Below, one piece after another: positions 1 to 54,676 of a DNA stretch of 54,676 bases; positions within the stretch are counted from its first letter, which is position 1; every line of letters begins with the position of its first letter. The position numbers and the translations under genes were made by a program. Under the pieces are notes generated by a model that was not told where the DNA came from, did not search any database, and was given only the letters and a program-made list of their open reading frames with translations. Source of the stretch: a virus. Lineage: Duplodnaviria; Caudoviricetes. The stretch covers positions 1 through 54,676 of IMG/VR virus record IMGVR_UViG_3300009161_000056, one strand, 5' to 3'.

Positions 1-144
1 AACTATGTTGGCTATGACCAGTACGGTACGCCAGAGCAGATGCCTGAGTTGTATGGCAATGAGTTGTATCAGAACTTGAACGCCCCCGGCTTTAACGAGG
101 TGAACGAGGGCGACTACGCCCGCATGGACGCTGAAGAGAATGGC
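1..144. repeat. Terminal overlap (copy 1) with 54533..54676; marks a circular/permuted complete genome
   Basis: 144-nt match with 4 mismatches in 3 codons (GGC/GGT, GGC/GGA, TTG/CTT), all synonymous. Confidence 0.95.
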
Positions 145-774
145 GAAGAGCCTGTCGAAGGTATGGCTGAAGGAGGCTTGCCTCAAGGTGGCCTTGGTGG
201 TTCACCGACGTTTTACACGTTTGGCAAACCCACTGACCCAATGCAGAACCTGTACAACCCACAACCTGCACAACAGCAACCGCCACAAGCTCCTCAAGGT
301 ATGCCCCCACAGGCGGCTCAGAACCAGCAACAGATGGCAATGAACCAGCCCGTGCAGGCTGTACCTGTCGGAATGCCTCAAGGCGCTTTGCAGGGTCAAA
401 ACATGGGCGGCGCAAAGCCTCCGATGCCACAACAGAACCCAATGCAAACTGGCCCCCAAGGCTTGAAGAGCGGTGGCCTGCCTGCGTGGTCTAACGTACC
501 AATCACGGCTGGTCGGCTGAACTTCCGCAATGGCGCACCCGTACACGGTGCAGGCGATGGACAGTCTGACGACATTCCAGCTATGCTTGCTGATGGCGAG
601 TATGTGATTGACGCGGAGACTGTCGCCCAAATTGGCAACGGTTCGACCAAAGCTGGCGCACAGGCTTTAGATAAATTCCGCGAAAATATCAGGGCGCACA
701 AACGGTCTGCGCCTATCAATAAAATTCCGCCCAAGACCAAGGCGCTCACATCCTATCTGAGAGGGGCAAAATAA
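1..774 (+). CDS. C-terminal part of ~1170-aa putative internal virion protein starting at 51794; ends in a tape-measure-C-terminal-like domain
   Basis: In frame with 51794 through the overlap; Q/P-rich linker, then HGAGDGQSDDIPAMLADGEYVIDAETV motif; stop overlaps next ATG (TAATG). Confidence 0.85.
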   Translation, partial: NYVGYDQYGTPEQMPELYGNELYQNLNAPGFNEVNEGDYARMDAEENGEEPVEGMAEGGLPQGGLGGSPTFYTFGKPTDPMQNLYNPQPAQQQPPQAPQGMPPQAAQNQQQMAMNQPVQAVPVGMPQGALQGQNMGGAKPPMPQQNPMQTGPQGLKSGGLPAWSNVPITAGRLNFRNGAPVHGAGDGQSDDIPAMLADGEYVIDAETVAQIGNGSTKAGAQALDKFRENIRAHKRSAPINKIPPKTKALTSYLRGAK

Positions 775-1706
775 TGGCTGGCTTATTCCAAGGTGATCCA
801 CTACCAGATGTAACGACGACGGAACAGACGCAGGCGACTGCGCCAGAGTTCTACACAAACTACTTACAGGACATTGCCAACTTAGGCCAGAACGCCGTCC
901 AGCAGGGTGGTGTGGCTGGCTTTAGCCCACTGCAACAACAAGCCTTCCAGATGGCCCCTGATGTGGCCTTCTCTGGTGCTGGCTCTATGGGCGCGGCTTC
1001 TCAGTTGCTAGGCCAAGCTGGCGCTACAACCGTCCCTGATGTCATTGGCGACTACATGAATCCCTACACTGGGGCTGTGGTTGATGAGATGGGGCGCTTG
1101 CAAAACAGAAACATTCGCGAGAACATTCTGCCTTCTTTGGGTGGTGCCGCTGTAGGTACAGGCCAGTTTGGCTCACGCCGCCAGCAACAGATCACTGGCA
1201 ACACAATGCGCGATATGCAGGCTGACTTGCTAGGCAAGCAGTACCAAGCATTGAACCAAGGCTACCAACAGGCTGGCACGATGGCTGGCACTGACCTGTC
1301 TCGCGCCCTGCAAGCTGGTCAAGCCTTTGAGAACTTAGGCCAAGCACAGCAAGGTCTAGGTCTTGGCGGCCTCAAAGCCTTGAGCGAATACGGTGGTCAA
1401 CAGCAGGCGCTAGGCCAGAAAATGTTGGACTACCCAATGGCTCAGACGCAAGCCTTCTCTCAGTTGTTAAGAGGACAAGTTGTTCCTATGGGTCAAGTGC
1501 GGCAAAGTGTTGGCCCTCAAGCTGGTGCATACTCAAACAGCCCGCTGTCTCAAATCTCTGGTTTGCTGGCTGGCTTGGGTTCATTTGCAAATACTATTGG
1601 CAAGGCAGATGGTGGTGCAATCATTATGAAGAAGGGCGGTCAAGCTCACCGCTCCAAAGCCCACGCATATCTTGCTCGTGGTGGTTCAATCAAGATGGCG
1701 AGGTAA
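774..1706 (+). CDS. Putative internal virion/DNA ejection (pilot-like) protein
   Basis: 310 aa, Q/G/A-rich, YMNPY and FGSRR motifs typical of podovirus ejection proteins; three xxxGG motifs in the last 35 aa. Confidence 0.65.
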   Translation: MAGLFQGDPLPDVTTTEQTQATAPEFYTNYLQDIANLGQNAVQQGGVAGFSPLQQQAFQMAPDVAFSGAGSMGAASQLLGQAGATTVPDVIGDYMNPYTGAVVDEMGRLQNRNIRENILPSLGGAAVGTGQFGSRRQQQITGNTMRDMQADLLGKQYQALNQGYQQAGTMAGTDLSRALQAGQAFENLGQAQQGLGLGGLKALSEYGGQQQALGQKMLDYPMAQTQAFSQLLRGQVVPMGQVRQSVGPQAGAYSNSPLSQISGLLAGLGSFANTIGKADGGAIIMKKGGQAHRSKAHAYLARGGSIKMAR

Positions 1707-1709
1707 GAC

Positions 1710-3650
1710 ATGGCAGTCCCACAACAACAACCCGTAGGTGGTTTGGGCGCAATGGCTCCAAAGCCTCAAGGTGCGCCTCCTCCAGAGCCTAGCGAAGCAA
1801 AGGATGCCGCCCGTATCTCTAGCATGGAGCAGGATCAGCCTGATACCCCAGCGAACATGATGGATCGTGCGATCCAAAAGCAACGTGAAGCGGCTCGCGC
1901 TCTGGAAACCCAGACAGCACTACTGCGTCAAAGTTACGACGCAAGGATGAACCTGCCCTTTGATACGTCATTGATGGCGGCGGCGGCTGGTTTCTTAAAG
2001 CCCACAAAGACTGGATCGTTTGGCGAGTCTGCTGGATATGCCGCTGAAAACTATGCGGCTGACGCTGAAAAAGCCCAGCTTCGCAAGCAACAAGCAGAGA
2101 AGCAAAAACTTGAACTAGCCCAGCAAGAGATGGCAATGGGCACCAAGAACCTTGAGTTCGAGCATATGCTTCAGATGGCTGGCTACAACCCAGCACAAGC
2201 CGCAATAGTATCAAATGCCGCTGGTGTTTCTACCCCTGCTGGCGGTGTTCCTGCTGGTGGCGCACCTATGGCTGGTGGCGCTCCACGCCCTGCCTCCGCT
2301 CCTGCTAACGTAGGCCAGACTGGCGCTCCAAATGAATTGCCGATGATCTCTGACAGAGACATCACGACCGCCTATGCGATCTCCAAAGATCATGGAGACA
2401 AGATCGCCGCGATTGCCAAGATGCAACGTGAGGACTTGATTGTCAATGAAGGCAACGTGTTCTCTAAGAGCCAGAAGAAATTCTTGGATGTCACTCCTCC
2501 TAACGAGAAGGCGGCAGACTTTAACTTTGGCCCCGCTGGTGACCGTAAGACAACCCCTGATGTGTATCGCGAATACAAGCAAATTATTGCAAGCGGCACA
2601 GACGATCAATTGCGCGACTTCTTTATTAGACAGCGTTGGCTGGCTGGCACTCCTTCTGGTGCCCCTCGGATTGGCTCGGCTGGTACAGCGCCAGCAGGAG
2701 GCGCGGCTCCCGCAGGTGCAACACCTTCAGTAGGTGGAGCAACACCAGCAGGAAAGCTACCCGCTGGCGGATTTGGTTTGCCAAGCAAGTTTAAGACCGC
2801 AGAAGAACTAGCGCAAGAGAAGATGAACCAAGAGACCGCTCTTGCAGAAAACAAAAAGTATGCAGAAGCCGCAGGAGAGATGGCAAACGATTTGCGTCTG
2901 TCTGCATTCTCTGCAACTGATATTAAAGCGTTGGCTCAAGAGGCTGGCTCTATTGCCAAAGCCGCCGCGCCTGCATTCAAGTTGTTGATGAACAAAGACG
3001 ACCAGTTCCGAAATGAGTTTGATGCCTATATGCAAATGGCAAAGACTGGAGCGCAGGCTGGTCAATTTGGAAGTTTCAGTATTCCTACTGACATCATTGA
3101 GAGAAACGGACTTACGTCTGAACAGATTCAAGCCTTGCAAAAGTTTGCTCAGATTGAAGCTCAGTTCACGTTGTTCAACCGCCGCCTATGGCTCAAAGGT
3201 CAGGGCGCGATTTCCAATGGTGAGAGTACGGTTGCGGCACAACTTGGCCCGCAGGCATCAGATCGCCCAGAGGTGATTCAGATGAAGGCCCAAGCGATTG
3301 AGCGCAAGGCTGATTTTGATGAGCAGACCTTTATGGCCTTTGAGCAGTGGAGGGAGAACAACCCCAACGGCGGCTTCAGTAAGTTCATCTCGCAATCGCC
3401 TGAGTTCAAGGCGCTCAAGACAGAATACATTGCCGACCTCAAAGCCATGCGCGATGCCAATGCAAAGTATTTTGCTGGGCCTAAGAAGCCAGCCACCACA
3501 CCTGCGGCTCCGCCAGCGGTTACGCCCACGCCAGTGCCTGCGGAGACTCCTCCCAAGCCTGCGGCAAAGCCACCCGCAAATGAAAATCCAGTGGATAGAT
3601 TTAAGCGCGAAAAAGCTGAACGCGAAAGAGCCGCACAAGGAAACCAATAA
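1710..3650 (+). CDS. Putative internal virion/ejection protein
   Basis: 646 aa; helical/coiled-coil segments with P/A/G linkers; lies between ejection genes. Confidence 0.6.
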   Translation: MAVPQQQPVGGLGAMAPKPQGAPPPEPSEAKDAARISSMEQDQPDTPANMMDRAIQKQREAARALETQTALLRQSYDARMNLPFDTSLMAAAAGFLKPTKTGSFGESAGYAAENYAADAEKAQLRKQQAEKQKLELAQQEMAMGTKNLEFEHMLQMAGYNPAQAAIVSNAAGVSTPAGGVPAGGAPMAGGAPRPASAPANVGQTGAPNELPMISDRDITTAYAISKDHGDKIAAIAKMQREDLIVNEGNVFSKSQKKFLDVTPPNEKAADFNFGPAGDRKTTPDVYREYKQIIASGTDDQLRDFFIRQRWLAGTPSGAPRIGSAGTAPAGGAAPAGATPSVGGATPAGKLPAGGFGLPSKFKTAEELAQEKMNQETALAENKKYAEAAGEMANDLRLSAFSATDIKALAQEAGSIAKAAAPAFKLLMNKDDQFRNEFDAYMQMAKTGAQAGQFGSFSIPTDIIERNGLTSEQIQALQKFAQIEAQFTLFNRRLWLKGQGAISNGESTVAAQLGPQASDRPEVIQMKAQAIERKADFDEQTFMAFEQWRENNPNGGFSKFISQSPEFKALKTEYIADLKAMRDANAKYFAGPKKPATTPAAPPAVTPTPVPAETPPKPAAKPPANENPVDRFKREKAERERAAQGNQ

Positions 3651-5482
3651 TGGACTTTAAAAAACTTTCGCCAGAGCAGATGAAGATTGCCGAGATGGTG
3701 ATCGAAGCGGCTAACGAAGTTGGCGTTGACCCTAATCTTTTGTTGGCGCAGGCGTATGAGGAAAGCCGTTTCCGCCATATTCCATCTACTGATCCAACCA
3801 GTGATGCGTTTGGTGTATTGCAAATTCGACCAAGCACAGCAGAATTAAACAAACTCGGCGACACCAGAGATTTGAAAACCAATATCTATGGTGGCGCAAA
3901 GCTGATGAAGCAGTACATTGACAAGTACAAGTCACCAGAGGCGGCGTTGTTGGCCTATCACCAAGGCCCCGGGGTCGCGGACACATACATCAAATCAAAT
4001 GGCGACCTTAAATCCGTTGGCCCCAAGGGCTTGGACTACGTCATCAACATTGGCACCAATGGTGGCTTCGGTCAACCGCCAGCGGAAGAAGCGGCGGCAG
4101 AAGGCGAAGAGCCTCCAAAGCCTCCGTTTGTGCCTGTAGCAAGCACGTTCCCAGAGGCCACCACCGACAACACTCAGACTCAAAAAAAGCCAGAGAACGT
4201 GGTGTCTCCAACTGCTGGCGCGATTACTGGCGCTCTTGCCAGCACGGTTGGTCAAGTTGGCTCTAAGCCAGAGTTGAAATATGCGGAAGCCCCTCCTGAT
4301 GTTTCGGCGGCAGAAAAAGCGGCAAGCAAAGCACAAAGACAATTTGACATTGCCGAAGAACGGCTGAACAAGCGCGTCAATAACGCCATGCCTATTGCTG
4401 GTGGAACAGACCTTGCCACGTTAGAGGCGGAGTACAGGCGCTCTCAACTCATGTTGCAAATAGCAGATCAGGAATTACAGGCCGCTACAGCCGCTCAAAA
4501 GGCCAAGGTAGCACCTACCCCTCCAGCGGCTAATTCTATGGCCTCTGCGACCCCTCAAATCATCATAGACCCCAATGCTCCCGTTCAAACTTCTCAAGAA
4601 AGAATACTTCAAGGAAAGATTGATCCAGCAACAGGTAACACTGGTCGCCAAAACATGGTTTTCAATGAAGTTACTTCATGGGAAGCAAATGAAAGAGAGT
4701 TGCAACAAAAGGCTTTAAAAGAAGCACAAAAAGCGGGTTTGATTCCAGATACTGGGCAACAGGTTCGTTCACAATTTGGTAAGCCAAGCGGAACTGCATC
4801 TGGATTGCTTGTAAAGCCAGAAGTTGGCGAGCCACTCAAACAACAAGCAGACCTTGAGCAAAAAATGGCGGACGACAAAGCCGCTCAAGAACGACTGGCC
4901 CAGCAAAATGAAATGAATCGCCTTAAAAACGAACGCGCTCTTGCGGCACAGGAACACAGCCAAGCCCAGAGTGCCTTCAATCAAGCGCAAAACGCCAAGA
5001 CCTCTGGAGTTACCCGCGCTCAGAACACAATGGAGACTGCGGAAGACAGAGCCAGACTGTTGGCTCAAGAGGCGCAAGAGGCTCGTGCGGCGGCAAAGAA
5101 TGCGCCAAACTTTGCCAACCGTCAATTGCAAAATATTGGTGTAGCAACCGCGAAGAGTGGCCCAATAGTCAAAGGTGGCTTGGGGGCGCTAGGTGGCTAT
5201 CAAGCCGCCAAGGGTATCAATACCTTGGCAAACCTGTCGCTGTCTGACCTGCAAAAACGGTATGACGATGGTGACCGTAGCCCAGAACTTATGACGGCAC
5301 TTGGGAAAGCCGCAGAGGCCACCGCGCAAGTTGGTGCTGGTGCGGCGGCGGCTATGCCTGCATTTGGTGACAAAACTGCCAAGATCAAAGGGGCGGGCCT
5401 TGCTGGAACCGCCGCGCTTGGAATATATGGACTTATGAACGCCGCTAAAGAAAAAGCAAGACAAAGGCGTGATAATCAATAG
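3650..5482 (+). CDS. Internal virion protein with N-terminal lytic transglycosylase (SLT) domain
   Basis: SLT motifs AQAYEESRF, AFGVLQIRPSTA, NIYGGAKLM, ALLAYHQGPG; coiled coil and hydrophobic C-terminus. Confidence 0.85.
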   Translation: MDFKKLSPEQMKIAEMVIEAANEVGVDPNLLLAQAYEESRFRHIPSTDPTSDAFGVLQIRPSTAELNKLGDTRDLKTNIYGGAKLMKQYIDKYKSPEAALLAYHQGPGVADTYIKSNGDLKSVGPKGLDYVINIGTNGGFGQPPAEEAAAEGEEPPKPPFVPVASTFPEATTDNTQTQKKPENVVSPTAGAITGALASTVGQVGSKPELKYAEAPPDVSAAEKAASKAQRQFDIAEERLNKRVNNAMPIAGGTDLATLEAEYRRSQLMLQIADQELQAATAAQKAKVAPTPPAANSMASATPQIIIDPNAPVQTSQERILQGKIDPATGNTGRQNMVFNEVTSWEANERELQQKALKEAQKAGLIPDTGQQVRSQFGKPSGTASGLLVKPEVGEPLKQQADLEQKMADDKAAQERLAQQNEMNRLKNERALAAQEHSQAQSAFNQAQNAKTSGVTRAQNTMETAEDRARLLAQEAQEARAAAKNAPNFANRQLQNIGVATAKSGPIVKGGLGALGGYQAAKGINTLANLSLSDLQKRYDDGDRSPELMTALGKAAEATAQVGAGAAAAMPAFGDKTAKIKGAGLAGTAALGIYGLMNAAKEKARQRRDNQ

Positions 5483-5508
5483 GGGAGCAGTTGCCATTGC
5501 CTCCTTTG

Positions 5509-5533
5509 GCCCCCGTCACTGGGGGCTTTTTTT
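5509..5533 (+). terminator. Intrinsic terminator ending the late operon, at the junction of convergent transcription
   Basis: GCCCCC-gtcact-GGGGGC followed by T7. Confidence 0.85.
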
Positions 5534-5714
5534 ATGCTGATCCGCCTGTGTGGAAAATCAAGAGTTGAGTTTGCATGAACTGCTCTTTGGCCTCTTCGAT
5601 GCCATCCTCGTACCCTTGATCGTATGCTTCTTGCAAGGCTTCTAGAATTTTGGCCTCTGATTGTTCAAAGCATTCCCAACTTCCCTGTTCATATCGGTGA
5701 CGATTTGTACGCAT
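5532..5714 (-). CDS. Small hypothetical protein (start uncertain)
   Basis: YDQGYEDG motif common in small phage proteins; last ORF of leftward operon; overlaps upstream gene. Confidence 0.4.
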   Translation of the reverse strand: MRTNRHRYEQGSWECFEQSEAKILEALQEAYDQGYEDGIEEAKEQFMQTQLLIFHTGGSA

Positions 5715-5869
5715 CTTTGATGCTCCTTCATGGCGACAATTGGTGCAACGTATGCGGCAATCTTGTGGGCAAACTGGATGATGTCCACTTCGTCGGCGTA
5801 GATTGCATCTGGCAGTTTCTCGTCGCAGTAGAAAAAGATTTGCTTGATTGTTTCTTCACTTAGATGCAT
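5642..5869 (-). CDS. Hypothetical protein (75 aa)
   Basis: ATG at 5869 overlapping the end of the upstream gene; operon tiling. Confidence 0.6.
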   Translation of the reverse strand: MHLSEETIKQIFFYCDEKLPDAIYADEVDIIQFAHKIAAYVAPIVAMKEHQRCVQIVTDMNREVGNALNNQRPKF

Positions 5870-6071
5870 TTTTAATTTTCCAAAGTTCCCAGTTGATGAT
5901 AGATGAGCGAGCGATTGATCGTTGAGCGATTGATTGATAGGGGTTGAGTTCCCCAGACAAGAACTCCTCAACGATCATTTGCTTCTTCAAAAAAAGCTCG
6001 TGCCGCTCTGCCTGCAATGGCTCGTCAAACAGTTTGCCATCGCTTGTTTTGAATGCTTGAATTTGTTCCAT
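5856..6071 (-). CDS. Hypothetical protein (71 aa)
   Basis: AFKTSDGKLF motif seen in small phage proteins; ATG 2 nt after upstream stop. Confidence 0.65.
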   Translation of the reverse strand: MEQIQAFKTSDGKLFDEPLQAERHELFLKKQMIVEEFLSGELNPYQSIAQRSIARSSIINWELWKIKNASK

Positions 6072-6073
6072 GA

Positions 6074-6841
6074 TTACTTGTGGTCGTTCTTGAGTTGCCA
6101 GAATGACAGCAGGTGCATGAACATGGCCCAGCCAGTGTCGAGTTGTTCGAGAGGCCATTCCTTGACCACCACGAGACCCGGGACATTGCGGCTCACAAAC
6201 ACGTTTGCACAGCGGGCGTTTGGCACACCAAGCCCCACACGGTACGCCGCCAACTGCATCAAATGCTCATCGTAGCCACCGATCTTGTCAGGGTCTGTGA
6301 ACTCCTTGGTTTTGATGTCAGCCACAAAGCCTCCGTCCGCTTGAGAATAGAGGTCGCATTTGCCACCAAATCCTGCCTCATGCGCAAAGGCTCGCTCGCT
6401 GATCCATGTGCGCGGGCCAGCCCAGTTGTCAATTGCTTGTGTGCAGGCTGTGACCATTTCACTGTGCTTGCCTGTTGATTGTCCTTCATAGAACCCTTGT
6501 ATTGATGCATGGATGTCAGTTCCCGCATCCGCCGCCGAACGACCCTGTTCTTTGGAATCGTTGATGATTCGGTCTATGTATTCCTTTTCAGGTTCGTCGG
6601 GGCGGCGGGGAAGCGTTAACGCCGCATACAACACTTGCTGTTGCATCCAAGCCAACAGGGCTGGTTTAGCGGCAATATTTAAAACGGTAGTCACTGACGG
6701 TACAAGATTCATTGTACGGGCATCACGCAACGTAGTGTTGCGCTGTCCGCCCTTCTTGGCCTCGACAGTGTATTGGGGCACACCATCGCGGGTGTACCAG
6801 TGATTTGACTCAGATGCTCGTGGTGCTGATGCTTGAAGCAT
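6074..6841 (-). CDS. PD-(D/E)xK superfamily (RecB/Cas4-like) exonuclease
   Basis: PSVTTVL, GTDIH, GKCDL, DIKT, QLAAY motifs. Confidence 0.85.
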   Translation of the reverse strand: MLQASAPRASESNHWYTRDGVPQYTVEAKKGGQRNTTLRDARTMNLVPSVTTVLNIAAKPALLAWMQQQVLYAALTLPRRPDEPEKEYIDRIINDSKEQGRSAADAGTDIHASIQGFYEGQSTGKHSEMVTACTQAIDNWAGPRTWISERAFAHEAGFGGKCDLYSQADGGFVADIKTKEFTDPDKIGGYDEHLMQLAAYRVGLGVPNARCANVFVSRNVPGLVVVKEWPLEQLDTGWAMFMHLLSFWQLKNDHK

Positions 6842-7061
6842 TTTTCTTCTCCTGTAGTTTACGGGCCTTGTACTGCTTGGCGTATTCGCGTTGCTTGATG
6901 CGTTGTGCTTCAGTCAGTGGTTTGGCTGGCTTTTTCTTGCCCTCCAAGGTTTTGATCTTGCCCTTCAAATAAATGACCTCGCTGTCAAGTTTTTGAACGG
7001 TTGCCATCAAGTCCATCATGCTGGAGATGAGCTTTAACTTTTCCACTTTTGAGATAAACAT
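6810..7061 (-). CDS. Hypothetical basic coiled-coil protein (83 aa)
   Basis: ATG at 7061 with AAGGA RBS; heptad pattern then K/R-rich tail. Confidence 0.6.
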   Translation of the reverse strand: MFISKVEKLKLISSMMDLMATVQKLDSEVIYLKGKIKTLEGKKKPAKPLTEAQRIKQREYAKQYKARKLQEKKNASSISTTSI

Positions 7062-7072
7062 TGCTGTGTTCC

Positions 7073-7459
7073 TTAATCCATGTTGATAACGTAATCGCGA
7101 CCAGCTTGCGTGAGTTTCCACACAAGGGCTTTGCTTCCAGAAGGGGCTGGCCTTTTGACCTTGACACCGTCTTCGTCCGTCAGGACATCAACAAAGCCAG
7201 CATCTTGGCAATCCTTGCGGCGCTTTCCAATGCTGTTCTGCTGAAGTCCTGTTGCGTCTGCAAGCTCAAAATCTGTCATAGGGCCAAAGTCAAACAAAGC
7301 CTGCAACGCTTTGATTCGGTGAGCAGATGCCTTAAAAGATGCGTCCCTTGCGGCTTCAAAAGAAGTTATGGGGTCGCTGTTTCTTGCCAAGGGATATGGG
7401 AACCGAATCGGTTGCGGTTTTCTTGGCTCTGGTGGGTCAAACAAATCAAGATTTTGCAT
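7073..7459 (-). CDS. Winged-helix DNA-binding protein
   Basis: ARNSDPITSFEAA leader and MTDFELADATGLQQNSIGKRR HTH-like segment; GAGG RBS. Confidence 0.7.
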   Translation of the reverse strand: MQNLDLFDPPEPRKPQPIRFPYPLARNSDPITSFEAARDASFKASAHRIKALQALFDFGPMTDFELADATGLQQNSIGKRRKDCQDAGFVDVLTDEDGVKVKRPAPSGSKALVWKLTQAGRDYVINMD

Positions 7460-7467
7460 ACGTCACC

Positions 7468-8109
7468 TCAAAAAGGGATGTCGTCGTCCATGTCATCAAA
7501 ACCAGACTTGGCTGATGACTGGGGCTTCTTACCAGAACGATCCTGCCACTCTGGTGATTGCTCGATCTTGGCCCGCAGGTTATCGCTGAAGGTCTCAAAC
7601 AAGTCCATGTCAGGGTCTTCGATGTAGAACGCCGCACACTTGTTGTGGCCCTCTGGAAGGTTGGCCTTCATTGCCTTGGGCACCGAGTTGATATTGGCAA
7701 TGTTGGTGTACTCCTTACCGTTGTTGCCCATCGCTTTGGTGATCGCAATCATGGCCCAAGCTCCAAGCACGTTGTCAATCTGGAAGCCACGCAACTCTTC
7801 TGGGGTGAACTCTTTGCCACGCCACGTTTGCAAGTCTTTGCGAAGGGTCGCCTTCTCTGCCAACGATAGGGTGAAGTTCTTGCTGATTGACATCGGCTCG
7901 CCCTTGGCTGTCACCAGAGGTTTGCCAGCGTCGTCTTCGCCATGCACCTCAAACTGCAACATGACCTTTGGCAGGTTTTTGACCTGACCGAGGTATTCGC
8001 TCTTCTGTGTGCCGAGGTCAACAATGCGGTAGCACCGCGCCAAATACATCCCCGGGGGCACGGGTGTAAAAGTCCCGCCGCCACTTTCTTTCGCTATTAA
8101 AGCCATCAT
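7468..8109 (-). CDS. Phage single-stranded DNA-binding-like protein
   Basis: PPGMYLARCYRIVDLG N-terminus; acidic C-terminal DDMDDDIPF tail; in operon with exonuclease. Confidence 0.75.
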   Translation of the reverse strand: MMALIAKESGGGTFTPVPPGMYLARCYRIVDLGTQKSEYLGQVKNLPKVMLQFEVHGEDDAGKPLVTAKGEPMSISKNFTLSLAEKATLRKDLQTWRGKEFTPEELRGFQIDNVLGAWAMIAITKAMGNNGKEYTNIANINSVPKAMKANLPEGHNKCAAFYIEDPDMDLFETFSDNLRAKIEQSPEWQDRSGKKPQSSAKSGFDDMDDDIPF

Positions 8110-8291
8110 TCGCTCCTAGTTAAGGTTACTGTTTCTAAAGTCACTATTGGCCTCTTGGTCACCCCGCACTCAAAACGGATAATGTTCCAGTCCTCCATCG
8201 TCGCAACGCCTGTCTCAGCCCGTTCTAGGGCTTCCTCAAGCATCTGTTGCCTCTCTAACATCGCTTGGTTGTACTCGTCTTCGCTGTGCAT
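8106..8291 (-). CDS. Hypothetical protein (61 aa), first gene of leftward operon
   Basis: AAGGAG RBS before ATG at 8291; ATGA overlap with SSB-like gene. Confidence 0.65.
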   Translation of the reverse strand: MHSEDEYNQAMLERQQMLEEALERAETGVATMEDWNIIRFECGVTKRPIVTLETVTLTRSE

Positions 8292-8317
8292 ACAATCTCC
8301 TTCGCTGTGTTTTGCGA

Positions 8318-8379
8318 ACTGTAGCACGTTTAAGTTCAAGATACAACCCCTTGTGCAATCTTTTTTTCTGGTGTATGAT
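8318..8379. promoter_or_regulatory. Divergent sigma70-like promoter pair
   Basis: Leftward TTGTAT(8346-8341)-17-TACAGT(8323-8318); rightward TTGTGC(8351)-17-TATGAT(8374). Confidence 0.6.
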
Positions 8380-8405
8380 GCACTTACACAACAAGGAGGT
8401 CATCA

Positions 8406-8615
8406 ATGACATTGGAAGAGTTTTTCAGAGATAAACCAAGAGGCGTAAAAGTCGAATTGGCGCGAAAGTTGGGCATCAGCAAGACATGGATGAGCTTGCT
8501 CACCAGCGGTCGGCAGGTGCCCAGCCCCGAACTCGCGCACTCGATTGAGCGGCATACCCAAGGCAAGGTGCGGCGGCAAGATTTGCGGCCCGATTTATTT
8601 GGAAGGATAGTCTGA
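8406..8615 (+). CDS. Cro/YdaS-like HTH transcriptional regulator
   Basis: 69 aa; ELARKLGISKTWMS HTH; IERHTQGKVRRQDLRPDLF C-terminus typical of YdaS/Cro; AGGAGG RBS. Confidence 0.85.
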   Translation: MTLEEFFRDKPRGVKVELARKLGISKTWMSLLTSGRQVPSPELAHSIERHTQGKVRRQDLRPDLFGRIV

Positions 8616-9265
8616 TGTTATGGTTTAAATTCCACATCGGTGACTACATCACGCACACGACGCACTTGGCTGATGCCGAGGACTTGGCATACCGCCGCCT
8701 GCTTGATTTGTACTACATGAGTGAGAAGCCAATCCCACTCGATACCCAATCGGTTGCCCGCAAAATCAGGCTTGATTTGGACATAACCGAATCGGTTTTG
8801 GGTGAGTTTTTTCAACATACCGAAAAAGGGTATGTCAACAGTCGTTGTGACATGGAAATCGCAAAATATCAACATCAAGTCGAAAATAATCGATCCCTCG
8901 GAAAGCGAGGCGGCAGGCCGAAGAAAACCGAATCGATAACCGAAACGGAACCGAAAGTTAACCCTAAGAAGAATAAGAACAAGAATAAGAATATATCGTC
9001 GGTGGCATCAACACCAACACGATTCAACGACTTTTGGTCTGTGTGGCCTGCGTCAAAAAGGAAGGTAGCCCGCTCTGAGTGCGAGAAGAAGTGGGACAAG
9101 CATGACCTCGACATGGTTGCTGATGTCATCATTGCCAACGTCAAGAAGTTGAAGACGACCGAGCAGTGGACTTCTGGCTTTGACCCTGCGCCCCTGACGT
9201 ACATCAACCAGCGCCGCTGGGAAGATGATGCAGGCGAACAGCAAAAACAGCGGAGGGTGATATGA
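8615..9265 (+). CDS. DUF1376/YdaU-family replication initiator-like protein
   Basis: WFKFHIGDY...HL...EDLAYRRLLDLYY N-terminus; GKRGGRP; FNDFWSVWP...YINQRRWED C-domain. Confidence 0.85.
   Translation: MLWFKFHIGDYITHTTHLADAEDLAYRRLLDLYYMSEKPIPLDTQSVARKIRLDLDITESVLGEFFQHTEKGYVNSRCDMEIAKYQHQVENNRSLGKRGGRPKKTESITETEPKVNPKKNKNKNKNISSVASTPTRFNDFWSVWPASKRKVARSECEKKWDKHDLDMVADVIIANVKKLKTTEQWTSGFDPAPLTYINQRRWEDDAGEQQKQRRVI
8743..8996. promoter_or_regulatory. Putative replication origin (iterons plus A-rich tract) inside initiator gene
   Basis: AACCGAA at 8785, 8926, 8938, 8949; degenerate copies at 8743 and 8960; followed by AAGAATAAGAACAAGAATAAGAATATA; lambdoid ori-in-initiator arrangement. Confidence 0.55.
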
Positions 9266-9633
9266 CCGAACGCATGAAACAGGCGTTAATTCTGGCCGAT
9301 AAATGTTGGGGTAAGGCTTACCGTGCCTCTCCCATTTTTGTTGAGCAGTATTTGGAAATCATGCAAAACCTTTTGCTGATGCGTCCTGTTGTCATGGGGG
9401 ATGAATTTAGAGCGCAGTGCGAATTGCAGGGATTGCATTTGCCAAGCAATCTACACCACAACACTTGGGTCAGCGGAGCAAGGGCTATGCAACAAATGGG
9501 ATGGATTTCTCCAGTATCAAAAGTTGAACCAGTTCATTCACACAACCATATGCCTTCAGTTACTCTGTGGCGTAGCAATATTTTTGGCGACAAACAAGTC
9601 CCGTTTAACTCAAGGCAGAAAAACCTTTTTTAA
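9262..9633 (+). CDS. Hypothetical protein (123 aa)
   Basis: ATGA overlap with upstream gene; GGAGG RBS. Confidence 0.7.
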   Translation: MTERMKQALILADKCWGKAYRASPIFVEQYLEIMQNLLLMRPVVMGDEFRAQCELQGLHLPSNLHHNTWVSGARAMQQMGWISPVSKVEPVHSHNHMPSVTLWRSNIFGDKQVPFNSRQKNLF

Positions 9634-9645
9634 AAGCGAATAGAC

Positions 9646-10077
9646 ATGAGCAAACTTGAAAATTTTATTCAAAGGCTGGGCAAGGTCAGGGGCCGTAATG
9701 GTTCATGGACTGCACAGTGTCCAGCACATGAAGACAAGTCTCCATCGTTGTCAGTTCGGGAGACCGAAGATGGCCGCGTGTTGGTGCATTGTTTTGGTGG
9801 ATGCGCGGTGCATGATGTGGTCGGCGCAGTCGGCATGGATATGAGCGACCTGTTTCCAGAGCGCGATGAGCGGTTGGATCACAACCAAGTAGCGAAACCA
9901 TTGAAGCCTGCGTTCTACGCAAGCGACCTACTGCGGATTGCATCGTTTGAATGTCTGGTCGTGATGATTGCGGCTTATGACATGAGGCGTGGCAAAAAGT
10001 TAAGCGAAGAAGATATGGCCCGTTTGGAAACGGCACAACAGCGAATTGAAGAGGTAATCCAATATGCAAATGTCTAA
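9646..10077 (+). CDS. Primase-type CHC2 zinc-finger protein without a TOPRIM domain
   Basis: CPAHEDKSPSLSV...VHCFGGC motif; only 143 aa. Confidence 0.8.
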   Translation: MSKLENFIQRLGKVRGRNGSWTAQCPAHEDKSPSLSVRETEDGRVLVHCFGGCAVHDVVGAVGMDMSDLFPERDERLDHNQVAKPLKPAFYASDLLRIASFECLVVMIAAYDMRRGKKLSEEDMARLETAQQRIEEVIQYANV

Positions 10078-11065
10078 CATTCAACAGCGAGCAAAAGACC
10101 TAGATGAGGCGCGAAAAATCCGCATCATCAGGCCAGATCAAGTGGACTTTGAGAAGTACCTCAAAGCCAACGACGTAGCACAGAAGGTGCGCGATGCAGA
10201 GGGTTTCATTGAGGAGATGCGAATCGACCTGATGACCCCTGAGACACAGGTATCGCAGACGATGCCTTGGACAAAGACACACGCAGGGTTTCAATTTCGC
10301 GCAGGTGAGGTGACCGTGTATGCAGGTGGCAACGGTGGCGGCAAGAGCATGATCACAGGCATGATTGCAATGGGCCTGATTAAGCAAGACCAGAAGGTGA
10401 TGATTGCTTCGTTTGAGATGAAACCCAAGCGCACCCTGTACCGAATGCTCCGCCAGTTTGCTGGTGAGAATATTGATGCACCACGCTACACCAACAAAGA
10501 GACCTACATCAAGAACTTGCTGGATCGGTTTCAGCTTTACAACTACAACAAGCTGTGGCTGTATGACCAGCAAGGAACGGTGACCAGCCAGCAGGTGATT
10601 GCTGTGGCCCGCTATAGCGCGATGGAGTTAGGTGTTCAGCACATCTTCATTGATTCGCTGATGAAGTGCGTGGCTGGTGAAGACGACTACAACGCGCAGA
10701 AGTATTTTGTTGATGAGTTGACCGCGCTGGCGCGTGACCACAACGTCCACATCCATCTGGTTCACCACATCCGCAAGCTCGCGAACGAAGAGGTCAAGCC
10801 AAGCAAGTCAGACCTAAAAGGCTCTGGCTCCATCAGCGACCAAGTGGACAATGTTTTGCTGGTGTGGCGCAACAAGAAAAAAGAACACGATGCGCAGTCT
10901 GGCCCAGTTGATCCATTGATCCCTGATGCCATGATGATGTGCGAGAAACAACGTAATGGCGAAGCAGAGGATTGGTATTCGCTTTGGTACAACAAAGACA
11001 GCCAGCAGTTCATCGAATACGACAACAGCGTACCCATGTCTTTTGACAACGGAGGGAGATTTTGA
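10064..11065 (+). CDS. SF4 (DnaB/T7 gp4-like) replicative helicase
   Basis: Walker A GGNGGGKS, SFEM, IFIDSL, LVHH, DLKGSGSI, EKQRNG. Confidence 0.9.
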   Translation: MQMSNIQQRAKDLDEARKIRIIRPDQVDFEKYLKANDVAQKVRDAEGFIEEMRIDLMTPETQVSQTMPWTKTHAGFQFRAGEVTVYAGGNGGGKSMITGMIAMGLIKQDQKVMIASFEMKPKRTLYRMLRQFAGENIDAPRYTNKETYIKNLLDRFQLYNYNKLWLYDQQGTVTSQQVIAVARYSAMELGVQHIFIDSLMKCVAGEDDYNAQKYFVDELTALARDHNVHIHLVHHIRKLANEEVKPSKSDLKGSGSISDQVDNVLLVWRNKKKEHDAQSGPVDPLIPDAMMMCEKQRNGEAEDWYSLWYNKDSQQFIEYDNSVPMSFDNGGRF

Positions 11066-11304
11066 ATTATGGCAAGGAGGGCGAAGGAGAAGATGAGCAT
11101 CGCCACCGCTGTCTCGTTCGGGGAATCATCAATATGCGTATTCAAGATCGCGATAGCGCGTACCGCTGGCTCAATGGTTACGTTGACCACCTTGGGAAGC
11201 GTCACAAGGGATGGAACGAACTTCATCCCAAGTCACGCCTTGAGGCAGACGTTAGAGATCAGTGGACAAAGGGTAACCGAGGTAACACAGGAGAATGGAA
11301 ATGA
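11062..11304 (+). CDS. Hypothetical protein
   Basis: Tiles between helicase and next gene with GGAGG RBS; EHRHRCLVR...DQWTKGNRG. Confidence 0.6.
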   Translation: MNYGKEGEGEDEHRHRCLVRGIINMRIQDRDSAYRWLNGYVDHLGKRHKGWNELHPKSRLEADVRDQWTKGNRGNTGEWK

Positions 11305-11558
11305 CAAAGCAAGACGCTGAACTAAGCCCTTTAGCAAGGCAACTACTTGGCAACTCTGGGGCCATGAAGTTATTCACACAGACTGAGTTTGATGCGGCAC
11401 TTACTGAGGCCAAAGCCGAGATCATGGCGATTGCAATTCAGACCACTAAGCAGGCGCTAGAGATCGAACGTAATGCTTGCGCTGACATTGCACTGGCATG
11501 GAGTCAAGAGGAGTTATTTGAGGCGATCCGCAACCGCATGAAAGTCAAAGATGATTGA
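11295..11558 (+). CDS. Hypothetical protein
   Basis: ERNACADIA...AIRNR motif frequent in small phage proteins; AGGAG RBS. Confidence 0.65.
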   Translation: MEMTKQDAELSPLARQLLGNSGAMKLFTQTEFDAALTEAKAEIMAIAIQTTKQALEIERNACADIALAWSQEELFEAIRNRMKVKDD

Positions 11559-11898
11559 GATCACATTGCCTTGGCCTCCATCGGTCAACACTTACTGGCG
11601 CAACTTCGATGGTCGCATGATCATCAGCGCCAGAGGGCGCGAGTACCGTGAGACTGTCGGCGATCAGATGACATTACAAAAGATGGCTAAACACTTCAAG
11701 GGGCCACTGCGTGTGGTCATTGAGGCATGGAGGCCAGACAAGCGCCGCCGCGATCTTGACAACCTGCTGAAGGCCACGCTCGATGGGCTGGCTCACGCAG
11801 GCGTTTATGAAGACGACTCACAGATTGTTGATCTGCGAATCTATTGGGCACCCGACCTTGGCGGAATGTTGAAAATCAAAATTGAGGAGATTGAATGA
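11551..11898 (+). CDS. rusA: RusA-family Holliday junction resolvase
   Basis: LPWPPSVNTYWR; PDKRRRDLDNLLKATLDGL; EDDSQIV. Confidence 0.92.
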   Translation: MIEITLPWPPSVNTYWRNFDGRMIISARGREYRETVGDQMTLQKMAKHFKGPLRVVIEAWRPDKRRRDLDNLLKATLDGLAHAGVYEDDSQIVDLRIYWAPDLGGMLKIKIEEIE

Positions 11899-12053
11899 AA
11901 CAAGAACCAGAATTGATCGACATCTTTGCATTGTTTGCGTTGATGTCAATTTTGAACAAAGCAGGCAAGGGGGCACTGCCTCAAGACATTGCGCGTTCAG
12001 CTTACGACTTTGCAGAAGCAATGATTGAAGAGAAGGAGTATCACAATGGCTGA
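11895..12053 (+). CDS. Small hypothetical protein (52 aa, not in ORF track)
   Basis: MKQEPELIDIFALFALM...ARSAYDFAEAMIEE; GAGGAG RBS; ATGA overlap. Confidence 0.65.
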   Translation: MKQEPELIDIFALFALMSILNKAGKGALPQDIARSAYDFAEAMIEEKEYHNG

Positions 12054-12168
12054 CCTATGGAACATCATGTTGATTGTGTTTGCAATCACTGGCGGACTGA
12101 GTTGGGTATTCATAATTTTGGTGTCGCTTTTTTATTGGGCCTGTAGCAGGCCAACAAAGGAGGAATAA
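12046..12168 (+). CDS. Small single-pass membrane protein (40 aa, not in ORF track)
   Basis: MADLWNIMLIVFAITGGLSWVFIILVSLFYWACSRPTKEE; AAGGAG RBS. Confidence 0.55.
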   Translation: MADLWNIMLIVFAITGGLSWVFIILVSLFYWACSRPTKEE

Positions 12169-12306
12169 ATGTTTGAATCGTTTGGAGACTTTTTTTGGAA
12201 GTTCATGGCAATGTCTGGCTTTATGTTTTGGATTTGCTTTTTAGTTTTTATTGGTTTGGTGATTAGGCGCAACCGCGCCAAAAGGAGAATGTTTTATGAG
12301 CATTGA
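12169..12306 (+). CDS. Small membrane protein (45 aa, not in ORF track)
   Basis: MFESFGDFFWKFMAMSGFMFWICFLVFIGLVIRRNRAKRRMFYEH; AGGAGG RBS; basic tail after TM. Confidence 0.55.
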   Translation: MFESFGDFFWKFMAMSGFMFWICFLVFIGLVIRRNRAKRRMFYEH

Positions 12307-12631
12307 AGAGAGAGACCCAAACAAAGCTATTGACTACATCTTGACTAACGGCAAGACGTTTGCAAAAGCGAAAGCAGAGCGCGTGTATATCGAGGAGTAT
12401 CGCAAGTCCCTCAAGGCAATTTTGCAAAAGCGATCAACCGAAACTGCAATCACCGCGCAAGAGCGTGATGCATATGCACACCCAGAGTACCAAGCATTGC
12501 TTGTGGGGTTGCGTGAAGCCGTGGAGGCGGAGGAAAAATTGCGTTGGGATTTGATTGCCGCGCAGGCCGTCGTGGAAATTTGGCGCACACAGCAAGCGAA
12601 TAACAGGGCCGAAGGAAAGGCCACGATGTGA
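12296..12631 (+). CDS. Helical hypothetical protein, possibly UvsY-like recombination mediator
   Basis: All-alpha 111 aa; AAGGAG RBS; family call is a weak resemblance. Confidence 0.5.
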   Translation: MSIEERDPNKAIDYILTNGKTFAKAKAERVYIEEYRKSLKAILQKRSTETAITAQERDAYAHPEYQALLVGLREAVEAEEKLRWDLIAAQAVVEIWRTQQANNRAEGKATM

Positions 12632-12972
12632 ACACCTACCAAGGCATGGTGATGAACGCCGCTGGTTGGGTGCTGGTGTTGCTGGATGGTTGGGCAATGC
12701 ACACCCACTGGGTTGCGGCACTCGGTTTTATTCTTTTAATTTATTCAATGTGGAGCATATGCATGAAGACACCAGAAGACGAAGCGTTTGATGAGTTGGA
12801 GAAATCTCTTGGCTGGCGCAAACGACAGATCGTTCAACGTCAACTCAGTGATGAAGAGAACATGGCCCGCAACGTGGTACTTGAAGAAATAGCCACGGCG
12901 TTTGACAAGATGCGAAACGGTGGAGACACCGTTGCCTCTTTCGCAATATACGTTAGGAGCATGAAGCGATGA
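12628..12972 (+). CDS. Hypothetical protein with hydrophobic N-terminus
   Basis: GTGA overlap; two hydrophobic segments then MKTPEDEAFDELE (possible internal start). Confidence 0.55.
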   Translation: MNTYQGMVMNAAGWVLVLLDGWAMHTHWVAALGFILLIYSMWSICMKTPEDEAFDELEKSLGWRKRQIVQRQLSDEENMARNVVLEEIATAFDKMRNGGDTVASFAIYVRSMKR

Positions 12973-13115
12973 CCGAAAAAGCAAAGACTTGTCAGGTGTG
13001 CCGCCTTAACCCAGCAGAGGTGAAGGGCAGGAACAGTAAGGGCGCACCGCAGTGGCGATGCCAGACCTGCCACGACCTCAAGAATCGCGGCGGCTTTACA
13101 AAGGGTAAGCAATGA
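12969..13115 (+). CDS. Small zinc-ribbon protein (48 aa, not in ORF track)
   Basis: CQVC...CQTC; ATGA overlaps at both ends. Confidence 0.65.
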   Translation: MTEKAKTCQVCRLNPAEVKGRNSKGAPQWRCQTCHDLKNRGGFTKGKQ

Positions 13116-13408
13116 CCACGCTGAAGGAAAAGAAGCACATGAGCGCGGTGGCGGAACTAGGTTGTGCCGTCTGCCGCAGGATGGGGTTTGAGGGTACGCC
13201 CGCTGAGTTGCACCATCCAAGGCGATTGGCGGGGGGCTGGGGGCGTTCTAGCCACTTCAGTGTCATACCGCTATGCCCAGAGCATCATCGCGGCTCTACG
13301 GGCCTGCACGGGCTGGGCACCAAGGGCTTTGAGAAGCGTTACGGGTACGACGAGGCTGACCTGCTCAAGGACACGCTGGCCCTGTTAGGGCTTACGGTTT
13401 GCGAGTAA
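13112..13408 (+). CDS. Ref-like HNH nuclease (recombination enhancement function family)
   Basis: LGCAVCR...AELHH...VIPLCPEHHRG...FEKRYG. Confidence 0.75.
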   Translation: MTTLKEKKHMSAVAELGCAVCRRMGFEGTPAELHHPRRLAGGWGRSSHFSVIPLCPEHHRGSTGLHGLGTKGFEKRYGYDEADLLKDTLALLGLTVCE

Positions 13409-13432
13409 AGCGGTTGCTTTTCTGCAACGTAT

Positions 13433-13548
13433 TAGGGTTTTCCTTAGAAAATATTTATAAAAAGTTGTTGACGGCGTTTAATTTGGCCTTAAACTACAAG
13501 CACTGACCAAGCAATCCCTGTAAGGCAGTAAAGCGAAGGAACAGCGAA
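13433..13548 (+). promoter_or_regulatory. Early promoter cassette 1
   Basis: TAGGG..CCTTAG box, AT-rich UP tract, TTGACG(13468)-16-TAAACT, leader hairpin, AGCGAA x2 around RBS. Confidence 0.8.
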
Positions 13549-13833
13549 ATGAACAACGACATCAACTTCACAGCAGTAGACACACTCGGCACACTCTTGG
13601 CACAGATCGCTGATCTGACCAAGCAGGCTGATGCCATCAAGGACGACATCAAGGACAGCGCCAGCAAGGGCGGCGCAAAGGTTGTCGAGGGTGCGCTCTT
13701 CAAGGCCACCTACATCGAGAGCAATCGCTCTGTGTTCGACAAGGATGCATTCATCAAAGAGTTTGGCGCAGATGCATACGCCAAGTACACCAAGGTCTCC
13801 GCTGTGTTCAGCGTGAAGGTCACCAGCAAATAA
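13549..13833 (+). CDS. Early hypothetical protein (94 aa)
   Basis: Directly follows cassette 1; strongly biased codons. Confidence 0.8.
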   Translation: MNNDINFTAVDTLGTLLAQIADLTKQADAIKDDIKDSASKGGAKVVEGALFKATYIESNRSVFDKDAFIKEFGADAYAKYTKVSAVFSVKVTSK

Positions 13834-13839
13834 ATCAAC

Positions 13840-13855
13840 AGCCCCTTCGGGGGCT
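13840..13855 (+). other. cUUCGg hairpin without U-tract
   Basis: AGCCCC-TTCG-GGGGCT. Confidence 0.7.
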
Positions 13856-13880
13856 TAACCAAATGGAAAGCGAATCGGTT

Positions 13881-14024
13881 ATGAGTGATTACATCAAAGG
13901 CTTTGACAGTGGCTACGGTTACGTCCTGCAAGAGATTGAGAACTACATCAAGCAATACCCAGACAACAAGTTTGTGCTGGAAGAGTTGCTGGCCCATCTC
14001 AAGATGGAAGGCAAGCCCGAATGA
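13881..14024 (+). CDS. Small hypothetical protein (47 aa, not in ORF track)
   Basis: MSDYIKGFDSGYGYVLQEIENY...; ATGA overlap with next gene. Confidence 0.6.
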   Translation: MSDYIKGFDSGYGYVLQEIENYIKQYPDNKFVLEELLAHLKMEGKPE

Positions 14025-14263
14025 CCGATCTGTTTGGGCATGAAGAGTTCGATTGGCAAAAAGAATGGCAGGGGATGCCAGAGTTCTTTCAAGAAGACCT
14101 CACGCCATATCGAGTGATCAACTTGCGCTTTAGATGCGAGGAGGATGTGGAGGCGTTCGCCAAGCTGGTGGAGCAGACCATCACGCCCAAGCAGAAGGCG
14201 CTCTGGTTCCCCTTCGCTGAGTTCCGCAGAGCCGCGCATTTGAGGTGGGTCGATGAATCCTAA
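14021..14263 (+). CDS. Small partner protein of the TAGT-type glycosyltransferase
   Basis: EWQGMPEF...F...EDVEAFAKLVEQTIT...LWFP pattern; overlaps glycosyltransferase start. Confidence 0.65.
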   Translation: MTDLFGHEEFDWQKEWQGMPEFFQEDLTPYRVINLRFRCEEDVEAFAKLVEQTITPKQKALWFPFAEFRRAAHLRWVDES

Positions 14264-15128
14264 GTACCCTGTCTACATTGTGTCCAAGGGCCGCTGGGCT
14301 ACGCGCCTGACAAGCAAAGCATTGGATCGTATCAACGTGCCCTACTACATCGTGGTGGAGGCGCACGAGCGCGAGCAGTATGCGGCGGTGATCAACCCTG
14401 AGAGGGTGCTGGTGTTGCCAGAGGGTTACTTGTGGAACTACGACACTTGTGATGACCTTGGTGAGAAGCTCGGCAAAGGCCCCGGGGCCGCAAGAAATTT
14501 CTGCTGGGATCACTCTATGAGCTTGGGCTATGCTAGGCACTGGGTAATGGACGACAACATCGCCAGCTTCAACAGGCTGAACCGCAACCTCATGGTCAAG
14601 GTTACGTCGGGCACCATCTTCCGCGCCGCTGAAGACTTTGTGGATCGCTACGACAACGTCGCTATCGCTGGCTTCAACTATGACTTCTTTGCCAAGGCCA
14701 AGGAACCCCTGCCTGCGTTTGTGATGAACACGCGCATCTACTCCTGCCTGCTGATCCAGAACAGCATCCCCTTCCGCTGGCGAGGCCGCTACAACGAGGA
14801 CACAGACCTTTCCCTGCGTGTGCTGAAGGCCAGCTTATGCACTGTGCAGTTCAATGCATTCCTGCAAGAGAAGGCCACCACGCAAACCATGAAGGGCGGC
14901 AACACCGACGAGTTCTACTCCAAGGAGGGAACCCTGCCTAAGTCCAAGATGATCGAGCGCCTGCACCCTGATGTGGCGGAGGTGGTCTGGCGGTTCAATC
15001 GCTGGCATCACCATGTGGACTACACATCATTCAAGCGCAACCCGTTAGTGCGACGGTACGGCGTGGTCGTCCCAGAGGGGATCAACGGGTACGGCATGGT
15101 GCTGAAAGACACTAGGGAAAATACTTAA
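14253..15128 (+). CDS. GT-A fold glycosyltransferase, TET-associated (TAGT)/GREB1-like family
   Basis: YPVYIVSKGR, ARNF, HWVMDDNI, TRIYSCLLI, GRYNEDTDLSLRVL, MKGGNT motifs. Confidence 0.8.
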   Translation: MNPKYPVYIVSKGRWATRLTSKALDRINVPYYIVVEAHEREQYAAVINPERVLVLPEGYLWNYDTCDDLGEKLGKGPGAARNFCWDHSMSLGYARHWVMDDNIASFNRLNRNLMVKVTSGTIFRAAEDFVDRYDNVAIAGFNYDFFAKAKEPLPAFVMNTRIYSCLLIQNSIPFRWRGRYNEDTDLSLRVLKASLCTVQFNAFLQEKATTQTMKGGNTDEFYSKEGTLPKSKMIERLHPDVAEVVWRFNRWHHHVDYTSFKRNPLVRRYGVVVPEGINGYGMVLKDTRENT

Positions 15129-15219
15129 AAATATTTTCAAAAAAGATGTTGACTCGTTTAATTTCGCGTTATACTAACAACACTGCAATAAGCAGGTAAC
15201 AGCGAATCAGGAGCGAATT
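15113..15219 (+). promoter_or_regulatory. Early promoter cassette 2
   Basis: TAGGGAAAATACTTA, TTGACT(15149)-15-TATACT, AGCGAA at 15201 and 15212. Confidence 0.75.
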
Positions 15220-16098
15220 ATGAACACAGCATCAAACCCCTTCAGCGATATGGAAGACGACTTGGACTTTGGCGCACCAGCCAAGGCCGCTACTGCCGAG
15301 GTGACTTACTTCGAGCAGACTTGCCCTAAGTGCAAAGGCACTGGTCGTTTCACCTTTGGCTACATCAACGTGCGCTCTGGCGAGTGCTTCGCCTGCAAGG
15401 GCAAAGGCAAGATGTCTTTCAAGACCAGCCCAGCCACACGCATGAAGGCCAAGGCCAGCGCACAAAAACGCGCCGTTGCCAAAGCAGAAGCTCAAGCCAA
15501 CAAGGCTCAAGAGTGGAAAGAAGCAAACCCAGCAGAAGCCGCATGGATGGAAAACAGTGCTGGCACATTCGAGTTCGCTCGCTCCATGCTGGATGCCCTC
15601 AACAAATACGGTTCACTCACAGAGCGCCAGATGGAAACCGTCCAGCGCCTGACAGTGCAGTCAGCAGAGCGTCAAGCCACCCGTGTTGCAGAGCAGGCCG
15701 CTCGCGCTGAGTCAGCACCTGTTGTGTCTGTCGAGGCCATCGAGGTTGCATTCAACAACGCCAAAGAGTCTGGCGTGAAGTTCCCCAAGTTGCGCCTCGA
15801 TACCTTTGTGTTCAGCCCTGCTGGCGAGAACAGCAAGAACGCTGGCGCGATCTACATCAAGTCCAAGGGTGACGGCGTGTACTTGGGCAAGGTCATGGGT
15901 GGTCGCCTCTTCACATCACGCGACTGCACCACAGAGGCCGCAGAACGCATCACAGCGGTCGCCAGCGACCCCAAGCAGGCCGCAGTAGCCTATGGCATGA
16001 AATTCGGCTCCTGCTCGGTCTGTGGTCGTCAATTGACCGACAGCGACAGCGTTGCCCGTGGCATTGGCCCCATCTGCGCTGAGAATTACGGTTTCTAA
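15220..16098 (+). CDS. Early protein with DnaJ-type Zn finger and C-terminal DUF6011-like Zn finger
   Basis: CPKCKGTG...CFACKGKG; CSVCGRQLTDSDSVARGIGPICA. Confidence 0.75.
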   Translation: MNTASNPFSDMEDDLDFGAPAKAATAEVTYFEQTCPKCKGTGRFTFGYINVRSGECFACKGKGKMSFKTSPATRMKAKASAQKRAVAKAEAQANKAQEWKEANPAEAAWMENSAGTFEFARSMLDALNKYGSLTERQMETVQRLTVQSAERQATRVAEQAARAESAPVVSVEAIEVAFNNAKESGVKFPKLRLDTFVFSPAGENSKNAGAIYIKSKGDGVYLGKVMGGRLFTSRDCTTEAAERITAVASDPKQAAVAYGMKFGSCSVCGRQLTDSDSVARGIGPICAENYGF

Positions 16099-16210
16099 GG
16101 GAAAGTACCTAGAAAATAATTTTACAAGGGGGCTTGACACCTCCTTTGTTTAAGCTATAATTACACTATGCACCGAACTTCTCGGTGCTACAACAGCGAA
16201 GGAAAGCGAA
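16096..16210 (+). promoter_or_regulatory. Early promoter cassette 3
   Basis: Consensus TTGACA(16134)-16-TATAAT(16156); GCACCGA/TCGGTGC leader hairpin; AGCGAA x2. Confidence 0.9.
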
Positions 16211-16486
16211 ATGAAAGTAGGAAAATCTTATTGGAGTGTTTCAGTTAGCCAAGACAAAGTCTGGAAAGAAGTGGCTTTGACCGAACCCCAAAATAACACT
16301 CGATCAAATGTAATGAGCAAGTGCAAATTGATAAGGGCTAATATCAAGTCGCAATTAAATGGCAAAACTGAATACGCCACAGAAATTGAAGCGCGCAAAG
16401 CATTTGCAAAATTGGATCAAGAGACTGCTAAGTATGTAGATGTTAACGAAAACTTCCCAGTCAATTTAGGTCTTGGCTGGTGTTAA
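16211..16486 (+). CDS. Early hypothetical protein (91 aa)
   Basis: Follows cassette 3; AT-richer than neighbours. Confidence 0.75.
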   Translation: MKVGKSYWSVSVSQDKVWKEVALTEPQNNTRSNVMSKCKLIRANIKSQLNGKTEYATEIEARKAFAKLDQETAKYVDVNENFPVNLGLGWC

Positions 16487-16493
16487 AACAAAC

Positions 16494-16509
16494 GGGGGCT
16501 TCGGCCCCC
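16494..16509 (+). other. cUUCGg hairpin without U-tract
   Basis: GGGGGC-TTCG-GCCCCC. Confidence 0.7.
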
Positions 16510-16543
16510 ACTAAACCAAATCGAAAAGCGAAAGGAAAGCGAA

Positions 16544-16816
16544 ATGAAAATCAATCAACTGGACTACACATTTGACAGCGTCGTGTCATTCGACAACGGC
16601 GAGACCACGCAGGATGTGGCTGTGGGTTATGACTACACCCCAGAGGAACTGAATTACCCCCATGCGCCTGACTACGCCGAGGAGTTCGAGGTGTTTGTGT
16701 TCGACGCTACAGGCAAGGACATCACGCTGGATGTGCCAGAGGAGGACTACCAGCTACTGGTCGAGGAGGCCAAGGCCGACTTCAAGCAAGTGGTCGAGGA
16801 TGCCAACGCATACTAG
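16544..16816 (+). CDS. Highly acidic early protein (90 aa)
   Basis: About 23 D/E versus 4 K and 0 R by hand count; AGCGAA x2 and AAGGA RBS. Confidence 0.75.
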   Translation: MKINQLDYTFDSVVSFDNGETTQDVAVGYDYTPEELNYPHAPDYAEEFEVFVFDATGKDITLDVPEEDYQLLVEEAKADFKQVVEDANAY

Positions 16817-16932
16817 GGAAAGCACCTAGAAAATATTTTTAGATATTTGTTGACGAGGTTTAATTTGGCCTTATATTTACACCACTGACACAGCAAACCT
16901 GCACAGTCAGCCAACAGAGAAGGAACAGCGAA
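16814..16932 (+). promoter_or_regulatory. Early promoter cassette 4
   Basis: TAGGGAAAGCACCTAG, TTGACG(16850)-16-TATATT, CTGAC/GTCAG leader hairpin. Confidence 0.8.
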
Positions 16933-17424
16933 ATGAACACAGAAATCAAAAACGAATTGGTAACAGAATTCAAGGCCCAAATTATTTCCAGCGTGAAATT
17001 CCAATTCAACCGCCTGCATGAAATCTTTGGCCCAACATTCCGTGGCGTTTACAACAGCAAGTCTTACAGCCTCTGGACTTTGACAGTGCGCCCATGCACA
17101 AAGCGCCTCGGTAACCGCATGGATGACGAGATTGTTTTGTGCGAAGACAACATGAACGAATATGCCCAAGAGCAGGCCGAGTTGTTTGCAGACGAGGTGA
17201 TCGCCAAGGTGAACGCCAAGGCTGGTGAGTTGACAGACAGCAAGGTACTTCGCGTCAGCGGCGCAAACTTCCGCATCACTGGCATGAAGGGCGACAAAAA
17301 AGTAATGATCGAGCAAAACCAGATCATCAACGTGTCAGTCAAGGGCAAGCTGTTCAACCAGTTCCCAGCCCGTATCTACGTTGACGGCAAATTCACATCA
17401 GCCGCCGCCTTCAAGAAAATCTAA
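16933..17424 (+). CDS. Early hypothetical protein (163 aa)
   Basis: Follows cassette 4. Confidence 0.8.
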   Translation: MNTEIKNELVTEFKAQIISSVKFQFNRLHEIFGPTFRGVYNSKSYSLWTLTVRPCTKRLGNRMDDEIVLCEDNMNEYAQEQAELFADEVIAKVNAKAGELTDSKVLRVSGANFRITGMKGDKKVMIEQNQIINVSVKGKLFNQFPARIYVDGKFTSAAAFKKI

Positions 17425-17429
17425 ACCAA

Positions 17430-17443
17430 GGGGCTTCGGCCCC
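17430..17443 (+). other. cUUCGg hairpin without U-tract
   Basis: GGGGC-TTCG-GCCCC. Confidence 0.7.
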
Positions 17444-17446
17444 CAC

Positions 17447-17561
17447 TAGGGAAACTACCTAGAAAATATTTTGTCAACCTTATTGCAGGCCCGCACGTTT
17501 AAGTTACAATTACACCAACGACAGCAATCCCGCAGTCGTCTAACAGCGAAGGAATAGAGAA
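17447..17561 (+). promoter_or_regulatory. Early promoter cassette 5
   Basis: TAGGGAAACTACCTAG, TTGCAG(17483)-16-TACAAT, ACGAC/GTCGT leader hairpin. Confidence 0.75.
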
Positions 17562-17786
17562 ATGAACATCGAAGCATCAGCAAAACCAACAAAGTTCCCC
17601 AACATTGTCCGCCATGCGCCCGAAGGTTTTTACACCCGCAAGCCATCATGGACAGGCACTGGCAACAGCGGCAAAACATTTTTGATCCACAACAACGGTT
17701 GCTGGTATTACTCTTACGTCAACTTCAAAAAAACCTCACTCGGTTACAAGTTGGACGAAGTGTCCGAGTCATTGAAACAACTGTAA
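17562..17786 (+). CDS. Early hypothetical protein (74 aa)
   Basis: Follows cassette 5. Confidence 0.75.
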   Translation: MNIEASAKPTKFPNIVRHAPEGFYTRKPSWTGTGNSGKTFLIHNNGCWYYSYVNFKKTSLGYKLDEVSESLKQL

Positions 17787-17821
17787 AACCAAATCAATAA
17801 CCAACTGAAAGCGAGTCGCTT

Positions 17822-18016
17822 ATGAAAGAAGAAATTGAAACAAGTATCCGCACCGAACATGGTGTGCGCGTGTCGGTCTCCGAGTGGGACGACGATGGTG
17901 CGTGGTTGCACTTGCAAGGCCGCAACTCAAACATGAGTACAGTGTTGACTCGTGCCGAGGCCCAGCAGTTGTTGGCTGGCCTGCAAGCCATCTTGGCAAA
18001 AGAGGTGACAGTATGA
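17822..18016 (+). CDS. Hypothetical protein (64 aa)
   Basis: Preceded by AAGCGAGTCGCTT palindrome; ATGA overlap with next gene. Confidence 0.65.
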   Translation: MKEEIETSIRTEHGVRVSVSEWDDDGAWLHLQGRNSNMSTVLTRAEAQQLLAGLQAILAKEVTV

Positions 18017-18225
18017 ACAACATGAGCAACCTGTTTGACGAAGTAGAGGCCGAACTGATGAAGCAGTTCAAAGCCATCACCCCAGAGCAGTTGGCGGAGG
18101 ACGAGCGCCGTCGGCAAGTTAAGCGTGAGTACGAGGCACTGCACACCCCCATCGAGACCGACGAAGACCGAGCCAACACCGACGAGTATCCAGAGGAGGT
18201 TGATGATGAACAAGCAGGAGATTGA
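18013..18225 (+). CDS. Acidic hypothetical protein (70 aa)
   Basis: GAGGTG RBS; ATG at 18013. Confidence 0.6.
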   Translation: MNNMSNLFDEVEAELMKQFKAITPEQLAEDERRRQVKREYEALHTPIETDEDRANTDEYPEEVDDEQAGD

Positions 18226-18424
18226 CGACATGATGAAAAACCTTCCAAGCCAGCAGGTGCAAGAAGAGACCTTGATTCAGAAGATCACAATTGGTATAAT
18301 GTTCATACTGGTTTTGGTTTTGATGATGTGGGCACCAGACTTCATATTGAGTGAAGAGGAGTGCCTGCAACAAAGCCCTCGCGCAATCACAATTGGCTTG
18401 TGTAGCGAACCGAAAGCGAAATAA
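18206..18424 (+). CDS. Small membrane protein (72 aa)
   Basis: GAGGAGG RBS; TM segment ITIGIMFILVLVLMMWA; two C-terminal Cys. Confidence 0.6.
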   Translation: MNKQEIDDMMKNLPSQQVQEETLIQKITIGIMFILVLVLMMWAPDFILSEEECLQQSPRAITIGLCSEPKAK

Positions 18425-18607
18425 AACCGAGTCGGTTCTTGGCCTCAAAGGCCGAGGCCGACAACATCTTCTGGCCTTAGAGGTCGCTGATGTAGGTGAG
18501 ACAAGGCAACTCCTTGATTGGTATTCCTATGCCTAAAGCAAGGACTGGCGAACCATAAGCGAATCGATTACACTGCGATCAATTCGACATTATGGGGAAT
18601 ATGGGTT

Positions 18608-19210
18608 ATGCCAGAAACACCGAAGGGGCCAAAGAGGCCCGCAAAGAACGTAAGAGCGGCACAAGAGGCCGCAAAAGCAATTGGGAAGGCCAAGGTAGCC
18701 GCAAAGGCCACAAAGGCTCCTACGCCCGCTAAAACTGGCAGACCAACAAAGTACAACCAAGACACTGCTAACCTCATATGCATGATGCTAAGTGAGGGAA
18801 TGAGCTTGAGACAAATACTGAAGGCTGACACAGTAGGGAAACTCCCAGCGCAGTCTACGGTTTATGAGTGGTTGATACGCCACCCTCTCTTTCAAGAGCA
18901 ATACGCGCGCGCTCGTGAAGAGCAGGCTGACACCAACGCTGATGAAATCTTGGAGATTGCGGACGAGCATCCTCCTGAGTACACAGACGAGAAGGGCCGC
19001 ACGAGTCTGGACGTTACCTACATCCAGTGGCAGAAGAACCGCATCGAGGCCCGTAAGTGGACAGCCGCCAAGCTACGGCCCAAGAAGTATGGCGACCGTG
19101 TGGCGGTGGAGGGCGTGGAAGGTGGTGCCGCCATCAAGACTGAGGACGCTACTGCTGACAAGTTCCTTGAGATCATTCGCAACATGGAGATGAAGAAACG
19201 TGCTGGCTGA
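18608..19210 (+). CDS. terS: Terminase small subunit
   Basis: GRPTKY...ICMMLSEGMSLRQI...TVYEWL...YARARE...EILEIAD...RKWTAAKLRPKKYGD (Sf6-like); precedes TerL. Confidence 0.9.
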   Translation: MPETPKGPKRPAKNVRAAQEAAKAIGKAKVAAKATKAPTPAKTGRPTKYNQDTANLICMMLSEGMSLRQILKADTVGKLPAQSTVYEWLIRHPLFQEQYARAREEQADTNADEILEIADEHPPEYTDEKGRTSLDVTYIQWQKNRIEARKWTAAKLRPKKYGDRVAVEGVEGGAAIKTEDATADKFLEIIRNMEMKKRAG

Positions 19211-20639
19211 GATGCTGGAAGACCCAGAGGTACAGGCGGAGTTCAACTCCTACCCTCTGCATGACCGCATTGCCAAGATTGCTCACGCCGCTTGGATAGA
19301 GCAGGCGCACCCTTACCAGATACCGCCAGACCTTGAGATTGATTACACGGTGTTTTTAATGTTGGCAGGCCGAGGTGCAGGCAAGACTCGGTCAGCGGCT
19401 GAAGCACTATGGTGGTGGGCATGGACGCACCCAGACACAATGAGCATTGTTCTGGCACCTACGAGCGGTGACTTGAAGTTCACCTGCTATGAAGGGCCGA
19501 GCGGCTTGCTCGCCTGCATCCCCAAAGAACTGGTGGTGGACTACAACAAGCAGGATCACTTGATCAAGCTGTCCAACGGCTCCAAGATCAGGGGTGTGTC
19601 AGCAGACTCGTATGACCGCCTGCGTGGTATCAACTCCAGCTTCTGTTGGTGTGATGAGTTGGCGGCATTTAATTATCTTGGCCCGAACGAGGCATGGGAC
19701 AACATGATGTTAGGGTTGAGGATTAAACCAGACGACAAGCCCTACAGCCACCCTCGTGTGATCGTGACCACAACCCCGCGCCCAAAGGACTTGATCCTTG
19801 ACCTAGTGGGTCGTGAGGGTGACGATGTGGTGGTCTCCCGCGCCAGCACATACGACAACGCCAAGAACCTCGACAAAGCCTTCCAGAAGCAGTTGGAGTC
19901 GTACAAGGGCAGTAAGCTGTACGAGCAGGAGGTGTTAGGTCAGATCGTTGACCTCGAAGATGGCAAGGTAGTCAACCGCGATATGTTCAAGCTGTGGCCT
20001 CACAGCAAGCCCTTTCCCAAGTTCGAGTACATCATCCAGTCCTATGATTGCGCCTTCAGCGACAAGGAGTACAACGACCCTACCGCCATGACCACATGGG
20101 GAATCTTCAAGCCCCTTGATGGCCCGATGTCCGTCCTGCTGATCGACTGCTGGGCAGAACACCTCACCTTCCCTCTGCTCAAGCCCAAAGTGATCGAGGA
20201 GTGGCGCGTGTCGTATGGTGAGGGCAAGCAGGCCAAGAGGCCAGACCTGATTCTCGTGGAGGACAAGGCCGCAGGCATATCGCTGATCCAAGAACTGCGG
20301 CAGATGCACTTGCCTGTGCGTGGGTATAACCCGGGCCGTGCGGACAAGATGCAACGCCTCCAGATCACCGCCAGCATCTTTACGACTGGCAGGGTGTGGT
20401 TGCCTGAGTCGTCCGTCCGCAAGGGCTATGTCAAGGACTGGTGCGAGGGCTTCCTGTCCCAGTTGTGTTCCTTCCCTGACTCAACGCATGACGACTATGT
20501 GGACAGCGCGACACAAGCGATTCGGTTATTGAAAGATATGGGGTGGCTCGACATCAATCCCGAACCAAGAGATAATGACGACGAAGACGACTATCTGGAA
20601 TACACGCAACCGAAACGTGTCAACCCCTACTCGATATAA
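19200..20639 (+). CDS. terL: Terminase large subunit
   Basis: Walker A GRGAGKT, Walker B WCDE, VTTTP, nuclease motifs SYDCA and HDDYVDS. Confidence 0.95.
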   Translation: MLAEMLEDPEVQAEFNSYPLHDRIAKIAHAAWIEQAHPYQIPPDLEIDYTVFLMLAGRGAGKTRSAAEALWWWAWTHPDTMSIVLAPTSGDLKFTCYEGPSGLLACIPKELVVDYNKQDHLIKLSNGSKIRGVSADSYDRLRGINSSFCWCDELAAFNYLGPNEAWDNMMLGLRIKPDDKPYSHPRVIVTTTPRPKDLILDLVGREGDDVVVSRASTYDNAKNLDKAFQKQLESYKGSKLYEQEVLGQIVDLEDGKVVNRDMFKLWPHSKPFPKFEYIIQSYDCAFSDKEYNDPTAMTTWGIFKPLDGPMSVLLIDCWAEHLTFPLLKPKVIEEWRVSYGEGKQAKRPDLILVEDKAAGISLIQELRQMHLPVRGYNPGRADKMQRLQITASIFTTGRVWLPESSVRKGYVKDWCEGFLSQLCSFPDSTHDDYVDSATQAIRLLKDMGWLDINPEPRDNDDEDDYLEYTQPKRVNPYSI

Positions 20640-20641
20640 CT

Positions 20642-23600
20642 ATGGCTGACTTCCGCAAAATTGGCAAAGGCATAACTGGCGCTTTATCTAAGGCCAAGGA
20701 GATCGCCGCCGCCGAGCGTGAAGCTAACCTCCAGAGAATGCTAGACCCAAGCGCAGTGAAGATGCGCCTGTACCACGGCACGACCGCGACCGAGGGTGGC
20801 AAGGGCCAAGAGGCCATACGCCGCATTAAGCCTAGCAAGGAGGGCGCGTTAGGCTCTGGTGTATACATGACCCCTAACACCGCACACGCGAGCAGTTATA
20901 CGGGCATCCCTAATGACGACGCGATTGAGGCCATGCGCGGCAGTGAGTATTACTCCAAGATGGCTGACCAGTTTATGGCTGACCGTGCGGCAGGCACGTT
21001 GCGTGAAGGGCAGGCAGGCGGCAATATGTTGCCAGTCTATGCCCAGATCAAGAACCCTCTGATCATTGGCAAGTCAGGCAGGCAGATTGATCCAGCCGCA
21101 GAAGCCCTGATCAACCTTGGCATGGACGAGGCGAGCGCCATCAAGCTAGTGGAGAAGGCGTTCGAGGAGAAGGGCAACATTGGCAAGCAGATTCAGAGCA
21201 GGGCGCAGGCTCAAGGCTATGACGGCATCATGCAGTATCGAGGCGACGACCTGAGTGAGGTGGTGTCTTACAACCCTAACGCAGTCAAGAGCGCCATCGG
21301 CAACCAAGGCACTTACGACATTTACAGTCCAGACTTGAGCAAAGCCAATGGTGGCGCAATCCACATGGAAGAGGGTGGAAGTTTTGTATTGGGTAAGCCA
21401 AAAAGTTTTACGGAAAGGCTTAGTGAAGCAGTTCCAAAGGCAATAAGAATACCCAAAGACCCATTAGCCATTATTCTTAATCACGGTTATGGCGCTTACA
21501 AAAATTACACAGGTAAAGACCCGCTAGGTGATTTCCAAAAAGAACTTGATCGCAAGATAAACCCTGAGACTGATACAGGTTCTGCGCCTGTCCAGCAGTT
21601 TGAAAAGTTGGCTGATGGTGGCAAGATTGTGAAGGGCGTGACTGGCGCATTGAACAAAGCCAAGTATTTGGCAAGCGAGGCCAAGCGATTGAAGATGGGC
21701 GAGGTACTGCCAAAGGAAGAGGCCGATGAAAACCTTCGCAAGATGCTTGACTCAAGCAAGATCAAAGAGAAGCTGTATCACGCAACGCCGAGCGACATCA
21801 AGTTCTTCAAGCCGGGTGGCCTCGATCCACGAGTCAGTGGCGAAGCAATTTGGCTATCCAACGATCCAACCAGAACACCCGCCGCCCACAACATCGGCTC
21901 CTACGACAACCCACGCCAAGGCGTAAACGTCATGCCCGTCCATGTGCAAGCCAAGAACCCAATGGTGCTTGACGACGAGACCATGCTCAAGTGGGCGCAA
22001 GAGGTGTATGGCGAAGGCAGTCGCGAGTTCCCCATGTTGATGCCTAAGAAGTGGCGCGAAGAGGTGATGAAGGATTACGATAGCATCGTGCTGGCTGATC
22101 CATACAAGCGCGGCGACTCACATGAGATCATTATGTTTGAGCCAGAGAAGATCAAATCAGCAATAGGTAACCGTGGGACGTACAACACAGACACGGCAGA
22201 CATAACCAAATCGAAAGGCGGGGTGCTTCATATGGCAGACGCAGGAAAAGTAACCAAGGGAATAGTTGGTGCATTAACCAAAGCCAAAGAGATGGCAAAG
22301 GCCCGCAAGGCCACCGCAGAAGGTTCTAAGATTGAAGAGGTGCTGGCAAGCCAAACTCCTCCGATGACTACACCAAGCGGCACAGGTTTGCCACTCATGC
22401 CTCGCGACAATGGGATGTACACCCTGCGTGAGCAAAAAGACCTGCCCCGTATGCCAATGGTGGACAAGGCCCGCGCCGAGGGTAAGTCACCCAAGTACAA
22501 CGAGCGTATGCAAGACTTGCTTGACAGCCCCAAGGCCAGACAGAAGGTGGACAAGTTGATCAACAAGGGCAAAGAGTTGAACGTGCAGGAGTGGTATGGC
22601 ACTGAACCTCTACGTCAGGTCGCGTTAGACGCAGGCCGCACCCCAGAACAGTTTGAGTCACTGATGGCCCAGTTGGCAAGCGCCAGCCAGCGCAACCCAG
22701 TGGACAAGCAAAACCAGATGGGATCGTACCTGTACCACCTGAGTGAGTCGGGCCAACTGCCAGAGAACTCGCTCCTCTTGACCAACAAGCTCAAGAAGGC
22801 GCTCAAAGAAGACCCCTCACTTGCTGAAGGTCGCACACTCGTCGAGTTGCCCACAGGCTACGGATCGCTGGCGCAGGGTGACATCTTCAACCGCGCTGTG
22901 ATGATTGGTCAGGGCAAGATCGGTGAAGCCCTGCCCCCAAACAAGAAGCTCGGCACGTTCTACGAGAACTTGCTTGGCAACCTAAAGCCCGTGACGGTGG
23001 ATGTAAACGCACTGCGTGGCCCGATCATTGAGCAGGGTGACCCGCGCTGGTTGACCAGCAAGCTCGTGGAGAAGGACGACAAGGGCAAGATCATCAACAG
23101 CTACAAGCCTCGTGAGATGTACAACTCAGGGGAGATGTCGATGAGAGAAGCGCAACAGCGCCCCGGGTTCTGGGAGGCCGCGCCCTCTGGCTCCGAATAC
23201 GCAGGCTTCGAGGAGTTGTGGCAACGTGGTGCCAAGCGCCACAACGTCGAGCCAGCAGAGGCGCAGGCTTTGGGTTGGTACGGCTCCGCTGATGTGACGG
23301 CGCTGAAGACTAAGCCAGAGAACTATGTGGACAACCTAGAGCGCCTGATCAAACGCACCGCCGAGCAGACTGGCAAGTCCGCCACTGAGGTGATGAACGA
23401 CATGGTCACAGGCAATGGGTTCCTTCGCAAAGACGGTGGCAAAGTCGAGGAACCGCACTGGCACAACGTCTTCAACCGCAAGATGAAGGAAGGTGGCTAC
23501 GCTTGGGTTGACAGCAAGCACATCCCCAAGGTTCGCTCGCTCAAGAATATGGCAAAGGGCGGCTCATCAGATGATCCTCCCTTTAGTGAATACATTAAAG

Positions 23601-24220
23601 ATGTACCACAGGTCATAAAAGAAGCAACTCAAGAAGAAGCCGAGTCATACAAAAAACCTCGCGCTATTTCCGATGTGATCTACCGTGGTTTGGTTGCCAA
23701 CAACCCTGTTAGCGCAGGCGTTGACATGGTAAACATGGGCCTAATGGGCGTAGATGCGGTGTCTGGCCTTATGGGAAAACCGACTCGGTTAGCGAGTGAA
23801 AAGCCATTCGCTGGTTCCGAACACGTTAAAGACCTGATGAAGAAGTACGGCGTGACCACTGAAGAGGAGCGTCCAATCTCTGAGACTCTGCTTGGCATTA
23901 CATCGCCCACGGCAATTCTCAAGGGCGCAAAAGAAATACCAAAATTACTTGGCAAAGCAGGCGACGCTATCAAGGGTGGCTTGCCAAAGAACCTGCCTGT
24001 GGGCATGAGCATCGAGATTGTTGGCGACTTGACTCCCAAAGAGCAGGCGCTTGCCAAAATGCGCGAGATGCGCCCAGACTTAAAAGCCACTTCTGATTTA
24101 CAAAAGAAGTACGATGCTGAGATGGATAGCAAGTACACCCGTGATATGCCTACGTTCGAGCAGTGGAAAGCCAAGCAGAACGCTAAGAAGGCTCACGGCG
24201 GTTTAACCTTGATGAGATAA
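20642..24220 (+). CDS. Polyvalent protein: two ADP-ribosyltransferase-like (ART-PolyVal-type) domains, a putative HhH/glycosylase-like domain and further modules
   Basis: Two YH[GA]T...PV[YH]...KNP...YD[GS]I...E...[VI]KSAIGNxGTY units (~20762-21340, ~21765-22200); third domain ~22590-23420. Confidence 0.75.
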   Translation: MADFRKIGKGITGALSKAKEIAAAEREANLQRMLDPSAVKMRLYHGTTATEGGKGQEAIRRIKPSKEGALGSGVYMTPNTAHASSYTGIPNDDAIEAMRGSEYYSKMADQFMADRAAGTLREGQAGGNMLPVYAQIKNPLIIGKSGRQIDPAAEALINLGMDEASAIKLVEKAFEEKGNIGKQIQSRAQAQGYDGIMQYRGDDLSEVVSYNPNAVKSAIGNQGTYDIYSPDLSKANGGAIHMEEGGSFVLGKPKSFTERLSEAVPKAIRIPKDPLAIILNHGYGAYKNYTGKDPLGDFQKELDRKINPETDTGSAPVQQFEKLADGGKIVKGVTGALNKAKYLASEAKRLKMGEVLPKEEADENLRKMLDSSKIKEKLYHATPSDIKFFKPGGLDPRVSGEAIWLSNDPTRTPAAHNIGSYDNPRQGVNVMPVHVQAKNPMVLDDETMLKWAQEVYGEGSREFPMLMPKKWREEVMKDYDSIVLADPYKRGDSHEIIMFEPEKIKSAIGNRGTYNTDTADITKSKGGVLHMADAGKVTKGIVGALTKAKEMAKARKATAEGSKIEEVLASQTPPMTTPSGTGLPLMPRDNGMYTLREQKDLPRMPMVDKARAEGKSPKYNERMQDLLDSPKARQKVDKLINKGKELNVQEWYGTEPLRQVALDAGRTPEQFESLMAQLASASQRNPVDKQNQMGSYLYHLSESGQLPENSLLLTNKLKKALKEDPSLAEGRTLVELPTGYGSLAQGDIFNRAVMIGQGKIGEALPPNKKLGTFYENLLGNLKPVTVDVNALRGPIIEQGDPRWLTSKLVEKDDKGKIINSYKPREMYNSGEMSMREAQQRPGFWEAAPSGSEYAGFEELWQRGAKRHNVEPAEAQALGWYGSADVTALKTKPENYVDNLERLIKRTAEQTGKSATEVMNDMVTGNGFLRKDGGKVEEPHWHNVFNRKMKEGGYAWVDSKHIPKVRSLKNMAKGGSSDDPPFSEYIKDVPQVIKEATQEEAESYKKPRAISDVIYRGLVANNPVSAGVDMVNMGLMGVDAVSGLMGKPTRLASEKPFAGSEHVKDLMKKYGVTTEEERPISETLLGITSPTAILKGAKEIPKLLGKAGDAIKGGLPKNLPVGMSIEIVGDLTPKEQALAKMREMRPDLKATSDLQKKYDAEMDSKYTRDMPTFEQWKAKQNAKKAHGGLTLMR

Positions 24221-24222
24221 CT

Positions 24223-26733
24223 ATGGCAACACAATTTCCAATTGATCCAAACGCCGAGCGATTTATCGACGGCTTGAAGATGACCGACGATGGTGGTGCT
24301 GTTGCTGACCTGCCTGATGAAGAGGGACTCGATGTAGAGGAGCTTGACGACGGCTCGGCAATCGTTAACTTGCAAGACTTCAAAGGCCCAACAGAAGACG
24401 CAGACTTTTACTCCAACCTCGCGGAGACCATGAACCTCTATGACATGGAGAAGATTGGAATGCGTTACCTTGACCTGATTGAGAAGGACAAGGAGGCTCG
24501 CGAGAAGAGGGACAAACAATACGAAGAGGGACTGAAGCGGACGGGCTTGGGGGATGATGCCCCGGGCGGTGCGAACTTTTTCGGAGCCAGCAAAGTCGTT
24601 CACCCTATCATGGCTGAAGCCTGCGTGGACTTTGCCTCCCGCGCAATCAAAGAGATGTTCCCCCCAGACGGCCCCGTCCGCACCAAGGTGCTTGGCGAGG
24701 TGACTGAGGAGAAGACCAACGTCGCAGAGCGCAAGCGCGACTACATGAACTGGCAGTTGACTGAGCAGATCGAGGAGTTCCGCGACGAGCAAGAACAGTT
24801 GTTGACGCAGTTGCCTTTGGGTGGCTCCCAGTTTATGAAGATTTGGTACGACGAATCCAAGCGCCGCCCCTGCGCTGAGTTTGTGCCTATCGACAACATG
24901 ATCCTGCCCTTTTCTGCTGTGAACTTCTACACCGCCCAGCGCGTGACTGAACAGCAAGACATCACTGGCTGGGAAATGCAACAGCGCATTGACCGTGGCC
25001 TGTACCGCGACATCAGCTTTATTCGCGCAACGGACGAGCCAGAGCAGACCAAAGCTGAGAAGGCCAACGATAAGATTGAAGGCAAAGAATACAACGACAA
25101 CGAAGATGGCCTGCGCCGTGTATTCCACATCTACACTTGGCTGAACATTGACGACGACACAGTGACGGAAGGCGAGACCGCGCCCTACATCCTGATGATC
25201 GATGAGCTTGAGAGCAAAGTGCTTGGCATCTACCGTAACTGGGAAGAGGGCGACAGCACCATGACCAAGCTCGACTGGTTGGTTGAGTTTAAATTCATCC
25301 CTTGGAGGGGCGCGTATGCCATCGGGCTACCTCACCTCATCGGAGGTCTCTCCGCCGCCTTGACGGGCGCATTACGGGCCTTGCTGGATACTGCTCACAT
25401 CAACAACTCCGCCACAATGTTGAAGTTGAAGGGTGCGCGTATCTCTGGCGCAAGTCAGCAGATAGAAGTCACGCAGGTCACTGAGATTGAATCCGCCGTT
25501 GGTGTGGACGACATCCGCAAAATTGCGATGCCCATGCCCTTCAACCCACCTAGCCCTGTGCTGTTTGAGTTGCTAGGCTGGATCACCACTGCCGCCAAAG
25601 GCGTTGTGACAACAGCGGAAGAGAAGATTGCGGATGCCAACAGCAATATGCCAGTGGGCACCACGCAGGCGTTGATCGAGCAGGGAGCCGCAGTGTTCTC
25701 CGCCATTCACGCCCGCCTGCATGAAAGCCAGCGCCGTGTGTTGCAGGTGATCGGTCGTTTGAACCGCTGGTATTTGGACGAGCAAAAACGTGGCGATGTG
25801 GTTGCTGACCTTGAGATCAAGCGCGAAGACTTCAAACGCAACAGCGATGTGATCCCTGTCTCTGACCCTCACATCTTCTCCGAGACTCAGCGTATTGCCC
25901 AGATGCAATCTGTGTTGCAGATGTCTGCACAGTTCCCTGCACTCTTTGACCAACGCGCTGTTGTAAATCGAATGCTCAAGCAGTTGAAGGTTCCAAACGT
26001 CAACGAGTTGATTCCTAACGCAAGCAAGCCTATTGAGATGAATGCCGCAGACGAAAACTCTGCAATGGCATTAGGTCGTCCAGCGTTTGCATACCCCCGT
26101 CAGGATCACTTGGCGCACATCCAAACGCACATGAACTTTGCGCTTGACCCCACCTTGGGATCAAACAAGCTCATGGCCCCCAAGTTCATCCCGAACGCAT
26201 TGGAGCATATCAAGCAACATATGCTGTTGTGGTACACGCAGAACATGAGCAAATACGTCCAAGGCAATGGCGATGTGGACTTTGGCAAATACGAAGACAG
26301 CAAGTTGGTCAAAGAGATCGACAACGCTATCTCGTTGGCCTCTGGTCACATGAAGATTGACTCGCAAGAGGTGTTTGCTGGTTTGTTGCCTGCATTGGAG
26401 CAGTTAGGCCAGATGATGCAACAGTTCAAACCACCACCACCACCGATGGATGGCGAAGCGCAGGCCGTGTTGCAGGCTTCTATGGCAGAGACCCAGCGTC
26501 GCGCCGCAGAGGATCAAGCACGACTTGCCTTCGACACCCAGAAGTTCCAAGCCGAGATGAAGGCAAAGCAGGAGGCAGAGCAGATCAAAGTGGCTATGAA
26601 CGCCGAAAACAATCTGACTACCGAGCGCATTAAGACCGCAGAGTTGACCGTAGACGAGGTCAAGCTACGGCAGGAGCAAGAGAAAACTGCTGTGAAACTT
26701 AACCAAGAAACCCAACGTAACTTAGGAGATTGA
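24223..26733 (+). CDS. Portal protein
   Basis: 836 aa after terminase; FYSNLAE, DYMNWQL, LPLGGSQFMK, PVGTTQALIE, SAIHARLH motifs; C-terminal coiled coil (P22-like). Confidence 0.9.
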   Translation: MATQFPIDPNAERFIDGLKMTDDGGAVADLPDEEGLDVEELDDGSAIVNLQDFKGPTEDADFYSNLAETMNLYDMEKIGMRYLDLIEKDKEAREKRDKQYEEGLKRTGLGDDAPGGANFFGASKVVHPIMAEACVDFASRAIKEMFPPDGPVRTKVLGEVTEEKTNVAERKRDYMNWQLTEQIEEFRDEQEQLLTQLPLGGSQFMKIWYDESKRRPCAEFVPIDNMILPFSAVNFYTAQRVTEQQDITGWEMQQRIDRGLYRDISFIRATDEPEQTKAEKANDKIEGKEYNDNEDGLRRVFHIYTWLNIDDDTVTEGETAPYILMIDELESKVLGIYRNWEEGDSTMTKLDWLVEFKFIPWRGAYAIGLPHLIGGLSAALTGALRALLDTAHINNSATMLKLKGARISGASQQIEVTQVTEIESAVGVDDIRKIAMPMPFNPPSPVLFELLGWITTAAKGVVTTAEEKIADANSNMPVGTTQALIEQGAAVFSAIHARLHESQRRVLQVIGRLNRWYLDEQKRGDVVADLEIKREDFKRNSDVIPVSDPHIFSETQRIAQMQSVLQMSAQFPALFDQRAVVNRMLKQLKVPNVNELIPNASKPIEMNAADENSAMALGRPAFAYPRQDHLAHIQTHMNFALDPTLGSNKLMAPKFIPNALEHIKQHMLLWYTQNMSKYVQGNGDVDFGKYEDSKLVKEIDNAISLASGHMKIDSQEVFAGLLPALEQLGQMMQQFKPPPPPMDGEAQAVLQASMAETQRRAAEDQARLAFDTQKFQAEMKAKQEAEQIKVAMNAENNLTTERIKTAELTVDEVKLRQEQEKTAVKLNQETQRNLGD

Positions 26734-26734
26734 A

Positions 26735-26914
26735 ATGGCTACTACTGACAAAGAGCAACAAGATGAAACTGTAAAACAGCACACCCGCATGGCGGCTGGC
26801 GCTTGGGTAACAGGAAGCGAATTAAAAGAGAAGGGCACGGCAACGATGCCAAAAGCCAACAGCGACCACGGGAATTTCTCCCAAAACAAGGGCGTTGACA
26901 AGAAAAACGCATGA
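26735..26914 (+). CDS. Small hypothetical protein (59 aa, not in ORF track)
   Basis: MATTDKEQQDETVKQHTRMAAGAWV...; AGGAG RBS; ATGA overlap with next gene. Confidence 0.6.
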   Translation: MATTDKEQQDETVKQHTRMAAGAWVTGSELKEKGTATMPKANSDHGNFSQNKGVDKKNA

Positions 26915-27096
26915 GGTATACCTCCGACTTCATCGGCGCTGTAAAAGCGCGTAAAGAAGCTATTACGCAGAGTTTGGCAGTGGGTAACGCCTCTGACTAC
27001 CCTGCGTATCAGCGACTGGTCGGACATATCGCTGGACTTGAAGAAGCCCTTGTCATTCTTGATAACCTTTTAAAGGAAGAAGACGATGACAGATAG
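26911..27096 (+). CDS. Small head-module protein (61 aa)
   Basis: LAVGNASDYPAYQRLVGHIAGL, typical of the small gene preceding phage GroES. Confidence 0.7.
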   Translation: MRYTSDFIGAVKARKEAITQSLAVGNASDYPAYQRLVGHIAGLEEALVILDNLLKEEDDDR

Positions 27097-27520
27097 CACG
27101 GTGGCTGGTAATTCAGCCGATTTGCGGGAAGCCTTTCCTGCTGTAGACCCCGGAGCGAAACCCCTTGGCGCACGAGTTTTAGTACAACTGCGTCGAACAA
27201 AGAAGACGGTAACTGCAAGCGGGATTGTTCTGGTCTCAGAGACCAGAGAAACCGAGAAGTGGCAAAACATGGTCGCGAAAGTGATCGAGATCGGCCCATT
27301 GGCGTTTAAGAAGCGCGACACAATGGAACCGTGGCCCGAAGGTTCATGGTGTGAAGTTGGTGATTATCTTCGCGTCCCTAAGTGGGGCGGTGATCGTTGG
27401 GAGGTTCCAGTCCCTGACGCAGAACAAGATGATGACCCAGCGTTGTTTATGGTTCTAAACGACCATGAAATCATCGCAAAACTTACTGGTGACCCCCTTG
27501 CAATGAAGGCATTCATATGA
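27086..27520 (+). CDS. groES: GroES-like co-chaperonin
   Basis: KPLGARVLV, TASGIVL, AKVIEIGP, EVGD, LNDHEII. Confidence 0.85.
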   Translation: MTDSTVAGNSADLREAFPAVDPGAKPLGARVLVQLRRTKKTVTASGIVLVSETRETEKWQNMVAKVIEIGPLAFKKRDTMEPWPEGSWCEVGDYLRVPKWGGDRWEVPVPDAEQDDDPALFMVLNDHEIIAKLTGDPLAMKAFI

Positions 27521-28488
27521 GTACCGAAACAGAACAAGAAGTAATCGTCATCCAAGAGGAGAAAGACGGCTCCGCGACGATTGACTTACCCGCAAGCATC
27601 CCTTCGCCTGATGCAAATCACGAAGAGGACTCCGAAGAGGCTGATGAAGCCGCTAGACGGGCCGAAATGGCCTCTGGTGGTGAAGTAGACGCTGACGCTG
27701 AAGCCCTAAGAGAGCAGAAACGCCTCAAAAGACTCAAGCGCAAGGAGTACCACAAGGCTGTCTCAACCGAAAAAGACCACAAACTGGACTTTTTAAGCCG
27801 CCAAAACCAAGAATTGCTCGAAAGACTGTCGGTTTTGGAGAAAAAGTCGCATGGAAGTGACCTTGCTCGCCTCAATAAGGCGATGGAAGACCAGCACAAC
27901 CGTATTTTGTTTGCAAAACAGAAGATTTCAGAGGCAACTAGCACTGGCAACGGTGAATTGCTGACTTCTGCACAGGAAATGTGGTTTGAAGCCCGCCGCC
28001 AGTTTGAGGCATTGGACGCAGTCAAGAAAAAAGCGACTGCCCAGCCCCGCCAGCGGACTATTCAAGCCCCTGATCCTCAATTGCAAAAACACGCATCCTC
28101 TTGGATGGAAAACAATCAGTGGTACGACCCTAATGGTCGCGACGCTGATTCAAGAGTTGCGCTAACGATTGACCAAGCAATGGCTGAAGAGGGTTGGAAC
28201 CCCAAAACTCCTCAATATTGGGAGGAGCTTGACAGCCGCTTGCAAAAGTATCTACCTCACAGGTATACTGGAGAGGCAGACGAGAGACCATCTCAAAAGC
28301 GCCCAAGAAACTTTGTGACTGGGTCAGGCCGCGAAAGTGCGTCGAGTAGTGCGATTGGCAAAAATCAGTTTGCGTTAACACGCGAACAGGTCAGCGCAAT
28401 GAAAGATGCTGGAATGTGGGATGACCCCGATAAACGCGCAAAAATGATTCGTCGTTATGCGCTTGAAGCTAAACAACTTAGGAGCTAA
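27517..28488 (+). CDS. Putative capsid scaffolding protein
   Basis: Acidic N-terminus, coiled coil, WMENNQWY and YWEELDSRL motifs; position before capsid. Confidence 0.7.
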   Translation: MSTETEQEVIVIQEEKDGSATIDLPASIPSPDANHEEDSEEADEAARRAEMASGGEVDADAEALREQKRLKRLKRKEYHKAVSTEKDHKLDFLSRQNQELLERLSVLEKKSHGSDLARLNKAMEDQHNRILFAKQKISEATSTGNGELLTSAQEMWFEARRQFEALDAVKKKATAQPRQRTIQAPDPQLQKHASSWMENNQWYDPNGRDADSRVALTIDQAMAEEGWNPKTPQYWEELDSRLQKYLPHRYTGEADERPSQKRPRNFVTGSGRESASSSAIGKNQFALTREQVSAMKDAGMWDDPDKRAKMIRRYALEAKQLRS

Positions 28489-28490
28489 AA

Positions 28491-29024
28491 ATGGATTCTC
28501 GTTTAAAAAAATCATTGTCTGCTGGTGGACGCGAAAGCCGCGCGAGTCTTGACTCTAGTCGAGAGGCACCAGAACAGCAGTTCGTGTCAGCCGAAGAACG
28601 TCGCAAGATGTGGAAGGACGAATGGACACAAAGCGCATTGCCTGCTATTCCCGAAATCAAGGGATGGCACCTTTGCTGGTTATCGACCACGAATAGTTAT
28701 GACAGCATCGACAAGCGTATTCGTCTAGGTTACGTCCCTGTGAAAGCAGAGGAAGTCCCCGGGATGGATGGCAACAAAGTCAAAGCTGGGGAACACGTTG
28801 GATTTATTGCGTGTAATGAGATGCTCTTGTACAAAATTCCAATGGAAATGTATCAAGATGTCATGGCTCATTTTCACCATGAAGCGCCACTTGAAGATGC
28901 GAACAAGATTCGCCTTCAGGCAGAGCAGGTTCAGGGTCGCGATAGTTCTGGCAAGCCGTTAGGCCGTGTCGAAGGCGAAGGGTTGGATTATATTGATAAA
29001 CCGATGCCAACACCTGTTTTTTAA
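28491..29024 (+). CDS. Head-module hypothetical protein
   Basis: 177 aa in operon between scaffold and capsid genes. Confidence 0.75.
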   Translation: MDSRLKKSLSAGGRESRASLDSSREAPEQQFVSAEERRKMWKDEWTQSALPAIPEIKGWHLCWLSTTNSYDSIDKRIRLGYVPVKAEEVPGMDGNKVKAGEHVGFIACNEMLLYKIPMEMYQDVMAHFHHEAPLEDANKIRLQAEQVQGRDSSGKPLGRVEGEGLDYIDKPMPTPVF

Positions 29025-29066
29025 TAAAACAAGTTGGTTTTTGTAAACTGATCATAGGAGAGACAA

Positions 29067-29639
29067 ATGTCTTCACTCAATCAGCCGTTCGGTCTGCGTC
29101 CTTCGTACCACCCCACTGGGTTGGATCGTGCGGTCGCACTCGCTGGCGGCATCGCCTCTGGTTACAGCACTGGTATTTTGAAAGGCCAGCCTGTAGCCCT
29201 TAACACGAGCGGAAATATCATCGCCGCAACTGCTGGTAGCGCCTATCAAGGTGCTTTCGCTGGTTGCGAGTGGACTGATACCACTGGTCGTCGTCAAATC
29301 AGCAACCAATGGACTGCAAACACTGCATACCAAACTGGTTCTAATGTGACTTACTACTACTCTGACCCCAATATCGTTTACGACATTCAGGCAGATGGTA
29401 GCTTGGCACAAACCTCCATTGGAGATCAAGCAAACTTTACAAACATCACTGCTGGTTCAACAACCACAGGTTTGTCTCAATGCACAATCTCTACTTCGTT
29501 GGCAGGTTCTAGTGCAGTTGGTGATATGCGTATCATCGGCTTGACTCCTGCCGTTGACAACGCTTGGGGCGATGCTTACACAGTTGTGCAAGTACAAGTC
29601 TCTCGCAGTCAATACGTCGCAACCATTAACGCCATCTAA
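29067..29639 (+). CDS. Putative capsid decoration/cement protein
   Basis: PFGLRP N-terminus, small-residue beta-rich, directly before MCP; AGGAG RBS. Confidence 0.7.
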   Translation: MSSLNQPFGLRPSYHPTGLDRAVALAGGIASGYSTGILKGQPVALNTSGNIIAATAGSAYQGAFAGCEWTDTTGRRQISNQWTANTAYQTGSNVTYYYSDPNIVYDIQADGSLAQTSIGDQANFTNITAGSTTTGLSQCTISTSLAGSSAVGDMRIIGLTPAVDNAWGDAYTVVQVQVSRSQYVATINAI

Positions 29640-29650
29640 GGAGTCCAATC

Positions 29651-30565
29651 ATGGCCGCACCAATGCGAAGTACGGACTTTAGAAGCATCGTTGAGCCTAT
29701 CCTCAATGAATGCTTCGATGGAGTCTATGATCAACGTACCGATGAATGGTCACGAATTTTCCGTGAACAAGAAGGTATTCCCCGTAACTACCACGAAGAG
29801 CCAGTCCTTTATGGATTTGGTGCCGCACCTCAACTGCCTGACGGAACTCCTGTTTCGTATCAGCAGGGTGGTGTTCTCTTCTTGCAACGCTATGTGTACA
29901 ACGTGTATGGCCTCGCCTTCGCATTGACCAAAGTGTTGGTTGAAGATGGCGACCATATCCGTATCGGTCAAGTTTACGCAAAGCACTTGGCTCAATCTCT
30001 GATTGAAACCAAAGAGACTTTGTCTGCAAACGTGTTGAACCGCGCCTTCAACAGCGCGTACCCCGGCGGTGACGGCGTGGCACTTAACAGTGCTTCACAC
30101 CCCATCGTGAACGGTACATTTAGCAACTTGTTGGCTACATCTGCAAACTTGTCTCAAACATCGCTTGAGCAAATGTTGATTCAGATTCGCCAAGCAGTGG
30201 ACAACAACCAGAAGAAGATTCGCTTGGTTCCCCGCCAATTGGTGGTGGCCCCGGGCAACGTCTTCCAAGCTGAAGTGTTGCTCAAGTCTGTCTTGCGTTC
30301 TGGCACCGCTAACAACGACCTCAACCCTGTCAAGTCAATTGGCTTGCTGGACGAAGGTGCCGCTGTTATCAGCCGTTTGACTTCATCTACCGCATGGTGG
30401 GTGCAGACTGACGCTCCTGAAGGCATGAAGTTGCTGATGCGTCGCAAGTTGGAGAAGACGATGGAAGGCGATTTTGAAACTGACTCTATGCGCTACAAAG
30501 CGACAGAGCGTTATCAAGTTGGCTTCACTGATCCTCGTGCGATGTACGGCACACCCGGCGTCTAA
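29651..30565 (+). CDS. Major capsid protein (HK97 fold, Mu gpT-like)
   Basis: 304 aa; EEPVLYGFG, GGDGVAL.SASHP, ERYQVGFTDPRAMYG; followed by terminator. Confidence 0.9.
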   Translation: MAAPMRSTDFRSIVEPILNECFDGVYDQRTDEWSRIFREQEGIPRNYHEEPVLYGFGAAPQLPDGTPVSYQQGGVLFLQRYVYNVYGLAFALTKVLVEDGDHIRIGQVYAKHLAQSLIETKETLSANVLNRAFNSAYPGGDGVALNSASHPIVNGTFSNLLATSANLSQTSLEQMLIQIRQAVDNNQKKIRLVPRQLVVAPGNVFQAEVLLKSVLRSGTANNDLNPVKSIGLLDEGAAVISRLTSSTAWWVQTDAPEGMKLLMRRKLEKTMEGDFETDSMRYKATERYQVGFTDPRAMYGTPGV

Positions 30566-30574
30566 ACGCCAAGC

Positions 30575-30606
30575 AGGGGCGGGGATAACACCCTGCCCCT
30601 TTTTTT
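30575..30606 (+). terminator. Intrinsic terminator after capsid gene
   Basis: AGGGGCGGGG-ataaca-CCCTGCCCCT followed by T-run. Confidence 0.85.
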
Positions 30607-30638
30607 AATGTTTGGTCAAACTTTTCAAGGAGCAGACC

Positions 30639-31616
30639 ATGCCCCAATTTTCAGATGATCTTTTTCTAGGCTCCGCCATTACCTATCAAGGTATGGATGC
30701 CTATCCTGCTGTTGCGACTTTCACGGGTTCAATTTCTACCACTACACTAACCGTCACCGCTATGCTGTCTGGTGATCCAATTACTGTTGGTATGTTTATT
30801 GACAGTTCAACGTCACTCACCAATGGAACTTACATTACCGCTTTTGGTACAGGTTCTGGCGGTACAGGTACTTACACGGTCAGTGCCTCACAAACTGTAG
30901 CAAGCGCTACGATCATTGGTTCTGGTAATGCTTTGTTGCAAAACCCATCTCCCATGAGCGTAGGTGTTGGCCCACTGGGTCGTGTTTATATTTGGGACGC
31001 TGTACCACAAGCAAAATTGACAACCAACATTGTTGCCGCTGTCATCACAACTGCTACCACGCTTACGCTTGCCGCAGGTGCAGGTGTGACATCCACAACC
31101 ATAACTGGTGGTGGTACGGGTTTGCAACTTGACTGCCCTCGTGCGGTTTCCACAACCACAGGCGCGGGTACTCCGACTTCTGTCAACATTACTGTTTCTG
31201 GTTACGACTACTACGGTCAAGCCATGAGCGAGGTAATTGCAACAGGAACAGTAGCTTCAACTACTGTAAACGGTAAAAAAGCCTTCTACCAAATTGCCAG
31301 TGTTACTGCTTCTGGTGCAAGTGTTGTAACCGTTGCGGTAGGTACAACCGACATCTTGGGTGCGCCATTGCGTATCACTGATAGAGGCTACGTCACCCGT
31401 GCGGGCTGGGACAATACTTTGGCTGAAGATGGTGGAACTATGACTGTTGCCGCTACCGCCACAGCTACCACCACAACTGGTGATGTAAGGGGTACTTACT
31501 TGCCATCTTCGGCGGCAGACGGTATCAAGCGCCTTGTGATGGGAATAGCCCTGCCAGCAATTGCGGCAGGCCCGAATGCAACCCGTGTTGGCGCGTTTGG
31601 CGTCACACAAGCATAA
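30639..31616 (+). CDS. Putative structural (head fibre/decoration) protein
   Basis: 325 aa T/G/A-rich beta protein; AAGGAG RBS. Confidence 0.65.
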
Positions 31617-31626
31617 GGAGAGCGAC

Positions 31627-32718
31627 ATGGGTCAATTCAAACCGATGGTCAAGATGGAGACCACTGAGCCTTCAGTCATACTGAAACTCAAAAAAGGCGG
31701 TCATGTAAACATGAAAAAGGGTGGCAAGGCGGAAGCTGGTCACAAGAAGATGGCTGACGGTGGTGGTGCTATGGGCGCTTTGATGGGCACCCCAGCACTG
31801 GTTGGTCGTCCTGCGGTGAACGCTCCCGTGCAGTCCCCCGGCAAGCCTTCGATGGCCTCACGCCGCAAGGCAATGATGGCTAAGAAGCCCGCTATGGGCA
31901 TGGGCACCCCTTCTGGCCCCGCAATGCCTGCTGGCAATCCAGCAATGCCTGCAATGAAAAAAGGCGGCAAGATGGCGGAAGGCGGCAAGTCTGACAAAGC
32001 TCAAGACAAAGCCATGATCAAGAAGGCTTTTAAGCAACACGATATGCAAGAGCATATGGGCGGCAAAGGCACTTCATTGAAACTCAAAAAGGGCGGCATG
32101 AAGAAGTACGCTTCTGGTGGTGCTATTCCTTCCGAGACAACTTCTGGTTCTTACGACACCACGTTGATGCACCAAGCCAAGAAAGACACTGCCAGCGGTA
32201 CTGGCGGCGTAAAACTAGGCAACGCTGGTGGATTTAAAAAGGGCGGCAAGGCTTTGAAGATGGCAACGGGTGGAGCAATCCCATCTGAGACAACCTCTGG
32301 CAATTACGACACTACTTTGATGCATCAGGCCGCGCCTGATAACTCTAGGGCCGTAACGGGCGGCGTTCGATATGGAAATGCTGGCGGTTTTAAAACTGGC
32401 GGCGTGACTGAATCTAACGGCGGTGGTTATCGCAAAGGCGGTGCCGCAAAAAAGTTTGCTGATGGGGGGAAAGTGCAAGACGACGGTGGCCCTGAGAAGA
32501 TGCCACAAGGTCGTAAGCCTGCCTCCCAGCCAGTAGAGATCAATATGCTCTCTGGCGCTTTTAAAAATGGCGGTAAAGTGGCCCCGGGGAACAAGGCGCT
32601 CCAAGCCAGTTTTAACAAGACCAACGCTCCTGCAATGCGTGAAGCAAAAGCAAAGAGTGTTGAGGCTTACGCCCCAATGGGTTCCGTAGTTCGCAAGAAC
32701 AGAGGCGGGATGTGCTGA
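31627..32718 (+). CDS. Basic low-complexity protein with 13-14 [MLFY][AKR]xGG motifs
   Basis: TAAGGAG RBS; 363 aa K/G/M/A-rich; internal 51-aa duplication. Confidence 0.8.
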   Translation: MGQFKPMVKMETTEPSVILKLKKGGHVNMKKGGKAEAGHKKMADGGGAMGALMGTPALVGRPAVNAPVQSPGKPSMASRRKAMMAKKPAMGMGTPSGPAMPAGNPAMPAMKKGGKMAEGGKSDKAQDKAMIKKAFKQHDMQEHMGGKGTSLKLKKGGMKKYASGGAIPSETTSGSYDTTLMHQAKKDTASGTGGVKLGNAGGFKKGGKALKMATGGAIPSETTSGNYDTTLMHQAAPDNSRAVTGGVRYGNAGGFKTGGVTESNGGGYRKGGAAKKFADGGKVQDDGGPEKMPQGRKPASQPVEINMLSGAFKNGGKVAPGNKALQASFNKTNAPAMREAKAKSVEAYAPMGSVVRKNRGGMC

Positions 32719-32724
32719 AATAAG

Positions 32725-32749
32725 GTAGGGGCTTCGGCCCCTGCTTTTT
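32725..32749 (+). terminator. Intrinsic terminator
   Basis: GTAGGGGC-TTCG-GCCCCTGC followed by TTTTT. Confidence 0.85.
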
Positions 32750-32762
32750 ATTGGAGATAACT

Positions 32763-33179
32763 ATGGCTGATGCAGTCGCAAGTCAAACGCTCATGGACGG
32801 TGAGCGCGTTGCAATTATGAAATTTACAAACACCAGTGATGGCACTGGTGAGACCAATGTGGTTAAAGTCAATCCTGCGTCGCTGACCCCTTCGGGTTCT
32901 GGCGGTGCTTGCGACCGCGTCACGATTACAAAAGTCACTGGGTTGACGCACGGCATGGAAGTGCAGTTGAAGTGGAAGGCAACTACGCCTGTGGTTATTG
33001 AAACGATCCCACAGAACAACTCGTACACGCAAGACTACAGCAAAATTGGCGGATTGACCAACAATGCAGGCACTGGCGTGGATGGCGCAATTACATTCAC
33101 CACTTTGGATGCAAGTGCTGGCGATACTTACACTGTAGTGCTTGAAATGGTCAAGCATTATGTAAATCCGCTAGGTTAA
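32763..33179 (+). CDS. Putative structural protein (138 aa)
   Basis: GGAG RBS; beta-rich; late operon. Confidence 0.7.
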   Translation: MADAVASQTLMDGERVAIMKFTNTSDGTGETNVVKVNPASLTPSGSGGACDRVTITKVTGLTHGMEVQLKWKATTPVVIETIPQNNSYTQDYSKIGGLTNNAGTGVDGAITFTTLDASAGDTYTVVLEMVKHYVNPLG

Positions 33180-33181
33180 TC

Positions 33182-33706
33182 ATGCCAAGCAAATCACCTT
33201 CCCAACATCGTTTGATGGAGGCGGTCGCACATAACCCTGCGTTCGCCAAAAAGGTGGGTATTCCCCAAAAAGTTGGCAAAGAGTTTGCTCGTGCTGATGA
33301 GGGGAAAAAACTTAAAGGAGGCGGTCTATATGACAACATCAATGCAAAACGTCAAAGAATCGCTGAAGGTTCTGGCGAAAAAATGCGCCGAGTGGGTAGC
33401 AAAGGTGCGCCAACGGCTGAAGCCTTCCGAGAGTCAGCAAAAACCGCCAAATTAAAAGATGGCGGGCCAAGTCTTGCTGTTGGACGGGGTGAAAAATTAT
33501 CCGTTGAAAAGGGCGCAGGGCTTACGCAAAAGGGCAGAGACAAATACAATAGAGAGACTGGTTCTCACTTGAAAGCTCCACAGCCTCAAGGCGGTGCCCG
33601 TAAGGATTCATTTTGTGCCCGCATGAGCGGGGTGGTTGAACATTCAAAAGGGGACGCTCCACGCGCCAAAGCATCGCTGAAGCGGTGGGACTGCCCCGGC
33701 TGGTAA
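33182..33706 (+). CDS. Basic three-module protein with C-terminal DUF6321-like domain
   Basis: RKDSFCARMSG...ASLKRWDC; modules separated by LKGGG and LKDGG. Confidence 0.65.
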   Translation: MPSKSPSQHRLMEAVAHNPAFAKKVGIPQKVGKEFARADEGKKLKGGGLYDNINAKRQRIAEGSGEKMRRVGSKGAPTAEAFRESAKTAKLKDGGPSLAVGRGEKLSVEKGAGLTQKGRDKYNRETGSHLKAPQPQGGARKDSFCARMSGVVEHSKGDAPRAKASLKRWDCPGW

Positions 33707-33717
33707 GGACACATAAC

Positions 33718-34779
33718 ATGGCGTTTTCTGGAACCGTAGGACAGACCGTCATCAATGTACAGACATTGATTGATCACGGCGCTAGACGCTGTGGAAAGCT
33801 CGCCGAAGAGTTAACTTCTGAGCAGGTGCTGTCAGCCCGACAATCGCTGTACTTCTTGCTTTCCAATCTTGGAAACCGAGGTATTCAGTTTTGGACAATC
33901 ACCAAGAAGGTTCTTGGTTCACAGATAGACAACTACCTTTACACCCTTCCAAAAGGCACAATTGACCTCTGGAACGTGCTGTATCGCACAATGGCGCGCC
34001 CCAATGGCGCATACACCAGTTCTGCTGGCGGAACCGTTGCAAACGTATATGACGGTGATACACAGACGATTTGCACCCAAACGTCCGCTGATGGCAACAT
34101 TTCCGTCAATTACGGCACATCCAACCCAATTTATATTGGCTCCATTGGATTCTTGCCTGCTTCGACTGGCTCGTGGTCAATCATTTATGAATACTCAATA
34201 GACGGCACAACTTGGGCCACTTTGGTTGATCTTGGCACCATTGATGTGGTCAACAACACTTGGGTGTGGACTGACATTGAGGCTGGTCAAACGGTCGCTT
34301 TTTACCGCATTCGCGCCTACAACACGACAACCCTGTCGTTGCGTGAGTTGTACTTTGGGAACAACTCGCTTGAGGTTCAGATGTCTCCACTGAACCGCGA
34401 CGACTACACCAACCTGCCAAACAAGAACTTTACAGCAAACCAACCTTATCAATATTGGTTTGACCGCACTATTCCCCAGCCATCGATTTATGTGTGGCCT
34501 ACGCCATCAACTGCTTTTGTGCAGATCGTTTGCTGGTACTCGCGTCAAATTGAAGACGTTGGATCACTCACTGATGAGCTTGAGATTCCCCAGCGTTGGT
34601 ATGAGGCTGTGCAGATGATGCTTGCCCACCGCATGGCGCTTGAGTTGCCACAGGTTGCAATGGATCGTGTTGGCTATCTTGAAAAGATGGCGGATAAGTT
34701 TTTGGCAGATGCTGAAGCTGAAGAGCGGGATCGTTCACCAATTTACTGGGCACCGAATATTTCGGTGTATACGGCCTAA
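33718..34779 (+). CDS. Head-tail adaptor-like protein with inserted jelly-roll (discoidin-like) domain
   Basis: LNRDDYTNLPNK, QYWFD, VWPTP, IPQRWYEA motifs; central EYSIDGTTWAT...YRIR insert. Confidence 0.65.
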   Translation: MAFSGTVGQTVINVQTLIDHGARRCGKLAEELTSEQVLSARQSLYFLLSNLGNRGIQFWTITKKVLGSQIDNYLYTLPKGTIDLWNVLYRTMARPNGAYTSSAGGTVANVYDGDTQTICTQTSADGNISVNYGTSNPIYIGSIGFLPASTGSWSIIYEYSIDGTTWATLVDLGTIDVVNNTWVWTDIEAGQTVAFYRIRAYNTTTLSLRELYFGNNSLEVQMSPLNRDDYTNLPNKNFTANQPYQYWFDRTIPQPSIYVWPTPSTAFVQIVCWYSRQIEDVGSLTDELEIPQRWYEAVQMMLAHRMALELPQVAMDRVGYLEKMADKFLADAEAEERDRSPIYWAPNISVYTA

Positions 34780-35153
34780 TGCCAATCTTTTTAGACACAA
34801 CGGGGCTAACGTCCCTTGCCATCGGGGTTTGCGACCGATGCAAGATGAAACGCGCCTTTGTGACGCTGGGGCCAGACCCCAACTTCCCCGGGTTACGAGT
34901 CTGCGACCAAGGATGCAGGGATCAGTTTGACCCCTACCGCCTCGCCGCCCGTAAGACGGAACGTATTAACCTGCGGTTTGCGCGTCCTGACACGCCTATC
35001 GGTGCTGGCGACAACTATCTGATGACTGGCAGTCAATCAATGGATGGCTCAAGCCAATTCCAGATTTCGACCGAACAAAACACTCAGACTCCTACAAACA
35101 CGGGGAACAAGGACACCATTGCGCCGAACCCCCCAGACAATACGAGTACCTAA
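34779..35153 (+). CDS. Zn-ribbon virion-associated protein
   Basis: AIGVCDRC...GLRVCDQGCRD...ARPD. Confidence 0.65.
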   Translation: MPIFLDTTGLTSLAIGVCDRCKMKRAFVTLGPDPNFPGLRVCDQGCRDQFDPYRLAARKTERINLRFARPDTPIGAGDNYLMTGSQSMDGSSQFQISTEQNTQTPTNTGNKDTIAPNPPDNTST

Positions 35154-37217
35154 ATGTCCGCACAAGTAACCATACTCCAACTCCCAACCGCTGGTGCTAT
35201 TACAGGTACTGAGGCGGTTCCGATTGTCCAAAATGGGGTGACCGTACAAACTACGACTGCGGCGCTTGCTGGCTCACCCGTTCAGACCTACACCTATTTG
35301 ACGGTCACACAGACCCCTCAACTTGCAAACAGTCGCTATGTTGGCGCAACCAATGGTTTGGTAACCACCGACGGCGGAGCGCAGGGAGTCTTCAATATAA
35401 GCACCACAGGCGCTTTATTGTCTTTGGTGAACTCTGGTACTGGGTTTCAGGTTAAAACGTCTTCTACAGCCATTACAGGGCGTTCTATCGCTGTTTCTGG
35501 CAATGGGTTGTCAATTACAAACGGTTCTGGCATATCTGGCGACCCGACCATCGCTTTGAGTGGTCAAGTGTTGAATTTTGCCAATGCCAGTTTTAATGGA
35601 CTTGTGGTGCTTTCGACTGGTGGCGCTATCACTTCTGCGACCATTACGGGAACTGCAAGCCAAATTAGCGTTGCAAACGGAACTGGGGTAAGCGGTAATC
35701 CAACAATTTCTTTGGCGGATAACCCTGTGTTGCCCGGTCTTGAGAGCGTCACCGTACCAATTGGCGCTACGGGTTCGCGCCCATCTTCTGCTGTAAATGG
35801 TATGTTGCGCTACAACACCACCCTTGCCGTCTTTGAAGGCTACGCAAACGGCGTATGGGGTGCAATTACAACGGGTTCAGGTGTTACCTCTGTTGGTACT
35901 GGCACAGGTCTGACGGGTGGGCCAATCACCACCACTGGCACGATTTCTATTGCCAACACGACCGTTGTTGCTGGTACTTACGGCAGTTCAACCAATGTGG
36001 GTCAGTTCACGGTCAACGCGCAAGGTCAACTGACTTTTGCTGGGGATGTGGCTATCAGCGCCGCTTCTATTGGCGCAGTGACTACCATCCTTGGTACGGC
36101 AAACGAAATAACCGCAACGGGTACATCGACTGTCACATTGTCTTTGCCCGTGGCTTTGACTTTTTCTGGCAAAACAGTAACGGGTGGCACGTTCAACATG
36201 ACAGCGGCAACCGTTGGGGCAGACACTGTTGCTACCCTGACCGCAAATCAGACGCTCACAAACAAGACCATCAGCGGCGCAAGCAACACGCTGACCAACA
36301 TCGCTAACGCATCGCTGACCAATTCGTCTGTGACGGTTGGAACAACGGCAATTGCCTTGGGCGCATCAAGTCTTACCTTGGGCGGTCTGACTTCTGTTGC
36401 TGTAACTCAAGACCCCGTGTCTGCATTGCAATTGGCTACCAAGCAGTATGTTGATTCAGTAGCGCAAGGATTAGACCCAAAAGCATCTTGCGTGGCGGCA
36501 ACAACGGCAAACATTACGTTGTCTGGAACGCAGACGATTGATGGGGTGGCGTTGATTGCTGGAGATAGGTGCTTGGTTAAAGACCAGACATTGAGCCAGA
36601 ACAATGGAATTTACTTGGTTGCGGCGGGCGCATGGACTCGTGCAACGGATATGGACACTTGGGCGGAAGTCCCCGGCGCATTCACCTTTATCGAGCAAGG
36701 AACCCTATACGCTGACACTGGTTGGGTTTGTACTTCAAACGCAGGCGGTACTTTGGGTACGACTCCCATCACTTGGGTTCAATTTGCTGGTGTAGGCTCT
36801 TACACCGCAGGCACGGGACTGACCCTCACGGGTACGCAGTTCAGCATTACCAATACGGCTGTCACAGCGGCTTCGTATGGCTCTGCAACTCAAGTGGGTA
36901 CGTTTACGGTCAATGCACAGGGTCAATTGACTTTGGCGGGCAATACTACGGTGACTCCAGCGGTCGGCTCCATCACTGGGTTGGGTACTGGGGTTGCGAC
37001 TGCTTTAGCGGTCAACGTAGGCTCTGCTGGTGCTTTTGTGACGTTCAATGGGGCTTTGGGTACACCAAGTAGTGGTACGGTTACAAACTTGACTGGTACT
37101 GCATCGATTAACATTAACGGAACTGTTGGTGCTACAACACCTACGACGGGCGCATTTACTACTGTAGCCGCGACAACGGTAACCGCAACAACTGGCATCT
37201 TCGGAGGAACTTTTTAA
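35154..37217 (+). CDS. Tail fibre protein
   Basis: G/T-rich; GMLRYNT..FEGY, ATKQYVD, ITLSGTQTIDGV...LVKDQT...NGIY; repeat VGxFTVNAQGQLTxAG. Confidence 0.8.
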   Translation: MSAQVTILQLPTAGAITGTEAVPIVQNGVTVQTTTAALAGSPVQTYTYLTVTQTPQLANSRYVGATNGLVTTDGGAQGVFNISTTGALLSLVNSGTGFQVKTSSTAITGRSIAVSGNGLSITNGSGISGDPTIALSGQVLNFANASFNGLVVLSTGGAITSATITGTASQISVANGTGVSGNPTISLADNPVLPGLESVTVPIGATGSRPSSAVNGMLRYNTTLAVFEGYANGVWGAITTGSGVTSVGTGTGLTGGPITTTGTISIANTTVVAGTYGSSTNVGQFTVNAQGQLTFAGDVAISAASIGAVTTILGTANEITATGTSTVTLSLPVALTFSGKTVTGGTFNMTAATVGADTVATLTANQTLTNKTISGASNTLTNIANASLTNSSVTVGTTAIALGASSLTLGGLTSVAVTQDPVSALQLATKQYVDSVAQGLDPKASCVAATTANITLSGTQTIDGVALIAGDRCLVKDQTLSQNNGIYLVAAGAWTRATDMDTWAEVPGAFTFIEQGTLYADTGWVCTSNAGGTLGTTPITWVQFAGVGSYTAGTGLTLTGTQFSITNTAVTAASYGSATQVGTFTVNAQGQLTLAGNTTVTPAVGSITGLGTGVATALAVNVGSAGAFVTFNGALGTPSSGTVTNLTGTASININGTVGATTPTTGAFTTVAATTVTATTGIFGGTF

Positions 37218-39187
37218 TGTCTCAAGCAGGCTACACCCCAATATCTCTCTACTACAGCACCACTGCGGCGGCAACACCGTCTGCTGGAAATCTTGTTGCT
37301 GGCGAGTTAGCACTCAATACAGTTGATGAAAAGTTGTACTTTAAGAACTCTGCTGGTACGGTGAAGTTGTTGGCATCAAACGCCACCTCTGCGCCAGTTT
37401 TATCATTCCAAACTTCTTTGGGTGGTCTGACCCCATCTACGGCTACAACAGGCGTGGTGACGCTTGCAGGCACGTTAAATACAACCTCTGGCGGTACTGG
37501 TCTGACATCATTCACAGCGGGTGATGTCCCCTACTATGCGGCTGGTTCAGTGTTGTCCAAACTTGCCATTGGTACAGCGGGTCAATTCTTAACCTCTACT
37601 GGTACTGCACCCCAGTGGTCTACATTGTCTGGCGTGGCGGTCACGACTTTCAGTGCTGGTACAACAGGCTTCACCCCCTCTTCCGCTACATCAGGTGCAG
37701 TCACATTGGCTGGAACTTTGGCAACAACCAACGGTGGCACAGGCTTAACATCATTCACATCAGGTGGTGTGGTTTACGCTTCTAGTACAAGTGCATTGAC
37801 CACTGGGTCTGCGCTTACTTTTGATGGAACAAATTTTTCCACAACTGGTTCTGCTACTGCAACACGATTTATCCCAAGTGGTTCAACTGTTGCAACCAAT
37901 GGTATGTACTTGCCAGCGGCTAACTCGTTAGGATTTAGTACAAATAGCACAGAAGGTATGCGCCTCACAAGCGCAGGCAAACTTGGAATTGGCCTAACAA
38001 GTCCCGCCTCTATGCTTGATGTATCTGGCGCGGCAAATGCAGGCGACCCTGCACTTCCAAACCAAATTCGTATTCAATCTACTGAGGCTTACAACCTTAC
38101 GCCTACGTCTGGAATTCTGTTTGTAAACAAATACAACACAGGAGGCAGTATTGCGGGAATGGGTGGTATTTCTGTTTACAAAGAAAACACAACAGACGGA
38201 GACTACGCAGGCGCACTTGGTTTGTTTACTCGACCTAATGCGGGAAGCATTACAAAAGTAGCCACTATTAGTTCATCAGGCAATCTAGGCTTGGGAGTTA
38301 CTCCGAGTGCTTGGACAAGTGCAACAGGTTTTCAAGTTCAATACGCCACAGTAGAAGGAAGGTCTTCTCTTTCGTCTTTTGCTGAATATGGCGCCAATTC
38401 ATACTCCCAAGCAGGGACAAGAAAATATATTGCTTCTGATTTTGCAAGCAGATACACACAATATCAAAGTATTCACTCTTGGCACACAGCCGCATCAGGC
38501 ACAGCAGGAAACGCTATCACCTTTACTCAGGCAATGACTCTGGATGCAAGTGGAAATTTGATGGTTGGGACAACATCTGCGGCAGGTGTTTTAACAGTTG
38601 TGGGTGCAAATAGTTCTGATGGCCCAACGGCAAAATACATTGCTAACATAAGAAACTCAGGCGCACAAACTTCTGGAGTTGGTGCGGGTATTGCATTTAC
38701 TCAGACGATGAGTTCTTTCAATGCAACGCTTGCTACTATTCAAGGCATTAAAGAAAATGCTACTTCAGACAACTACGCTAGTGCGCTGTCTTTCTACACT
38801 CGTGCGAATGGTGCTGATTTAACAGAACGAGTCAGAATAGACTCTAGCGGTACATTCATTCTCAAGAACGACTACCAAGAACAGACATTCACTGCAAACA
38901 GTTCTACAGCCATCACGCTGAACATCGTAACCAACGGTACTGACCAAGTCATTACGCTGACAGGAACTGCGACAATCACAATGCCAACTGCTACGGCAGG
39001 CAAGTCGTTCTTGTTGAAGTTAAAGACTGGTGCAGGTGGTTACACGGTGACATGGACAACGGTGAAGTGGCCTAGCGGCACTGCCCCAACCCTTACAAGC
39101 ACCGCATCCAGAATGGACATCTTTAGTTTCTTCAGCGATGGCACAAACTGGTACGGAACTACTGTTGGTCAAAACTACACACCATAA
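37217..39187 (+). CDS. Tail fibre protein (Mtd-like N-terminal domain)
   Basis: LVAGELALNTVDEKLYFKN; repeats VTLAGTLxTTxGGTGLTSFT and RxxSSGNLGxG. Confidence 0.8.
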   Translation: MSQAGYTPISLYYSTTAAATPSAGNLVAGELALNTVDEKLYFKNSAGTVKLLASNATSAPVLSFQTSLGGLTPSTATTGVVTLAGTLNTTSGGTGLTSFTAGDVPYYAAGSVLSKLAIGTAGQFLTSTGTAPQWSTLSGVAVTTFSAGTTGFTPSSATSGAVTLAGTLATTNGGTGLTSFTSGGVVYASSTSALTTGSALTFDGTNFSTTGSATATRFIPSGSTVATNGMYLPAANSLGFSTNSTEGMRLTSAGKLGIGLTSPASMLDVSGAANAGDPALPNQIRIQSTEAYNLTPTSGILFVNKYNTGGSIAGMGGISVYKENTTDGDYAGALGLFTRPNAGSITKVATISSSGNLGLGVTPSAWTSATGFQVQYATVEGRSSLSSFAEYGANSYSQAGTRKYIASDFASRYTQYQSIHSWHTAASGTAGNAITFTQAMTLDASGNLMVGTTSAAGVLTVVGANSSDGPTAKYIANIRNSGAQTSGVGAGIAFTQTMSSFNATLATIQGIKENATSDNYASALSFYTRANGADLTERVRIDSSGTFILKNDYQEQTFTANSSTAITLNIVTNGTDQVITLTGTATITMPTATAGKSFLLKLKTGAGGYTVTWTTVKWPSGTAPTLTSTASRMDIFSFFSDGTNWYGTTVGQNYTP

Positions 39188-39197
39188 GGACTGAACT

Positions 39198-41225
39198 ATG
39201 TTTGCGGCAGGAAAAACAGCAGGTGCGTCATCGGGTAGCACAATAGACGCTCAGTTCAACTATGTCACTATGCTTTTGCACGGCGATGGAACTAATGGCG
39301 CACAGAATAATACATTTATTGACTCATCATCAACTGGCGCTACTGTTACCCGTAGTGGCGCTACAACCCAAGGTTCTTTCTCACCTTATGGGTCTAATTG
39401 GTCAAATTATATTGATGGTAGTAGTTATTTAGCCATTTCAAATGGAGGAGGTTCTGCGCTTGATATGGGAACTGGAAACTGCACTATTGAAATGTGGGTT
39501 AATCCTGATACTCAAACAACAAGTTTTCCATCAATGTTTGCCCCATCATCTGCTTGGTCTACGGGTACTTTTTATATTCGTTATTCAAATACAGCATACT
39601 CAAATAAATTTGGAATTTTTTGGAATTCTGTTGGCGATCCATTTTTTTCATCAACTAATACCTATCCATCAAATGCTTGGTATCATGTTGCGCTTGTAAG
39701 AAATGGAACTACTTTTACTTTATATGTAAATGGTGTTGCTGATGGAACTGGAACATCATCTGCGTCATTAAATCTTGCTATTGGTGGTAGTGTATGGCTT
39801 GGTAATAATGGAAGTGCGTCTTGTAACTTTAAAGGATATTTATCTAATGTGCGAGTTGTTAAAGGCACAGCAGTTTACACATCTAATTTTACGCCTAGCA
39901 CAACACCATTAACTGCAATATCAGGCACAAGCCTTTTAACTTGCCAAAGCAATCGTTTTATTGATACCAGCGCAAGCCCACTTACCATTACAACAAGCGG
40001 CACACCAAGCGTTCAACGCTTCAACCCATTTGGTGCTTCTACCGCCTACTCCACAAGCGTGATTGGTGGGTCAGGGTACTTTGACGGGTCATCCCAATTA
40101 AGTTTTTCAACAAATGCGGGTTATGCTTTTGGCACGGGAGATTTTACTGCTGAGTGTTTTTATTACGCCACCTCAAACCCCGGCTACCGTTCGCTGATAG
40201 AAACAAGGGCTTCAAACGGAACTAGCAATGGATGGGCATTAGCCGCTGACTCTGGCGGCACTATGTATGTTTATGCCGCTGGTTTTATTCTTACAGGCAT
40301 TTCTGTTGTTTTAAATACTTGGAATCATGTTGCGTTTACTAGAAGTGGTTCAACTCAATACTTATTTTTAAACGGTGTATTAGTTTCATCAACTGCCACA
40401 GCAAGAACTTACAGCGATACTAATTTAGGCGTTGGTGGAGTTGCTTACACCACGGGTGAATATTGGACAGGCTATCTTTCAAATGTGCGTTTGATTAAAG
40501 GGACTTGCCTTTACACAACTACATTTACACCCCCCACTGCTCCATTGACTGCCGTAACAAATACAACTTTATTGCTCAACACAAGCAACGCTGGCATCTT
40601 TGACAACGCCATGATGAACAATTTGACAACTGTGGGTAACGCACAGATTTCTACAAGCGTGTACAAGTATGGAACTGGGTCTTTGTATTTTGATGGGAAC
40701 GGCGACAACCTTAGTAGCCCTGCAACCCCAGATTTAAACATGACGACAGGGAATTGGACGATTGAATGTTGGGTTTACATATCAAGCCGAACATTAAATT
40801 ACCCTCTTATTTTTGGAAACAACAATGGTGGTTATTCTGCTGGCGCACTTGCAATAACAAACAGCAACGCTGACTCGGTGTCGTATAACGATAAATTTTT
40901 TCTTGCCTTTTACGATGTGGGTACTTTCGTTGCATCTGGCCCAACCAACTCATTAAACACTTGGTATCATTTGGCTGTGGTAAGAAATGGAACCAATATA
41001 TCAATGTATCGAGATGGTTCATCTGTTATATCAACAACAATTTCATCAAGCGTTAATTTTGATTGGGGTAAATTAGGTAACCGAATCGGCGGCGGTAATT
41101 GGGACGGCGCACAATCTTATTTTAACGGCTACATAGATGACTTGCGTGTTACTAAAGGTTACGCCCGATACACCACAACATTCACACCGCCCACTGCGGC
41201 ATTCCCCAACATCGGCCCCGTTTAA
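39198..41225 (+). CDS. Receptor-binding protein with three concanavalin A-like/LamG domains
   Basis: Three units of G.G[DN].T.E.W...W[YN]H[VL]A..R.G....[YF]..G...GY[LI]...R..KG...YT..FTP. Confidence 0.85.
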   Translation: MFAAGKTAGASSGSTIDAQFNYVTMLLHGDGTNGAQNNTFIDSSSTGATVTRSGATTQGSFSPYGSNWSNYIDGSSYLAISNGGGSALDMGTGNCTIEMWVNPDTQTTSFPSMFAPSSAWSTGTFYIRYSNTAYSNKFGIFWNSVGDPFFSSTNTYPSNAWYHVALVRNGTTFTLYVNGVADGTGTSSASLNLAIGGSVWLGNNGSASCNFKGYLSNVRVVKGTAVYTSNFTPSTTPLTAISGTSLLTCQSNRFIDTSASPLTITTSGTPSVQRFNPFGASTAYSTSVIGGSGYFDGSSQLSFSTNAGYAFGTGDFTAECFYYATSNPGYRSLIETRASNGTSNGWALAADSGGTMYVYAAGFILTGISVVLNTWNHVAFTRSGSTQYLFLNGVLVSSTATARTYSDTNLGVGGVAYTTGEYWTGYLSNVRLIKGTCLYTTTFTPPTAPLTAVTNTTLLLNTSNAGIFDNAMMNNLTTVGNAQISTSVYKYGTGSLYFDGNGDNLSSPATPDLNMTTGNWTIECWVYISSRTLNYPLIFGNNNGGYSAGALAITNSNADSVSYNDKFFLAFYDVGTFVASGPTNSLNTWYHLAVVRNGTNISMYRDGSSVISTTISSSVNFDWGKLGNRIGGGNWDGAQSYFNGYIDDLRVTKGYARYTTTFTPPTAAFPNIGPV

Positions 41226-41234
41226 GGAACTATT

Positions 41235-41693
41235 ATGCAAGTAGCAATTTTGACAACACCCATTACAGTTGGCGACTATCGTGAACTGTTTCCCGATACA
41301 TCCTTTGGCGCGAGTGGCCCATCTGATGAATTCTTGACTGCCAACAACGCAAAGAAGGTTACGCTGTTCAAAGCCCATGACCGACTGACACAGAAGTTGG
41401 TTTCATGTGCGCCTTATGACGACGGTGAATTTGTGTCTATGGCTCAAGTTGAGTCATTGACCGCTGATGAAATTCAAGCGGCTAAAAATTCTGCAATGGC
41501 TCAGATTCGCAATCAACGCAATCAATTGCTCAAAGACTGTGATTGGACGCAGATTGCAGACAGCACGGCAGACAAGACGGCATGGGCAACATACCGTCAG
41601 GCTTTGCGTGATTTGCCAGCGACCATCACAGAGCCAAGAACCTTTTCGGACTGGCCTCACAATCCTGACTATGTCCCAATGGCACAACTTTAA
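41235..41693 (+). CDS. Tail fibre assembly chaperone
   Basis: RNQLLKDCDWTQIAD...WATYRQALRDLP...WP. Confidence 0.85.
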   Translation: MQVAILTTPITVGDYRELFPDTSFGASGPSDEFLTANNAKKVTLFKAHDRLTQKLVSCAPYDDGEFVSMAQVESLTADEIQAAKNSAMAQIRNQRNQLLKDCDWTQIADSTADKTAWATYRQALRDLPATITEPRTFSDWPHNPDYVPMAQL

Positions 41694-41702
41694 GGACTCA
41701 CT

Positions 41703-42017
41703 ATGACTACGATTACTTGGTCTGTGACCGCAATGGACTGCTACCCACAAGAGGGTGGCAACACTGATGTTGTCTTTACAGTTCACTGGACTTGCTCTGG
41801 CGTAGACGGAACTTACAACGCCTCCATCTACTCAACCTGCTCTGTGCCTACACCCGAGGGCGCGTTTACCCCTTATGCCCAACTGACGCAAAATCAAGTG
41901 CTTGGTTGGATTTGGGCTAACGGTGTTGACCAGACAGCAACTGAAGCCGCTGTAGCACAACAAATTCAAAACCAGATTAACCCACCAGTAGTGACACCCC
42001 CACTGCCTTGGGCATAA
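41703..42017 (+). CDS. Tail-associated hypothetical protein
   Basis: VVFTVHW, FTPYAQLT..QVLGW, C-terminal PLPW. Confidence 0.75.
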   Translation: MTTITWSVTAMDCYPQEGGNTDVVFTVHWTCSGVDGTYNASIYSTCSVPTPEGAFTPYAQLTQNQVLGWIWANGVDQTATEAAVAQQIQNQINPPVVTPPLPWA

Positions 42018-42067
42018 TAGAAGAAGGGTGAACCGCTGACCCATAACAGCGGAAATTTTTAAGGAAA

Positions 42068-42238
42068 ATGGCAATGGAAAAACTGACTCTTTCAACACAA
42101 CTGGTCAACGGCATTCTTCAGTATTTGGGCAATCAACCCTATGCTCAAGTTGCTCAATTGATTGAGGGCATCCAAAAAGAAGCACAAGCACAGGCTCAAC
42201 AACCCGTTGAGAAAGTGACTGCTGAACCCGTAAATTAA
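42068..42238 (+). CDS. Small hypothetical protein (~56 aa, not in ORF track)
   Basis: VNGILQYLGNQPYAQVAQLIEGI; AAGGA RBS. Confidence 0.65.
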   Translation: MAMEKLTLSTQLVNGILQYLGNQPYAQVAQLIEGIQKEAQAQAQQPVEKVTAEPVN

Positions 42239-42247
42239 GGGGGAAGC

Positions 42248-42463
42248 ATGGAAGCGGTTCACGAATTAGCCACCGAGACCGACAAGCGTCTGAGTGTTCA
42301 CGAAGCAATCTGCGCTCAACGGTACGAGGGCATTCAAGCCCGCTTCGACGACGGTTCCAAGCGCATGAACAGGATTGAGTACCTCTTGTATGTAGTCATT
42401 CTTGCCGTGTTGCTTGGCCCCGGGGTTGCCGCAGATTTTGTCAAAAAATTACTGGGGGTTTAA
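42248..42463 (+). CDS. Small coiled-coil plus TM protein (lysis cassette)
   Basis: HEAICAQRY motif; C-terminal TM. Confidence 0.65.
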   Translation: MEAVHELATETDKRLSVHEAICAQRYEGIQARFDDGSKRMNRIEYLLYVVILAVLLGPGVAADFVKKLLGV

Positions 42464-42817
42464 ATGAGCGAGGAAAAGATTCAGGCAATGGAAAGCAAAA
42501 GTCAACTCATCGAGAAGATTACGTTTGCTCTTCTCCCTCTTCTTTTTTCTTGCGTCGTCTATTTGATGAGCGCCTTATCCAACTTGGCGCATGAGGTCAC
42601 CATCCTCAACAGCAAAATTTCGCTCGTTGTCACATCAGACAACAAGCAGGCTTCAAACACTGGAGCCGAACTGGCCCGTGAAAAACTGCGCCAAGACCTT
42701 GAAAAAGAGATTCAACGCAACCGAGACCAGATTGCCGAGAACCGAATGCACATTGCCATCTTGGAAGAGAAGGTTCCAGTGAGCAAATCACTCAAAACTG
42801 TAACTGGAAAGGATTGA
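42464..42817 (+). CDS. Membrane-anchored coiled-coil protein (lysis cassette)
   Basis: TM ITFALLPLLFSCVVYLM followed by heptads. Confidence 0.6.
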   Translation: MSEEKIQAMESKSQLIEKITFALLPLLFSCVVYLMSALSNLAHEVTILNSKISLVVTSDNKQASNTGAELAREKLRQDLEKEIQRNRDQIAENRMHIAILEEKVPVSKSLKTVTGKD

Positions 42818-42818
42818 C

Positions 42819-43337
42819 ATGATTCCAATCGTTGCATCCCTGCTAGGCACACTGGCCCAGAATGGTCTGGGCCTTTTGTCTTCTGCGATTCAAGCAAAAG
42901 GCAAAGAGGTTGTTGAAAACGCTCTTGGAGTAAAGATTTCAGACAACCCTTCTGACGCTGAAGTTGCCAAGTTACGCCAACTTCAATATGACCATGAAGA
43001 GCGTCTGCTTGAGTTAGGTATTGAAAAAGCCCGTTTGGAACAGGAAGAACTTAGGGTTCTGTTAGCGGCTCAAGCCAACCAAGAAAACAATGTCAGCGAC
43101 CGTTGGAAGGCTGATATGTCGTCCGACTCGTGGTTGTCAAAGAATGTGCGCCCCGGTACTCTGGTGTACCTCCTGACCGCTTATTTGATATTTGCATTGC
43201 TGGATGGCGGCGGATACAAGATTAGCGAGTCCTACGTCAACTTGTTGGGTCAATGGGGTATGTTGGTGATGACCGCCTACTTTGGTGGCCGCACCGTTGA
43301 GAAAGTCATGGAGATGCGCAAGAAGGACAAAGAATGA
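42819..43337 (+). CDS. Holin (3TM GTA-holin-like)
   Basis: SDSWLSKNVRP, two TMs, AYFGGRTVEK; overlaps endolysin start. Confidence 0.8.
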   Translation: MIPIVASLLGTLAQNGLGLLSSAIQAKGKEVVENALGVKISDNPSDAEVAKLRQLQYDHEERLLELGIEKARLEQEELRVLLAAQANQENNVSDRWKADMSSDSWLSKNVRPGTLVYLLTAYLIFALLDGGGYKISESYVNLLGQWGMLVMTAYFGGRTVEKVMEMRKKDKE

Positions 43338-43675
43338 GCCTCAGTCAAGAACAGGCGGCATTCTTGCTAGATGCCTGCAAACTCATCCAATACGCCACAG
43401 AGCAGGGTTTTATGGTTACTGGGGGGGAGTTAGCCAGAACCCCTGAACAGCAGGCCATATACGTTAAGACAGGCCGTTCCAAGACCCTTAATTCTATTCA
43501 CCTCAAGCGGTGCGCCATTGACTTGAACTTCTTCAAGGAAGGGCAGATAATATGGGACAAGGGCATCCTCGCGCCGCTGGGTGCTTATTGGGAAACTTTG
43601 AACCCCAAAAACCGCTGGGGTGGCAACTTTAAATCACTGGTGGATTGTCCACATTTTGAACGAAACGTGGGGTAA
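43334..43675 (+). CDS. Endolysin, M15-family peptidase
   Basis: RTPEQQ, SIHLKRCAID, RWGG, DCPHFE. Confidence 0.88.
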   Translation: MSLSQEQAAFLLDACKLIQYATEQGFMVTGGELARTPEQQAIYVKTGRSKTLNSIHLKRCAIDLNFFKEGQIIWDKGILAPLGAYWETLNPKNRWGGNFKSLVDCPHFERNVG

Positions 43676-43677
43676 AT

Positions 43678-44313
43678 ATGGCAACCGCATCGGTAATGAC
43701 TTACGACTCTTTGGTCGAGAATATCCAGTCTTACCTAGACCGTACTGATGACGATACGCTTGCCAAGATTCCGCTGTTCATTATGCTGGCAGAGCAGATT
43801 ATTGCCAGCCAAATCAAGTTTCTTGGCAATTTGATGGTTCAGACCTCGACCATGACAATTGGTCAGCCTATCATTGATAAACCAGCCCGCTGGCACAAGA
43901 CGGTCTCCATGAACGTGACCGTAGATGGTGAGAAACAACCTGTCTTGCTTCGTAAGTACGAGTACCTACGCGAGTACACCCCAGACGCAACAACGACTGG
44001 TGCGCCCGCTTATTACGGCGACTACGACTACACCCATTGGCTAGTCGCTCCCTCGCCTGCTGTTGCGTATGATTTTGAAGTTTTGTACTACGAGCGGCTC
44101 CAGCCGCTTGATTCCTCCAACCAAACCAACTGGTTTACCATTTACGCCCCACAGGCGTTGCTGTATGGGTCTTTGTTGCAAGCTATGCCATACGTCAAGA
44201 ACGATGAGCGGATGCCAATGTGGCAACAGAATTACGACCTCATCATTCAGACTTTGAAGTCTGAGGATGTCCAGCGTATTGGTGACCGTCAAGCCTCTGT
44301 ATTGGATACTTAA
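43678..44313 (+). CDS. Tail adaptor (tail tubular A-like) protein
   Basis: MTYDSL...YLDR...FIMLAE...APSP...TNW....PQALLYGSL. Confidence 0.75.
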   Translation: MATASVMTYDSLVENIQSYLDRTDDDTLAKIPLFIMLAEQIIASQIKFLGNLMVQTSTMTIGQPIIDKPARWHKTVSMNVTVDGEKQPVLLRKYEYLREYTPDATTTGAPAYYGDYDYTHWLVAPSPAVAYDFEVLYYERLQPLDSSNQTNWFTIYAPQALLYGSLLQAMPYVKNDERMPMWQQNYDLIIQTLKSEDVQRIGDRQASVLDT

Positions 44314-44315
44314 TC

Positions 44316-45548
44316 ATGTCGTCATTCAACTCCCCCTTCACAGGCAACGTCATCCAACCGACGGATGTTTCGTATCGCGAGATTTCAATAGCGAACACAA
44401 CCCTTCAATTGGAATGGCCCATCAACGGGAGTACAACCAATGATGCCGCCGCTCGTATTATGGAGGTCACCACAACTGGCGTTTCTGAGTTGTGGATGCC
44501 TCCTGCAAATCAGGCTTCGGTAGGGCAAGACGCACTGATTCGCAATATTGGTGGAGAAGACTTCACGGTCATGGACTACGCTGGAATTAACACGATTGTG
44601 ACCGTGTTGGTAGGCGAGGCTCAGTACATCTACATCACCGACAACGGTACTGAAGAAGGTGTTTGGGGCATCATTGCTTTTGGTATTGGTTCCTCTGGTC
44701 AAGATGCCGCCACTCTTGCTGGGTATGGCTTGTTGGCAATTGGTCAAACACTGAACCAGTCCCAGCCTGTTACAACTTTTTCCTCTAATTACACTGCGCT
44801 TACCACTGACCGCTCTAGCACCTATGTATGGACTGGTGGTGCGGGAACTTTGACTTTGAGCCTTGCGTCTACGCTTGCCGACAATTGGTTTATGTTTGTT
44901 CGCAACAGTGGAACGGGCGCTTTAACAATAACTGGAACTAGCGGTAACTTGGTAAACGGTTCTGCGTCAATTGTTTTGCAACCCGCAGACTCTTGCATCG
45001 TTGTTTGTAGTGGAACTCAGTTTTACACAGTTGGTTTGGGTCGAAATACGCAATTTGCGTTTACCCAATTATCTAAAGCAGTTTTGACTGGAACCTACAC
45101 CCTAACTGCTTCAGAGGCTTCTAACGTCATTCAGAAGTACACGGGCGCATTGACGGGCAACGTAACAATCATTGTTCCCTCTACGGTGCAGGTGTACTAC
45201 ATTGTCAATGCAACAACTGGTGCATACACGGTCACAATTTCAACGGGTTCTGGCGGTACTGCGGTTTTAACGACAGGAACTCAAGCCACATTGGTTTGTG
45301 ATTCAGTTAATTTGTATAACGCCAATACAATTCTTGCGGGTTCTTCAAACATTAGTTTAAACAATGGCTCTGTTGGAGCGCCTTCATTGAACTTTTCATC
45401 AGAAACCACAACAGGCGTGTACCGTGCGGCTTCTGGTGAGTTTAATATTTCTATTCTTGGTGTTTTGCGTTCAACAGTTTCTGCTTCTGGTTTAGCTATT
45501 GTTGGAACTGGTAACTTTACGGGTGGTGTTGCTGGCGGGACTTTCTGA
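44316..45548 (+). CDS. Tail structural protein
   Basis: 410 aa beta-rich; GSVGAPSLNF..TTGVYR; ends GGTF like the 35154 fibre. Confidence 0.7.
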   Translation: MSSFNSPFTGNVIQPTDVSYREISIANTTLQLEWPINGSTTNDAAARIMEVTTTGVSELWMPPANQASVGQDALIRNIGGEDFTVMDYAGINTIVTVLVGEAQYIYITDNGTEEGVWGIIAFGIGSSGQDAATLAGYGLLAIGQTLNQSQPVTTFSSNYTALTTDRSSTYVWTGGAGTLTLSLASTLADNWFMFVRNSGTGALTITGTSGNLVNGSASIVLQPADSCIVVCSGTQFYTVGLGRNTQFAFTQLSKAVLTGTYTLTASEASNVIQKYTGALTGNVTIIVPSTVQVYYIVNATTGAYTVTISTGSGGTAVLTTGTQATLVCDSVNLYNANTILAGSSNISLNNGSVGAPSLNFSSETTTGVYRAASGEFNISILGVLRSTVSASGLAIVGTGNFTGGVAGGTF

Positions 45549-47800
45549 TGGTCAAAAAAGTTTTTACCATTGACACGTTGCCGGGCGTCCAGCGCGATGG
45601 AACCGTGTTTGACCTGAACTTCTACACGGACGCTCGTTGGGTACGCTTTCAACGTGGTCGCCCAAGAAAAGTTGGTGGCTATCGCGCAATTGTCAGCAAT
45701 GCAAACGGATACTCTCGCGGCATATATGTCAACTCAGTCGATGGTGTCAACTCGGTTTTTAACGGGTACAACAACGGTCTTGAGGTTGTCAACATCAACA
45801 ACCTTGGCATTGGTTCTGGTGTTAATCAATTTACTTTTACAGGAAGAGCCTTAACGCTAAACACGCTTGTTGGTGGCTCTGGTTATGTAAACGCCACTTA
45901 TACGGCTGTACCGTTAACTGGGGGTTCTGGCTCTGGTGCAAAAGCTACCATTGTTGTATCTGGTGGTGCTGTGACCTCTGTGACTCTTACAAGTTATGGA
46001 AATAACTACGTTGTTGGCAATACATTGAGCGCATCAAACACCAATCTTGGTGGTAGTGGTTCTGGATTCTCAATTAAAGTTGCCACAATCACCACTTTTA
46101 CAGCAAGCGATTTAAACTTATGGCAGTTTGACTCTACGTTTGATGCTCAGGGTTCTGGAAACCAATTGCTATTGGCTCACGCTGGTCGTAACTTAGCGCA
46201 GATTGACCAAACAACGGTGACCCCAGTTTTGGCTGGAAACATCAATGGCACTACTTTGTCTCCGCTTACAGACACCAATGGAGCAACCCCAACAGGTGAC
46301 ATTATTGAAGTTGCTGGCGGTGTAGTGGTTTTGCACCCATACGTCTTTGTGTATGGAGACAACGGTTTAATCAAGAATTGTGTTGCTGGAGACCCATATG
46401 ATTGGAATGGTGCTGACTCCAACGAGACCAACGTGGCCTCCACAAAGATTGTCAAGGGTTTGCCAGTGCGAGGTGGCTCTAACGCTCCCTCTGGGCTGTT
46501 CTGGGCGTTAGACTCGTTGATTCGCGTCAGTTACACCCCAACCACCATAACGATTGCTGGAAACCCCCAAACCTTCTACTGGCGCTATGACATCATTTCC
46601 AGCCAGTCTTCTATTCTCTCCAGCCAGTGTGTCATTGAATATGACGGCATCTACTATTGGATTGGTGTTGACCGCTTCTTGATGTACAACGGCGTGGTTA
46701 AGGAAATAAAAAACACGTTCAATCAAAACTACTTTTTTGACAACTTGAACTATGCTCAACAGCAAAAAGTCTTTGTCAACAAAGTTCCACGTTTTGGTGA
46801 AATTTGGTGGTTCTTTCCTTCTGGCGATTCAGAAGAGTGCAACGACTGCATCATCTACAACGTGCGAGAAGATTGTTGGTATGACGCAGGCGAGGCTTTA
46901 GGCGCTCGTCGCACGGCTGGATACTTTTCTCAAGTGTTCCATTACCCCATCAATGCTGGGGCAACATTGAGTGAGCAGGAGGTTATTTTCTCTGCATCAA
47001 TCTCAACAACGAATGCAAGTGCTGTCATCACAATTTCCCCAAACAATTTAGTTGCTGTGGGTCAGCAAGTTGTATCTACAAGCGTACCTTCTGGGGCATT
47101 GGTCAGTTTGATTACGCCTAATGCGGCATCACCAACAGCAACTGGCACTTCTGGGGCAAGCACTATTGTGGTAAATAGTGCAACAGGCATAGTTTTAAAT
47201 CAATCCGTTGCAGGAACTGGTATTGGCGTGGGCGCTGTTGTGACCATTATTGCGGGAACGACCATCACTTTGTCTGTGGTCAACAGCAGTGCTGTATCAG
47301 GAACAATGTCGTTTTCTGGTTTGAGTTTGACTTTGTCTGCAAACGCAACGGCAACAATAATTGAAACCGCAAACTTTGATACCGTGGCTAATCAAATAAT
47401 TTTGTGGCAACATGAAATTGGAACTGACCAAGTTATTGATGAAACCACAGACGCTATTGAAAGTTACTTTGAAACAAGTGATTTGGGTTTTGTAGCTGGC
47501 GGGCCTTCCCAACCCGCACCAGTGGGCGAAAACTTTTGGGTCAATTTAGAGCGTGTTGAGCCTGATTTTATCCAAGAAGGCGAGATGACTTTTCAAGTGA
47601 TTGGTCGCCCCTACGCGCAGTCAGCAGACGTAGCGTCTGATCCTTATGTGTTTTCCCCAGATACGGGCAAAATTGATATGCGCCAGCAAAGGCGTGAAAT
47701 TCGTTTGCGTTTTAGAAGTAACGTAAGTGGTGGAAATTATCAAATGGGTAGGGTGTTGTTGAGCGTAACGCTTGGCGATGTCAGACCTTACGGAACTTAA
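45548..47800 (+). CDS. Tail nozzle/hub (P22 gp10 / tail tubular B-like)
   Basis: VRFQRGRPRKVGG, FGEIWWFFP, IIYN...WY, ERVEPDF motifs; two Gly/Thr-rich inserts. Confidence 0.75.
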   Translation: MVKKVFTIDTLPGVQRDGTVFDLNFYTDARWVRFQRGRPRKVGGYRAIVSNANGYSRGIYVNSVDGVNSVFNGYNNGLEVVNINNLGIGSGVNQFTFTGRALTLNTLVGGSGYVNATYTAVPLTGGSGSGAKATIVVSGGAVTSVTLTSYGNNYVVGNTLSASNTNLGGSGSGFSIKVATITTFTASDLNLWQFDSTFDAQGSGNQLLLAHAGRNLAQIDQTTVTPVLAGNINGTTLSPLTDTNGATPTGDIIEVAGGVVVLHPYVFVYGDNGLIKNCVAGDPYDWNGADSNETNVASTKIVKGLPVRGGSNAPSGLFWALDSLIRVSYTPTTITIAGNPQTFYWRYDIISSQSSILSSQCVIEYDGIYYWIGVDRFLMYNGVVKEIKNTFNQNYFFDNLNYAQQQKVFVNKVPRFGEIWWFFPSGDSEECNDCIIYNVREDCWYDAGEALGARRTAGYFSQVFHYPINAGATLSEQEVIFSASISTTNASAVITISPNNLVAVGQQVVSTSVPSGALVSLITPNAASPTATGTSGASTIVVNSATGIVLNQSVAGTGIGVGAVVTIIAGTTITLSVVNSSAVSGTMSFSGLSLTLSANATATIIETANFDTVANQIILWQHEIGTDQVIDETTDAIESYFETSDLGFVAGGPSQPAPVGENFWVNLERVEPDFIQEGEMTFQVIGRPYAQSADVASDPYVFSPDTGKIDMRQQRREIRLRFRSNVSGGNYQMGRVLLSVTLGDVRPYGT

Positions 47801-47801
47801 C

Positions 47802-48065
47802 ATGGCACTTCTTGCGCTTGTATACGACCCTCGGTATCACACATGGAACTCGTGGACGAGTCTTATGTGCGAGGCGTATGCGTCGCAACAGCTATCAATG
47901 AATACTCCAGAAGAGGATTGGAAGCAGTGGGCGGCGGGGTTGAAGGCGATTGATGTTTTTACAAACGAGGGCATCCCCGGCCCCTACATCTTTGAGAATT
48001 GGCAGGACTGGGCGCAGGCCATCGTCGGCGCTATAAACCAACCAACAGAGCAACCATACGAATGA
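47802..48065 (+). CDS. Trp-rich hypothetical protein (87 aa)
   Basis: ATG 1 nt after nozzle stop; ATGA overlap with ACP gene. Confidence 0.7.
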   Translation: MALLALVYDPRYHTWNSWTSLMCEAYASQQLSMNTPEEDWKQWAAGLKAIDVFTNEGIPGPYIFENWQDWAQAIVGAINQPTEQPYE

Positions 48066-48346
48066 TTGACTTTATTGAAATCTTCAACGTCGTGGCAAGG
48101 GTGGCAAAGCCCGTCCATATGTCTTTCAAGCCCGCCGAGGCTATGGAGGACGCAATGGCTGAATTGAACATTGACAGCTTGGATGGTTTGGTGATGCTAA
48201 TGTACTTCTGCGAAATCTACGGCGTAGACGACGAGACCAGCAAAGAATGGCACCCAACCACCGTGCAAGAGTGTCACGACCTGCTTATGGCCCACAAGAC
48301 CATAGAGCCTGAGTCCATTGAGAAGATCAAGGAGCAGATCAAGTGA
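48062..48346 (+). CDS. Acyl carrier protein-like protein
   Basis: 94 aa acidic; ELNIDSLDGL phosphopantetheine motif (Ser39); EIYGV and TTVQE match ACP helix pattern. Confidence 0.8.
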   Translation: MIDFIEIFNVVARVAKPVHMSFKPAEAMEDAMAELNIDSLDGLVMLMYFCEIYGVDDETSKEWHPTTVQECHDLLMAHKTIEPESIEKIKEQIK

Positions 48347-49458
48347 TCTACCTTACCCACTATCGGACGGCCTCCACAACCACGATCAACTTGTTTGACG
48401 ACATTGTCTACCCTCAGAAGGTTCACTGGTTCCCTGATACCTACGCCCGCGCCAAGAGCGGAATGTTCTACGTCCCTCACAAGCTCGCGGAAAAGGTTCT
48501 TGACCCTGAGTTGCTGACCTACTTGCGTGAGAATCAGGTAGGCAAGACTGCATTCATTTTGGCGGCTGGCAATGCCCACTTTGCTGGTATCAACCAGCGG
48601 CCCTACCCAAACAACAGCCTGAACTACGTCTACAAGTTCTTGCCATTCACCCTGACGCAGGTCTATGCAGGGCGGACTGCCCAAGCCTTTGGCAAGATGG
48701 ACATGGTGACGACCGATTCCTCGGCCTGCGCTTCCAGCCTCAAGGTGATGATGGATGTGCAGAACCTGATCAACCACTATCACTTTGATAGGGTCATCGT
48801 CCTGACCGTCGAGGATGGGATCACCAATGCCGTGTTGGAGTTTTTTGGCGAGGCCAAGGCCGTTTTGACCCAGAAGCAGGAAGAGACAGGCATTCAGCCC
48901 TCTGCTTTTGACAGCAAGAACTTTGGCTTCAGAATAGGCCAAGGAGCCGCGCTGGCGGTATTTGAGTCTGACTACGCCGTGGGTAAGCTCGATGCAACCC
49001 CTCACGCCCGTCTGGTTGGTGCCTACAGCGCGTCAGAAGCCTCTACAAACGCGATTGGACAGCTAGAGGATGGTGATGGCTTCTTCAAGGCAATCATGGG
49101 CGCTATGCACTATTCCAGCGTCTTAGCGGACGAAATAGGCATCGTCAAGACTCACGGCACGGGCACTGAGTCAAACAATAAAGCTGAAAAGACTGCCCTT
49201 CTAAACTCATTAGACCAGTTTGTTGCTACCTCGTATAAACAAAAAATTGGGCACACGATGGGTTCCAGTGGCCTATTGGAAACACTTTTATTGCTAGACG
49301 ATTTAAAATCTGGGTATGTGCCTGCGATTGAGAACAGAACAGAAACCGATTTGGTATTCCTTTCGGAATCAGTTTCCAAGCCAGATGGTTTGATTCTTAG
49401 TCTCGCGGCTGGTATGGGGAATATCTATTCCGCCGCAATATTCGAGGAACTGACATGA
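48343..49458 (+). CDS. Beta-ketoacyl-ACP synthase (FabB/FabF-like thiolase fold)
   Basis: SSACASS (Cys129), GQGAALAV, KTHGTGT (His271), SYKQKIGH (Lys299/His304). Confidence 0.9.
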   Translation: MIYLTHYRTASTTTINLFDDIVYPQKVHWFPDTYARAKSGMFYVPHKLAEKVLDPELLTYLRENQVGKTAFILAAGNAHFAGINQRPYPNNSLNYVYKFLPFTLTQVYAGRTAQAFGKMDMVTTDSSACASSLKVMMDVQNLINHYHFDRVIVLTVEDGITNAVLEFFGEAKAVLTQKQEETGIQPSAFDSKNFGFRIGQGAALAVFESDYAVGKLDATPHARLVGAYSASEASTNAIGQLEDGDGFFKAIMGAMHYSSVLADEIGIVKTHGTGTESNNKAEKTALLNSLDQFVATSYKQKIGHTMGSSGLLETLLLLDDLKSGYVPAIENRTETDLVFLSESVSKPDGLILSLAAGMGNIYSAAIFEELT

Positions 49459-49904
49459 ACATGATAGACAGCAGTCAACAGCAGTTGACCAGTGAGCAGA
49501 TCATTGAGATAGCCGCTGAGAACACCAAAGTTGGTCGCCCGATCAAAGAGGTCAAGGAGATGCTGACCGTTGAGTTTCGGATGCCTAACGTGTGGAAGAT
49601 GCGCGAAGGCAATACGCTTTTCATTGTTCACAAAAGCAAAGAGGCTGGCTATGGTTTCTTTCGCGCCTTGAATGCAGACAGTGCCCGTAACTTTTTACAA
49701 AATAGCCGAGTTTTTGCAGATGCCGCCTACAAGGTTGGCTTTGATGTGGTGGTGACTCAATTCAGTGACTTGAGCTTGCTTGGTTTGTTCAAGGCAATTG
49801 CCCGCGACCCTGTGCGTGAAGGCATGGGCTACAGCGCACAAAAGACAACCGATGGCGGACTGCAAGTTACGTTGGTGCTTGGCCCAGCGAGGGGAAATAA
49901 ATAA
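49455..49904 (+). CDS. Hypothetical protein, possibly GNAT-like acyltransferase
   Basis: 149 aa alpha/beta pattern; syntenic with T7 gp13/P22 gp14 position; fold is inferred. Confidence 0.45.
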   Translation: MNMIDSSQQQLTSEQIIEIAAENTKVGRPIKEVKEMLTVEFRMPNVWKMREGNTLFIVHKSKEAGYGFFRALNADSARNFLQNSRVFADAAYKVGFDVVVTQFSDLSLLGLFKAIARDPVREGMGYSAQKTTDGGLQVTLVLGPARGNK

Positions 49905-51790
49905 TGAGCGCCATAGTTAATGCAATTGTTGATGCTGTTGAAGGCATCGTTGAGGCTGTTGGTGACGTTGTCGAGACCGTTGTTGAGGTTGCAGGCAAGG
50001 TCATGGATGCGGTCGCAGAGAATCCTCTGTTGATTGTTGCGGCTATTGCGGCCCCGTATGCGCTAAGTTATCTTGCCGCAGAGGCTGGCATTGTGGGCGC
50101 TCTTGAGGTGGCTGGAACACTGGAGGCCGTGGAGGTTGGTACGGCTGTGCTGGAGGCCACTGAGGCTGTAACCGCAATTGCAAGCGCAGAAACTGTTGCC
50201 GCAACAACTTTGATTGAGGCTGGCGCTACAGTCGAAGCCGCCGCAACTGGCGCTTCTTTGGTTGCTGAAGGAGCAACGGTAGTTGAGGCTGTGTCTACTG
50301 CGTCCGCAGGCACTGTTACAACATCTAGTTTTGTCGAAGCCGCAAGCGGCGCTTTTGATGCTGTGACAAATGCGGCAAGCACCCTATCGCAGGGCGCAAA
50401 TAATATTCTTACAACCATTGGCGAGACTTTGTTGCCTGATGCCAGCGCGTCAGTTCAGCAATTGGCTGGCAAGGTTGCAATCAATACCGCAACCAATGGT
50501 GGTGACTTTGGTCAAGCCCTGACAGATTCTTTGATCTCTGTGGGTACTGGCTTTGTTGGTAGCGAGATCGCCGCTGAGACTGGCTCAAAAATAGTTGGTC
50601 AGGTTGCGTCCTCAACATTAAACTCCGCCGCGCATGGACAGAATGTTGACTTTGGAACAATTGGAACCAGCCTTCTTGGTGCTACGGTTGCAAATGAAGT
50701 TACTGATTTGACTGGTTCTAACCTTGCTGGTAAGGCCGCTGGATCAATTACCAGAGATGTCATCAACGACAAGGACGTTGGCACTGGCCTATTGACCCTT
50801 GGCGCAAATGAGTTGGGCAATGTGGTTACGGGCCAGATTGGAGACTACGTTGACAAGACTGCGTTGAGCGGTCAAACCACTGGCACCGACTCTAGCACCA
50901 ACAGTACAACGCTTACGGGCGACGACAACAACCAAATCGTCACCAATTTTGGGGGCAGTACGGATGTCAACGATATTATTTCGGACATCAACGGCGCAAA
51001 CGATACAAACACAGACACCACAAAAGGCGCGTTGACAACTATTGCCAACTCTAATTTGGCGGGTACAGACTCAACCACAAACAACACATCAACTTCTGAT
51101 ACAACTGTCAACGGTACGCTCACAACTGGCACTGGTTTAACTGGCACTAGCTTGACTGGCCTAGGCGATGAAGAAGATGACGACATTGTTGTAACGGGCG
51201 GCACTCCAACAACCACTGGCACCGATACCACCACTGGCACGGTGACGGTTACTGGCGCAGACACCACTGGGTCTACCACACCTGTCGGCGGTCTAACCAC
51301 AGCAACAAATAACTTGCTTGGTACTGACACAACTGCTACTGATACAACAGCAACCACCACAACTGGCGGTTTGAATACGTTGGCGCAAAACACTGACACT
51401 GTTACTGGTGGTACAGGCACTGACACTGTTCAAGGCGTAACTGGAACCGATACGGTGACCAGCGGCTCTGGCACATCAAACGTCACAAGTGGACTTGGTG
51501 GCACGTTGGTCAAGAAGCTCATTGGCGACACAACCAAGAAAGTTGCTGGCACCGCAACAAGGGGTGCAATCAACAGCGCCGTGACTGGCAAGAAGATGCC
51601 AGCCTTGTCAGTTCCAAAGGCTTTGACAGGTTCTGCGTTGTCTGCAATCCAAAAAGCCGCACCTAAAAAGGTAGACATTTCCAAGCTGTCGCCTGCAACA
51701 AAATCAGTCCCCGTCAAGGTGGATGTGAGTAAACTGACACCACTCGCAAACATTTCAGGGTTGACTTCTCTCTTAAAGAAATCGGGGTAA
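49904..51790 (+). CDS. Putative internal virion/ejection protein
   Basis: Amphipathic then hydrophobic N-terminus, A/G-rich helices, Thr-rich region, basic C-terminus. Confidence 0.65.
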   Translation: MSAIVNAIVDAVEGIVEAVGDVVETVVEVAGKVMDAVAENPLLIVAAIAAPYALSYLAAEAGIVGALEVAGTLEAVEVGTAVLEATEAVTAIASAETVAATTLIEAGATVEAAATGASLVAEGATVVEAVSTASAGTVTTSSFVEAASGAFDAVTNAASTLSQGANNILTTIGETLLPDASASVQQLAGKVAINTATNGGDFGQALTDSLISVGTGFVGSEIAAETGSKIVGQVASSTLNSAAHGQNVDFGTIGTSLLGATVANEVTDLTGSNLAGKAAGSITRDVINDKDVGTGLLTLGANELGNVVTGQIGDYVDKTALSGQTTGTDSSTNSTTLTGDDNNQIVTNFGGSTDVNDIISDINGANDTNTDTTKGALTTIANSNLAGTDSTTNNTSTSDTTVNGTLTTGTGLTGTSLTGLGDEEDDDIVVTGGTPTTTGTDTTTGTVTVTGADTTGSTTPVGGLTTATNNLLGTDTTATDTTATTTTGGLNTLAQNTDTVTGGTGTDTVQGVTGTDTVTSGSGTSNVTSGLGGTLVKKLIGDTTKKVAGTATRGAINSAVTGKKMPALSVPKALTGSALSAIQKAAPKKVDISKLSPATKSVPVKVDVSKLTPLANISGLTSLLKKSG

Positions 51791-51793
51791 ATC

Positions 51794-54676
51794 ATGGCAA
51801 TTTTGCAAAAGCGCAAATCAACAAAACAACTTCCTCGTTTTGAGCGTTATCAGGACACCAGAGGTGGTGACCGTGCCGCCGCCCTGCGTGGTGAGACCCC
51901 AATTACTTCTGCTGTTCGCCAACTAGCTGGCACAAGCGGCTACGGCCCTATGGAAGACCAAGGCTTTAGACCTATGGGTGGTCGAGGCGCTGAAGGCGTT
52001 TTGGGTACTGGCGCGGCTGGCTTTGGCGGTCGCCCTGCAAGCAACGTAACAAGCACTTTGGCTGGCACCCCAACAAATCAAGCTGGGTCATCAGCAAGGC
52101 CAGCAGGATCAACTGCGGCGGCTCCTAAAACAATTACCTCAACAGGAACTGGCGCTACAAAGCCTGCCGCTTCTACGTCTTCTAAATTGCCATCGTTGAC
52201 AAGTACAACAGGCGCAACAAAACCTGCGACCTCTTTAACTTCTACTGGCTCTGGCGCGGCTAAAACAACCACTCCAGCCAAGACTTTGACTTCTACTGGG
52301 TCTGGTGCGGCTAAAACAACTCCTGTTACAACGCCAGCAAAAACCACATCAAGTGGCTCTTCGCTTGGCAAGACACTGACCAGCGCATTGGCTGGTGCCG
52401 CCTTAGGTGTTGGCACAAAAGCTGTCGTTGACAAATTTACTGGCGGAAACAAAACCAGCAACACATCTAACACTGCAAATTCTGGAACTGGTTTAAAAGT
52501 TACTGGAAACAAAAATCTTGACACTATGGGTGGTGGCACAGGTCTTACAAGCAAAACCAATCCTCTTGGCACCAATATTGGAACAGGAACTTCAGGCACT
52601 GGTATTAAGACAACGGGCACTTCTGGTACTGGCCTCAAGACCACGGGCACTACAGGCACTACTGGTTCTACTGCCGTTACTTCCCCAGTTAAAACTCCCG
52701 TGGTTAAGACTACGGGAACAACTGGCACGACTGGCACAACAAAAACTACTCCTACCTCGGTGGTAAAACCGACGACTACTGTTGGCCCTAAGACACCAAC
52801 AAGCACTGGCCCTAAGACTCCTACGTCTACTGGCCCCAAAACACCTACTGGCACAGGCCCAAAGACTCCAGCAGGCACAGGCGGAACTCGCGGTATTGCG
52901 GGAACTGCTGGCGCGGCGGCTGGTGCAACCACTGGCGGTACTGATACGACTGGCACAGGGGTAACTGGAGTTGCATACGACGACGACGGCAACTTGATGC
53001 CGGGGTACGAACTGGACGAAGAAGGCAATCCTGTTTATGTTGGCATGGGCGGCACAGACACTGCCGTAGTGACTGACACCGTAGACAACGGCGACGGCAC
53101 AACGACCGTGACTTACGATGACGGTAGCACCGTGACCACGGACATCACTGGCGATGTTGTTGACTCTACCGACGCGATAGATACTGGTGATGACACCACT
53201 GTAGCTGACGGCTACTTTACTGATGATGAAGGTAATGTCTATGACGGTGAAGGTAACTTAGTTCAGTACGCTGATGGCTCCGTATATGAAGAGGGTGGCG
53301 ATACTGATGTTGCCTACACCGACGATTACGGAAACACTTATGACGCAAACGGCGACTTGATTGCCGAGGCGGATCACTCGGACTACGTTTACACCGCAGA
53401 CGACGGTAGCACTTATGACTGGGACGGTAACCTGATTGCTGAAGCAGATCACACTGGTTTCACCCAAGAAGATGAGTACGGCAACACCTACGACTACGAC
53501 GGTAACTTGGTTTCCTACGCCGATGGCTACAACCCAGATGACTACACCAACGAAGACGACACGGAATATGCATCTGTTGACGACGAGGAAATTGACTTTG
53601 GCGCAAAGGGTGGTTTGTTTGGTATGGCAAAAGGCGGAGTGCCTAGTTTTGCTGATGGCGACGCTGTTTACTCTGACACTGAAGAAGAAGTCCAGCCTTT
53701 TCAAAATGTCGATTACAACTACGGTGAGTTTGACGATCCCACAATGACTGGTGACCTGTCTTTGTATTCGCAAAGTGGCCCAATTAGAAACACTTACGCA
53801 AGAGCATCAAGCGCGTCTGTTGCTGACCCTGTTGCTGAAAACGACAACGGCGATGGAACCATAACGCAGTTCTTTGATGACGGCTCGTCCATTACTTATG
53901 ACACCGACGGCAATGTGTTGGATGTGACTGAGGTAACAGACGGAAGCTCAACTGGTGGAACTTCGCAAGGTGGAACTGACAACCGTCAATACTTTGATGA
54001 TGGCTCCTACATTGAGACATTTGATGATGGTTCAACCGTTACCTATGATGCGGAGGGAAATGCGTTTAGTTCAACAGATGTTGATGGCAAAACAGAACTT
54101 GCAAAAACAACCACCTATGACGACGAGGGCAACCAAATTGTCAGTGACTACTATGGCAACATAGTTAAAGTTCTTGACCCAGAAGGCAAAGTAATTCCTT
54201 TGGGCGGTGGTCGAGTAAATGCTGGGCCAATTACAGGCGCAGGTAGCGGAAAGACAAGCTACGACCTGACACCAAACAAAACGCCCGCACAAATTGCGGC
54301 TGAAAACAGACAGAAAAAAATTGATGAAGGTGAGCAACAAAGCGCGATTGACAAGTTGCTTGCTGGTATCAACACCAACACTGGCGCTGGTGTGACTGGG
54401 GCTGTTCTGGGCGCGTTGCTAGGTAACTCTGACCTGTTCAGCAGTGGCAGTGGAAACAACAGTGCTGGCTTTGATATGTCCAAGGTTGGAACGATTGATC
54501 CACGCACTACAGACTTTGGCATTGGCCCAGCGAACTATGTTGGTTATGACCAGTACGGTACGCCAGAGCAGATGCCTGAGTTGTATGGAAATGAGTTGTA
54601 TCAGAACCTTAACGCCCCCGGCTTTAACGAGGTGAACGAGGGCGACTACGCCCGCATGGACGCTGAAGAGAATGGC
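51794..54676 (+). CDS. N-terminal part of ~1170-aa protein continuing into 145..774 (missed by the ORF track because it has no stop in the window)
   Basis: Open frame MAILQKRKSTKQLPRFERY...; T/K/P-rich region then acidic YD-like repeats; in frame with overlap. Confidence 0.85.
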   Translation, partial: MAILQKRKSTKQLPRFERYQDTRGGDRAAALRGETPITSAVRQLAGTSGYGPMEDQGFRPMGGRGAEGVLGTGAAGFGGRPASNVTSTLAGTPTNQAGSSARPAGSTAAAPKTITSTGTGATKPAASTSSKLPSLTSTTGATKPATSLTSTGSGAAKTTTPAKTLTSTGSGAAKTTPVTTPAKTTSSGSSLGKTLTSALAGAALGVGTKAVVDKFTGGNKTSNTSNTANSGTGLKVTGNKNLDTMGGGTGLTSKTNPLGTNIGTGTSGTGIKTTGTSGTGLKTTGTTGTTGSTAVTSPVKTPVVKTTGTTGTTGTTKTTPTSVVKPTTTVGPKTPTSTGPKTPTSTGPKTPTGTGPKTPAGTGGTRGIAGTAGAAAGATTGGTDTTGTGVTGVAYDDDGNLMPGYELDEEGNPVYVGMGGTDTAVVTDTVDNGDGTTTVTYDDGSTVTTDITGDVVDSTDAIDTGDDTTVADGYFTDDEGNVYDGEGNLVQYADGSVYEEGGDTDVAYTDDYGNTYDANGDLIAEADHSDYVYTADDGSTYDWDGNLIAEADHTGFTQEDEYGNTYDYDGNLVSYADGYNPDDYTNEDDTEYASVDDEEIDFGAKGGLFGMAKGGVPSFADGDAVYSDTEEEVQPFQNVDYNYGEFDDPTMTGDLSLYSQSGPIRNTYARASSASVADPVAENDNGDGTITQFFDDGSSITYDTDGNVLDVTEVTDGSSTGGTSQGGTDNRQYFDDGSYIETFDDGSTVTYDAEGNAFSSTDVDGKTELAKTTTYDDEGNQIVSDYYGNIVKVLDPEGKVIPLGGGRVNAGPITGAGSGKTSYDLTPNKTPAQIAAENRQKKIDEGEQQSAIDKLLAGINTNTGAGVTGAVLGALLGNSDLFSSGSGNNSAGFDMSKVGTIDPRTTDFGIGPANYVGYDQYGTPEQMPELYGNELYQNLNAPGFNEVNEGDYARMDAEENG
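52784..52879 (+). repeat. Four tandem 24-nt coding repeats (GPKTP[TA][SG]T)
   Basis: GPKTPTST GPKTPTST GPKTPTGT GPKTPAGT. Confidence 0.85.
54533..54676. repeat. Terminal overlap (copy 2) with 1..144
   Basis: See 1..144. Confidence 0.95.

Follow-up and report, generated by a model that had tools for sequence, protein, structure and literature searches.

A tape-measure-type module at the C-terminus of a giant phage protein, a candidate C-terminal anchor

The C-terminal end of a 1170-residue phage protein (hereafter, the giant protein) carries a module that is homologous, as judged by sequence comparison, to a unit found in the tape measure proteins of siphoviruses. The protein is encoded in the IMG/VR record IMGVR_UViG_3300009161_000056, which was analyzed over its whole length of 54,676 nucleotides (the window). 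Positions 463–771 encode one copy of the module, composed of a GxGxxSD loop, a predicted β-hairpin built around an invariant Gly-Glu pair, and two predicted helices. The equivalent module lies near the distal end of siphovirus tape measure proteins, whereas here it forms the extreme C-terminus of the long, low-complexity protein that opens the ejection-protein gene block of a short-tailed phage. Our leading, though still tentative, interpretation is that the module may act as a self-pairing, non-enzymatic C-terminal anchor.

The giant protein and its C-terminal module

The gene of the giant protein wraps around the ends of the record. Positions 1–774 (+ strand, frame 1) are open from the first base up to a stop codon at 772–774. 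The window is a whole virus record, and its last 144 bases repeat the first 144 (140/144 identical); therefore, the ORF at 51794–54676 (+ strand), which runs off the record end, continues in frame into 1–774, resuming at base 145; 54533–54676 is the repeat of 1–144. The joined frame is stop-free, and an uninterrupted metagenomic homologue of 1289 aa (P0011) aligns across the record junction. The N-terminal 961 aa, encoded by 51794–54676, are of low complexity, rich in Thr, Gly and Asp, with YDxxGN repeats and the segment AKGGLFGMAKGG at residues 603–614. The 257 aa encoded by 1–774 consist of a Gln/Pro-rich linker followed by the conserved module. Neither part has a match in Pfam (E ≤ 0.01) or NCBIfam, and the same Pfam scan found none of the tape-measure domains (PF10145, PF06791, PF09718, PF24622 and others). 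A phmmer search of the 257-aa piece against PDB sequences returned a fungal endoglucanase as its sole match (E 0.0077), which covers the low-complexity part only and was judged meaningless. A lead to Crassvirus cargo protein 1 (PF25725), provided by a protein-atlas language model (score 0.84), was discarded: Pfam gave no match, and the family model matched nothing in a six-frame search of the record at E ≤ 10.

The region 520–720, for which a domain resembling the C-terminus of tape measure proteins had been predicted, is the C-terminal module of the 1170-aa protein. The peptide FRNGAPVHGAGDGQSDDIPAMLADGEYVIDAETVAQIG, on which the original prediction was based, is indeed encoded at 523–636, and the accompanying MAEGG and LKSGG motifs start at 163 and 463. 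All elements of the module lie on the + strand. MAEGG (163–177) is conserved in relatives as MA[ED]GG[QLM]P. LKSGG (463–477) marks the start of the conserved block, with the consensus MxxGGLPxxxxVPxxxGR, both Gly being at least 90% conserved in alignment A1. It is followed by FRNGA (523–537), which in the 10-row alignment A3 takes the place of the proximal [FY]AxGG flank that tape-measure units have, in degenerate form, and by the loop GAGDGQSDD (547–573), whose GxG and SD are invariant in A3. The segment IPAMLADGEYVID (574–612) is a predicted β-hairpin with an invariant Glu, and AETVAQIG, a loop and AGAQALDKFRENIRAHKR (613–705) provide two predicted helices; the putative boundaries of these elements were transferred by alignment from the two-unit model described below. 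The module ends in a basic tail, SAPINKIPPKTKALTSYLRGAK (706–771), which includes residues I93, P94, P95 and Y103, invariant in A1, and is restricted to the branch of short-tailed phages.

All ten invariant columns of A3 (G29, G31, S35, D36, A40, E46, V48, A51, V54 and G58) are present in the window's module, which thus carries the signature GxGxxSDx[IV]PAxLxxGE[FYH]VxxAxxVxxxG. Of the [FY]AxGG flanks, the proximal one is degenerate (FRNGA), with the conserved LKSGG 20 residues farther upstream, and the distal one is replaced by the basic tail. The distal GG flank is retained in Caulobacter phage GB2A and in HTVC115P. That most members strictly keep Ser-Asp and Glu could mean, counter to the anchor interpretation, that these residues take part in chemistry or bind a metal rather than simply pack.

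AlphaFold2 modeled the single unit of the window poorly (40 rows; pLDDT 52). By contrast, a natural relative with two units in tandem (21 rows) gave a pLDDT of 86–92 across residues 141–230. Each unit of this model is organized as strand7-strand3-helix7-helix14 or longer, that is, a β-hairpin followed by two helices. Tandem units occur in 21 of the best 150 of 9766 representative proteins that match the module. The poor fold of the single unit and the confident fold of the two-unit form suggest that the module may pair with a second copy, and that the unit probably does not fold alone. A two-copy complex prediction for the window's module (A1) scored 0.38 against a mark of 0.42, with controls at 0.00, and counts neither way on pairing.

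A search for structural homologues of the two-unit model using Foldseek retrieved nothing at E ≤ 1e-3, the best row being KH-like (E 0.18). VIA-align 2 likewise gave a weak KH-like match as its best row (Z 3.6), and no peptidase among its rows. The ribbon-helix-helix and AbrB-like folds were considered from the strand-helix-helix order and set aside, as neither search returned such a row. Because the model matches no known fold, the fold gives no clue to function.

Homologues in tape measure proteins

The predicted likeness to tape measure proteins was borne out, well above chance level, by several searches. Seven of the ten PHROG families matched at E ≤ 0.01 are tape measure families (best phrog_6090, 3e-8, and phrog_5448, 5.7e-7). 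Tblastn matched 63 phage records, most of them at genes annotated as tape measure proteins, such as those of Gordonia, Arthrobacter and Tsukamurella records, and the set of 9766 representative proteins was obtained at E ≤ 1e-3. When the tape-measure-type unit alone was used as the query, 800 of 50,697 phage records matched; among 40 rows sampled across that ranking, 35 are annotated as tape measure proteins and 5 as hypothetical or coil-containing. The unit is also present in at least 531 IMG/VR stretches. Direct comparison of A1 with the tape measure protein of JD024 by hhalign aligned 60 columns (probability 63%, E 7e-5).

The module has no model in Pfam or NCBIfam, and in the open-access literature we found no paper describing the unit as a family or in short-tailed phages; a predicted hook appears only in the JBD30 paper discussed below. 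None of the solved structures displays the unit; in that of Douge, only residues 1658–1699 were built. As anticipated, the domain is the sole one of its kind in the genome: a local HMM matched the giant protein alone in a 67-protein set and the six-frame translation. In all of the best 150 of the 9766 representatives, with lengths of 91–1758 aa, the module ends no more than 11 residues from the C-terminus. In tape measure proteins of phages of Gram-negative hosts, the unit is located about 60–110 aa before the end, directly preceded by PF09718 and then a stretch that is Gly-rich or hydrophobic. Actinophage units flank lytic domains, as in LilDestine, where NlpC/P60 lies between two units, and Woes, where the unit precedes SLT.

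The closest described counterpart is the tape measure protein gp46 of JBD30 (8rk3_A), which the A3 profile matched at residues 1019–1085 (E 3.2e-10). A hook of a short β-hairpin and two helices is predicted there at residues 1022–1066 (PMC11445458); its authors liken it to the T5 hook and offer its role as speculation (PMC11445458). Only the last 33 residues of the JBD30 protein have been built. The unit is common to gp46 and the giant protein, and its predicted elements are the same. In JBD30, however, it is internal, about 75 aa from the end, between FASGG and HATGG, and is followed by a hub-binding coiled coil. In the window it is terminal, has no distal GG flank, ends in a basic KIPPK tail and is carried by a protein other than a tape measure.

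The tail protein gpH of phage lambda, named in the original prediction, does contain FATGG (733–737), GEFV (754–757) and YATGG (778–782), and is processed near its C-terminus (PMC12617516). Its homology to the unit has moderate support: hhalign aligned 22 columns (probability 72%, E 3.3e-5), a whole-genome scan with A3 gave a weak match (E 0.01), and a search with the narrower A1 profile missed lambda at E ≤ 1. The FATGG...GEFVF...YATGG segment is placed like the full units in R5C, vB_E175 and JD024, which share PF09718 just upstream; this putative copy (733–782) lacks the GxGxxSD loop and retains only the Glu. It falls in the N-terminal part of gpHC, within the stretch of gpH (approximately 690–817) that was not resolved by cryo-EM (PMC12617516).

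The T5 tape measure protein pb2 resembles the unit by eye (SSGELSYL...GIGNAN...RAEGG against GEFV...G[LV]GN...A[TS]GG). It was not counted as a member, since the local HMM found no match and hhalign gave a probability of 0.5%. The T5 hook, the only one visualized by cryo-EM, thus has no detectable homology to the unit, and pb2C contains a metallopeptidase motif.

GG motifs, gene block and virion type

The count of about 30 xAxGG motifs given in the original prediction was roughly right: [MLFYIV][AK].GG occurs 25 times in the genome, against 6.6 ± 2.5 in 500 shuffles (maximum 14), and M[AK].GG occurs 11 times against 0.7 expected. Upstream of the module, 138 relatives contain 274 motifs versus 37.2 ± 5.7 expected. 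The motif is found in likely packaged proteins of the window, namely the giant protein, the product of the gene that follows it (p310), the ART-PolyVal protein and the ORF at 31561–32718. In the ART-PolyVal protein (PF18760), motifs at residues 323–327 and 522–527 bracket the ART domain (377–513). This protein is analogous to the giant protein in being multi-domain and probably packaged, and its GG motifs lie where domains meet and at the terminus; unlike the giant protein, it has no hook unit. The enrichment of the h-A/K-x-GG motif is real, and the motif accompanies the domain.

A different role for the module, which we consider a good deal less probable than an anchor, is that the unit and its h-A-x-GG flanks form a cis processing module, either self-cleaving or presenting a site to a protease of the host or the phage. 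In this phage, the motif would then mark cuts in three proteins: the giant protein, p310 and the polyvalent ART protein. Such a role is consistent with the motif excess upstream of the module, with the bracketing of the ART domain, with the position of actinophage units next to lytic domains, and with the bracketing of tape-measure units by [FY]A[TSD]GG on both sides. In lambda, where the cut yields products of approximately 78 kDa and a peptide of approximately 14 kDa and the site and catalyst are stated not to be known (PMC12617516), a candidate cut before A734 of FATGG would give 79.8 + 12.5 kDa. In T5, the cleavage site was mapped by mass spectrometry and splits the lytic domain from the rest of pb2 (bioRxiv 10.1101/2022.09.20.507954). 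The released pb2C is the last 92 residues (PMC12617516), and if it is exactly these, the boundary is FVPR/AEGG.

The GG-motif cuts are, however, presumed positions in lambda and T5 alike. T5 has AEGG at its presumed cut and no detectable unit; therefore, the unit is not required for the T5 cut. The unit belongs to no peptidase family or fold, and the Ser-Asp pair is missing in lambda. Proteins of the short-tailed branch have the module at their C-terminus to begin with, and in the window's family no distal GG flank follows it. A broader version, in which h-A-x-G-G would be a conserved cut or hinge signal of phage DNA-conduit and cargo proteins with the adjoining β-hairpin/two-helix unit as its defining cis element, appears similarly doubtful.

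The genes downstream of the giant protein form a conserved block. The first, p310 (774–1706, + strand), overlaps the giant gene stop with its start and contains KADGG, MKKGG and LARGG in its tail. Among 80 related loci, 66 have a p310 homologue after the domain gene, and in all 66 the distance from the domain-gene stop to the p310 start is between −7 and +4 nt. The third gene, p646 (1710–3650, + strand), has no family match and is found in 46 of the 62 related loci with enough downstream sequence. It is followed by the gene of a 610-aa protein (3650–5482, + strand) with an N-terminal lytic transglycosylase domain (PF01464, residues 16–120, 3.4e-14), which takes the T7 gp16 role in the block. 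Relatives keep the order p750, domain protein, p310, p646 and SLT protein, with p750, a virion protein conserved at the upstream position, in 43/43 loci, and GB2A has the same gene order. The block corresponds to the T7 type, with large proteins ending in a lytic transglycosylase protein in a short-tailed phage, and the giant protein would presumably itself be ejected. Neither p310 nor p646 has a match among PDB sequences. In HTVC115P, the gene of the unit-bearing protein (gp72) has the portal gene on one side and a scaffold-like gene on the other, outside any ejection block, and this position implies that it may act inside the head. The product of the gene downstream of gp72, gp71, was considered as a p310 relative and is unrelated (BLASTP E 1.8).

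The translational coupling of the two genes, a pair kept from the window to GB2A, would fit an arrangement in which the module docks onto p310, building the giant protein into a pre-ejectosome inside the head. A precedent is found in cyanopodophage A4, in which a giant ejection protein is fixed in place through its C-terminal helix, which inserts into a neighbouring ejection protein (PMC12002296). Gene neighbourhood is weak evidence by itself, and the unit also occurs without p310, in tape measure proteins and in HTVC115P gp72, which makes docking improbable as the function of the module.

The original prediction had proposed that the domain reads or cleaves the approximately 25–30 h-A/K-x-GG motifs of the cargo proteins in trans. 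We regard this as very unlikely. The motif is present in the likely packaged proteins, and its genome-wide excess is found in the window (25 vs 6.1) and in HTVC023P (14 vs 6.6, reached by 2/300 shuffles) and is absent from all four unit-free genomes tested. However, these are only two of the six genomes with a clear unit; the other four show no excess (GB2A, 6 vs 6.1; HTVC115P, 6 vs 4.4; Pag-Yong1, 9 vs 7.9; Woes, 7 vs 6.9), and a genome-wide excess of the motif therefore does not track the unit. Lambda, with its diverged copy, also lacks a genome-wide excess. In tape measure proteins, the motif borders the unit on either side as a part of it and not as a separate substrate, and a single small unit per genome would have to serve many sites. 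No peptidase family was matched in Pfam or NCBIfam and no protease fold was found, although a missing fold match does not exclude a peptidase. The window does have Ala in place of the usual Ser before GE, as had been noticed (Ser in 8/10 rows of A3, Ala in the window and Pag-Yong1). This supposed catalytic position nevertheless varies among S, A, H and R in homologues. Ser-Asp and Glu are invariant in A3, but of these lambda retains only the Glu.

The short-tailed phage type assumed in the original prediction is supported by an SU10-type adaptor and by a capsid protein sharing 40% identity with its counterpart in HTVC023P, which electron microscopy has shown to be a podovirus (bioRxiv 10.1101/2019.12.14.876532); both HTVC023P and HTVC115P carry the unit too. 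PHROGs searches of 38 window proteins gave no match for a tail tube, sheath, terminator or G/GT chaperone. That the giant protein is a true tape measure protein of a long-tailed phage with unrecognized tail genes, as the GenBank annotation of its GB2A and DSL-LC04 homologues, its length of 1170 aa and the mid-sized proteins after it might suggest, is hardly credible, given the missing long-tail genes and tape-measure Pfam domains, the adaptor and podovirus capsid relatives, an N-terminal 900 aa of Thr/Gly/Asp-rich low complexity unlike a helical tape, and an SLT protein at the T7 gp16 position.

A possible C-terminal anchor

As a self-pairing anchor, the module would hold the C-terminal end of an extended protein within the tail or ejection conduit. 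Anchoring is the role proposed for the hook that lies at the new C-terminus of processed JBD30 and T5 tape measure proteins. In T5, the C-terminal 43 residues of processed pb2* were seen lodged in the crevice of the hub once it has opened; in the model proposed there, this new C-terminus tethers the expelled protein to the tail tip after tip opening (bioRxiv 10.1101/2022.09.20.507954). The giant protein would resemble a tape measure protein that has already been processed, with a terminal hook and no plug domain after it, and the h-A/K-x-GG motifs would be a signature of flanks and linkers, both in the module and in other cargo proteins of the virion. A4 gp27 and T7 gp14–gp16 offer an analogous organization, with a long protein, a block ending in a lytic transglycosylase protein, and only short parts ordered, held by a C-terminal element (PMC12002296). 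By contrast with the window's module, A4 uses one helix that carries a disulfide, and the sequence likeness found to A4 and T7 concerns the SLT domain.

Several observations run against an anchor. The JBD30 hook is a prediction, the T5 hook is non-homologous, and the HTVC115P gene lies outside the ejection block.

Although it has neither a family model nor a solved structure, the unit is very common, with 9766 representatives, 800 records of cultured phages and no fewer than 531 IMG/VR stretches. With 60–100 residues and a natural tandem form that is predicted confidently, it is a target for structural biology. It also provides a candidate for the old question of the lambda gpH cleavage site and mechanism. 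If the motif is a cut signal, it would explain where, and perhaps how, gpH is converted into gpH* and gpHC (before A734 or A779) and T5 pb2 into pb2* and pb2C, and how the giant protein, p310 and the polyvalent ART protein are carved into working pieces; tape measure and short-tail ejection proteins would then share an ancestral distal module. If the unit is only a packing element, it would still be a useful annotation marker for distal ends. The phage belongs to a short-tailed, environmentally abundant group related to HTVC023P and the Riverwalk phages, and the terminal place of the module in its giant protein connects, concretely and at the level of sequence, long-tail tape measure proteins with short-tail ejection proteins, two systems hitherto treated as unrelated.

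The giant gene and its surroundings

The module encoded at about 520-720, a GxGxxSD loop followed by a predicted β-hairpin and two predicted helices, forms the C-terminal end of a giant protein. On the + strand, frame 1 reads open from the first base up to a stop codon at 772-774, and the peptide FRNGAPVHGAGDGQSDDIPAMLADGEYVIDAETVAQIG (523-636) and the motifs MAEGG (start 163) and LKSGG (start 463) are encoded where the original prediction had placed them. The window comprises an entire virus record, whose terminal 144 bases (54533-54676) are a copy of bases 1-144, with 140 of 144 positions identical (97%, four mismatches), and a 3'-open ORF of 961 aa (51794-54676) is in frame with the window start, giving a joined product of 1170 aa with no stop. 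The alignment of P0011, an uninterrupted metagenomic homologue of 1289 aa, spans this junction, and the homologues of the giant gene measure 392-1947 aa (median 964) in the 67 related IMG/VR loci where the ORF looks complete. The source labels the record 'linear', yet one gene crosses its ends; together with the repeated ends, this points to an assembly that is either circular or circularly permuted, with variant copies in the overlap.

A PHROG scan of 38 window proteins gave no match to a tail tube, a sheath, a terminator or a tape-measure chaperone, and the ORF at 33685-34779 matches the SU10 adaptor right at the cut-off (PF24175, 6.9e-6). In its capsid protein the phage shares 76% identity with the Caulobacter Riverwalk phages and 40% with HTVC023P. 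Both HTVC023P and HTVC115P, described as podoviruses by electron microscopy (bioRxiv 10.1101/2019.12.14.876532), carry the unit. Downstream of the giant gene come p310 (774-1706, +), p646 (1710-3650, +) and a gene (3650-5482, +) for a 610-aa protein that carries a lytic transglycosylase domain at its N-terminus (SLT protein; PF01464, 3.4e-14), an order that is identical in GB2A. In a survey of 80 IMG/VR loci, drawn from at least 531 confirmed stretches, a p310 homologue comes next in 66, the other 14 having at most 1405 nt of downstream sequence, and its start lies -7 to +4 nt from the upstream stop in all 66. Where the sequence extends far enough, p646 is present in 46 of 62 loci and the SLT protein occurs in 18 of 56; p750, a virion protein encoded upstream, was detected in 43 of 43. 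The unit-bearing protein of HTVC115P (gp72, 335 aa) is encoded between portal and scaffold-like genes, so the unit can occur without p310.

Several other features of the genome were recorded. YDxxGN repeats (e.g., NFYDADGYLV), a second short motif common to ejection-block proteins, occur in the giant protein (51794-54676) and in the tails of many p310 homologues (L016-L046). A β-ketoacyl synthase-like gene (48343-49458, +; PF02801, PF00109) lies within the virion gene block, and 17 of 43 related IMG/VR loci also have one upstream of the gene for the domain protein. A GroES-like co-chaperonin gene (27086-27520, +; phrog_3188, 7.8e-10) directly follows the portal gene; such a gene also appears in the list of the HTVC023P-type pelagiphage paper (bioRxiv 10.1101/2019.12.14.876532). 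A β-glucosyl-HMC-α-glucosyltransferase-like protein (14253-15128, +; phrog_842, 1.5e-52) suggests that the DNA may contain bases modified with sugars, and two tail-fibre-like proteins (35154-37217 and 44316-45548, both +) each have a GGTF C-terminus.

A tape-measure unit at the end of the protein

The likeness to tape measure proteins noticed originally is real. Seven of the ten PHROG families matched at E<=0.01 by the 257-aa C-terminal piece of the giant protein are tail length tape measure families (phrog_6090, 3e-8; phrog_5448, 5.7e-7; phrog_25241, 9.5e-6; phrog_3547, 6.5e-5; phrog_934, 0.0019; phrog_23013, 0.0059; phrog_17300, 0.0074), all aligning to residues ~152-236; the others are two families of unknown function and one SSB on a Gln/Pro-rich linker. 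A tblastn search with residues 134-257 matched 63 phage records, led by the Caulobacter phages GB2A, RW, RLK and KcrB (53% identity, E 4e-17), and the matches in Gordonia (25), Arthrobacter (18) and Tsukamurella (6) phages fall within annotated tape measure proteins. When one tape-measure-type unit served as the query, 800 of 50,697 phage records were matched; 35 of 40 rows sampled across that ranking are annotated tape measure proteins, and five are hypothetical or coil-containing. The homology of the module to the tape-measure unit is thus secure.

The module has no Pfam or NCBIfam model, and Pfam coverage of lambda gpH is limited to 54-256 and 627-701, leaving the unit region uncovered. A full scan of 1.84 billion representatives returned 9766 proteins at E<=1e-3, with 3284 at 1e-10 and 194 at 1e-30, and a word-index search returned 3406 matches at E<=1e-3 among 3632 candidates; each of the 120 word-index matches listed either has no name or has a generic one, and in all of them the module is free of Pfam domains. 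With a local HMM derived from the matches, the module was detected once in the 67-protein set and once in six frames, confirming that it is single-copy in the genome.

All 150 listed representatives of the short-tailed branch (91 to 1758 aa) have the end of the module no more than 11 residues from the C-terminus. In phages of Gram-negative hosts the unit lies ~60 to 110 aa from the end of the tape measure protein, the distance from match end to last codon being 62 aa in R5C, 80 in Nitrincola, 88 in Vibrio 1.023.O, 101 in vB_E175 and 112 in JD024; in lambda, 71 aa follow YATGG. R5C, vB_E175 and JD024 share with lambda the order PF09718, a Gly-rich or hydrophobic stretch and then the unit. Actinophage tape measure proteins carry it farther inside, flanking lytic domains: LilDestine has two units with NlpC/P60 between them, and Woes has an SLT domain after the unit.

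A ten-row alignment (A3) of the window, GB2A, Pag-Yong1, DSL-LC04, HTVC115P and five siphovirus tape measure proteins has invariant columns G29, G31, S35, D36, A40, E46, V48, A51, V54 and G58. The tape measure proteins carry [FY]A[TSD]GG on either side of the unit, as in the Nitrincola example FATGGYVSGAGTGTSDSIPAWLSNGEFVINAQAVKKLGLGNLEKLNQGMMPQFSTGGYV; the window has a degenerate version of the proximal flank (FRNGA) and, in place of the distal one, a basic tail, HKRSAPINKIPPKTKALTSYLRGAK. Tandem units were found by hmmsearch in 21 of the 150 listed representatives, of which phmmer had split 35 into at least two rows. A single unit is predicted by AlphaFold2 at pLDDT 52, and the natural tandem P0136 at 86-92 over residues 141-230, which suggests that a second copy may be needed for folding. 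Each unit of P0136 is predicted as strand(7)-strand(3)-helix(7)-helix(14 or more), in a model with pTM 0.48 and 105 disordered leading residues; the two-unit model has no clear PDB match (best Foldseek E 0.18; best VIA Z 3.6, KH-like rows).

Comparison with processed tape measure proteins

The A3 profile matches two PDB sequences, Douge gp16 (8zdo_S; two units, E 1.5e-19) and JBD30 gp46 (8rk3_A; residues 1019-1085, E 3.2e-10). The structures, as described, were built for 1658-1699 in Douge (PMC13033339) and for the last 33 residues in JBD30 (PMC11445458), which excludes the unit in both. In lambda, gpH 733-782 (FATGG, GEFV at 754, YATGG) aligns to the unit core (hhalign probability 72%, E 3.3e-5) and is the sole A3-profile match across the whole genome (E 0.01); it falls within the gpHC part (~690-817) reported as unresolved by cryo-EM (PMC12617516).

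The most interesting alternative to an anchoring role is that the unit may act in processing in cis. The lambda paper gives neither the site nor the catalyst of gpH cleavage as known and reports fragments of ~78 kDa and ~14 kDa (PMC12617516); a cut before A734 of FATGG would yield 79.8 and 12.5 kDa, as computed. For T5 pb2, the same paper gives pb2C as 92 residues, and the boundary of the last 92 residues is FVPR|AEGG, directly before an AxGG, the presumed cut if pb2C corresponds to those residues. A by-eye count of 43 + 9 + 46 residues matches this boundary to a few residues. The C-terminal 43 residues of processed pb2* were modelled in a crevice of the opened hub (bioRxiv 10.1101/2022.09.20.507954). 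T5 has no detectable homology to the unit; within the pb2 C-terminus (L138, 8125-8922), the 43 residues upstream of the presumed cut look unit-like, by eye only.

GG motifs and the role of the unit

The GG motif, [MLFYIV][AK].GG, occurs 25 times in the 67 proteins of the window, against 6.6 +/- 2.5 in shuffles (max 14, n=500). Its carriers are ORF 31561-32718 (12), the 1192-aa ART-PolyVal protein (4), the giant protein (3), p310 (2), ORF 33182-33706 (2), ORF 27517-28488 (1) and ORF 39198-41225 (1). ORF 31561-32718 (+; 385 aa, 16.6% Gly, 23 GG), whose motifs include LKKGG, MKKGG, MADGG and MAEGG, follows the capsid gene and an Ig-like gene, overlaps the previous ORF with its TTG start and has no PHROG or Pfam match. 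The ART-PolyVal gene (20642-24220, +) lies between the large terminase and portal genes; its ADP-ribosyltransferase domain of polyvalent proteins (PF18760, 1.4e-26, aa 377-513) has h-x-x-GG on either side (aa 323-327 and 522-527), and the protein ends in ...AHGGLTLMR.

Upstream of the module, the 138 representatives with at least 100 aa there contain 274 motifs against 37.2 +/- 5.7 expected (max 52, n=200 shuffles), at least one being present in 123, and h-x-x-GG occurs within the last 48 residues in 30 of 59 distinct p310 tails. Across whole genomes there is an excess in the window (25 vs 6.1) and HTVC023P (14 vs 6.6), and none, despite a clear unit, in GB2A (6 vs 6.1), HTVC115P (6 vs 4.4), Pag-Yong1 (9 vs 7.9) and Woes (7 vs 6.9). 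Lambda, with its diverged unit, has no excess (3 vs 3.0), nor do the unit-free genomes of T7, P22, CRP-901 and QDWS535. The original proposal that the module reads or cleaves these motifs in trans is unsupported, because motif excess does not track the unit across whole genomes, no peptidase family (Pfam, NCBIfam) or fold (Foldseek, VIA) was found, and the proposed 'catalytic' position is variable.

By analogy with what has been proposed for the tape-measure unit, the most economical reading is that the unit would pair with itself and serve as a non-enzymatic anchor at the terminus of an extended conduit protein. In short-tailed phages the protein would then resemble a processed tape measure protein that ends in the unit, or hook, and has no plug domain behind it.

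Follow-up and report, generated by a model that had tools for sequence, protein, structure and literature searches.

The window, by which we mean the whole stretch of DNA analysed here (54,676 bases), is a complete virus genome and belongs to an uncultured, podovirus-like freshwater phage. Directly behind the gene of the large terminase subunit (TerL) it contains a long open reading frame (ORF). TerS/TerL are located on one side of this gene, and the portal protein, a scaffold-like protein and the MCP on the other. The 3' end of the ORF reads ..GGLTLMR, stop, and the portal frame (ATGGCA) starts only 2 nt past the stop codon. For the coordinates of all features see Table 1.

Table 1. Features of the polyvalent gene and its immediate flanks, in positions of the window.
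Feature	Positions	Strand	Remarks
Large terminase subunit (TerL)	19200..20639	+	Pfam Terminase_6N/6C; PHROG terminase large subunit
Polyvalent multi-effector protein gene	20642..24220	+	single ORF, 1192 aa; Pfam ART-PolyVal, E 1.4e-26
Leader 1, N-terminal form (MADFRK.GKG...)	20642..20707	+	no Gly at positions 4-5
Module A, predicted ART-PolyVal ADP-ribosyltransferase domain	20708..21355	+	Pfam; H45, Y75, E206; GC3 0.70
Cassette L, leaderless insert of ~85 aa	21356..21613	+	GC3 0.33; (D/E)GG codons at both borders
Leader 2 (LADGGKIVKG...)	21608..21673	+	hinge GG = 21617-21622; predicted helix aa 329-352
Module B, predicted second ART-PolyVal domain (H-W-E variant)	21674..22222	+	Pfam best stretch aa 377-513
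Leader 3 (MADAGKVTKG...), recombinant joint	22232..22297	+	left and right halves match different leaders
Module C, DUF7178	22298..23434	+	nearest Atlas clusters, DUF7178 only; confident AlphaFold2 model
C-terminal tail (D1-D3)	23435..24217	+	D1: three GG motifs; D3: cap ...HGGLTLMR
Portal protein, conserved right flank	24223..26733	+	PHROG portal

The ORF product matches the ART-PolyVal family (PF18760) in two stretches with 94.4 bits against a gathering cut-off of 31.2; its Pfam score for DUF7178 is below the cut-off. Among 8000 scored candidates, 805 proteins are related to it at E <= 1e-3, and the 120 of these that were listed comprise 663-2073 residues. Further domains found in the relatives are GDSL lipase, ParB_N, PcfJ, LPD23 and DUF3990. 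A megablast search with the gene as query gave no match at all in 50,697 phage records, and tblastn against the phage records resulted in five partial matches, each to single modules (Microcystis phage MJing1, Roseobacter phages CRP-3 and CRP-212 and, twice, Pseudomonas phage F116).

At least two effector-type domains are thus combined in one chain of 1192 residues (two ART-PolyVal domains plus DUF7178), and the gene is located in the portal-terminase head region, the same place as in 45 related loci. The ORF is a phage polyvalent protein built up from two ART-PolyVal domains, a DUF7178 module and a C-terminal tail. According to the main text of Iyer, Burroughs, Anand, de Souza and Aravind (2017, PMC5512222), polyvalent proteins carry many effector domains per chain, ART-PolyVal included, and their genes lie in the portal-terminase head module; the mosaics are ascribed to an arms race with the host, and packaging and injection of the proteins are predicted. 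Head-packaged ADP-ribosyltransferases and polyvalent proteins have been described (PMC5512222, PMC9503650). Many polyvalent proteins contain a peptidase domain, whereas the ORF of the window contains none. From the gene position and by analogy with the published polyvalent proteins, we infer that the ORF product is virion-associated and would be delivered together with the DNA.

The catalytic triad of ADP-ribosyltransferases of the ART-PolyVal type is H-Y-E. All three residues are found in module A, which ends with ...KSAIGNQGTYD...SKANGG. In the alignment A2 (aa 1-600) the triad columns hold, among the residues present, H in 78/78, Y in 55/79 (others H, W or F) and E in 59/79 cases. The end of module B reads ...KSAIGNRGTYN...SKGG, and its triad consists of H, W and E, which makes the predicted activity less certain. 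Modules A and B are predicted to be two ADP-ribosyltransferases. An AlphaFold2 model was calculated for residues 296-600 from the alignment A3; the alignment A2 was not folded because B-type rows had been aligned onto module A. A Foldseek search with this model yielded weak hits (E >= 4e-3, TM 0.25-0.5), and all 50 listed belong to the ADP-ribosyltransferase superfamily. The matched structures include tankyrase catalytic domains, diphtheria toxin and one RES toxin.

The initial annotation reported a leader of 22 residues at three places in the ORF, and the translation agrees with it letter for letter (starting at aa 1, 323 and 531). Its statement that each enzymatic module begins with such a leader is true in part: leaders do precede modules A, B and C, but C is a DUF7178 module and not a proven enzyme, and the small segments L and D1-D3 are attached through GG joints that lack a leader. 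Any two leaders of the window agree in 13-15 of 22 residues and in 42-44 of 66 bases. All three copies have twelve residues in common, and 11 of these are encoded by differing codons, which points to conservation at the peptide level and not to a DNA repeat; a repeat search found no long DNA repeat.

The motif recurs in 159 copies in 121 relatives, and the modules that follow it are unrelated in type (ART-PolyVal, DUF7178, ParB_N-like (P0054) and unassigned ones). Internal leaders always have a glycine at position 5 (89/89) and Gly, Ala or Val at position 4 (62, 21 and 6 copies), whereas none of 39 distinct N-terminal leaders has glycines at positions 4-5. The hydrophobic moment of the leader exceeds that of shuffled sequences (p ~0.004), and its net charge is +3 or +4. 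In the AlphaFold2 model pLDDT drops below 50 at the GG joints, which are followed by helices (aa 329-352 and 534-567). This model predicts the joint to be a disordered GG hinge with an amphipathic helix behind it. With a profile of the joint, 35 matches at E <= 1e-3 were obtained among 1.84 billion representative proteins, and no cultured relative among the 50,697 phage records searched by megablast and tblastn carries it. The joint is lineage-specific and confined to one narrow lineage. In the papers searched on polyvalent proteins, we found no description of such a linker or joint; the main text of PMC5512222 mentions neither a GG hinge nor a joint with a 22-residue helix, and the terms linker, boundar-, glycine and shuffl- occur there 0 times.

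Regarding base composition, the four spot GC counts given in the initial annotation are exact (35/60, 22/60, 37/60 and 21/60), and the claimed shifts at motif boundaries are borne out by the GC content of the segments; they lie in third codon positions (GC3). GC3 amounts to 0.70 in A, 0.33 in L, 0.68 in B, 0.36 in the junction with leader 3, 0.73 in C, 0.77 in D1, 0.45 in D2 and 0.65 in D3. In Fisher tests L differs from A+B with p = 2e-9 and D2 from C with p = 1e-8. The segments of low GC3 are those that are absent or replaced in other loci, and the GC3 contrasts coincide with indel borders. Across the genome, GC3 of the genes is patchy and ranges from 0.32 to 0.77, and of 984 windows of 84 codons taken from other ORFs, 10.9% have a GC3 <= 0.333. 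The shift within the ORF is therefore local and real, yet not extreme genome-wide, and in such a patchy genome it is by itself no proof of foreign origin.

K, A and G are abundant in the leaders, and together with the patchy genome this could suggest that their similarity reflects chance or low complexity and that the GC differences are noise. We searched the six-frame translation of the 54,676-base record with a hidden Markov model (HMM) of the leader, made from 125 junction peptides of the family with the three copies of the window among the seeds. Only the three leaders were found (E ~1e-8 to 1e-9), all in one ORF and one frame; the next-best match had an E-value of 1.2. An independent profile (A7) returned the same three leaders plus the leaderless A/L junction (21329-21379), all of them inside the ORF. 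These searches and the recurrence of the motif in the relatives refute an origin by chance, and the GC3 contrasts (p ~1e-8 to 1e-9), with their coincidence with indel borders, also speak against it; its probability is practically nil.

A comparison of orthologous loci had been proposed with the initial annotation as a check for module exchange. TerL lies upstream in 45/45 related loci (72-95% amino acid identity), and the portal is colinear in all of the 25/45 loci that reach it (73-97%). Each of 21 distinct TerL-portal intervals contains one polyvalent ORF of 880-1707 residues; in several loci, ~170 nt and a further start codon precede the portal frame. The flanks are thus colinear and the inside of the gene is not: 15 block architectures were observed across 21 complete genes (20 relatives and the window), and that of the window is matched by 0/20 relatives, including locus L045 with a TerL identity of 95% and a portal identity of 97%. 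Module A is missing from L045 and is 90% identical in L031, although TerL of the latter is only 75% identical. Module identity is thus uncoupled from the TerL/portal backbone. Block A occurs 113 times among 159 proteins, next to 27 kinds of blocks on its right and 20 on its left; the corresponding numbers are 13 and 14 for block B and 5 and 12 for block C. The most widely shared block of the tail is D2, which is present in most architectures. Single-linkage clustering of leader-delimited segments placed everything in one cluster and was dropped. Module exchange, as the comparison was meant to reveal, is present.

The positions of the breakpoints were analyzed at the DNA level. In blastn alignments of the window with L045, L043 and L003, overlapping pieces reach up to 22296 and set in again at 22279. 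A three-way alignment places the switch inside leader 3, in the shared ACCAAAGCCA, at about 22277-22286. The left part of leader 3 matches one leader of these loci and the right part matches the next leader of the same locus group, so that leader 3 is itself the product of a crossover. L001 lacks cassette L, which is bounded by two (D/E)GG codon pairs. Two breakpoints with L003 (21355 and 23982) are located directly after GG codons and a third one (23571) 3 codons past GG 973-974; positions 23572-23981 are replaced in L003. Contigs of four other studies, compared over the part of the stretch with contig cover, break at 21354/5, 21613/4, 22224 and 23982. One of them (run X8) has 508 other bases in place of cassette L, another (X10) diverges at 21355, and the contigs of X7 and X8 stop at 22224 and match again from 23982, just past GG 1112-1113.

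At the protein level, 185/240 homology endpoints are found within 12 residues of nine joint positions, which cover 15.7% of the protein, and 0/240 near three intra-domain GGs; since many of the relatives are of common descent, the endpoints do not represent independent events, and the p-value calculated for them exaggerates the significance. Within -60 to +90 nt of a recognised leader, an all-against-all blastn survey found 33% of the starts and 17% of the ends of homology (10% expected), but this survey is noisy, in part because leaderless GG joints were left uncounted, and relatedness is a further confounder. Crossovers in the joint itself are placed only by the switch in leader 3, the deletion in L001 and the contig breaks. 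A conserved peptide thus flanks variable segments and the homology breakpoints map onto it, as in motif-guided exchange. Since L and D1-D3 are joined without it, the leader is not needed for exchange. Shuffling of multidomain proteins in general would put breakpoints near domain borders.

The idea that cassettes of GG motif, leader and effector are concatenated and exchanged has held up in view of the non-colinear orthologues and the DNA breakpoints at GG/leader joints. Cassette exchange between related phages is strongly supported by these comparisons.

Based on these results we propose that the ORF encodes one chain of host-directed modules, whose joints are the sites of module gain, loss and swap between related phages. 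We consider this reading correct with a probability of roughly 75%. Two ADP-ribosyltransferases, DUF7178 and a shared C-terminal tail would be strung in one polypeptide. The large modules would be linked by an acidic-Gly-Gly hinge (..h-A-D/E-G-G) in a disordered state and, behind it, a basic amphipathic helix of ~22-34 residues (K-h-x-K-G-h-x-G-A-L-x-K-A...). As the comparisons show, in-frame recombination at the joints adds, deletes and swaps modules while TerL and portal remain colinear. As the joint peptide is conserved with differing codons, only short patches of DNA identity remain, and crossovers took place at such patches, e.g. ACCAAAGCCA or GAN-GGN-GGN codons. Leader 3 and cassette L of the window are products of such recombination. 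As the joint stays in frame, cassettes that have it at their borders should all be plug-compatible. Hinge and helix would let the modules fold and be exchanged independently, and the helix may also be a common handle.

The crossovers inside the leader, the movement of leaderless cassettes and the narrow lineage to which the joint is confined (35 of 1.84 billion representative proteins) would fit a leader without any function of its own, i.e. a hitch-hiking recombination scar that is kept since its cassettes insert by homologous recombination. We regard this as quite unlikely. With 11 of 12 invariant residues in differing codons and only 42-44 of 66 bases identical, selection acts on the leader peptide; a device that served DNA homology alone should show a conserved DNA sequence instead. 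The amphipathic periodicity and near-invariant Gly and Lys positions in 128 distinct leaders also suggest a structural role.

The long form of the joint (GG-x-x-H-M-A-D) could also be read as an internal translation start, in which the Gly-Gly codons act like a Shine-Dalgarno (SD) sequence 9 nt before an in-frame ATG. Nested shorter products would result, all beginning with MAD and the leader like the full-length protein. Methionine is indeed the first residue of 53/89 internal leaders, 37/89 have GG within the 8 residues upstream, and the joint resembles a gene end fused to a gene start, much like the end of the ORF itself. Predicted pairing with the anti-SD sequence is as strong at 29 junction methionines (mean -5.8 kcal/mol) as at 27 gene starts of the window (-5.7), whereas 1200 other internal methionines pair much more weakly (-2.6). 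However, control GG dipeptides in the same geometry reach the same strength (mean -6.7, n=473), which leaves no selection for an SD sequence beyond the Gly codons. Moreover, 26/89 internal leaders begin with Lys, leader 2 of the window begins with Leu and has no SD sequence, and the presence of a conserved His ahead of the Met speaks for a peptide motif. An internal start is therefore very improbable.

The joints might finally mark a true polyprotein that is cut after each GG. Cleavage would expose the helix as an ejection signal, as suggested in the initial annotation, or as a packaging or targeting signal, of the kind known from phage T4. This is compatible with the exchange of modules at the joints proposed above, and we consider it unlikely, if conceivable. 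GG (or AG/VG) precedes all internal and no N-terminal leaders, a layout that is compatible with cleavage but does not show it, and separate delivery would need one leader per large module, as seen. The joints are predicted to be disordered and should thus be accessible. Conservation of the helix, too, is at the peptide level. The window (5 residues) and 12/21 related loci (GGLT.M-type caps) have a GG at a distance of 5-7 residues from the C-terminus, and distant stand-alone ADP-ribosyltransferase proteins likewise end in GG plus 2-17 residues. On the other hand, a Pfam scan of the 35 ORF products of the complete record, which leaves some ORFs unannotated, detected no peptidase family, and the head genes look protease-free: the scaffold-like protein is encoded separately, and the MCP (304 residues) has no delta domain. 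A flexible linker explains the GG hinge equally well, and the shared tail block D2 would be enough to load the whole chain. A literature search gave no report of proteolytic processing of virion polyvalent proteins. A complex prediction of the scaffold-like protein, the MCP and a junction-plus-leader peptide (score 0.17, mark 0.32) is evidence neither way.

Two known systems bear on a cleaved form of the protein. In polyubiquitin and in the core polyproteins of adenovirus and African swine fever virus, head-to-tail modules are cut after Gly-Gly. The layout of the ORF recalls them in that each module ends with GG and a short cap follows the last GG; the likeness is one of layout only, the ORF lacking a cognate protease. 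The capsid-targeting sequence of T4 comprises ~10 residues, is found on internal proteins and on the Alt ADP-ribosyltransferase, and is cut off at L/I-x-E by the prohead protease. Like the leader, it is a short shared N-terminal peptide on head-packaged effectors with an ADP-ribosyltransferase among them. It differs in being carried by separate gene products, whereas the leader is a 22-residue helix inside one ORF, at a GG joint, in a genome in which no protease gene was found. A plug-and-play effector polyprotein, with modules freed after GG and a helix that serves both as address tag (for portal-side loading or targeting in the host) and as recombination site, is likewise a doubtful proposition. 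If it were true, the freshwater phage population would share one pool of anti-host enzymes via a tag-plus-hinge.

Exchange guided by short motifs, as we propose it for this gene, has precedents. For the T-even adhesins gp38/gp37, the text of Trojet et al. (2011, PMC3157838; citing Tetart et al. 1998) describes glycine-rich motifs and His boxes between hypervariable segments. As in the phage ORF, short conserved motifs flank variable segments, exchange takes place in or near the motifs, and a pool of interchangeable parts exists. In the adhesins, however, the motifs form the core of a single receptor-binding domain whose loops are swapped, whereas the ORF swaps whole domains with hinge and helix between them. 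The VENN motif of CdiA and the PxxxxDPxGL motif of Rhs proteins demarcate exchangeable C-terminal toxins, as outlined in Poole et al. (2011, PMC3150448). There too, a conserved peptide motif is located at the border where effector cassettes get replaced by recombination. In these systems a single tip is variable, and an immunity gene and silent orphan cassettes accompany it, whereas the phage ORF has tandem modules, and neither orphan modules nor immunity-like genes were seen in the 21 distinct TerL-portal intervals.

Polyvalent proteins are thought to be an injected payload that disarms the host, and their mosaics have been read as traces of an arms race. The origin of these mosaics had not been pinned down before, and at the present locus the points of exchange can be followed at base resolution. 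The joint keeps cassettes in frame and at the same time supplies micro-homology for crossovers, and the same joints break in contigs from several independent lake metagenomes. This offers a concrete, testable model of effector shuffling in phages and a parsing rule for giant ORFs, which may be split into modules at GG joints. Should the leader turn out to be a signal, it would also offer a ready-made natural way of bringing foreign proteins into capsids.

A further result concerns module C. Its AlphaFold2 model has a pLDDT of 88.7 and a pTM of 0.84. Sequence-based searches were uninformative: a profile search of the PDB sequences gave no glycosylase, and phmmer and hmmsearch gave nothing useful. 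A Foldseek search against the PDB yielded nothing at E <= 1e-3, and a literature search for 'DUF7178' found no paper. In a VIA-align search the best hit was Tm1821 Ogg with a Z-score of 10.0 and an rmsd of 3.6 for 184 aligned residues, where values below ~13 can reflect a common helical arrangement. The best 22 hits all belong to the HhH-GPD superfamily of DNA glycosylases. These enzymes have a helical fold of two lobes with a helix-hairpin-helix, a catalytic Asp and, in bifunctional members, a Lys ~18-20 residues apart from it after the hairpin. In module C, Lys769 and Asp787 are invariant in 41 sequences and are 18 residues apart. Module C may thus resemble HhH-GPD DNA glycosylases, the resemblance being one of fold only, and DUF7178 may be a DNA-glycosylase-like enzyme borne by phages.

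We found that the polyvalent gene gains, loses and replaces modules in frame at its joints, each consisting of a Gly-Gly hinge and, in front of the large modules, a leader, i.e. a basic amphipathic peptide of ~22 aa. The gene encodes leader 1, module A, the leaderless cassette L (21356–21613), leader 2, module B, leader 3, module C and a C-terminal tail (D1–D3). Pfam matched ART-PolyVal twice (A and B, E = 1.4e-26) and DUF7178 (C) slightly below the cut-off. This domain content within a head-gene neighbourhood therefore places the product among the phage 'polyvalent proteins' of Iyer et al. 2017 (PMC5512222).

Polyvalent gene and its neighbours in the window
Feature	Position	Remark
Small terminase subunit	18518–19210	upstream of polyvalent gene
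Large terminase subunit (TerL)	19200–20639	upstream of polyvalent gene
Polyvalent gene	20642–24220	1192 aa, one ORF
Portal	24223–26733	downstream of polyvalent gene
GroES/Cpn10-like co-chaperonin	27086–27520	between portal and scaffold-like genes
Charged scaffold-like protein, 323 aa		downstream of portal
HK97-type major capsid protein		downstream of portal

As a virus record the window is complete (54,676 bases; CheckV completeness 100%); it comes from freshwater metagenomes, and IMG/VR classes it as linear and 100% complete. The ORF open at its 3′ end (51794–54676) is in phase with the one open at the 5′ end (1–774); the joined product would therefore be ~1219 aa. It is probable that the record represents a complete genome that is circularly permuted. 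The polyvalent gene and the portal gene each begin with MA, 2 nt past the preceding stop, and ..GA(T/G)ATAACTATGGC.. is common to both stop-start sites (20627–20644 and 24208–24225). This shared sequence may serve as a coupling signal or as a point at which the whole gene is swapped.

Translation reproduced to the letter the three leaders that the initial annotation had placed at nt 20642, 21608 and 22232. Pairwise, 13–15 of 22 residues are identical as against just 42–44 of 66 bases, and different codons are used at 11 of the 12 residues invariant in all three copies. The leaders are amphipathic, with a hydrophobic moment above that of shuffles (p about 0.004), and have a net charge of +3 or +4. 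A leader HMM, whose seeds took in the window's own three copies, matched the six-frame translation of the record at the three leader sites only. An independent junction profile found the same three sites and one leaderless junction, all inside the polyvalent ORF.

The 159 leaders in 121 relatives comprise 54 N-terminal and 105 internal ones. All 89 distinct internal sequences carry Gly at position 5 and G, A or V at position 4 (62, 21 and 6, respectively), whereas distinct N-terminal leaders have Gly at neither position (0/39) and show FR, FK, AK etc. instead. Since these glycines are confined to internal leaders, GG is part of the linkage and not of the helix. In an AlphaFold2 model of aa 296–600 (75-row alignment, mean pLDDT 73.5) the joints are disordered (pLDDT < 50) and are followed by helices at aa 329–352 and 534–567. 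The modules downstream of leaders are unrelated: ART-PolyVal, DUF7178, a ParB_N-like domain (in the related protein P0054) and several unassigned ones. A joint profile gave 35 matches in 1.84 billion representative proteins (E ≤ 1e-3), with up to six copies within a single protein; the joint is lineage-specific. A long form, ..GG-x-x-H-M-A-D-(G/A)-G-K, occurs in 37 of the 89 internal joints. It is most improbable that this form is an internal translation start: anti-SD pairing at the junction Mets equals that of real starts, but in a control any GG in the same geometry paired equally well.

The polyvalent protein ends in ..HGGLTLMR (24197–24217). This type of ending, ..GGLT.M(R/K), also closes 12 of 21 related loci, with differing preceding domains. 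Distant stand-alone ART proteins carry a C-terminal GG plus 2–17 residues, some as ..GG(K/R)VTHAHHLEIEERPL. According to the initial annotation, the leader could be an ejection signal that cleavage exposes. The strict GG rule at internal leaders, the C-terminal GG cap and the single leader of each large module speak for this idea; against it, a peptidase family was found in none of the 35 ORF products and the head module appears protease-free. We consider such a cleavage and signal rather unlikely. By analogy, the joint may resemble the T4 capsid-targeting sequence and polyproteins cut at Gly-Gly.

Exchange of modules at the joints is seen directly among the relatives. In a search of 5.8 billion proteins, 805 of 8000 scored candidates were relatives (E ≤ 1e-3), with lengths of 663–2073 aa among the 120 matches listed. 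They contain the same blocks as the window, often 70–90% identical, in different order and position, for example C-A-L-D2 (P0014), B and A preceded by a B-like block (P0005) or C-A-D2 (P0047). TerL lies upstream of the polyvalent gene in all 45 related loci compared, and the portal is colinear at 73–97% identity in the 25 that extend to it. Each of 21 distinct TerL–portal intervals holds one polyvalent ORF of 880–1707 aa. Colinear orthologues, which the initial annotation had named as speaking against exchange, were not what we found: between colinear TerL and portal genes, 15 block architectures are seen in the 21 complete genes (20 relatives and the window), none of the 20 relatives having that of the window. 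L045, the locus with the closest backbone (TerL 95%, portal 97%), is yet without module A, whereas L031 has a TerL of 75% but a module A of 90% identity. In 159 proteins, the 113 copies of block A have right neighbours of 27 and left neighbours of 20 kinds; the corresponding numbers are 13 and 14 for block B and 5 and 12 for block C. In a further related locus (L020, 4457–5922) the TerL match covers 317 aa only and a second frame of 259 aa precedes the polyvalent gene, which may reflect a frameshift or an assembly error.

The breakpoints can be located in the DNA. The match of the window to L045, L043 and L003 ends at 22296 and resumes at 22279, with 770–790 extra bases between in those loci. 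In a three-way alignment leader 3 tracks the upstream leader of L045 as far as ACCAAAGCCA and its downstream leader from there; leader 3 is a crossover product. Cassette L lies between HM(E/V)(E/D)GG and K(I/L)xKG, with GAN-GGN-GGN codons at the flanks, and 21369–21613 is missing from L001. L003 departs from the window at 21355 and 23571 and rejoins it at 23982; 21355 and 23982 are directly after GG codons and 23571 is three codons past GG 973–974. Contigs from four runs of four other studies break at the same positions: one has 508 different bases in place of 21355–21613, another diverges at 21355, and further ones begin at 21614, end at 22224 or begin at 23982. Of 240 protein-level homology endpoints, which are not independent events, 185 lie ≤12 aa from nine joint positions (15.7% of the chain) and none is close to the three GG dipeptides that fall within ART domains. 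An all-against-all DNA survey, a cruder approach, gave noisy results. Crossovers took place at the short DNA identities left by peptide-level conservation. Together with the block reordering, these breakpoints support the earlier proposal of exchanged cassettes.

Four spot GC counts reported across GG motifs were exact on recount. The change is carried by third codon positions (GC3 of 0.70 in A, 0.33 in L, 0.68 in B, 0.73 in C and 0.45 in D2; Fisher tests on the contrasts, p = 2e-9 and 1e-8). GC3 spans 0.32–0.77 across the genes of the genome, and in 10.9% of 984 comparable windows it is no higher than in cassette L. Base composition forms a mosaic across the whole genome, and the shift in the polyvalent gene is informative mainly because its borders coincide with exchange borders. 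GC3 is 0.32–0.38 in the tail-fibre/laminin-G genes (37217–41225) versus 0.72–0.77 in TerL/TAGT (14253–20639).

Mosaicism of polyvalent proteins has already been published, and recombinational cassettes were suggested for one subgroup (PMC5512222). In the main text of that paper the words linker, boundar-, glycine and shuffl- are absent, and a conserved hinge-plus-helix joint is not described in the literature searched. T-even adhesins resemble the joint in mechanism, with exchanges in or near conserved glycine-rich motifs and His boxes (PMC3157838), and CdiA/Rhs toxins, with their VENN and PxxxxDPxGL motifs, work in a like manner (PMC3150448). The joint system belongs to neither. No immunity gene or orphan cassettes were seen in the TerL–portal intervals of 21 distinct loci. 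In the proposed mechanism, the GG hinge and helix would make each module independently folding and plug-compatible. The polyvalent protein would be loaded into the head and then enter the host with the DNA, a role proposed for polyvalent proteins and head-packaged ARTs (PMC5512222, PMC9503650).

The AlphaFold2 model of module C (22298–23434, aa 553–931; modeled as aa 553–935) is confident, with a pLDDT of 88.7 and a pTM of 0.84. Foldseek gave no match with this model. VIA-align placed HhH-GPD DNA glycosylases on top (Tm1821 Ogg, Z 10.0), and its best 22 rows all belong to this superfamily. K769 and D787 are invariant across 41 sequences and 18 residues apart, a spacing similar to that of the catalytic Lys/Asp pair in endonuclease III. 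No support for a glycosylase link came from sequence profiles, so we regard the resemblance of DUF7178 as a lead; going by the model, module C is possibly glycosylase-like. Other phages have proteins of 390–554 aa with module C and without any ART domain. DUF7178 is not mentioned in the literature searched. A TET-associated glycosyltransferase (TAGT, E = 2e-43) adjoins a DUF6011 protein at 14253–16098, a pair suggestive of hypermodified phage DNA. This is of interest alongside a possibly glycosylase-like module that would be injected.

Large family-less proteins (646, 628 and >961 aa; 1710–5482 and 49904–54676) adjoin a 610-aa SLT transglycosylase-domain protein and are probably T7/P22-type internal or ejection proteins, separate from the polyvalent protein. 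The SU10 adaptor family is matched by genes at 33685–34779 and 43678–44313, with one weak (E = 7e-6) and one good match (E = 2e-23). Amid structural genes, an ORF at 48343–49458 has both the N- and the C-terminal domain of beta-ketoacyl synthase (E = 1e-10 to 2e-12), which is unusual in a phage; a minus-strand ORF (48274–49005) overlaps this ORF.

Follow-up and report, generated by a model that had tools for sequence, protein, structure and literature searches.

Enzymes of the HlyC type take acyl groups from acyl carrier protein (ACP) and transfer them to lysines of secreted pore-forming proteins, as described in PMC5279801, and class IV CDI loci encode an acyltransferase, CdiC, that is reported in PMC8510554 to be homologous to the enzymes that lipidate RTX toxins. 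For acylation of the T3SS translocon protein SipB, it has been proposed that a beta-ketoacyl synthase (KS), FabB, loads a dedicated ACP, IacP (PMC5279801). Among podoviruses, internal virion protein A (IVP-A) of T7 is described as acetyltransferase-like from HHpred comparison and as a non-structural assembly factor required for morphogenesis; GNAT-type IVP-A genes are placed at the site considered here in T7, P22, epsilon15 and phiRIO-1-like podoviruses, and ACP-KS goes unmentioned for these phages in the sections of PMC4819975 that deal with them. We describe here a phage locus in which an ACP gene, a KS gene and a gene for a GNAT-fold protein together form a putative three-gene acyl-transfer module, situated in the late operon, 3' of the tail nozzle gene and 5' of those for the ejection proteins. 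No description of such an ACP-KS-GNAT module in phages emerged from literature searches, in keeping with the first-pass annotation of this DNA, which knew of no characterised equivalent in tailed phages.

The window, i.e., the whole stretch of DNA analyzed (54,676 nucleotides), contains a chain of open reading frames encoding orf97, the ACP, the KS, the GNAT-fold protein and a 628-aa protein (Table 1). The junctions along this chain are, in order, ATGA, GTGA, ATGA and TAATG overlaps, flanked by a nozzle-like tail gene on the 5' side and ejection-like proteins on the 3' side. The overlaps read in the DNA just as had been claimed, but the first-pass annotation chained the genes directly to the "first ejection protein" and overlooked the GNAT gene lying between it and the KS. 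The nozzle-like gene forms the upstream boundary of the module. For orf97, no match was obtained in Pfam or PHROG and no usable match in Atlas; a homologue lies 5' of the KS in 109 of 154 loci, and other sub-lineages have a different small ORF there. The second ejection-like protein is Thr/Gly-rich and carries TYDxxGN-type repeats. At the opposite end of the window, an open frame at positions 1-774 suggests that the IMG/VR record is circularly permuted, and the 610-aa protein, with its N-terminal transglycosylase-like part, would fit as the final protein of a T7-like internal set. A scan for promoters and terminators over positions 43000-52500 gave counts that were not above those of shuffled sequences.

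Table 1. Features of the module and of related genes in the window; the ORF chain, read from the ORF list and the DNA, spans 47772/47802-51790.
Feature	Coordinates	Strand	Basis and remarks
610-aa protein, N-terminal transglycosylase-like part	3650..5482	+	phrog_14342 5e-11; phrog_13449 "transglycosylase" 1.5e-9
SU10-type adaptor	43678-44313		PF24175
Nozzle-like / tubular-tail-B-like virion protein, 750 aa	45548..47800	+	phrog_3287 "virion structural protein" 7.9e-25
orf97, small Trp-rich ORF	47802..48065	+	ATG 47802, alternative start TTG 47772; stop overlaps ACP start (ATGA)
Acyl carrier protein (ACP), 94 aa	48062..48346	+	Profile, AF2 model, Foldseek
Divergent FabF/FabB-type beta-ketoacyl synthase (KS), 371 aa	48343..49458	+	PF00109, PF02801, phrog_35856 6.6e-39
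GNAT-fold protein, 149 aa, candidate acyltransferase	49455..49904	+	AF2 model, Foldseek, VIA-align
First ejection-like protein, 628 aa	49904..51790	+	Position, N-terminus, hydrophobic segment
Second large internal/ejection-like protein	51794..54676	+	ORF translation; runs off the window end

The first gene of the trio encodes a true acyl carrier protein. When a profile built from 20 sequences was compared with solved structures, ACPs were matched (best 2ava, 5.8e-5), with the DSLD motif aligned on the DSLD of the spinach protein, and 58 of the 60 matches listed were ACPs. The AF2 model (pLDDT 90.3) is a helical bundle with helices at residues 4-15, 39-53, 57-60, 68-78 and 86-92; in a Foldseek search of the PDB, its top matches were all ACPs with probability 1.0, the best E value being only 0.03 (0.029). 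Residues D38, S39, L40 and D41 are invariant across the 20 sequences, and D38 and S39 are present in all 160 phage homologues. The predicted phosphopantetheine site is Ser39, which opens helix 2 within the DSLD motif. In family searches, the window protein had no match in Pfam (PF00550; E<=0.1) or NCBIfam, relatives reach 16.6-17 bits in PF00550, below the cut-off of 20.8, and among PHROGs only a weak match to phrog_28189 (0.0018) was obtained.

The KS matches PF00109 (1.2e-10, 41.9 bits) and PF02801 (2.3e-12, 47.4 bits), both above the gathering cut-off of 20.8. Its best solved relatives are FabF structures (2rjt, 1.7e-19), and since these align only from residue ~99 onward, the N-terminal part of the phage enzyme is both divergent and shorter. 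Against the FabF equivalog TIGR03150 it scored 102 bits over residues 99-336 only, below the cut-off of 493.75. Within the aligned part, Cys129, His271, Lys299 and His304 are in register with FabF structures and with eight FabF-like proteins, and SLAAGMGNIY stands opposite SNSFGFGGHN of the latter, the Gly-rich FGFGG loop being absent. All four catalytic residues and GMGN are kept in 161 of 161 phage KS sequences (146 unique). This retention of catalytic and attachment residues across 161 KS and 160 ACP sequences suggests that both phage proteins are probably working enzymes rather than decoys. The picture drawn by the first-pass annotation, of an ACP-like ORF with a DSL motif at Ser39 followed by a divergent FabB/F-like enzyme with intact C129/H271/K299/H304, a short N-terminus and AAGMGNIYS, is therefore upheld by the profile, the Pfam domains and the alignments.

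In a phylogenetic tree, the KS family stands apart from FabF-like proteins on a long branch with full support. The phage sequences form a clade of 57 rows (SH-aLRT 99), whose sister group, with a support of 85, consists of KS proteins from operons of Burkholderiales. These operons are ordered HlyC-ACP-KS-HlyC and lie beside TolC-like and RTX-repeat proteins; for operon L088 the matches were 66 bits to PF02794 and 2e-44 to PF00353, and for L089 the HlyC and RTX-repeat families gave 75 and 30.5 bits. A second bacterial group, of lower GC, has the same operon (L276, L287, L273, L275 and L247, at 64-77 bits). Other cellular relatives are found elsewhere. In Campylobacterota, they belong to a cluster of lipid or polyene type that also encodes a thioesterase and another KS. 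The single closest KS of the first tree (68% identity) comes from the chromosome of a Rhodocyclaceae MAG, where DUF6345 is its neighbor and no acyltransferase was seen. Judged by operon content, the nearest cellular relatives of the phage KS are in a protein-lipidation context, and the HlyC-ACP-KS-HlyC order suggests a dedicated ACP, in place of the housekeeping one, as the source of a custom acyl chain for some RTX-like proteins. The family was found in 1 of 401 Burkholderiales genomes, the very one from which the search started; in cells it is rare, in phages common. A contaminating host fab gene was ruled out, as the window KS sits in the separate clade, and the pair is, by sequence, not a stray host fab copy. 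Some GenBank "phage" records match only KS residues ~99-343, at 23-30% identity; these resemble contaminating host fab genes.

The phage carriers form a large group of uncultured freshwater phages, with the KS family present in at least 562 IMG/VR stretches. We analyzed neighborhoods in 160 related phage loci, using as denominators the loci with room to judge. An ACP adjoins the KS in 157 of 157 loci, the GNAT gene adjoins it in 132 of 145, and a nozzle homologue lies just 5' of it in 139 of 154; in metagenome loci, the ACP was present in 69/70 and the GNAT in 56/66. The GNAT linkage holds although KS identity falls to about 40% against a distant family member. The remaining 13 of the 145 loci represent a second phage lineage: here ACP-KS is placed between a helicase gene and DUF3310 in a non-structural region, GNAT is absent, and in two of these loci FabZ follows the pair (PF07977, ~1e-30). 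Scans of IMG/VR with two distant KS representatives (P0203 and P0216, each as a single protein) found no relative. Independent contigs show the same order of genes; the arrangement is therefore neither chance nor misassembly, and the latter was ruled out on this ground. Synteny and phylogeny, proposed earlier as a check on the lipidation idea, thus gave a separate KS clade and a fixed site in most loci, but also 13 loci elsewhere.

For the third gene of the trio, evidence comes from structure prediction. The 149-aa product is modeled (AF2, pLDDT 88.9) with a GNAT acyltransferase fold: Foldseek against the PDB returned GNAT acetyl- and acyltransferases, with 12 matches at E<=0.001, and VIA-align placed RimI (5isv) at Z 10.5 and rmsd 2.9 over 122 residues, with 104 chains at Z>=8. 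The best fold matches are protein N-terminal acetyltransferases (RimI, Ard1 and Naa80), and the matches also include small-molecule GNATs with acyl-ACP or long acyl donors (TofI 3p2h, NcdE 9nij and Rv1347c 1yk3). Sequence searches were silent: the protein had no match in Pfam, 20 members of its family gave nothing but four isolated chance rows at E<=10, PHROGs gave no match, and the family profile gave 0 matches at E<=10 against the sequences of solved structures. Atlas returned only unnamed viral clusters, those of DUF2824 and Acetyltransf_1 being more remote leads. GNATs bind pyrophosphate through a Q/RxxGxG/A motif, and none was seen by eye after strand 4 in the family alignment. The slot of the gene equals that of T7 gp13/IVP-A, 3' of the nozzle/tubular-tail-B gene and 5' of the ejection proteins, the order being nozzle-like, orf97, ACP, KS, GNAT, 628-aa protein in the window and genes 12, 13, 14, 15 and 16 in T7. 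Among the fold matches in BFVD, two bear the name "Internal virion protein A", at row 13 (E 1.7e-4, TM 0.50) and row 27 (E 2.9e-3). A predicted complex of ACP and GNAT scored 0.10 against a mark of 0.32, a value that counts neither way.

The 628-aa ejection-like protein is encoded directly 3' of the GNAT. It had no family match in Pfam or PHROG, contains a hydrophobic segment and begins with a conserved M-[S/G]-A-V-V. When the products of genes in this position were compared (114 unique N-termini), residue 2 is S in 62, G in 41, A in 5, P in 5 and T in 1, residue 3 is A in 97 and residue 4 is V in 103. We infer that this protein is a candidate acyl acceptor.

Searches with the ACPS, FabD, SDR reductase and FabA/Z families found no match in the 54.7-kb phage genome, which agrees with the earlier statement that PPTase, FabD, reductase and dehydratase are all missing, and HlyC (PF02794) had no match there at E<=1. 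Lacking these activities, the phage could not carry out fatty acid synthesis alone; it could only tap the host pathway. Starting from the identities, folds, conservation and linkage of ACP, KS and GNAT, from the separate clade of the KS and from the lipidation context of its cellular relatives, the reading that we favor, with confidence slightly short of even, is that ACP-KS shifts a host acyl chain to a private carrier and that the GNAT then acylates an ejection protein. The phage encodes neither AcpS nor FabD; the host enzymes would prime Ser39 and load malonate onto the phage ACP, respectively. A host-made acyl chain would then pass onto Cys129 of the KS, malonyl-phage-ACP would be decarboxylated, and condensation would yield a chain two carbons longer, carried on the private phage ACP, a step suggested by what is established of KS chemistry and by the complete catalytic set (Cys-His-His-Lys). 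From there the GNAT may transfer the acyl group to an amine of the ejection protein, the candidate site being the Ser/Gly conserved at the N-terminus of the 628-aa protein. The lipidated protein would be packaged and, after ejection, could anchor in the host envelope and contribute to building the DNA channel. The position of the GNAT gene directly 3' of the KS and the HlyC-operon sister group both point towards protein acylation.

The 13 GNAT-less loci, two of them with FabZ, fit a metabolic role at least as well. Here ACP-KS would be an auxiliary pair that redirects or boosts host type II fatty-acid synthesis, altering the length or the supply of acyl chains that go into membrane or lipid A in the infected cell, with virion proteins uninvolved and the GNAT an ordinary IVP-A neighbor; we consider this unlikely, though by no means negligible. 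Location beside helicase and DUF3310 genes is what such a pair might show, FabZ dehydratase points to real chain elongation, and phage ACPs are usually annotated as metabolic genes, according to PMC11705849. Moreover, since IVP-A occupies the site in the T7-, P22-, epsilon15- and phiRIO-1-like phages for which PMC4819975, as cited above, reports no ACP-KS, adjacency of the GNAT alone is weak evidence, and the GNAT may simply be a resident neighbor. However, the GNAT-less loci are nested inside the GNAT-linked clade, at least three changes being needed, so the structural site looks older; in the lineage of the window, ACP-KS is translationally coupled to late virion genes; and the closest cellular relatives work in protein acylation, not bulk lipid synthesis. 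From general knowledge of the pathway, a single KS without reductases would also add little flux where the host has FabB/FabF. The first-pass annotation had preferred a dedicated virion-lipidation module to a metabolic pair, a view that is partly supported: the separate clade, its rarity in cells, its frequency in phages and the fixed site in most loci speak for it, and the 13 non-structural loci, with their two FabZ genes, tell against it.

Two further readings keep the enzymes but move the target, or the role, away from the virion. We think it distinctly improbable that the trio acts on a non-protein target, making an N-acyl amino acid or signal-like molecule or acylating LPS or peptidoglycan, for purposes such as superinfection exclusion, lysis control or receptor masking. 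The presence of TofI, NcdE and Rv1347c among the fold matches would suit such a target, as would the Campylobacterota relatives in a small-molecule or lipid cluster and the precedent of NodF/NodE, whose special acyl chain is put on a sugar backbone by NodA (PMC9048898). Yet the fold matches are generic for GNATs and the best are protein N-terminal acetyltransferases, the phage operon is without a transporter, ligase or tailoring gene, and the site between nozzle and ejection proteins is fixed. Very improbable, in our estimate, is a mobile two-gene ACP-KS cassette at a permissive late-operon junction, with a role unrelated to its neighbors, for example countering host defence or binding a host ACP partner. 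Mobility would account for at least five contexts (phage late operon, phage non-structural region, RTX/HlyC operons, Campylobacterota cluster and Rhodocyclaceae chromosome) and for GC3 values of 0.71 in the ACP and 0.62 in the KS, above those of the flanking nozzle (0.43) and 628-aa (0.46) genes. Against this, the catalytic Cys/His/His/Lys set and Ser39 are present in every copy, which argues for catalysis and not binding alone, and the GNAT linkage persists at the KS divergence noted above.

Returning to ejection-protein lipidation, a private ACP and KS directly 5' of an IVP-A-like factor make it a concrete and testable idea, one that bears on how short-tailed phages move ejection proteins into and across two membranes. 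Should it prove true, it would be the first pathway for protein lipidation that a tailed phage itself encodes, parallel to the myristoylated entry proteins of animal viruses. A bolder version, which we hold to be unlikely, takes podovirus IVP-A in general, T7 gp13 included, for an N-acyltransferase that depends on acyl-ACP and fatty-acylates the exposed N-terminus of the first ejection protein (M-[S/G]-A-V-V, with Met removed), the freshwater clade supplying its own ACP and KS. The role of IVP-A in morphogenesis would then be lipidation, and tailed phages would have a self-encoded counterpart of myristoylated penetration proteins.

Compared with known systems, the phage KS shares with FabF/FabB the thiolase-fold domains and a Cys-His-His plus Lys set in register; it is about 40 residues shorter, however, leaves its N-terminal ~98 residues unaligned, has AGMGN for FGFGG and falls in a clade of its own, set off by a long branch. 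NodE has full KS length, whereas the phage KS falls in a separate short clade. The rhizobial NodF/NodE pair is alike in that an adjoining special ACP and KS borrow the host pathway and an N-acyltransferase, NodA, attaches the chain (PMC9048898), but the acceptor of NodA is a chito-oligosaccharide. The RTX/HlyC system (TAAT, PF02794) is similar in outline, with an ACP-borne acyl group, a small acyltransferase and a membrane-entering protein target, and HlyC-ACP-KS-HlyC operons beside RTX-repeat proteins contain cellular relatives of the phage pair. It differs in that the phage is without a HlyC-family gene and that its GNAT family has no sequence relation to the HlyC neighbor of the bacterial KS (hhalign probability 0.3); in addition, classical HlyA activation is described as proceeding via the housekeeping ACP, with no private ACP and KS (PMC5279801). 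In the IacP-SipB system of Salmonella, a private ACP is likewise encoded with a membrane-perforating delivery apparatus and the acylated protein inserts into the target membrane, but IacP, as proposed in PMC5279801, uses the host KS and probably S-acylates a cysteine; the predicted phage module has its own KS and GNAT-fold protein. T7 gp13/IVP-A is at the same position and of similar size (138 vs. 149 aa), and it is reported in PMC4819975 to be acetyltransferase-like, whereas the T7 map has no ACP or KS between genes 12 and 13. Furthermore, T7 gp13 is a member of PF11090 (1.1e-47) and the phage GNAT does not match this family, nor did hhalign detect a relation between the two (probability 0.2; with a single sequence on one side, a weak test). 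Several non-enveloped animal viruses have N-myristoylated penetration proteins, such as picornavirus VP4, made with host N-myristoyltransferase and acyl-CoA. If the favored explanation is right, the likeness, an analogy only, would lie in a fatty-acylated internal capsid protein that is freed at entry and attacks the membrane, and the difference in a phage that would bring its own carrier, KS and transferase.

We found that the acyl carrier protein (ACP) and FabF-like ketosynthase (KS) genes noticed in the first-pass annotation belong to a three-gene module, ACP-KS-GNAT, whose third member, a 149-aa gene directly after KS, had been missed. The module lies in a same-strand gene series of a whole IMG/VR virus record of 54,676 bases, with a completeness estimate of 100%. 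The overlapping junctions reported at first pass are present in the DNA, which reads ATGA, GTGA, ATGA and TAATG.

Genes of the virus record that bear on the ACP-KS-GNAT module
Feature	Coordinates	Size	Placement
Terminase	19200-20639
Portal	24223-26733
Tail-fibre-like genes
SU10-type adaptor	43678-44313
Nozzle-like virion protein	starts 45548	750 aa	first of same-strand series
orf97, small ORF	47772 or 47802 to 48065		after nozzle-like gene, same strand
ACP	48062-48346	94 aa	after orf97, same strand
KS	48343-49458	371 aa	after ACP, same strand
GNAT-fold ORF	49455-49904	149 aa	after KS, same strand
628-aa ORF	49904-51790	628 aa	after GNAT, same strand
Very large ORF	51794-54676, open at window end		after 628-aa ORF, same strand

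Third-position GC was 0.60 in orf97, 0.71 in ACP, 0.62 in KS and 0.57 in GNAT, against only 0.43 in the nozzle gene on one side and 0.46 in the 628-aa gene on the other; the raised values across 47802-49904 could stem from another origin or from other demands on expression. Between terminase and portal, a 1192-aa ORF (20642-24220) had as its sole match a weak one to phrog_21376 (unknown function; 1.3e-12). In the very large ORF, which encodes a second large internal protein, TYDxxGN(L/I/V)-type motifs recur in a manner that resembles YD repeats, along with long Thr/Gly/Pro-rich tracts. Same-strand frames are open at both record ends (1-774 and 51794-54676), so this large ejection-like gene probably runs on from one end to the other; in that case the genome would be circularly permuted, though the record is classed "linear".

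The 94-aa protein was not recognized by Pfam or NCBIfam. It has 67 homologues, some labeled "acyl carrier protein" by JGI, and D38-S39-L40-D41 was invariant in a 20-sequence alignment. Among solved structures, the profile of this alignment matched ACPs (spinach ACP at 5.8e-5, the DSLD motifs of the two being in register), and all but 2 of the 60 solved-structure matches listed were ACPs. The AF2 model was confident (pLDDT 90.3), and its top Foldseek matches were all ACPs, the best at E 0.029 and none reaching 0.001. Asp-Ser was retained in 160/160 phage copies. On its homologue names, profile and predicted fold, we accept the protein as an ACP, as first called.

For the KS, both KS Pfam domains exceeded their cut-offs, and the best solved relatives were FabF enzymes (2rjt, 1.7e-19), with alignments beginning only at phage residue ~99; the FabF equivalog model, whose cut-off is 494 bits, scored it at only 102. 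When aligned with eight FabF-like proteins, the KS was without ~30 N-terminal residues, Cys129, His271, Lys299 and His304 were in register with the catalytic residues, and SLAAGMGNIY stood opposite FabF SNSFGFGGHN; the residue numbers and replaced motif given at first pass are therefore right. Cys/His/Lys/His and GMGN were retained in 161/161 phage copies (146 unique).

No match to the 149-aa protein was found in Pfam, PHROG or the sequences of solved structures. Its AF2 model showed a clear GNAT (acyltransferase) fold (pLDDT 88.9), with 12 Foldseek matches at E ≤ 0.001 (11 acetyl-/acyltransferases and one RNase E). By VIA-align, RimI matched over 122 residues (Z 10.5, rmsd 2.9) and 104 chains reached Z ≥ 8; among the best 50 entries listed, nearly all were acetyl-/acyltransferases, several of them protein N-terminal acetyltransferases. 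In a comparison with predicted viral structures, uncharacterized phage proteins matched best, and matches 13 and 27 were named "Internal virion protein A" (IVP-A). T7 gene 13 (IVP-A, 138 aa) comes after gene 12 and ahead of ejection genes 14-16. T7 IVP-A matches acetyltransferases by HHpred and is required for morphogenesis, yet is not kept in the virion, and standard IVP-A homologues occupy the same place in P22 and epsilon15 (Hardies et al., PMC4819975). No sequence relation of the 149-aa protein to T7 gp13 was detected (hhalign probability 0.2), so its IVP-A assignment rests on position and fold. T7 gp14 (L242:3729-4319), encoded right after acetyltransferase-like gp13, begins Met-Cys-Trp, a start that may be of interest should IVP-A proteins turn out to be acyltransferases.

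We then assessed how widely the module is spread. Among GenBank phages there was one true relative, MW202545.1, with the same gene order (KS 62% and ACP 45% identity). In IMG/VR, 399 stretches matched the window KS and at least 562 a profile of distant KS members, and a 90%-clustered protein collection gave 1,711 matches among the 8,000 candidates scored. Linkage was counted in 160 phage loci (L001-L081 and L163-L241) by profile searches on stop-to-stop frames. Where there was room to judge, ACP immediately preceded KS in 157/157 loci, GNAT immediately followed it in 132/145, a nozzle homologue lay just upstream in 139/154 and an orf97 homologue upstream in 109/154; sub-lineages without the latter have a different small ORF in its place. 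Since the same order recurs in independent contigs, misassembly, a doubt raised at first pass, is ruled out.

GNAT was absent from 13 phage loci (L166, L168, L170, L174, L175, L180, L184, L200, L212, L214, L218, L231 and L233). There, ACP-KS follows a helicase-type gene, a neighbor checked in L231 only (Helicase_C 22.1 bits, narrowly short of the 23.5-bit Pfam cut-off), and precedes small non-structural ORFs, among them a DUF3310 gene; in L174 (5702-7558) and L175 (2773-4632), a FabZ-type dehydratase (PF07977, ~1e-30) directly follows KS. In the tree, these loci are nested in the GNAT-linked clade, with at least three state changes needed, and the late-operon site therefore looks ancestral, though ACP-KS can also function apart from virion genes.

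Among 1.84 billion representatives, 52 matched the KS at E ≤ 1e-30, many of them full-length (~360-390 aa) and covering the special KS N-terminus; ordinary KS proteins appeared only from ~1e-15 to 1e-20, aligned from residue ~100. In trees, the KS family stood apart from FabF-like proteins with full support, and the phage KS formed a clade of 57 rows (SH-aLRT 99). Its sister, with moderate support (85), comprised the database representative P0195 and the KS from a pair of Burkholderiales MAGs (L088, L089). Cells seldom carry the family: a set of 185,579 species, each represented by one genome, gave 13 loci of its type, several on phage-like contigs, and a scan of 401 Burkholderiales genomes found it only in the starting genome. 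Inside the phage clade, nested deep in both trees, was a chromosomal copy from a Rhodocyclaceae MAG (L083:6064-9128), which in the first tree was closer to the window KS than any other single sequence (68% identity); here KS and ACP lie after a DUF6345 protein and a 292-aa unknown protein, amid housekeeping genes, and may have been transferred from phage to cell. On the first-pass question of a phage-only clade at a fixed position, the KS has its own clade and a fixed site in most loci, with 13 loci elsewhere and the Rhodocyclaceae copy within.

In the Burkholderiales MAGs the pair adjoins HlyC (RTX toxin-activating acyltransferase) genes. L088 (7277-17119) reads weak HlyC-like ORF, ACP, KS, HlyC (PF02794, 66 bits), TolC-like and RTX-repeat proteins (PF00353, 2e-44), and in L089 (3775-6021) both flanking ORFs passed the HlyC cut-off (75 and 30.5 bits). 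A metagenome scan found KS in 80/80 loci kept and GNAT after KS in 56/66 with room; in the remaining 10, a HlyC-like gene followed KS in seven and a glyoxalase-family gene, after a gap, in three. Pfam confirmed HlyC in 5/5 of these loci tested (64-77 bits), and in L280 and L323 similarity was the sole basis for calling the gene HlyC-like. L276 (8-6578) and L287 (35-6547) encode a giant RTX-like protein, HlyC, ACP, KS and HlyC, so ordered; the HlyC-ACP-KS-HlyC operon occurs in two GC groups, ~0.5 (L276, L287) and 0.69 (L089). Its place beside giant RTX-repeat proteins suggests that RTX-type protein lipidation draws on an acyl donor of its own; the papers listed in our literature search included none on such an operon. 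Campylobacterota relatives of ACP-KS adjoin a 4HBT thioesterase, another ACP and another KS, and a protein with weak similarity to LolA. The clusters at L091:7634-14469 and L093:5121-13309, in which the pair shows 33-36% identity, also include an SDR and shorter KS-like, methyltransferase-like and AMP-ligase-like ORFs; some of the cluster ORFs were checked against Pfam, and the arrangement recalls aryl-polyene or lipid clusters.

When all six frames of the window were scanned by family, no PPTase (PF01648), FabD (PF00698), SDR reductase (PF13561) or FabA/Z (PF07977) was found, in agreement with the first-pass annotation; in control searches each family was above cut-off in 9 to 13 of 14 named genomes. 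HlyC (PF02794) was likewise not found, with a weak control (matches in 2/14 named genomes, none above cut-off). With the identities, linkage and phylogeny of the trio established, we infer all the chemical steps: the host would prime and malonylate the private phage ACP, the KS would condense a host acyl chain onto it, and the GNAT-fold, IVP-A-like protein would pass the chain on. The gene after GNAT (114 unique N-termini from 129 loci) typically starts M-[S/G]-A-V-V, with Ser 62, Gly 41, Ala 5, Pro 5 and Thr 1 at residue 2, Ala at residue 3 in 97/114 and Val at residue 4 in 103/114. All these second residues permit removal of the initiator Met, and some of the proteins nearest to GNAT in fold are protein N-terminal acetyltransferases. 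The N-terminus of the 628-aa protein is a suggestive candidate acceptor only, because these N-termini are homologues that may be conserved for another reason.

The first-pass observation was confirmed and enlarged to a three-gene module. The proposal that an ejection or virion protein is lipidated, made at first pass for a virion protein, is partly supported, and we favor it tentatively, at somewhat under an even chance. No sequence tie of GNAT to HlyC was detectable and inspection by eye found no classical CoA-binding motif, which counts against lipidation; that the trio acts on a non-protein acceptor appears improbable. Also counting against lipidation, the pair serves different purposes in the second phage lineage and in the Campylobacterota clusters, and remodeling of host lipid by ACP-KS, though unlikely, deserves some weight. 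The available text of PMC4819975 describes IVP-A-type GNAT genes in this position for T7, P22, epsilon15 and phiRIO-1-like podoviruses and mentions no ACP-KS there, a further point against lipidation; we think it very doubtful that ACP-KS is an unrelated cassette.

Also weighing against lipidation, a term search of the available text of a 2022 review of ejection proteins gave no occurrence of "acyl", "myristoyl" or "acetyltransferase". Our literature searches turned up no account of a phage ACP-KS-GNAT module, which speaks for novelty and agrees with the initial remark that tailed phages have no characterized equivalent. Dedicated ACP-based acylation is already known as a kind; its place in a phage operon is, as far as these searches go, not previously described. 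HlyC-type enzymes move acyl chains from acyl-ACP to lysines of secreted pore-formers, and in Salmonella the T3SS translocon protein SipB is acylated with the help of a dedicated ACP, IacP, onto which a KS (FabB) is suggested to load the chain (PMC5279801). The acyltransferase CdiC, homologous to RTX-toxin-lipidating enzymes, puts 3-hydroxydecanoate on CdiA (PMC8510554), and NodF (ACP) and NodE (KS) supply an N-acyltransferase with a special chain (PMC9048898). The phage ACP-KS-GNAT trio fits the same pattern.
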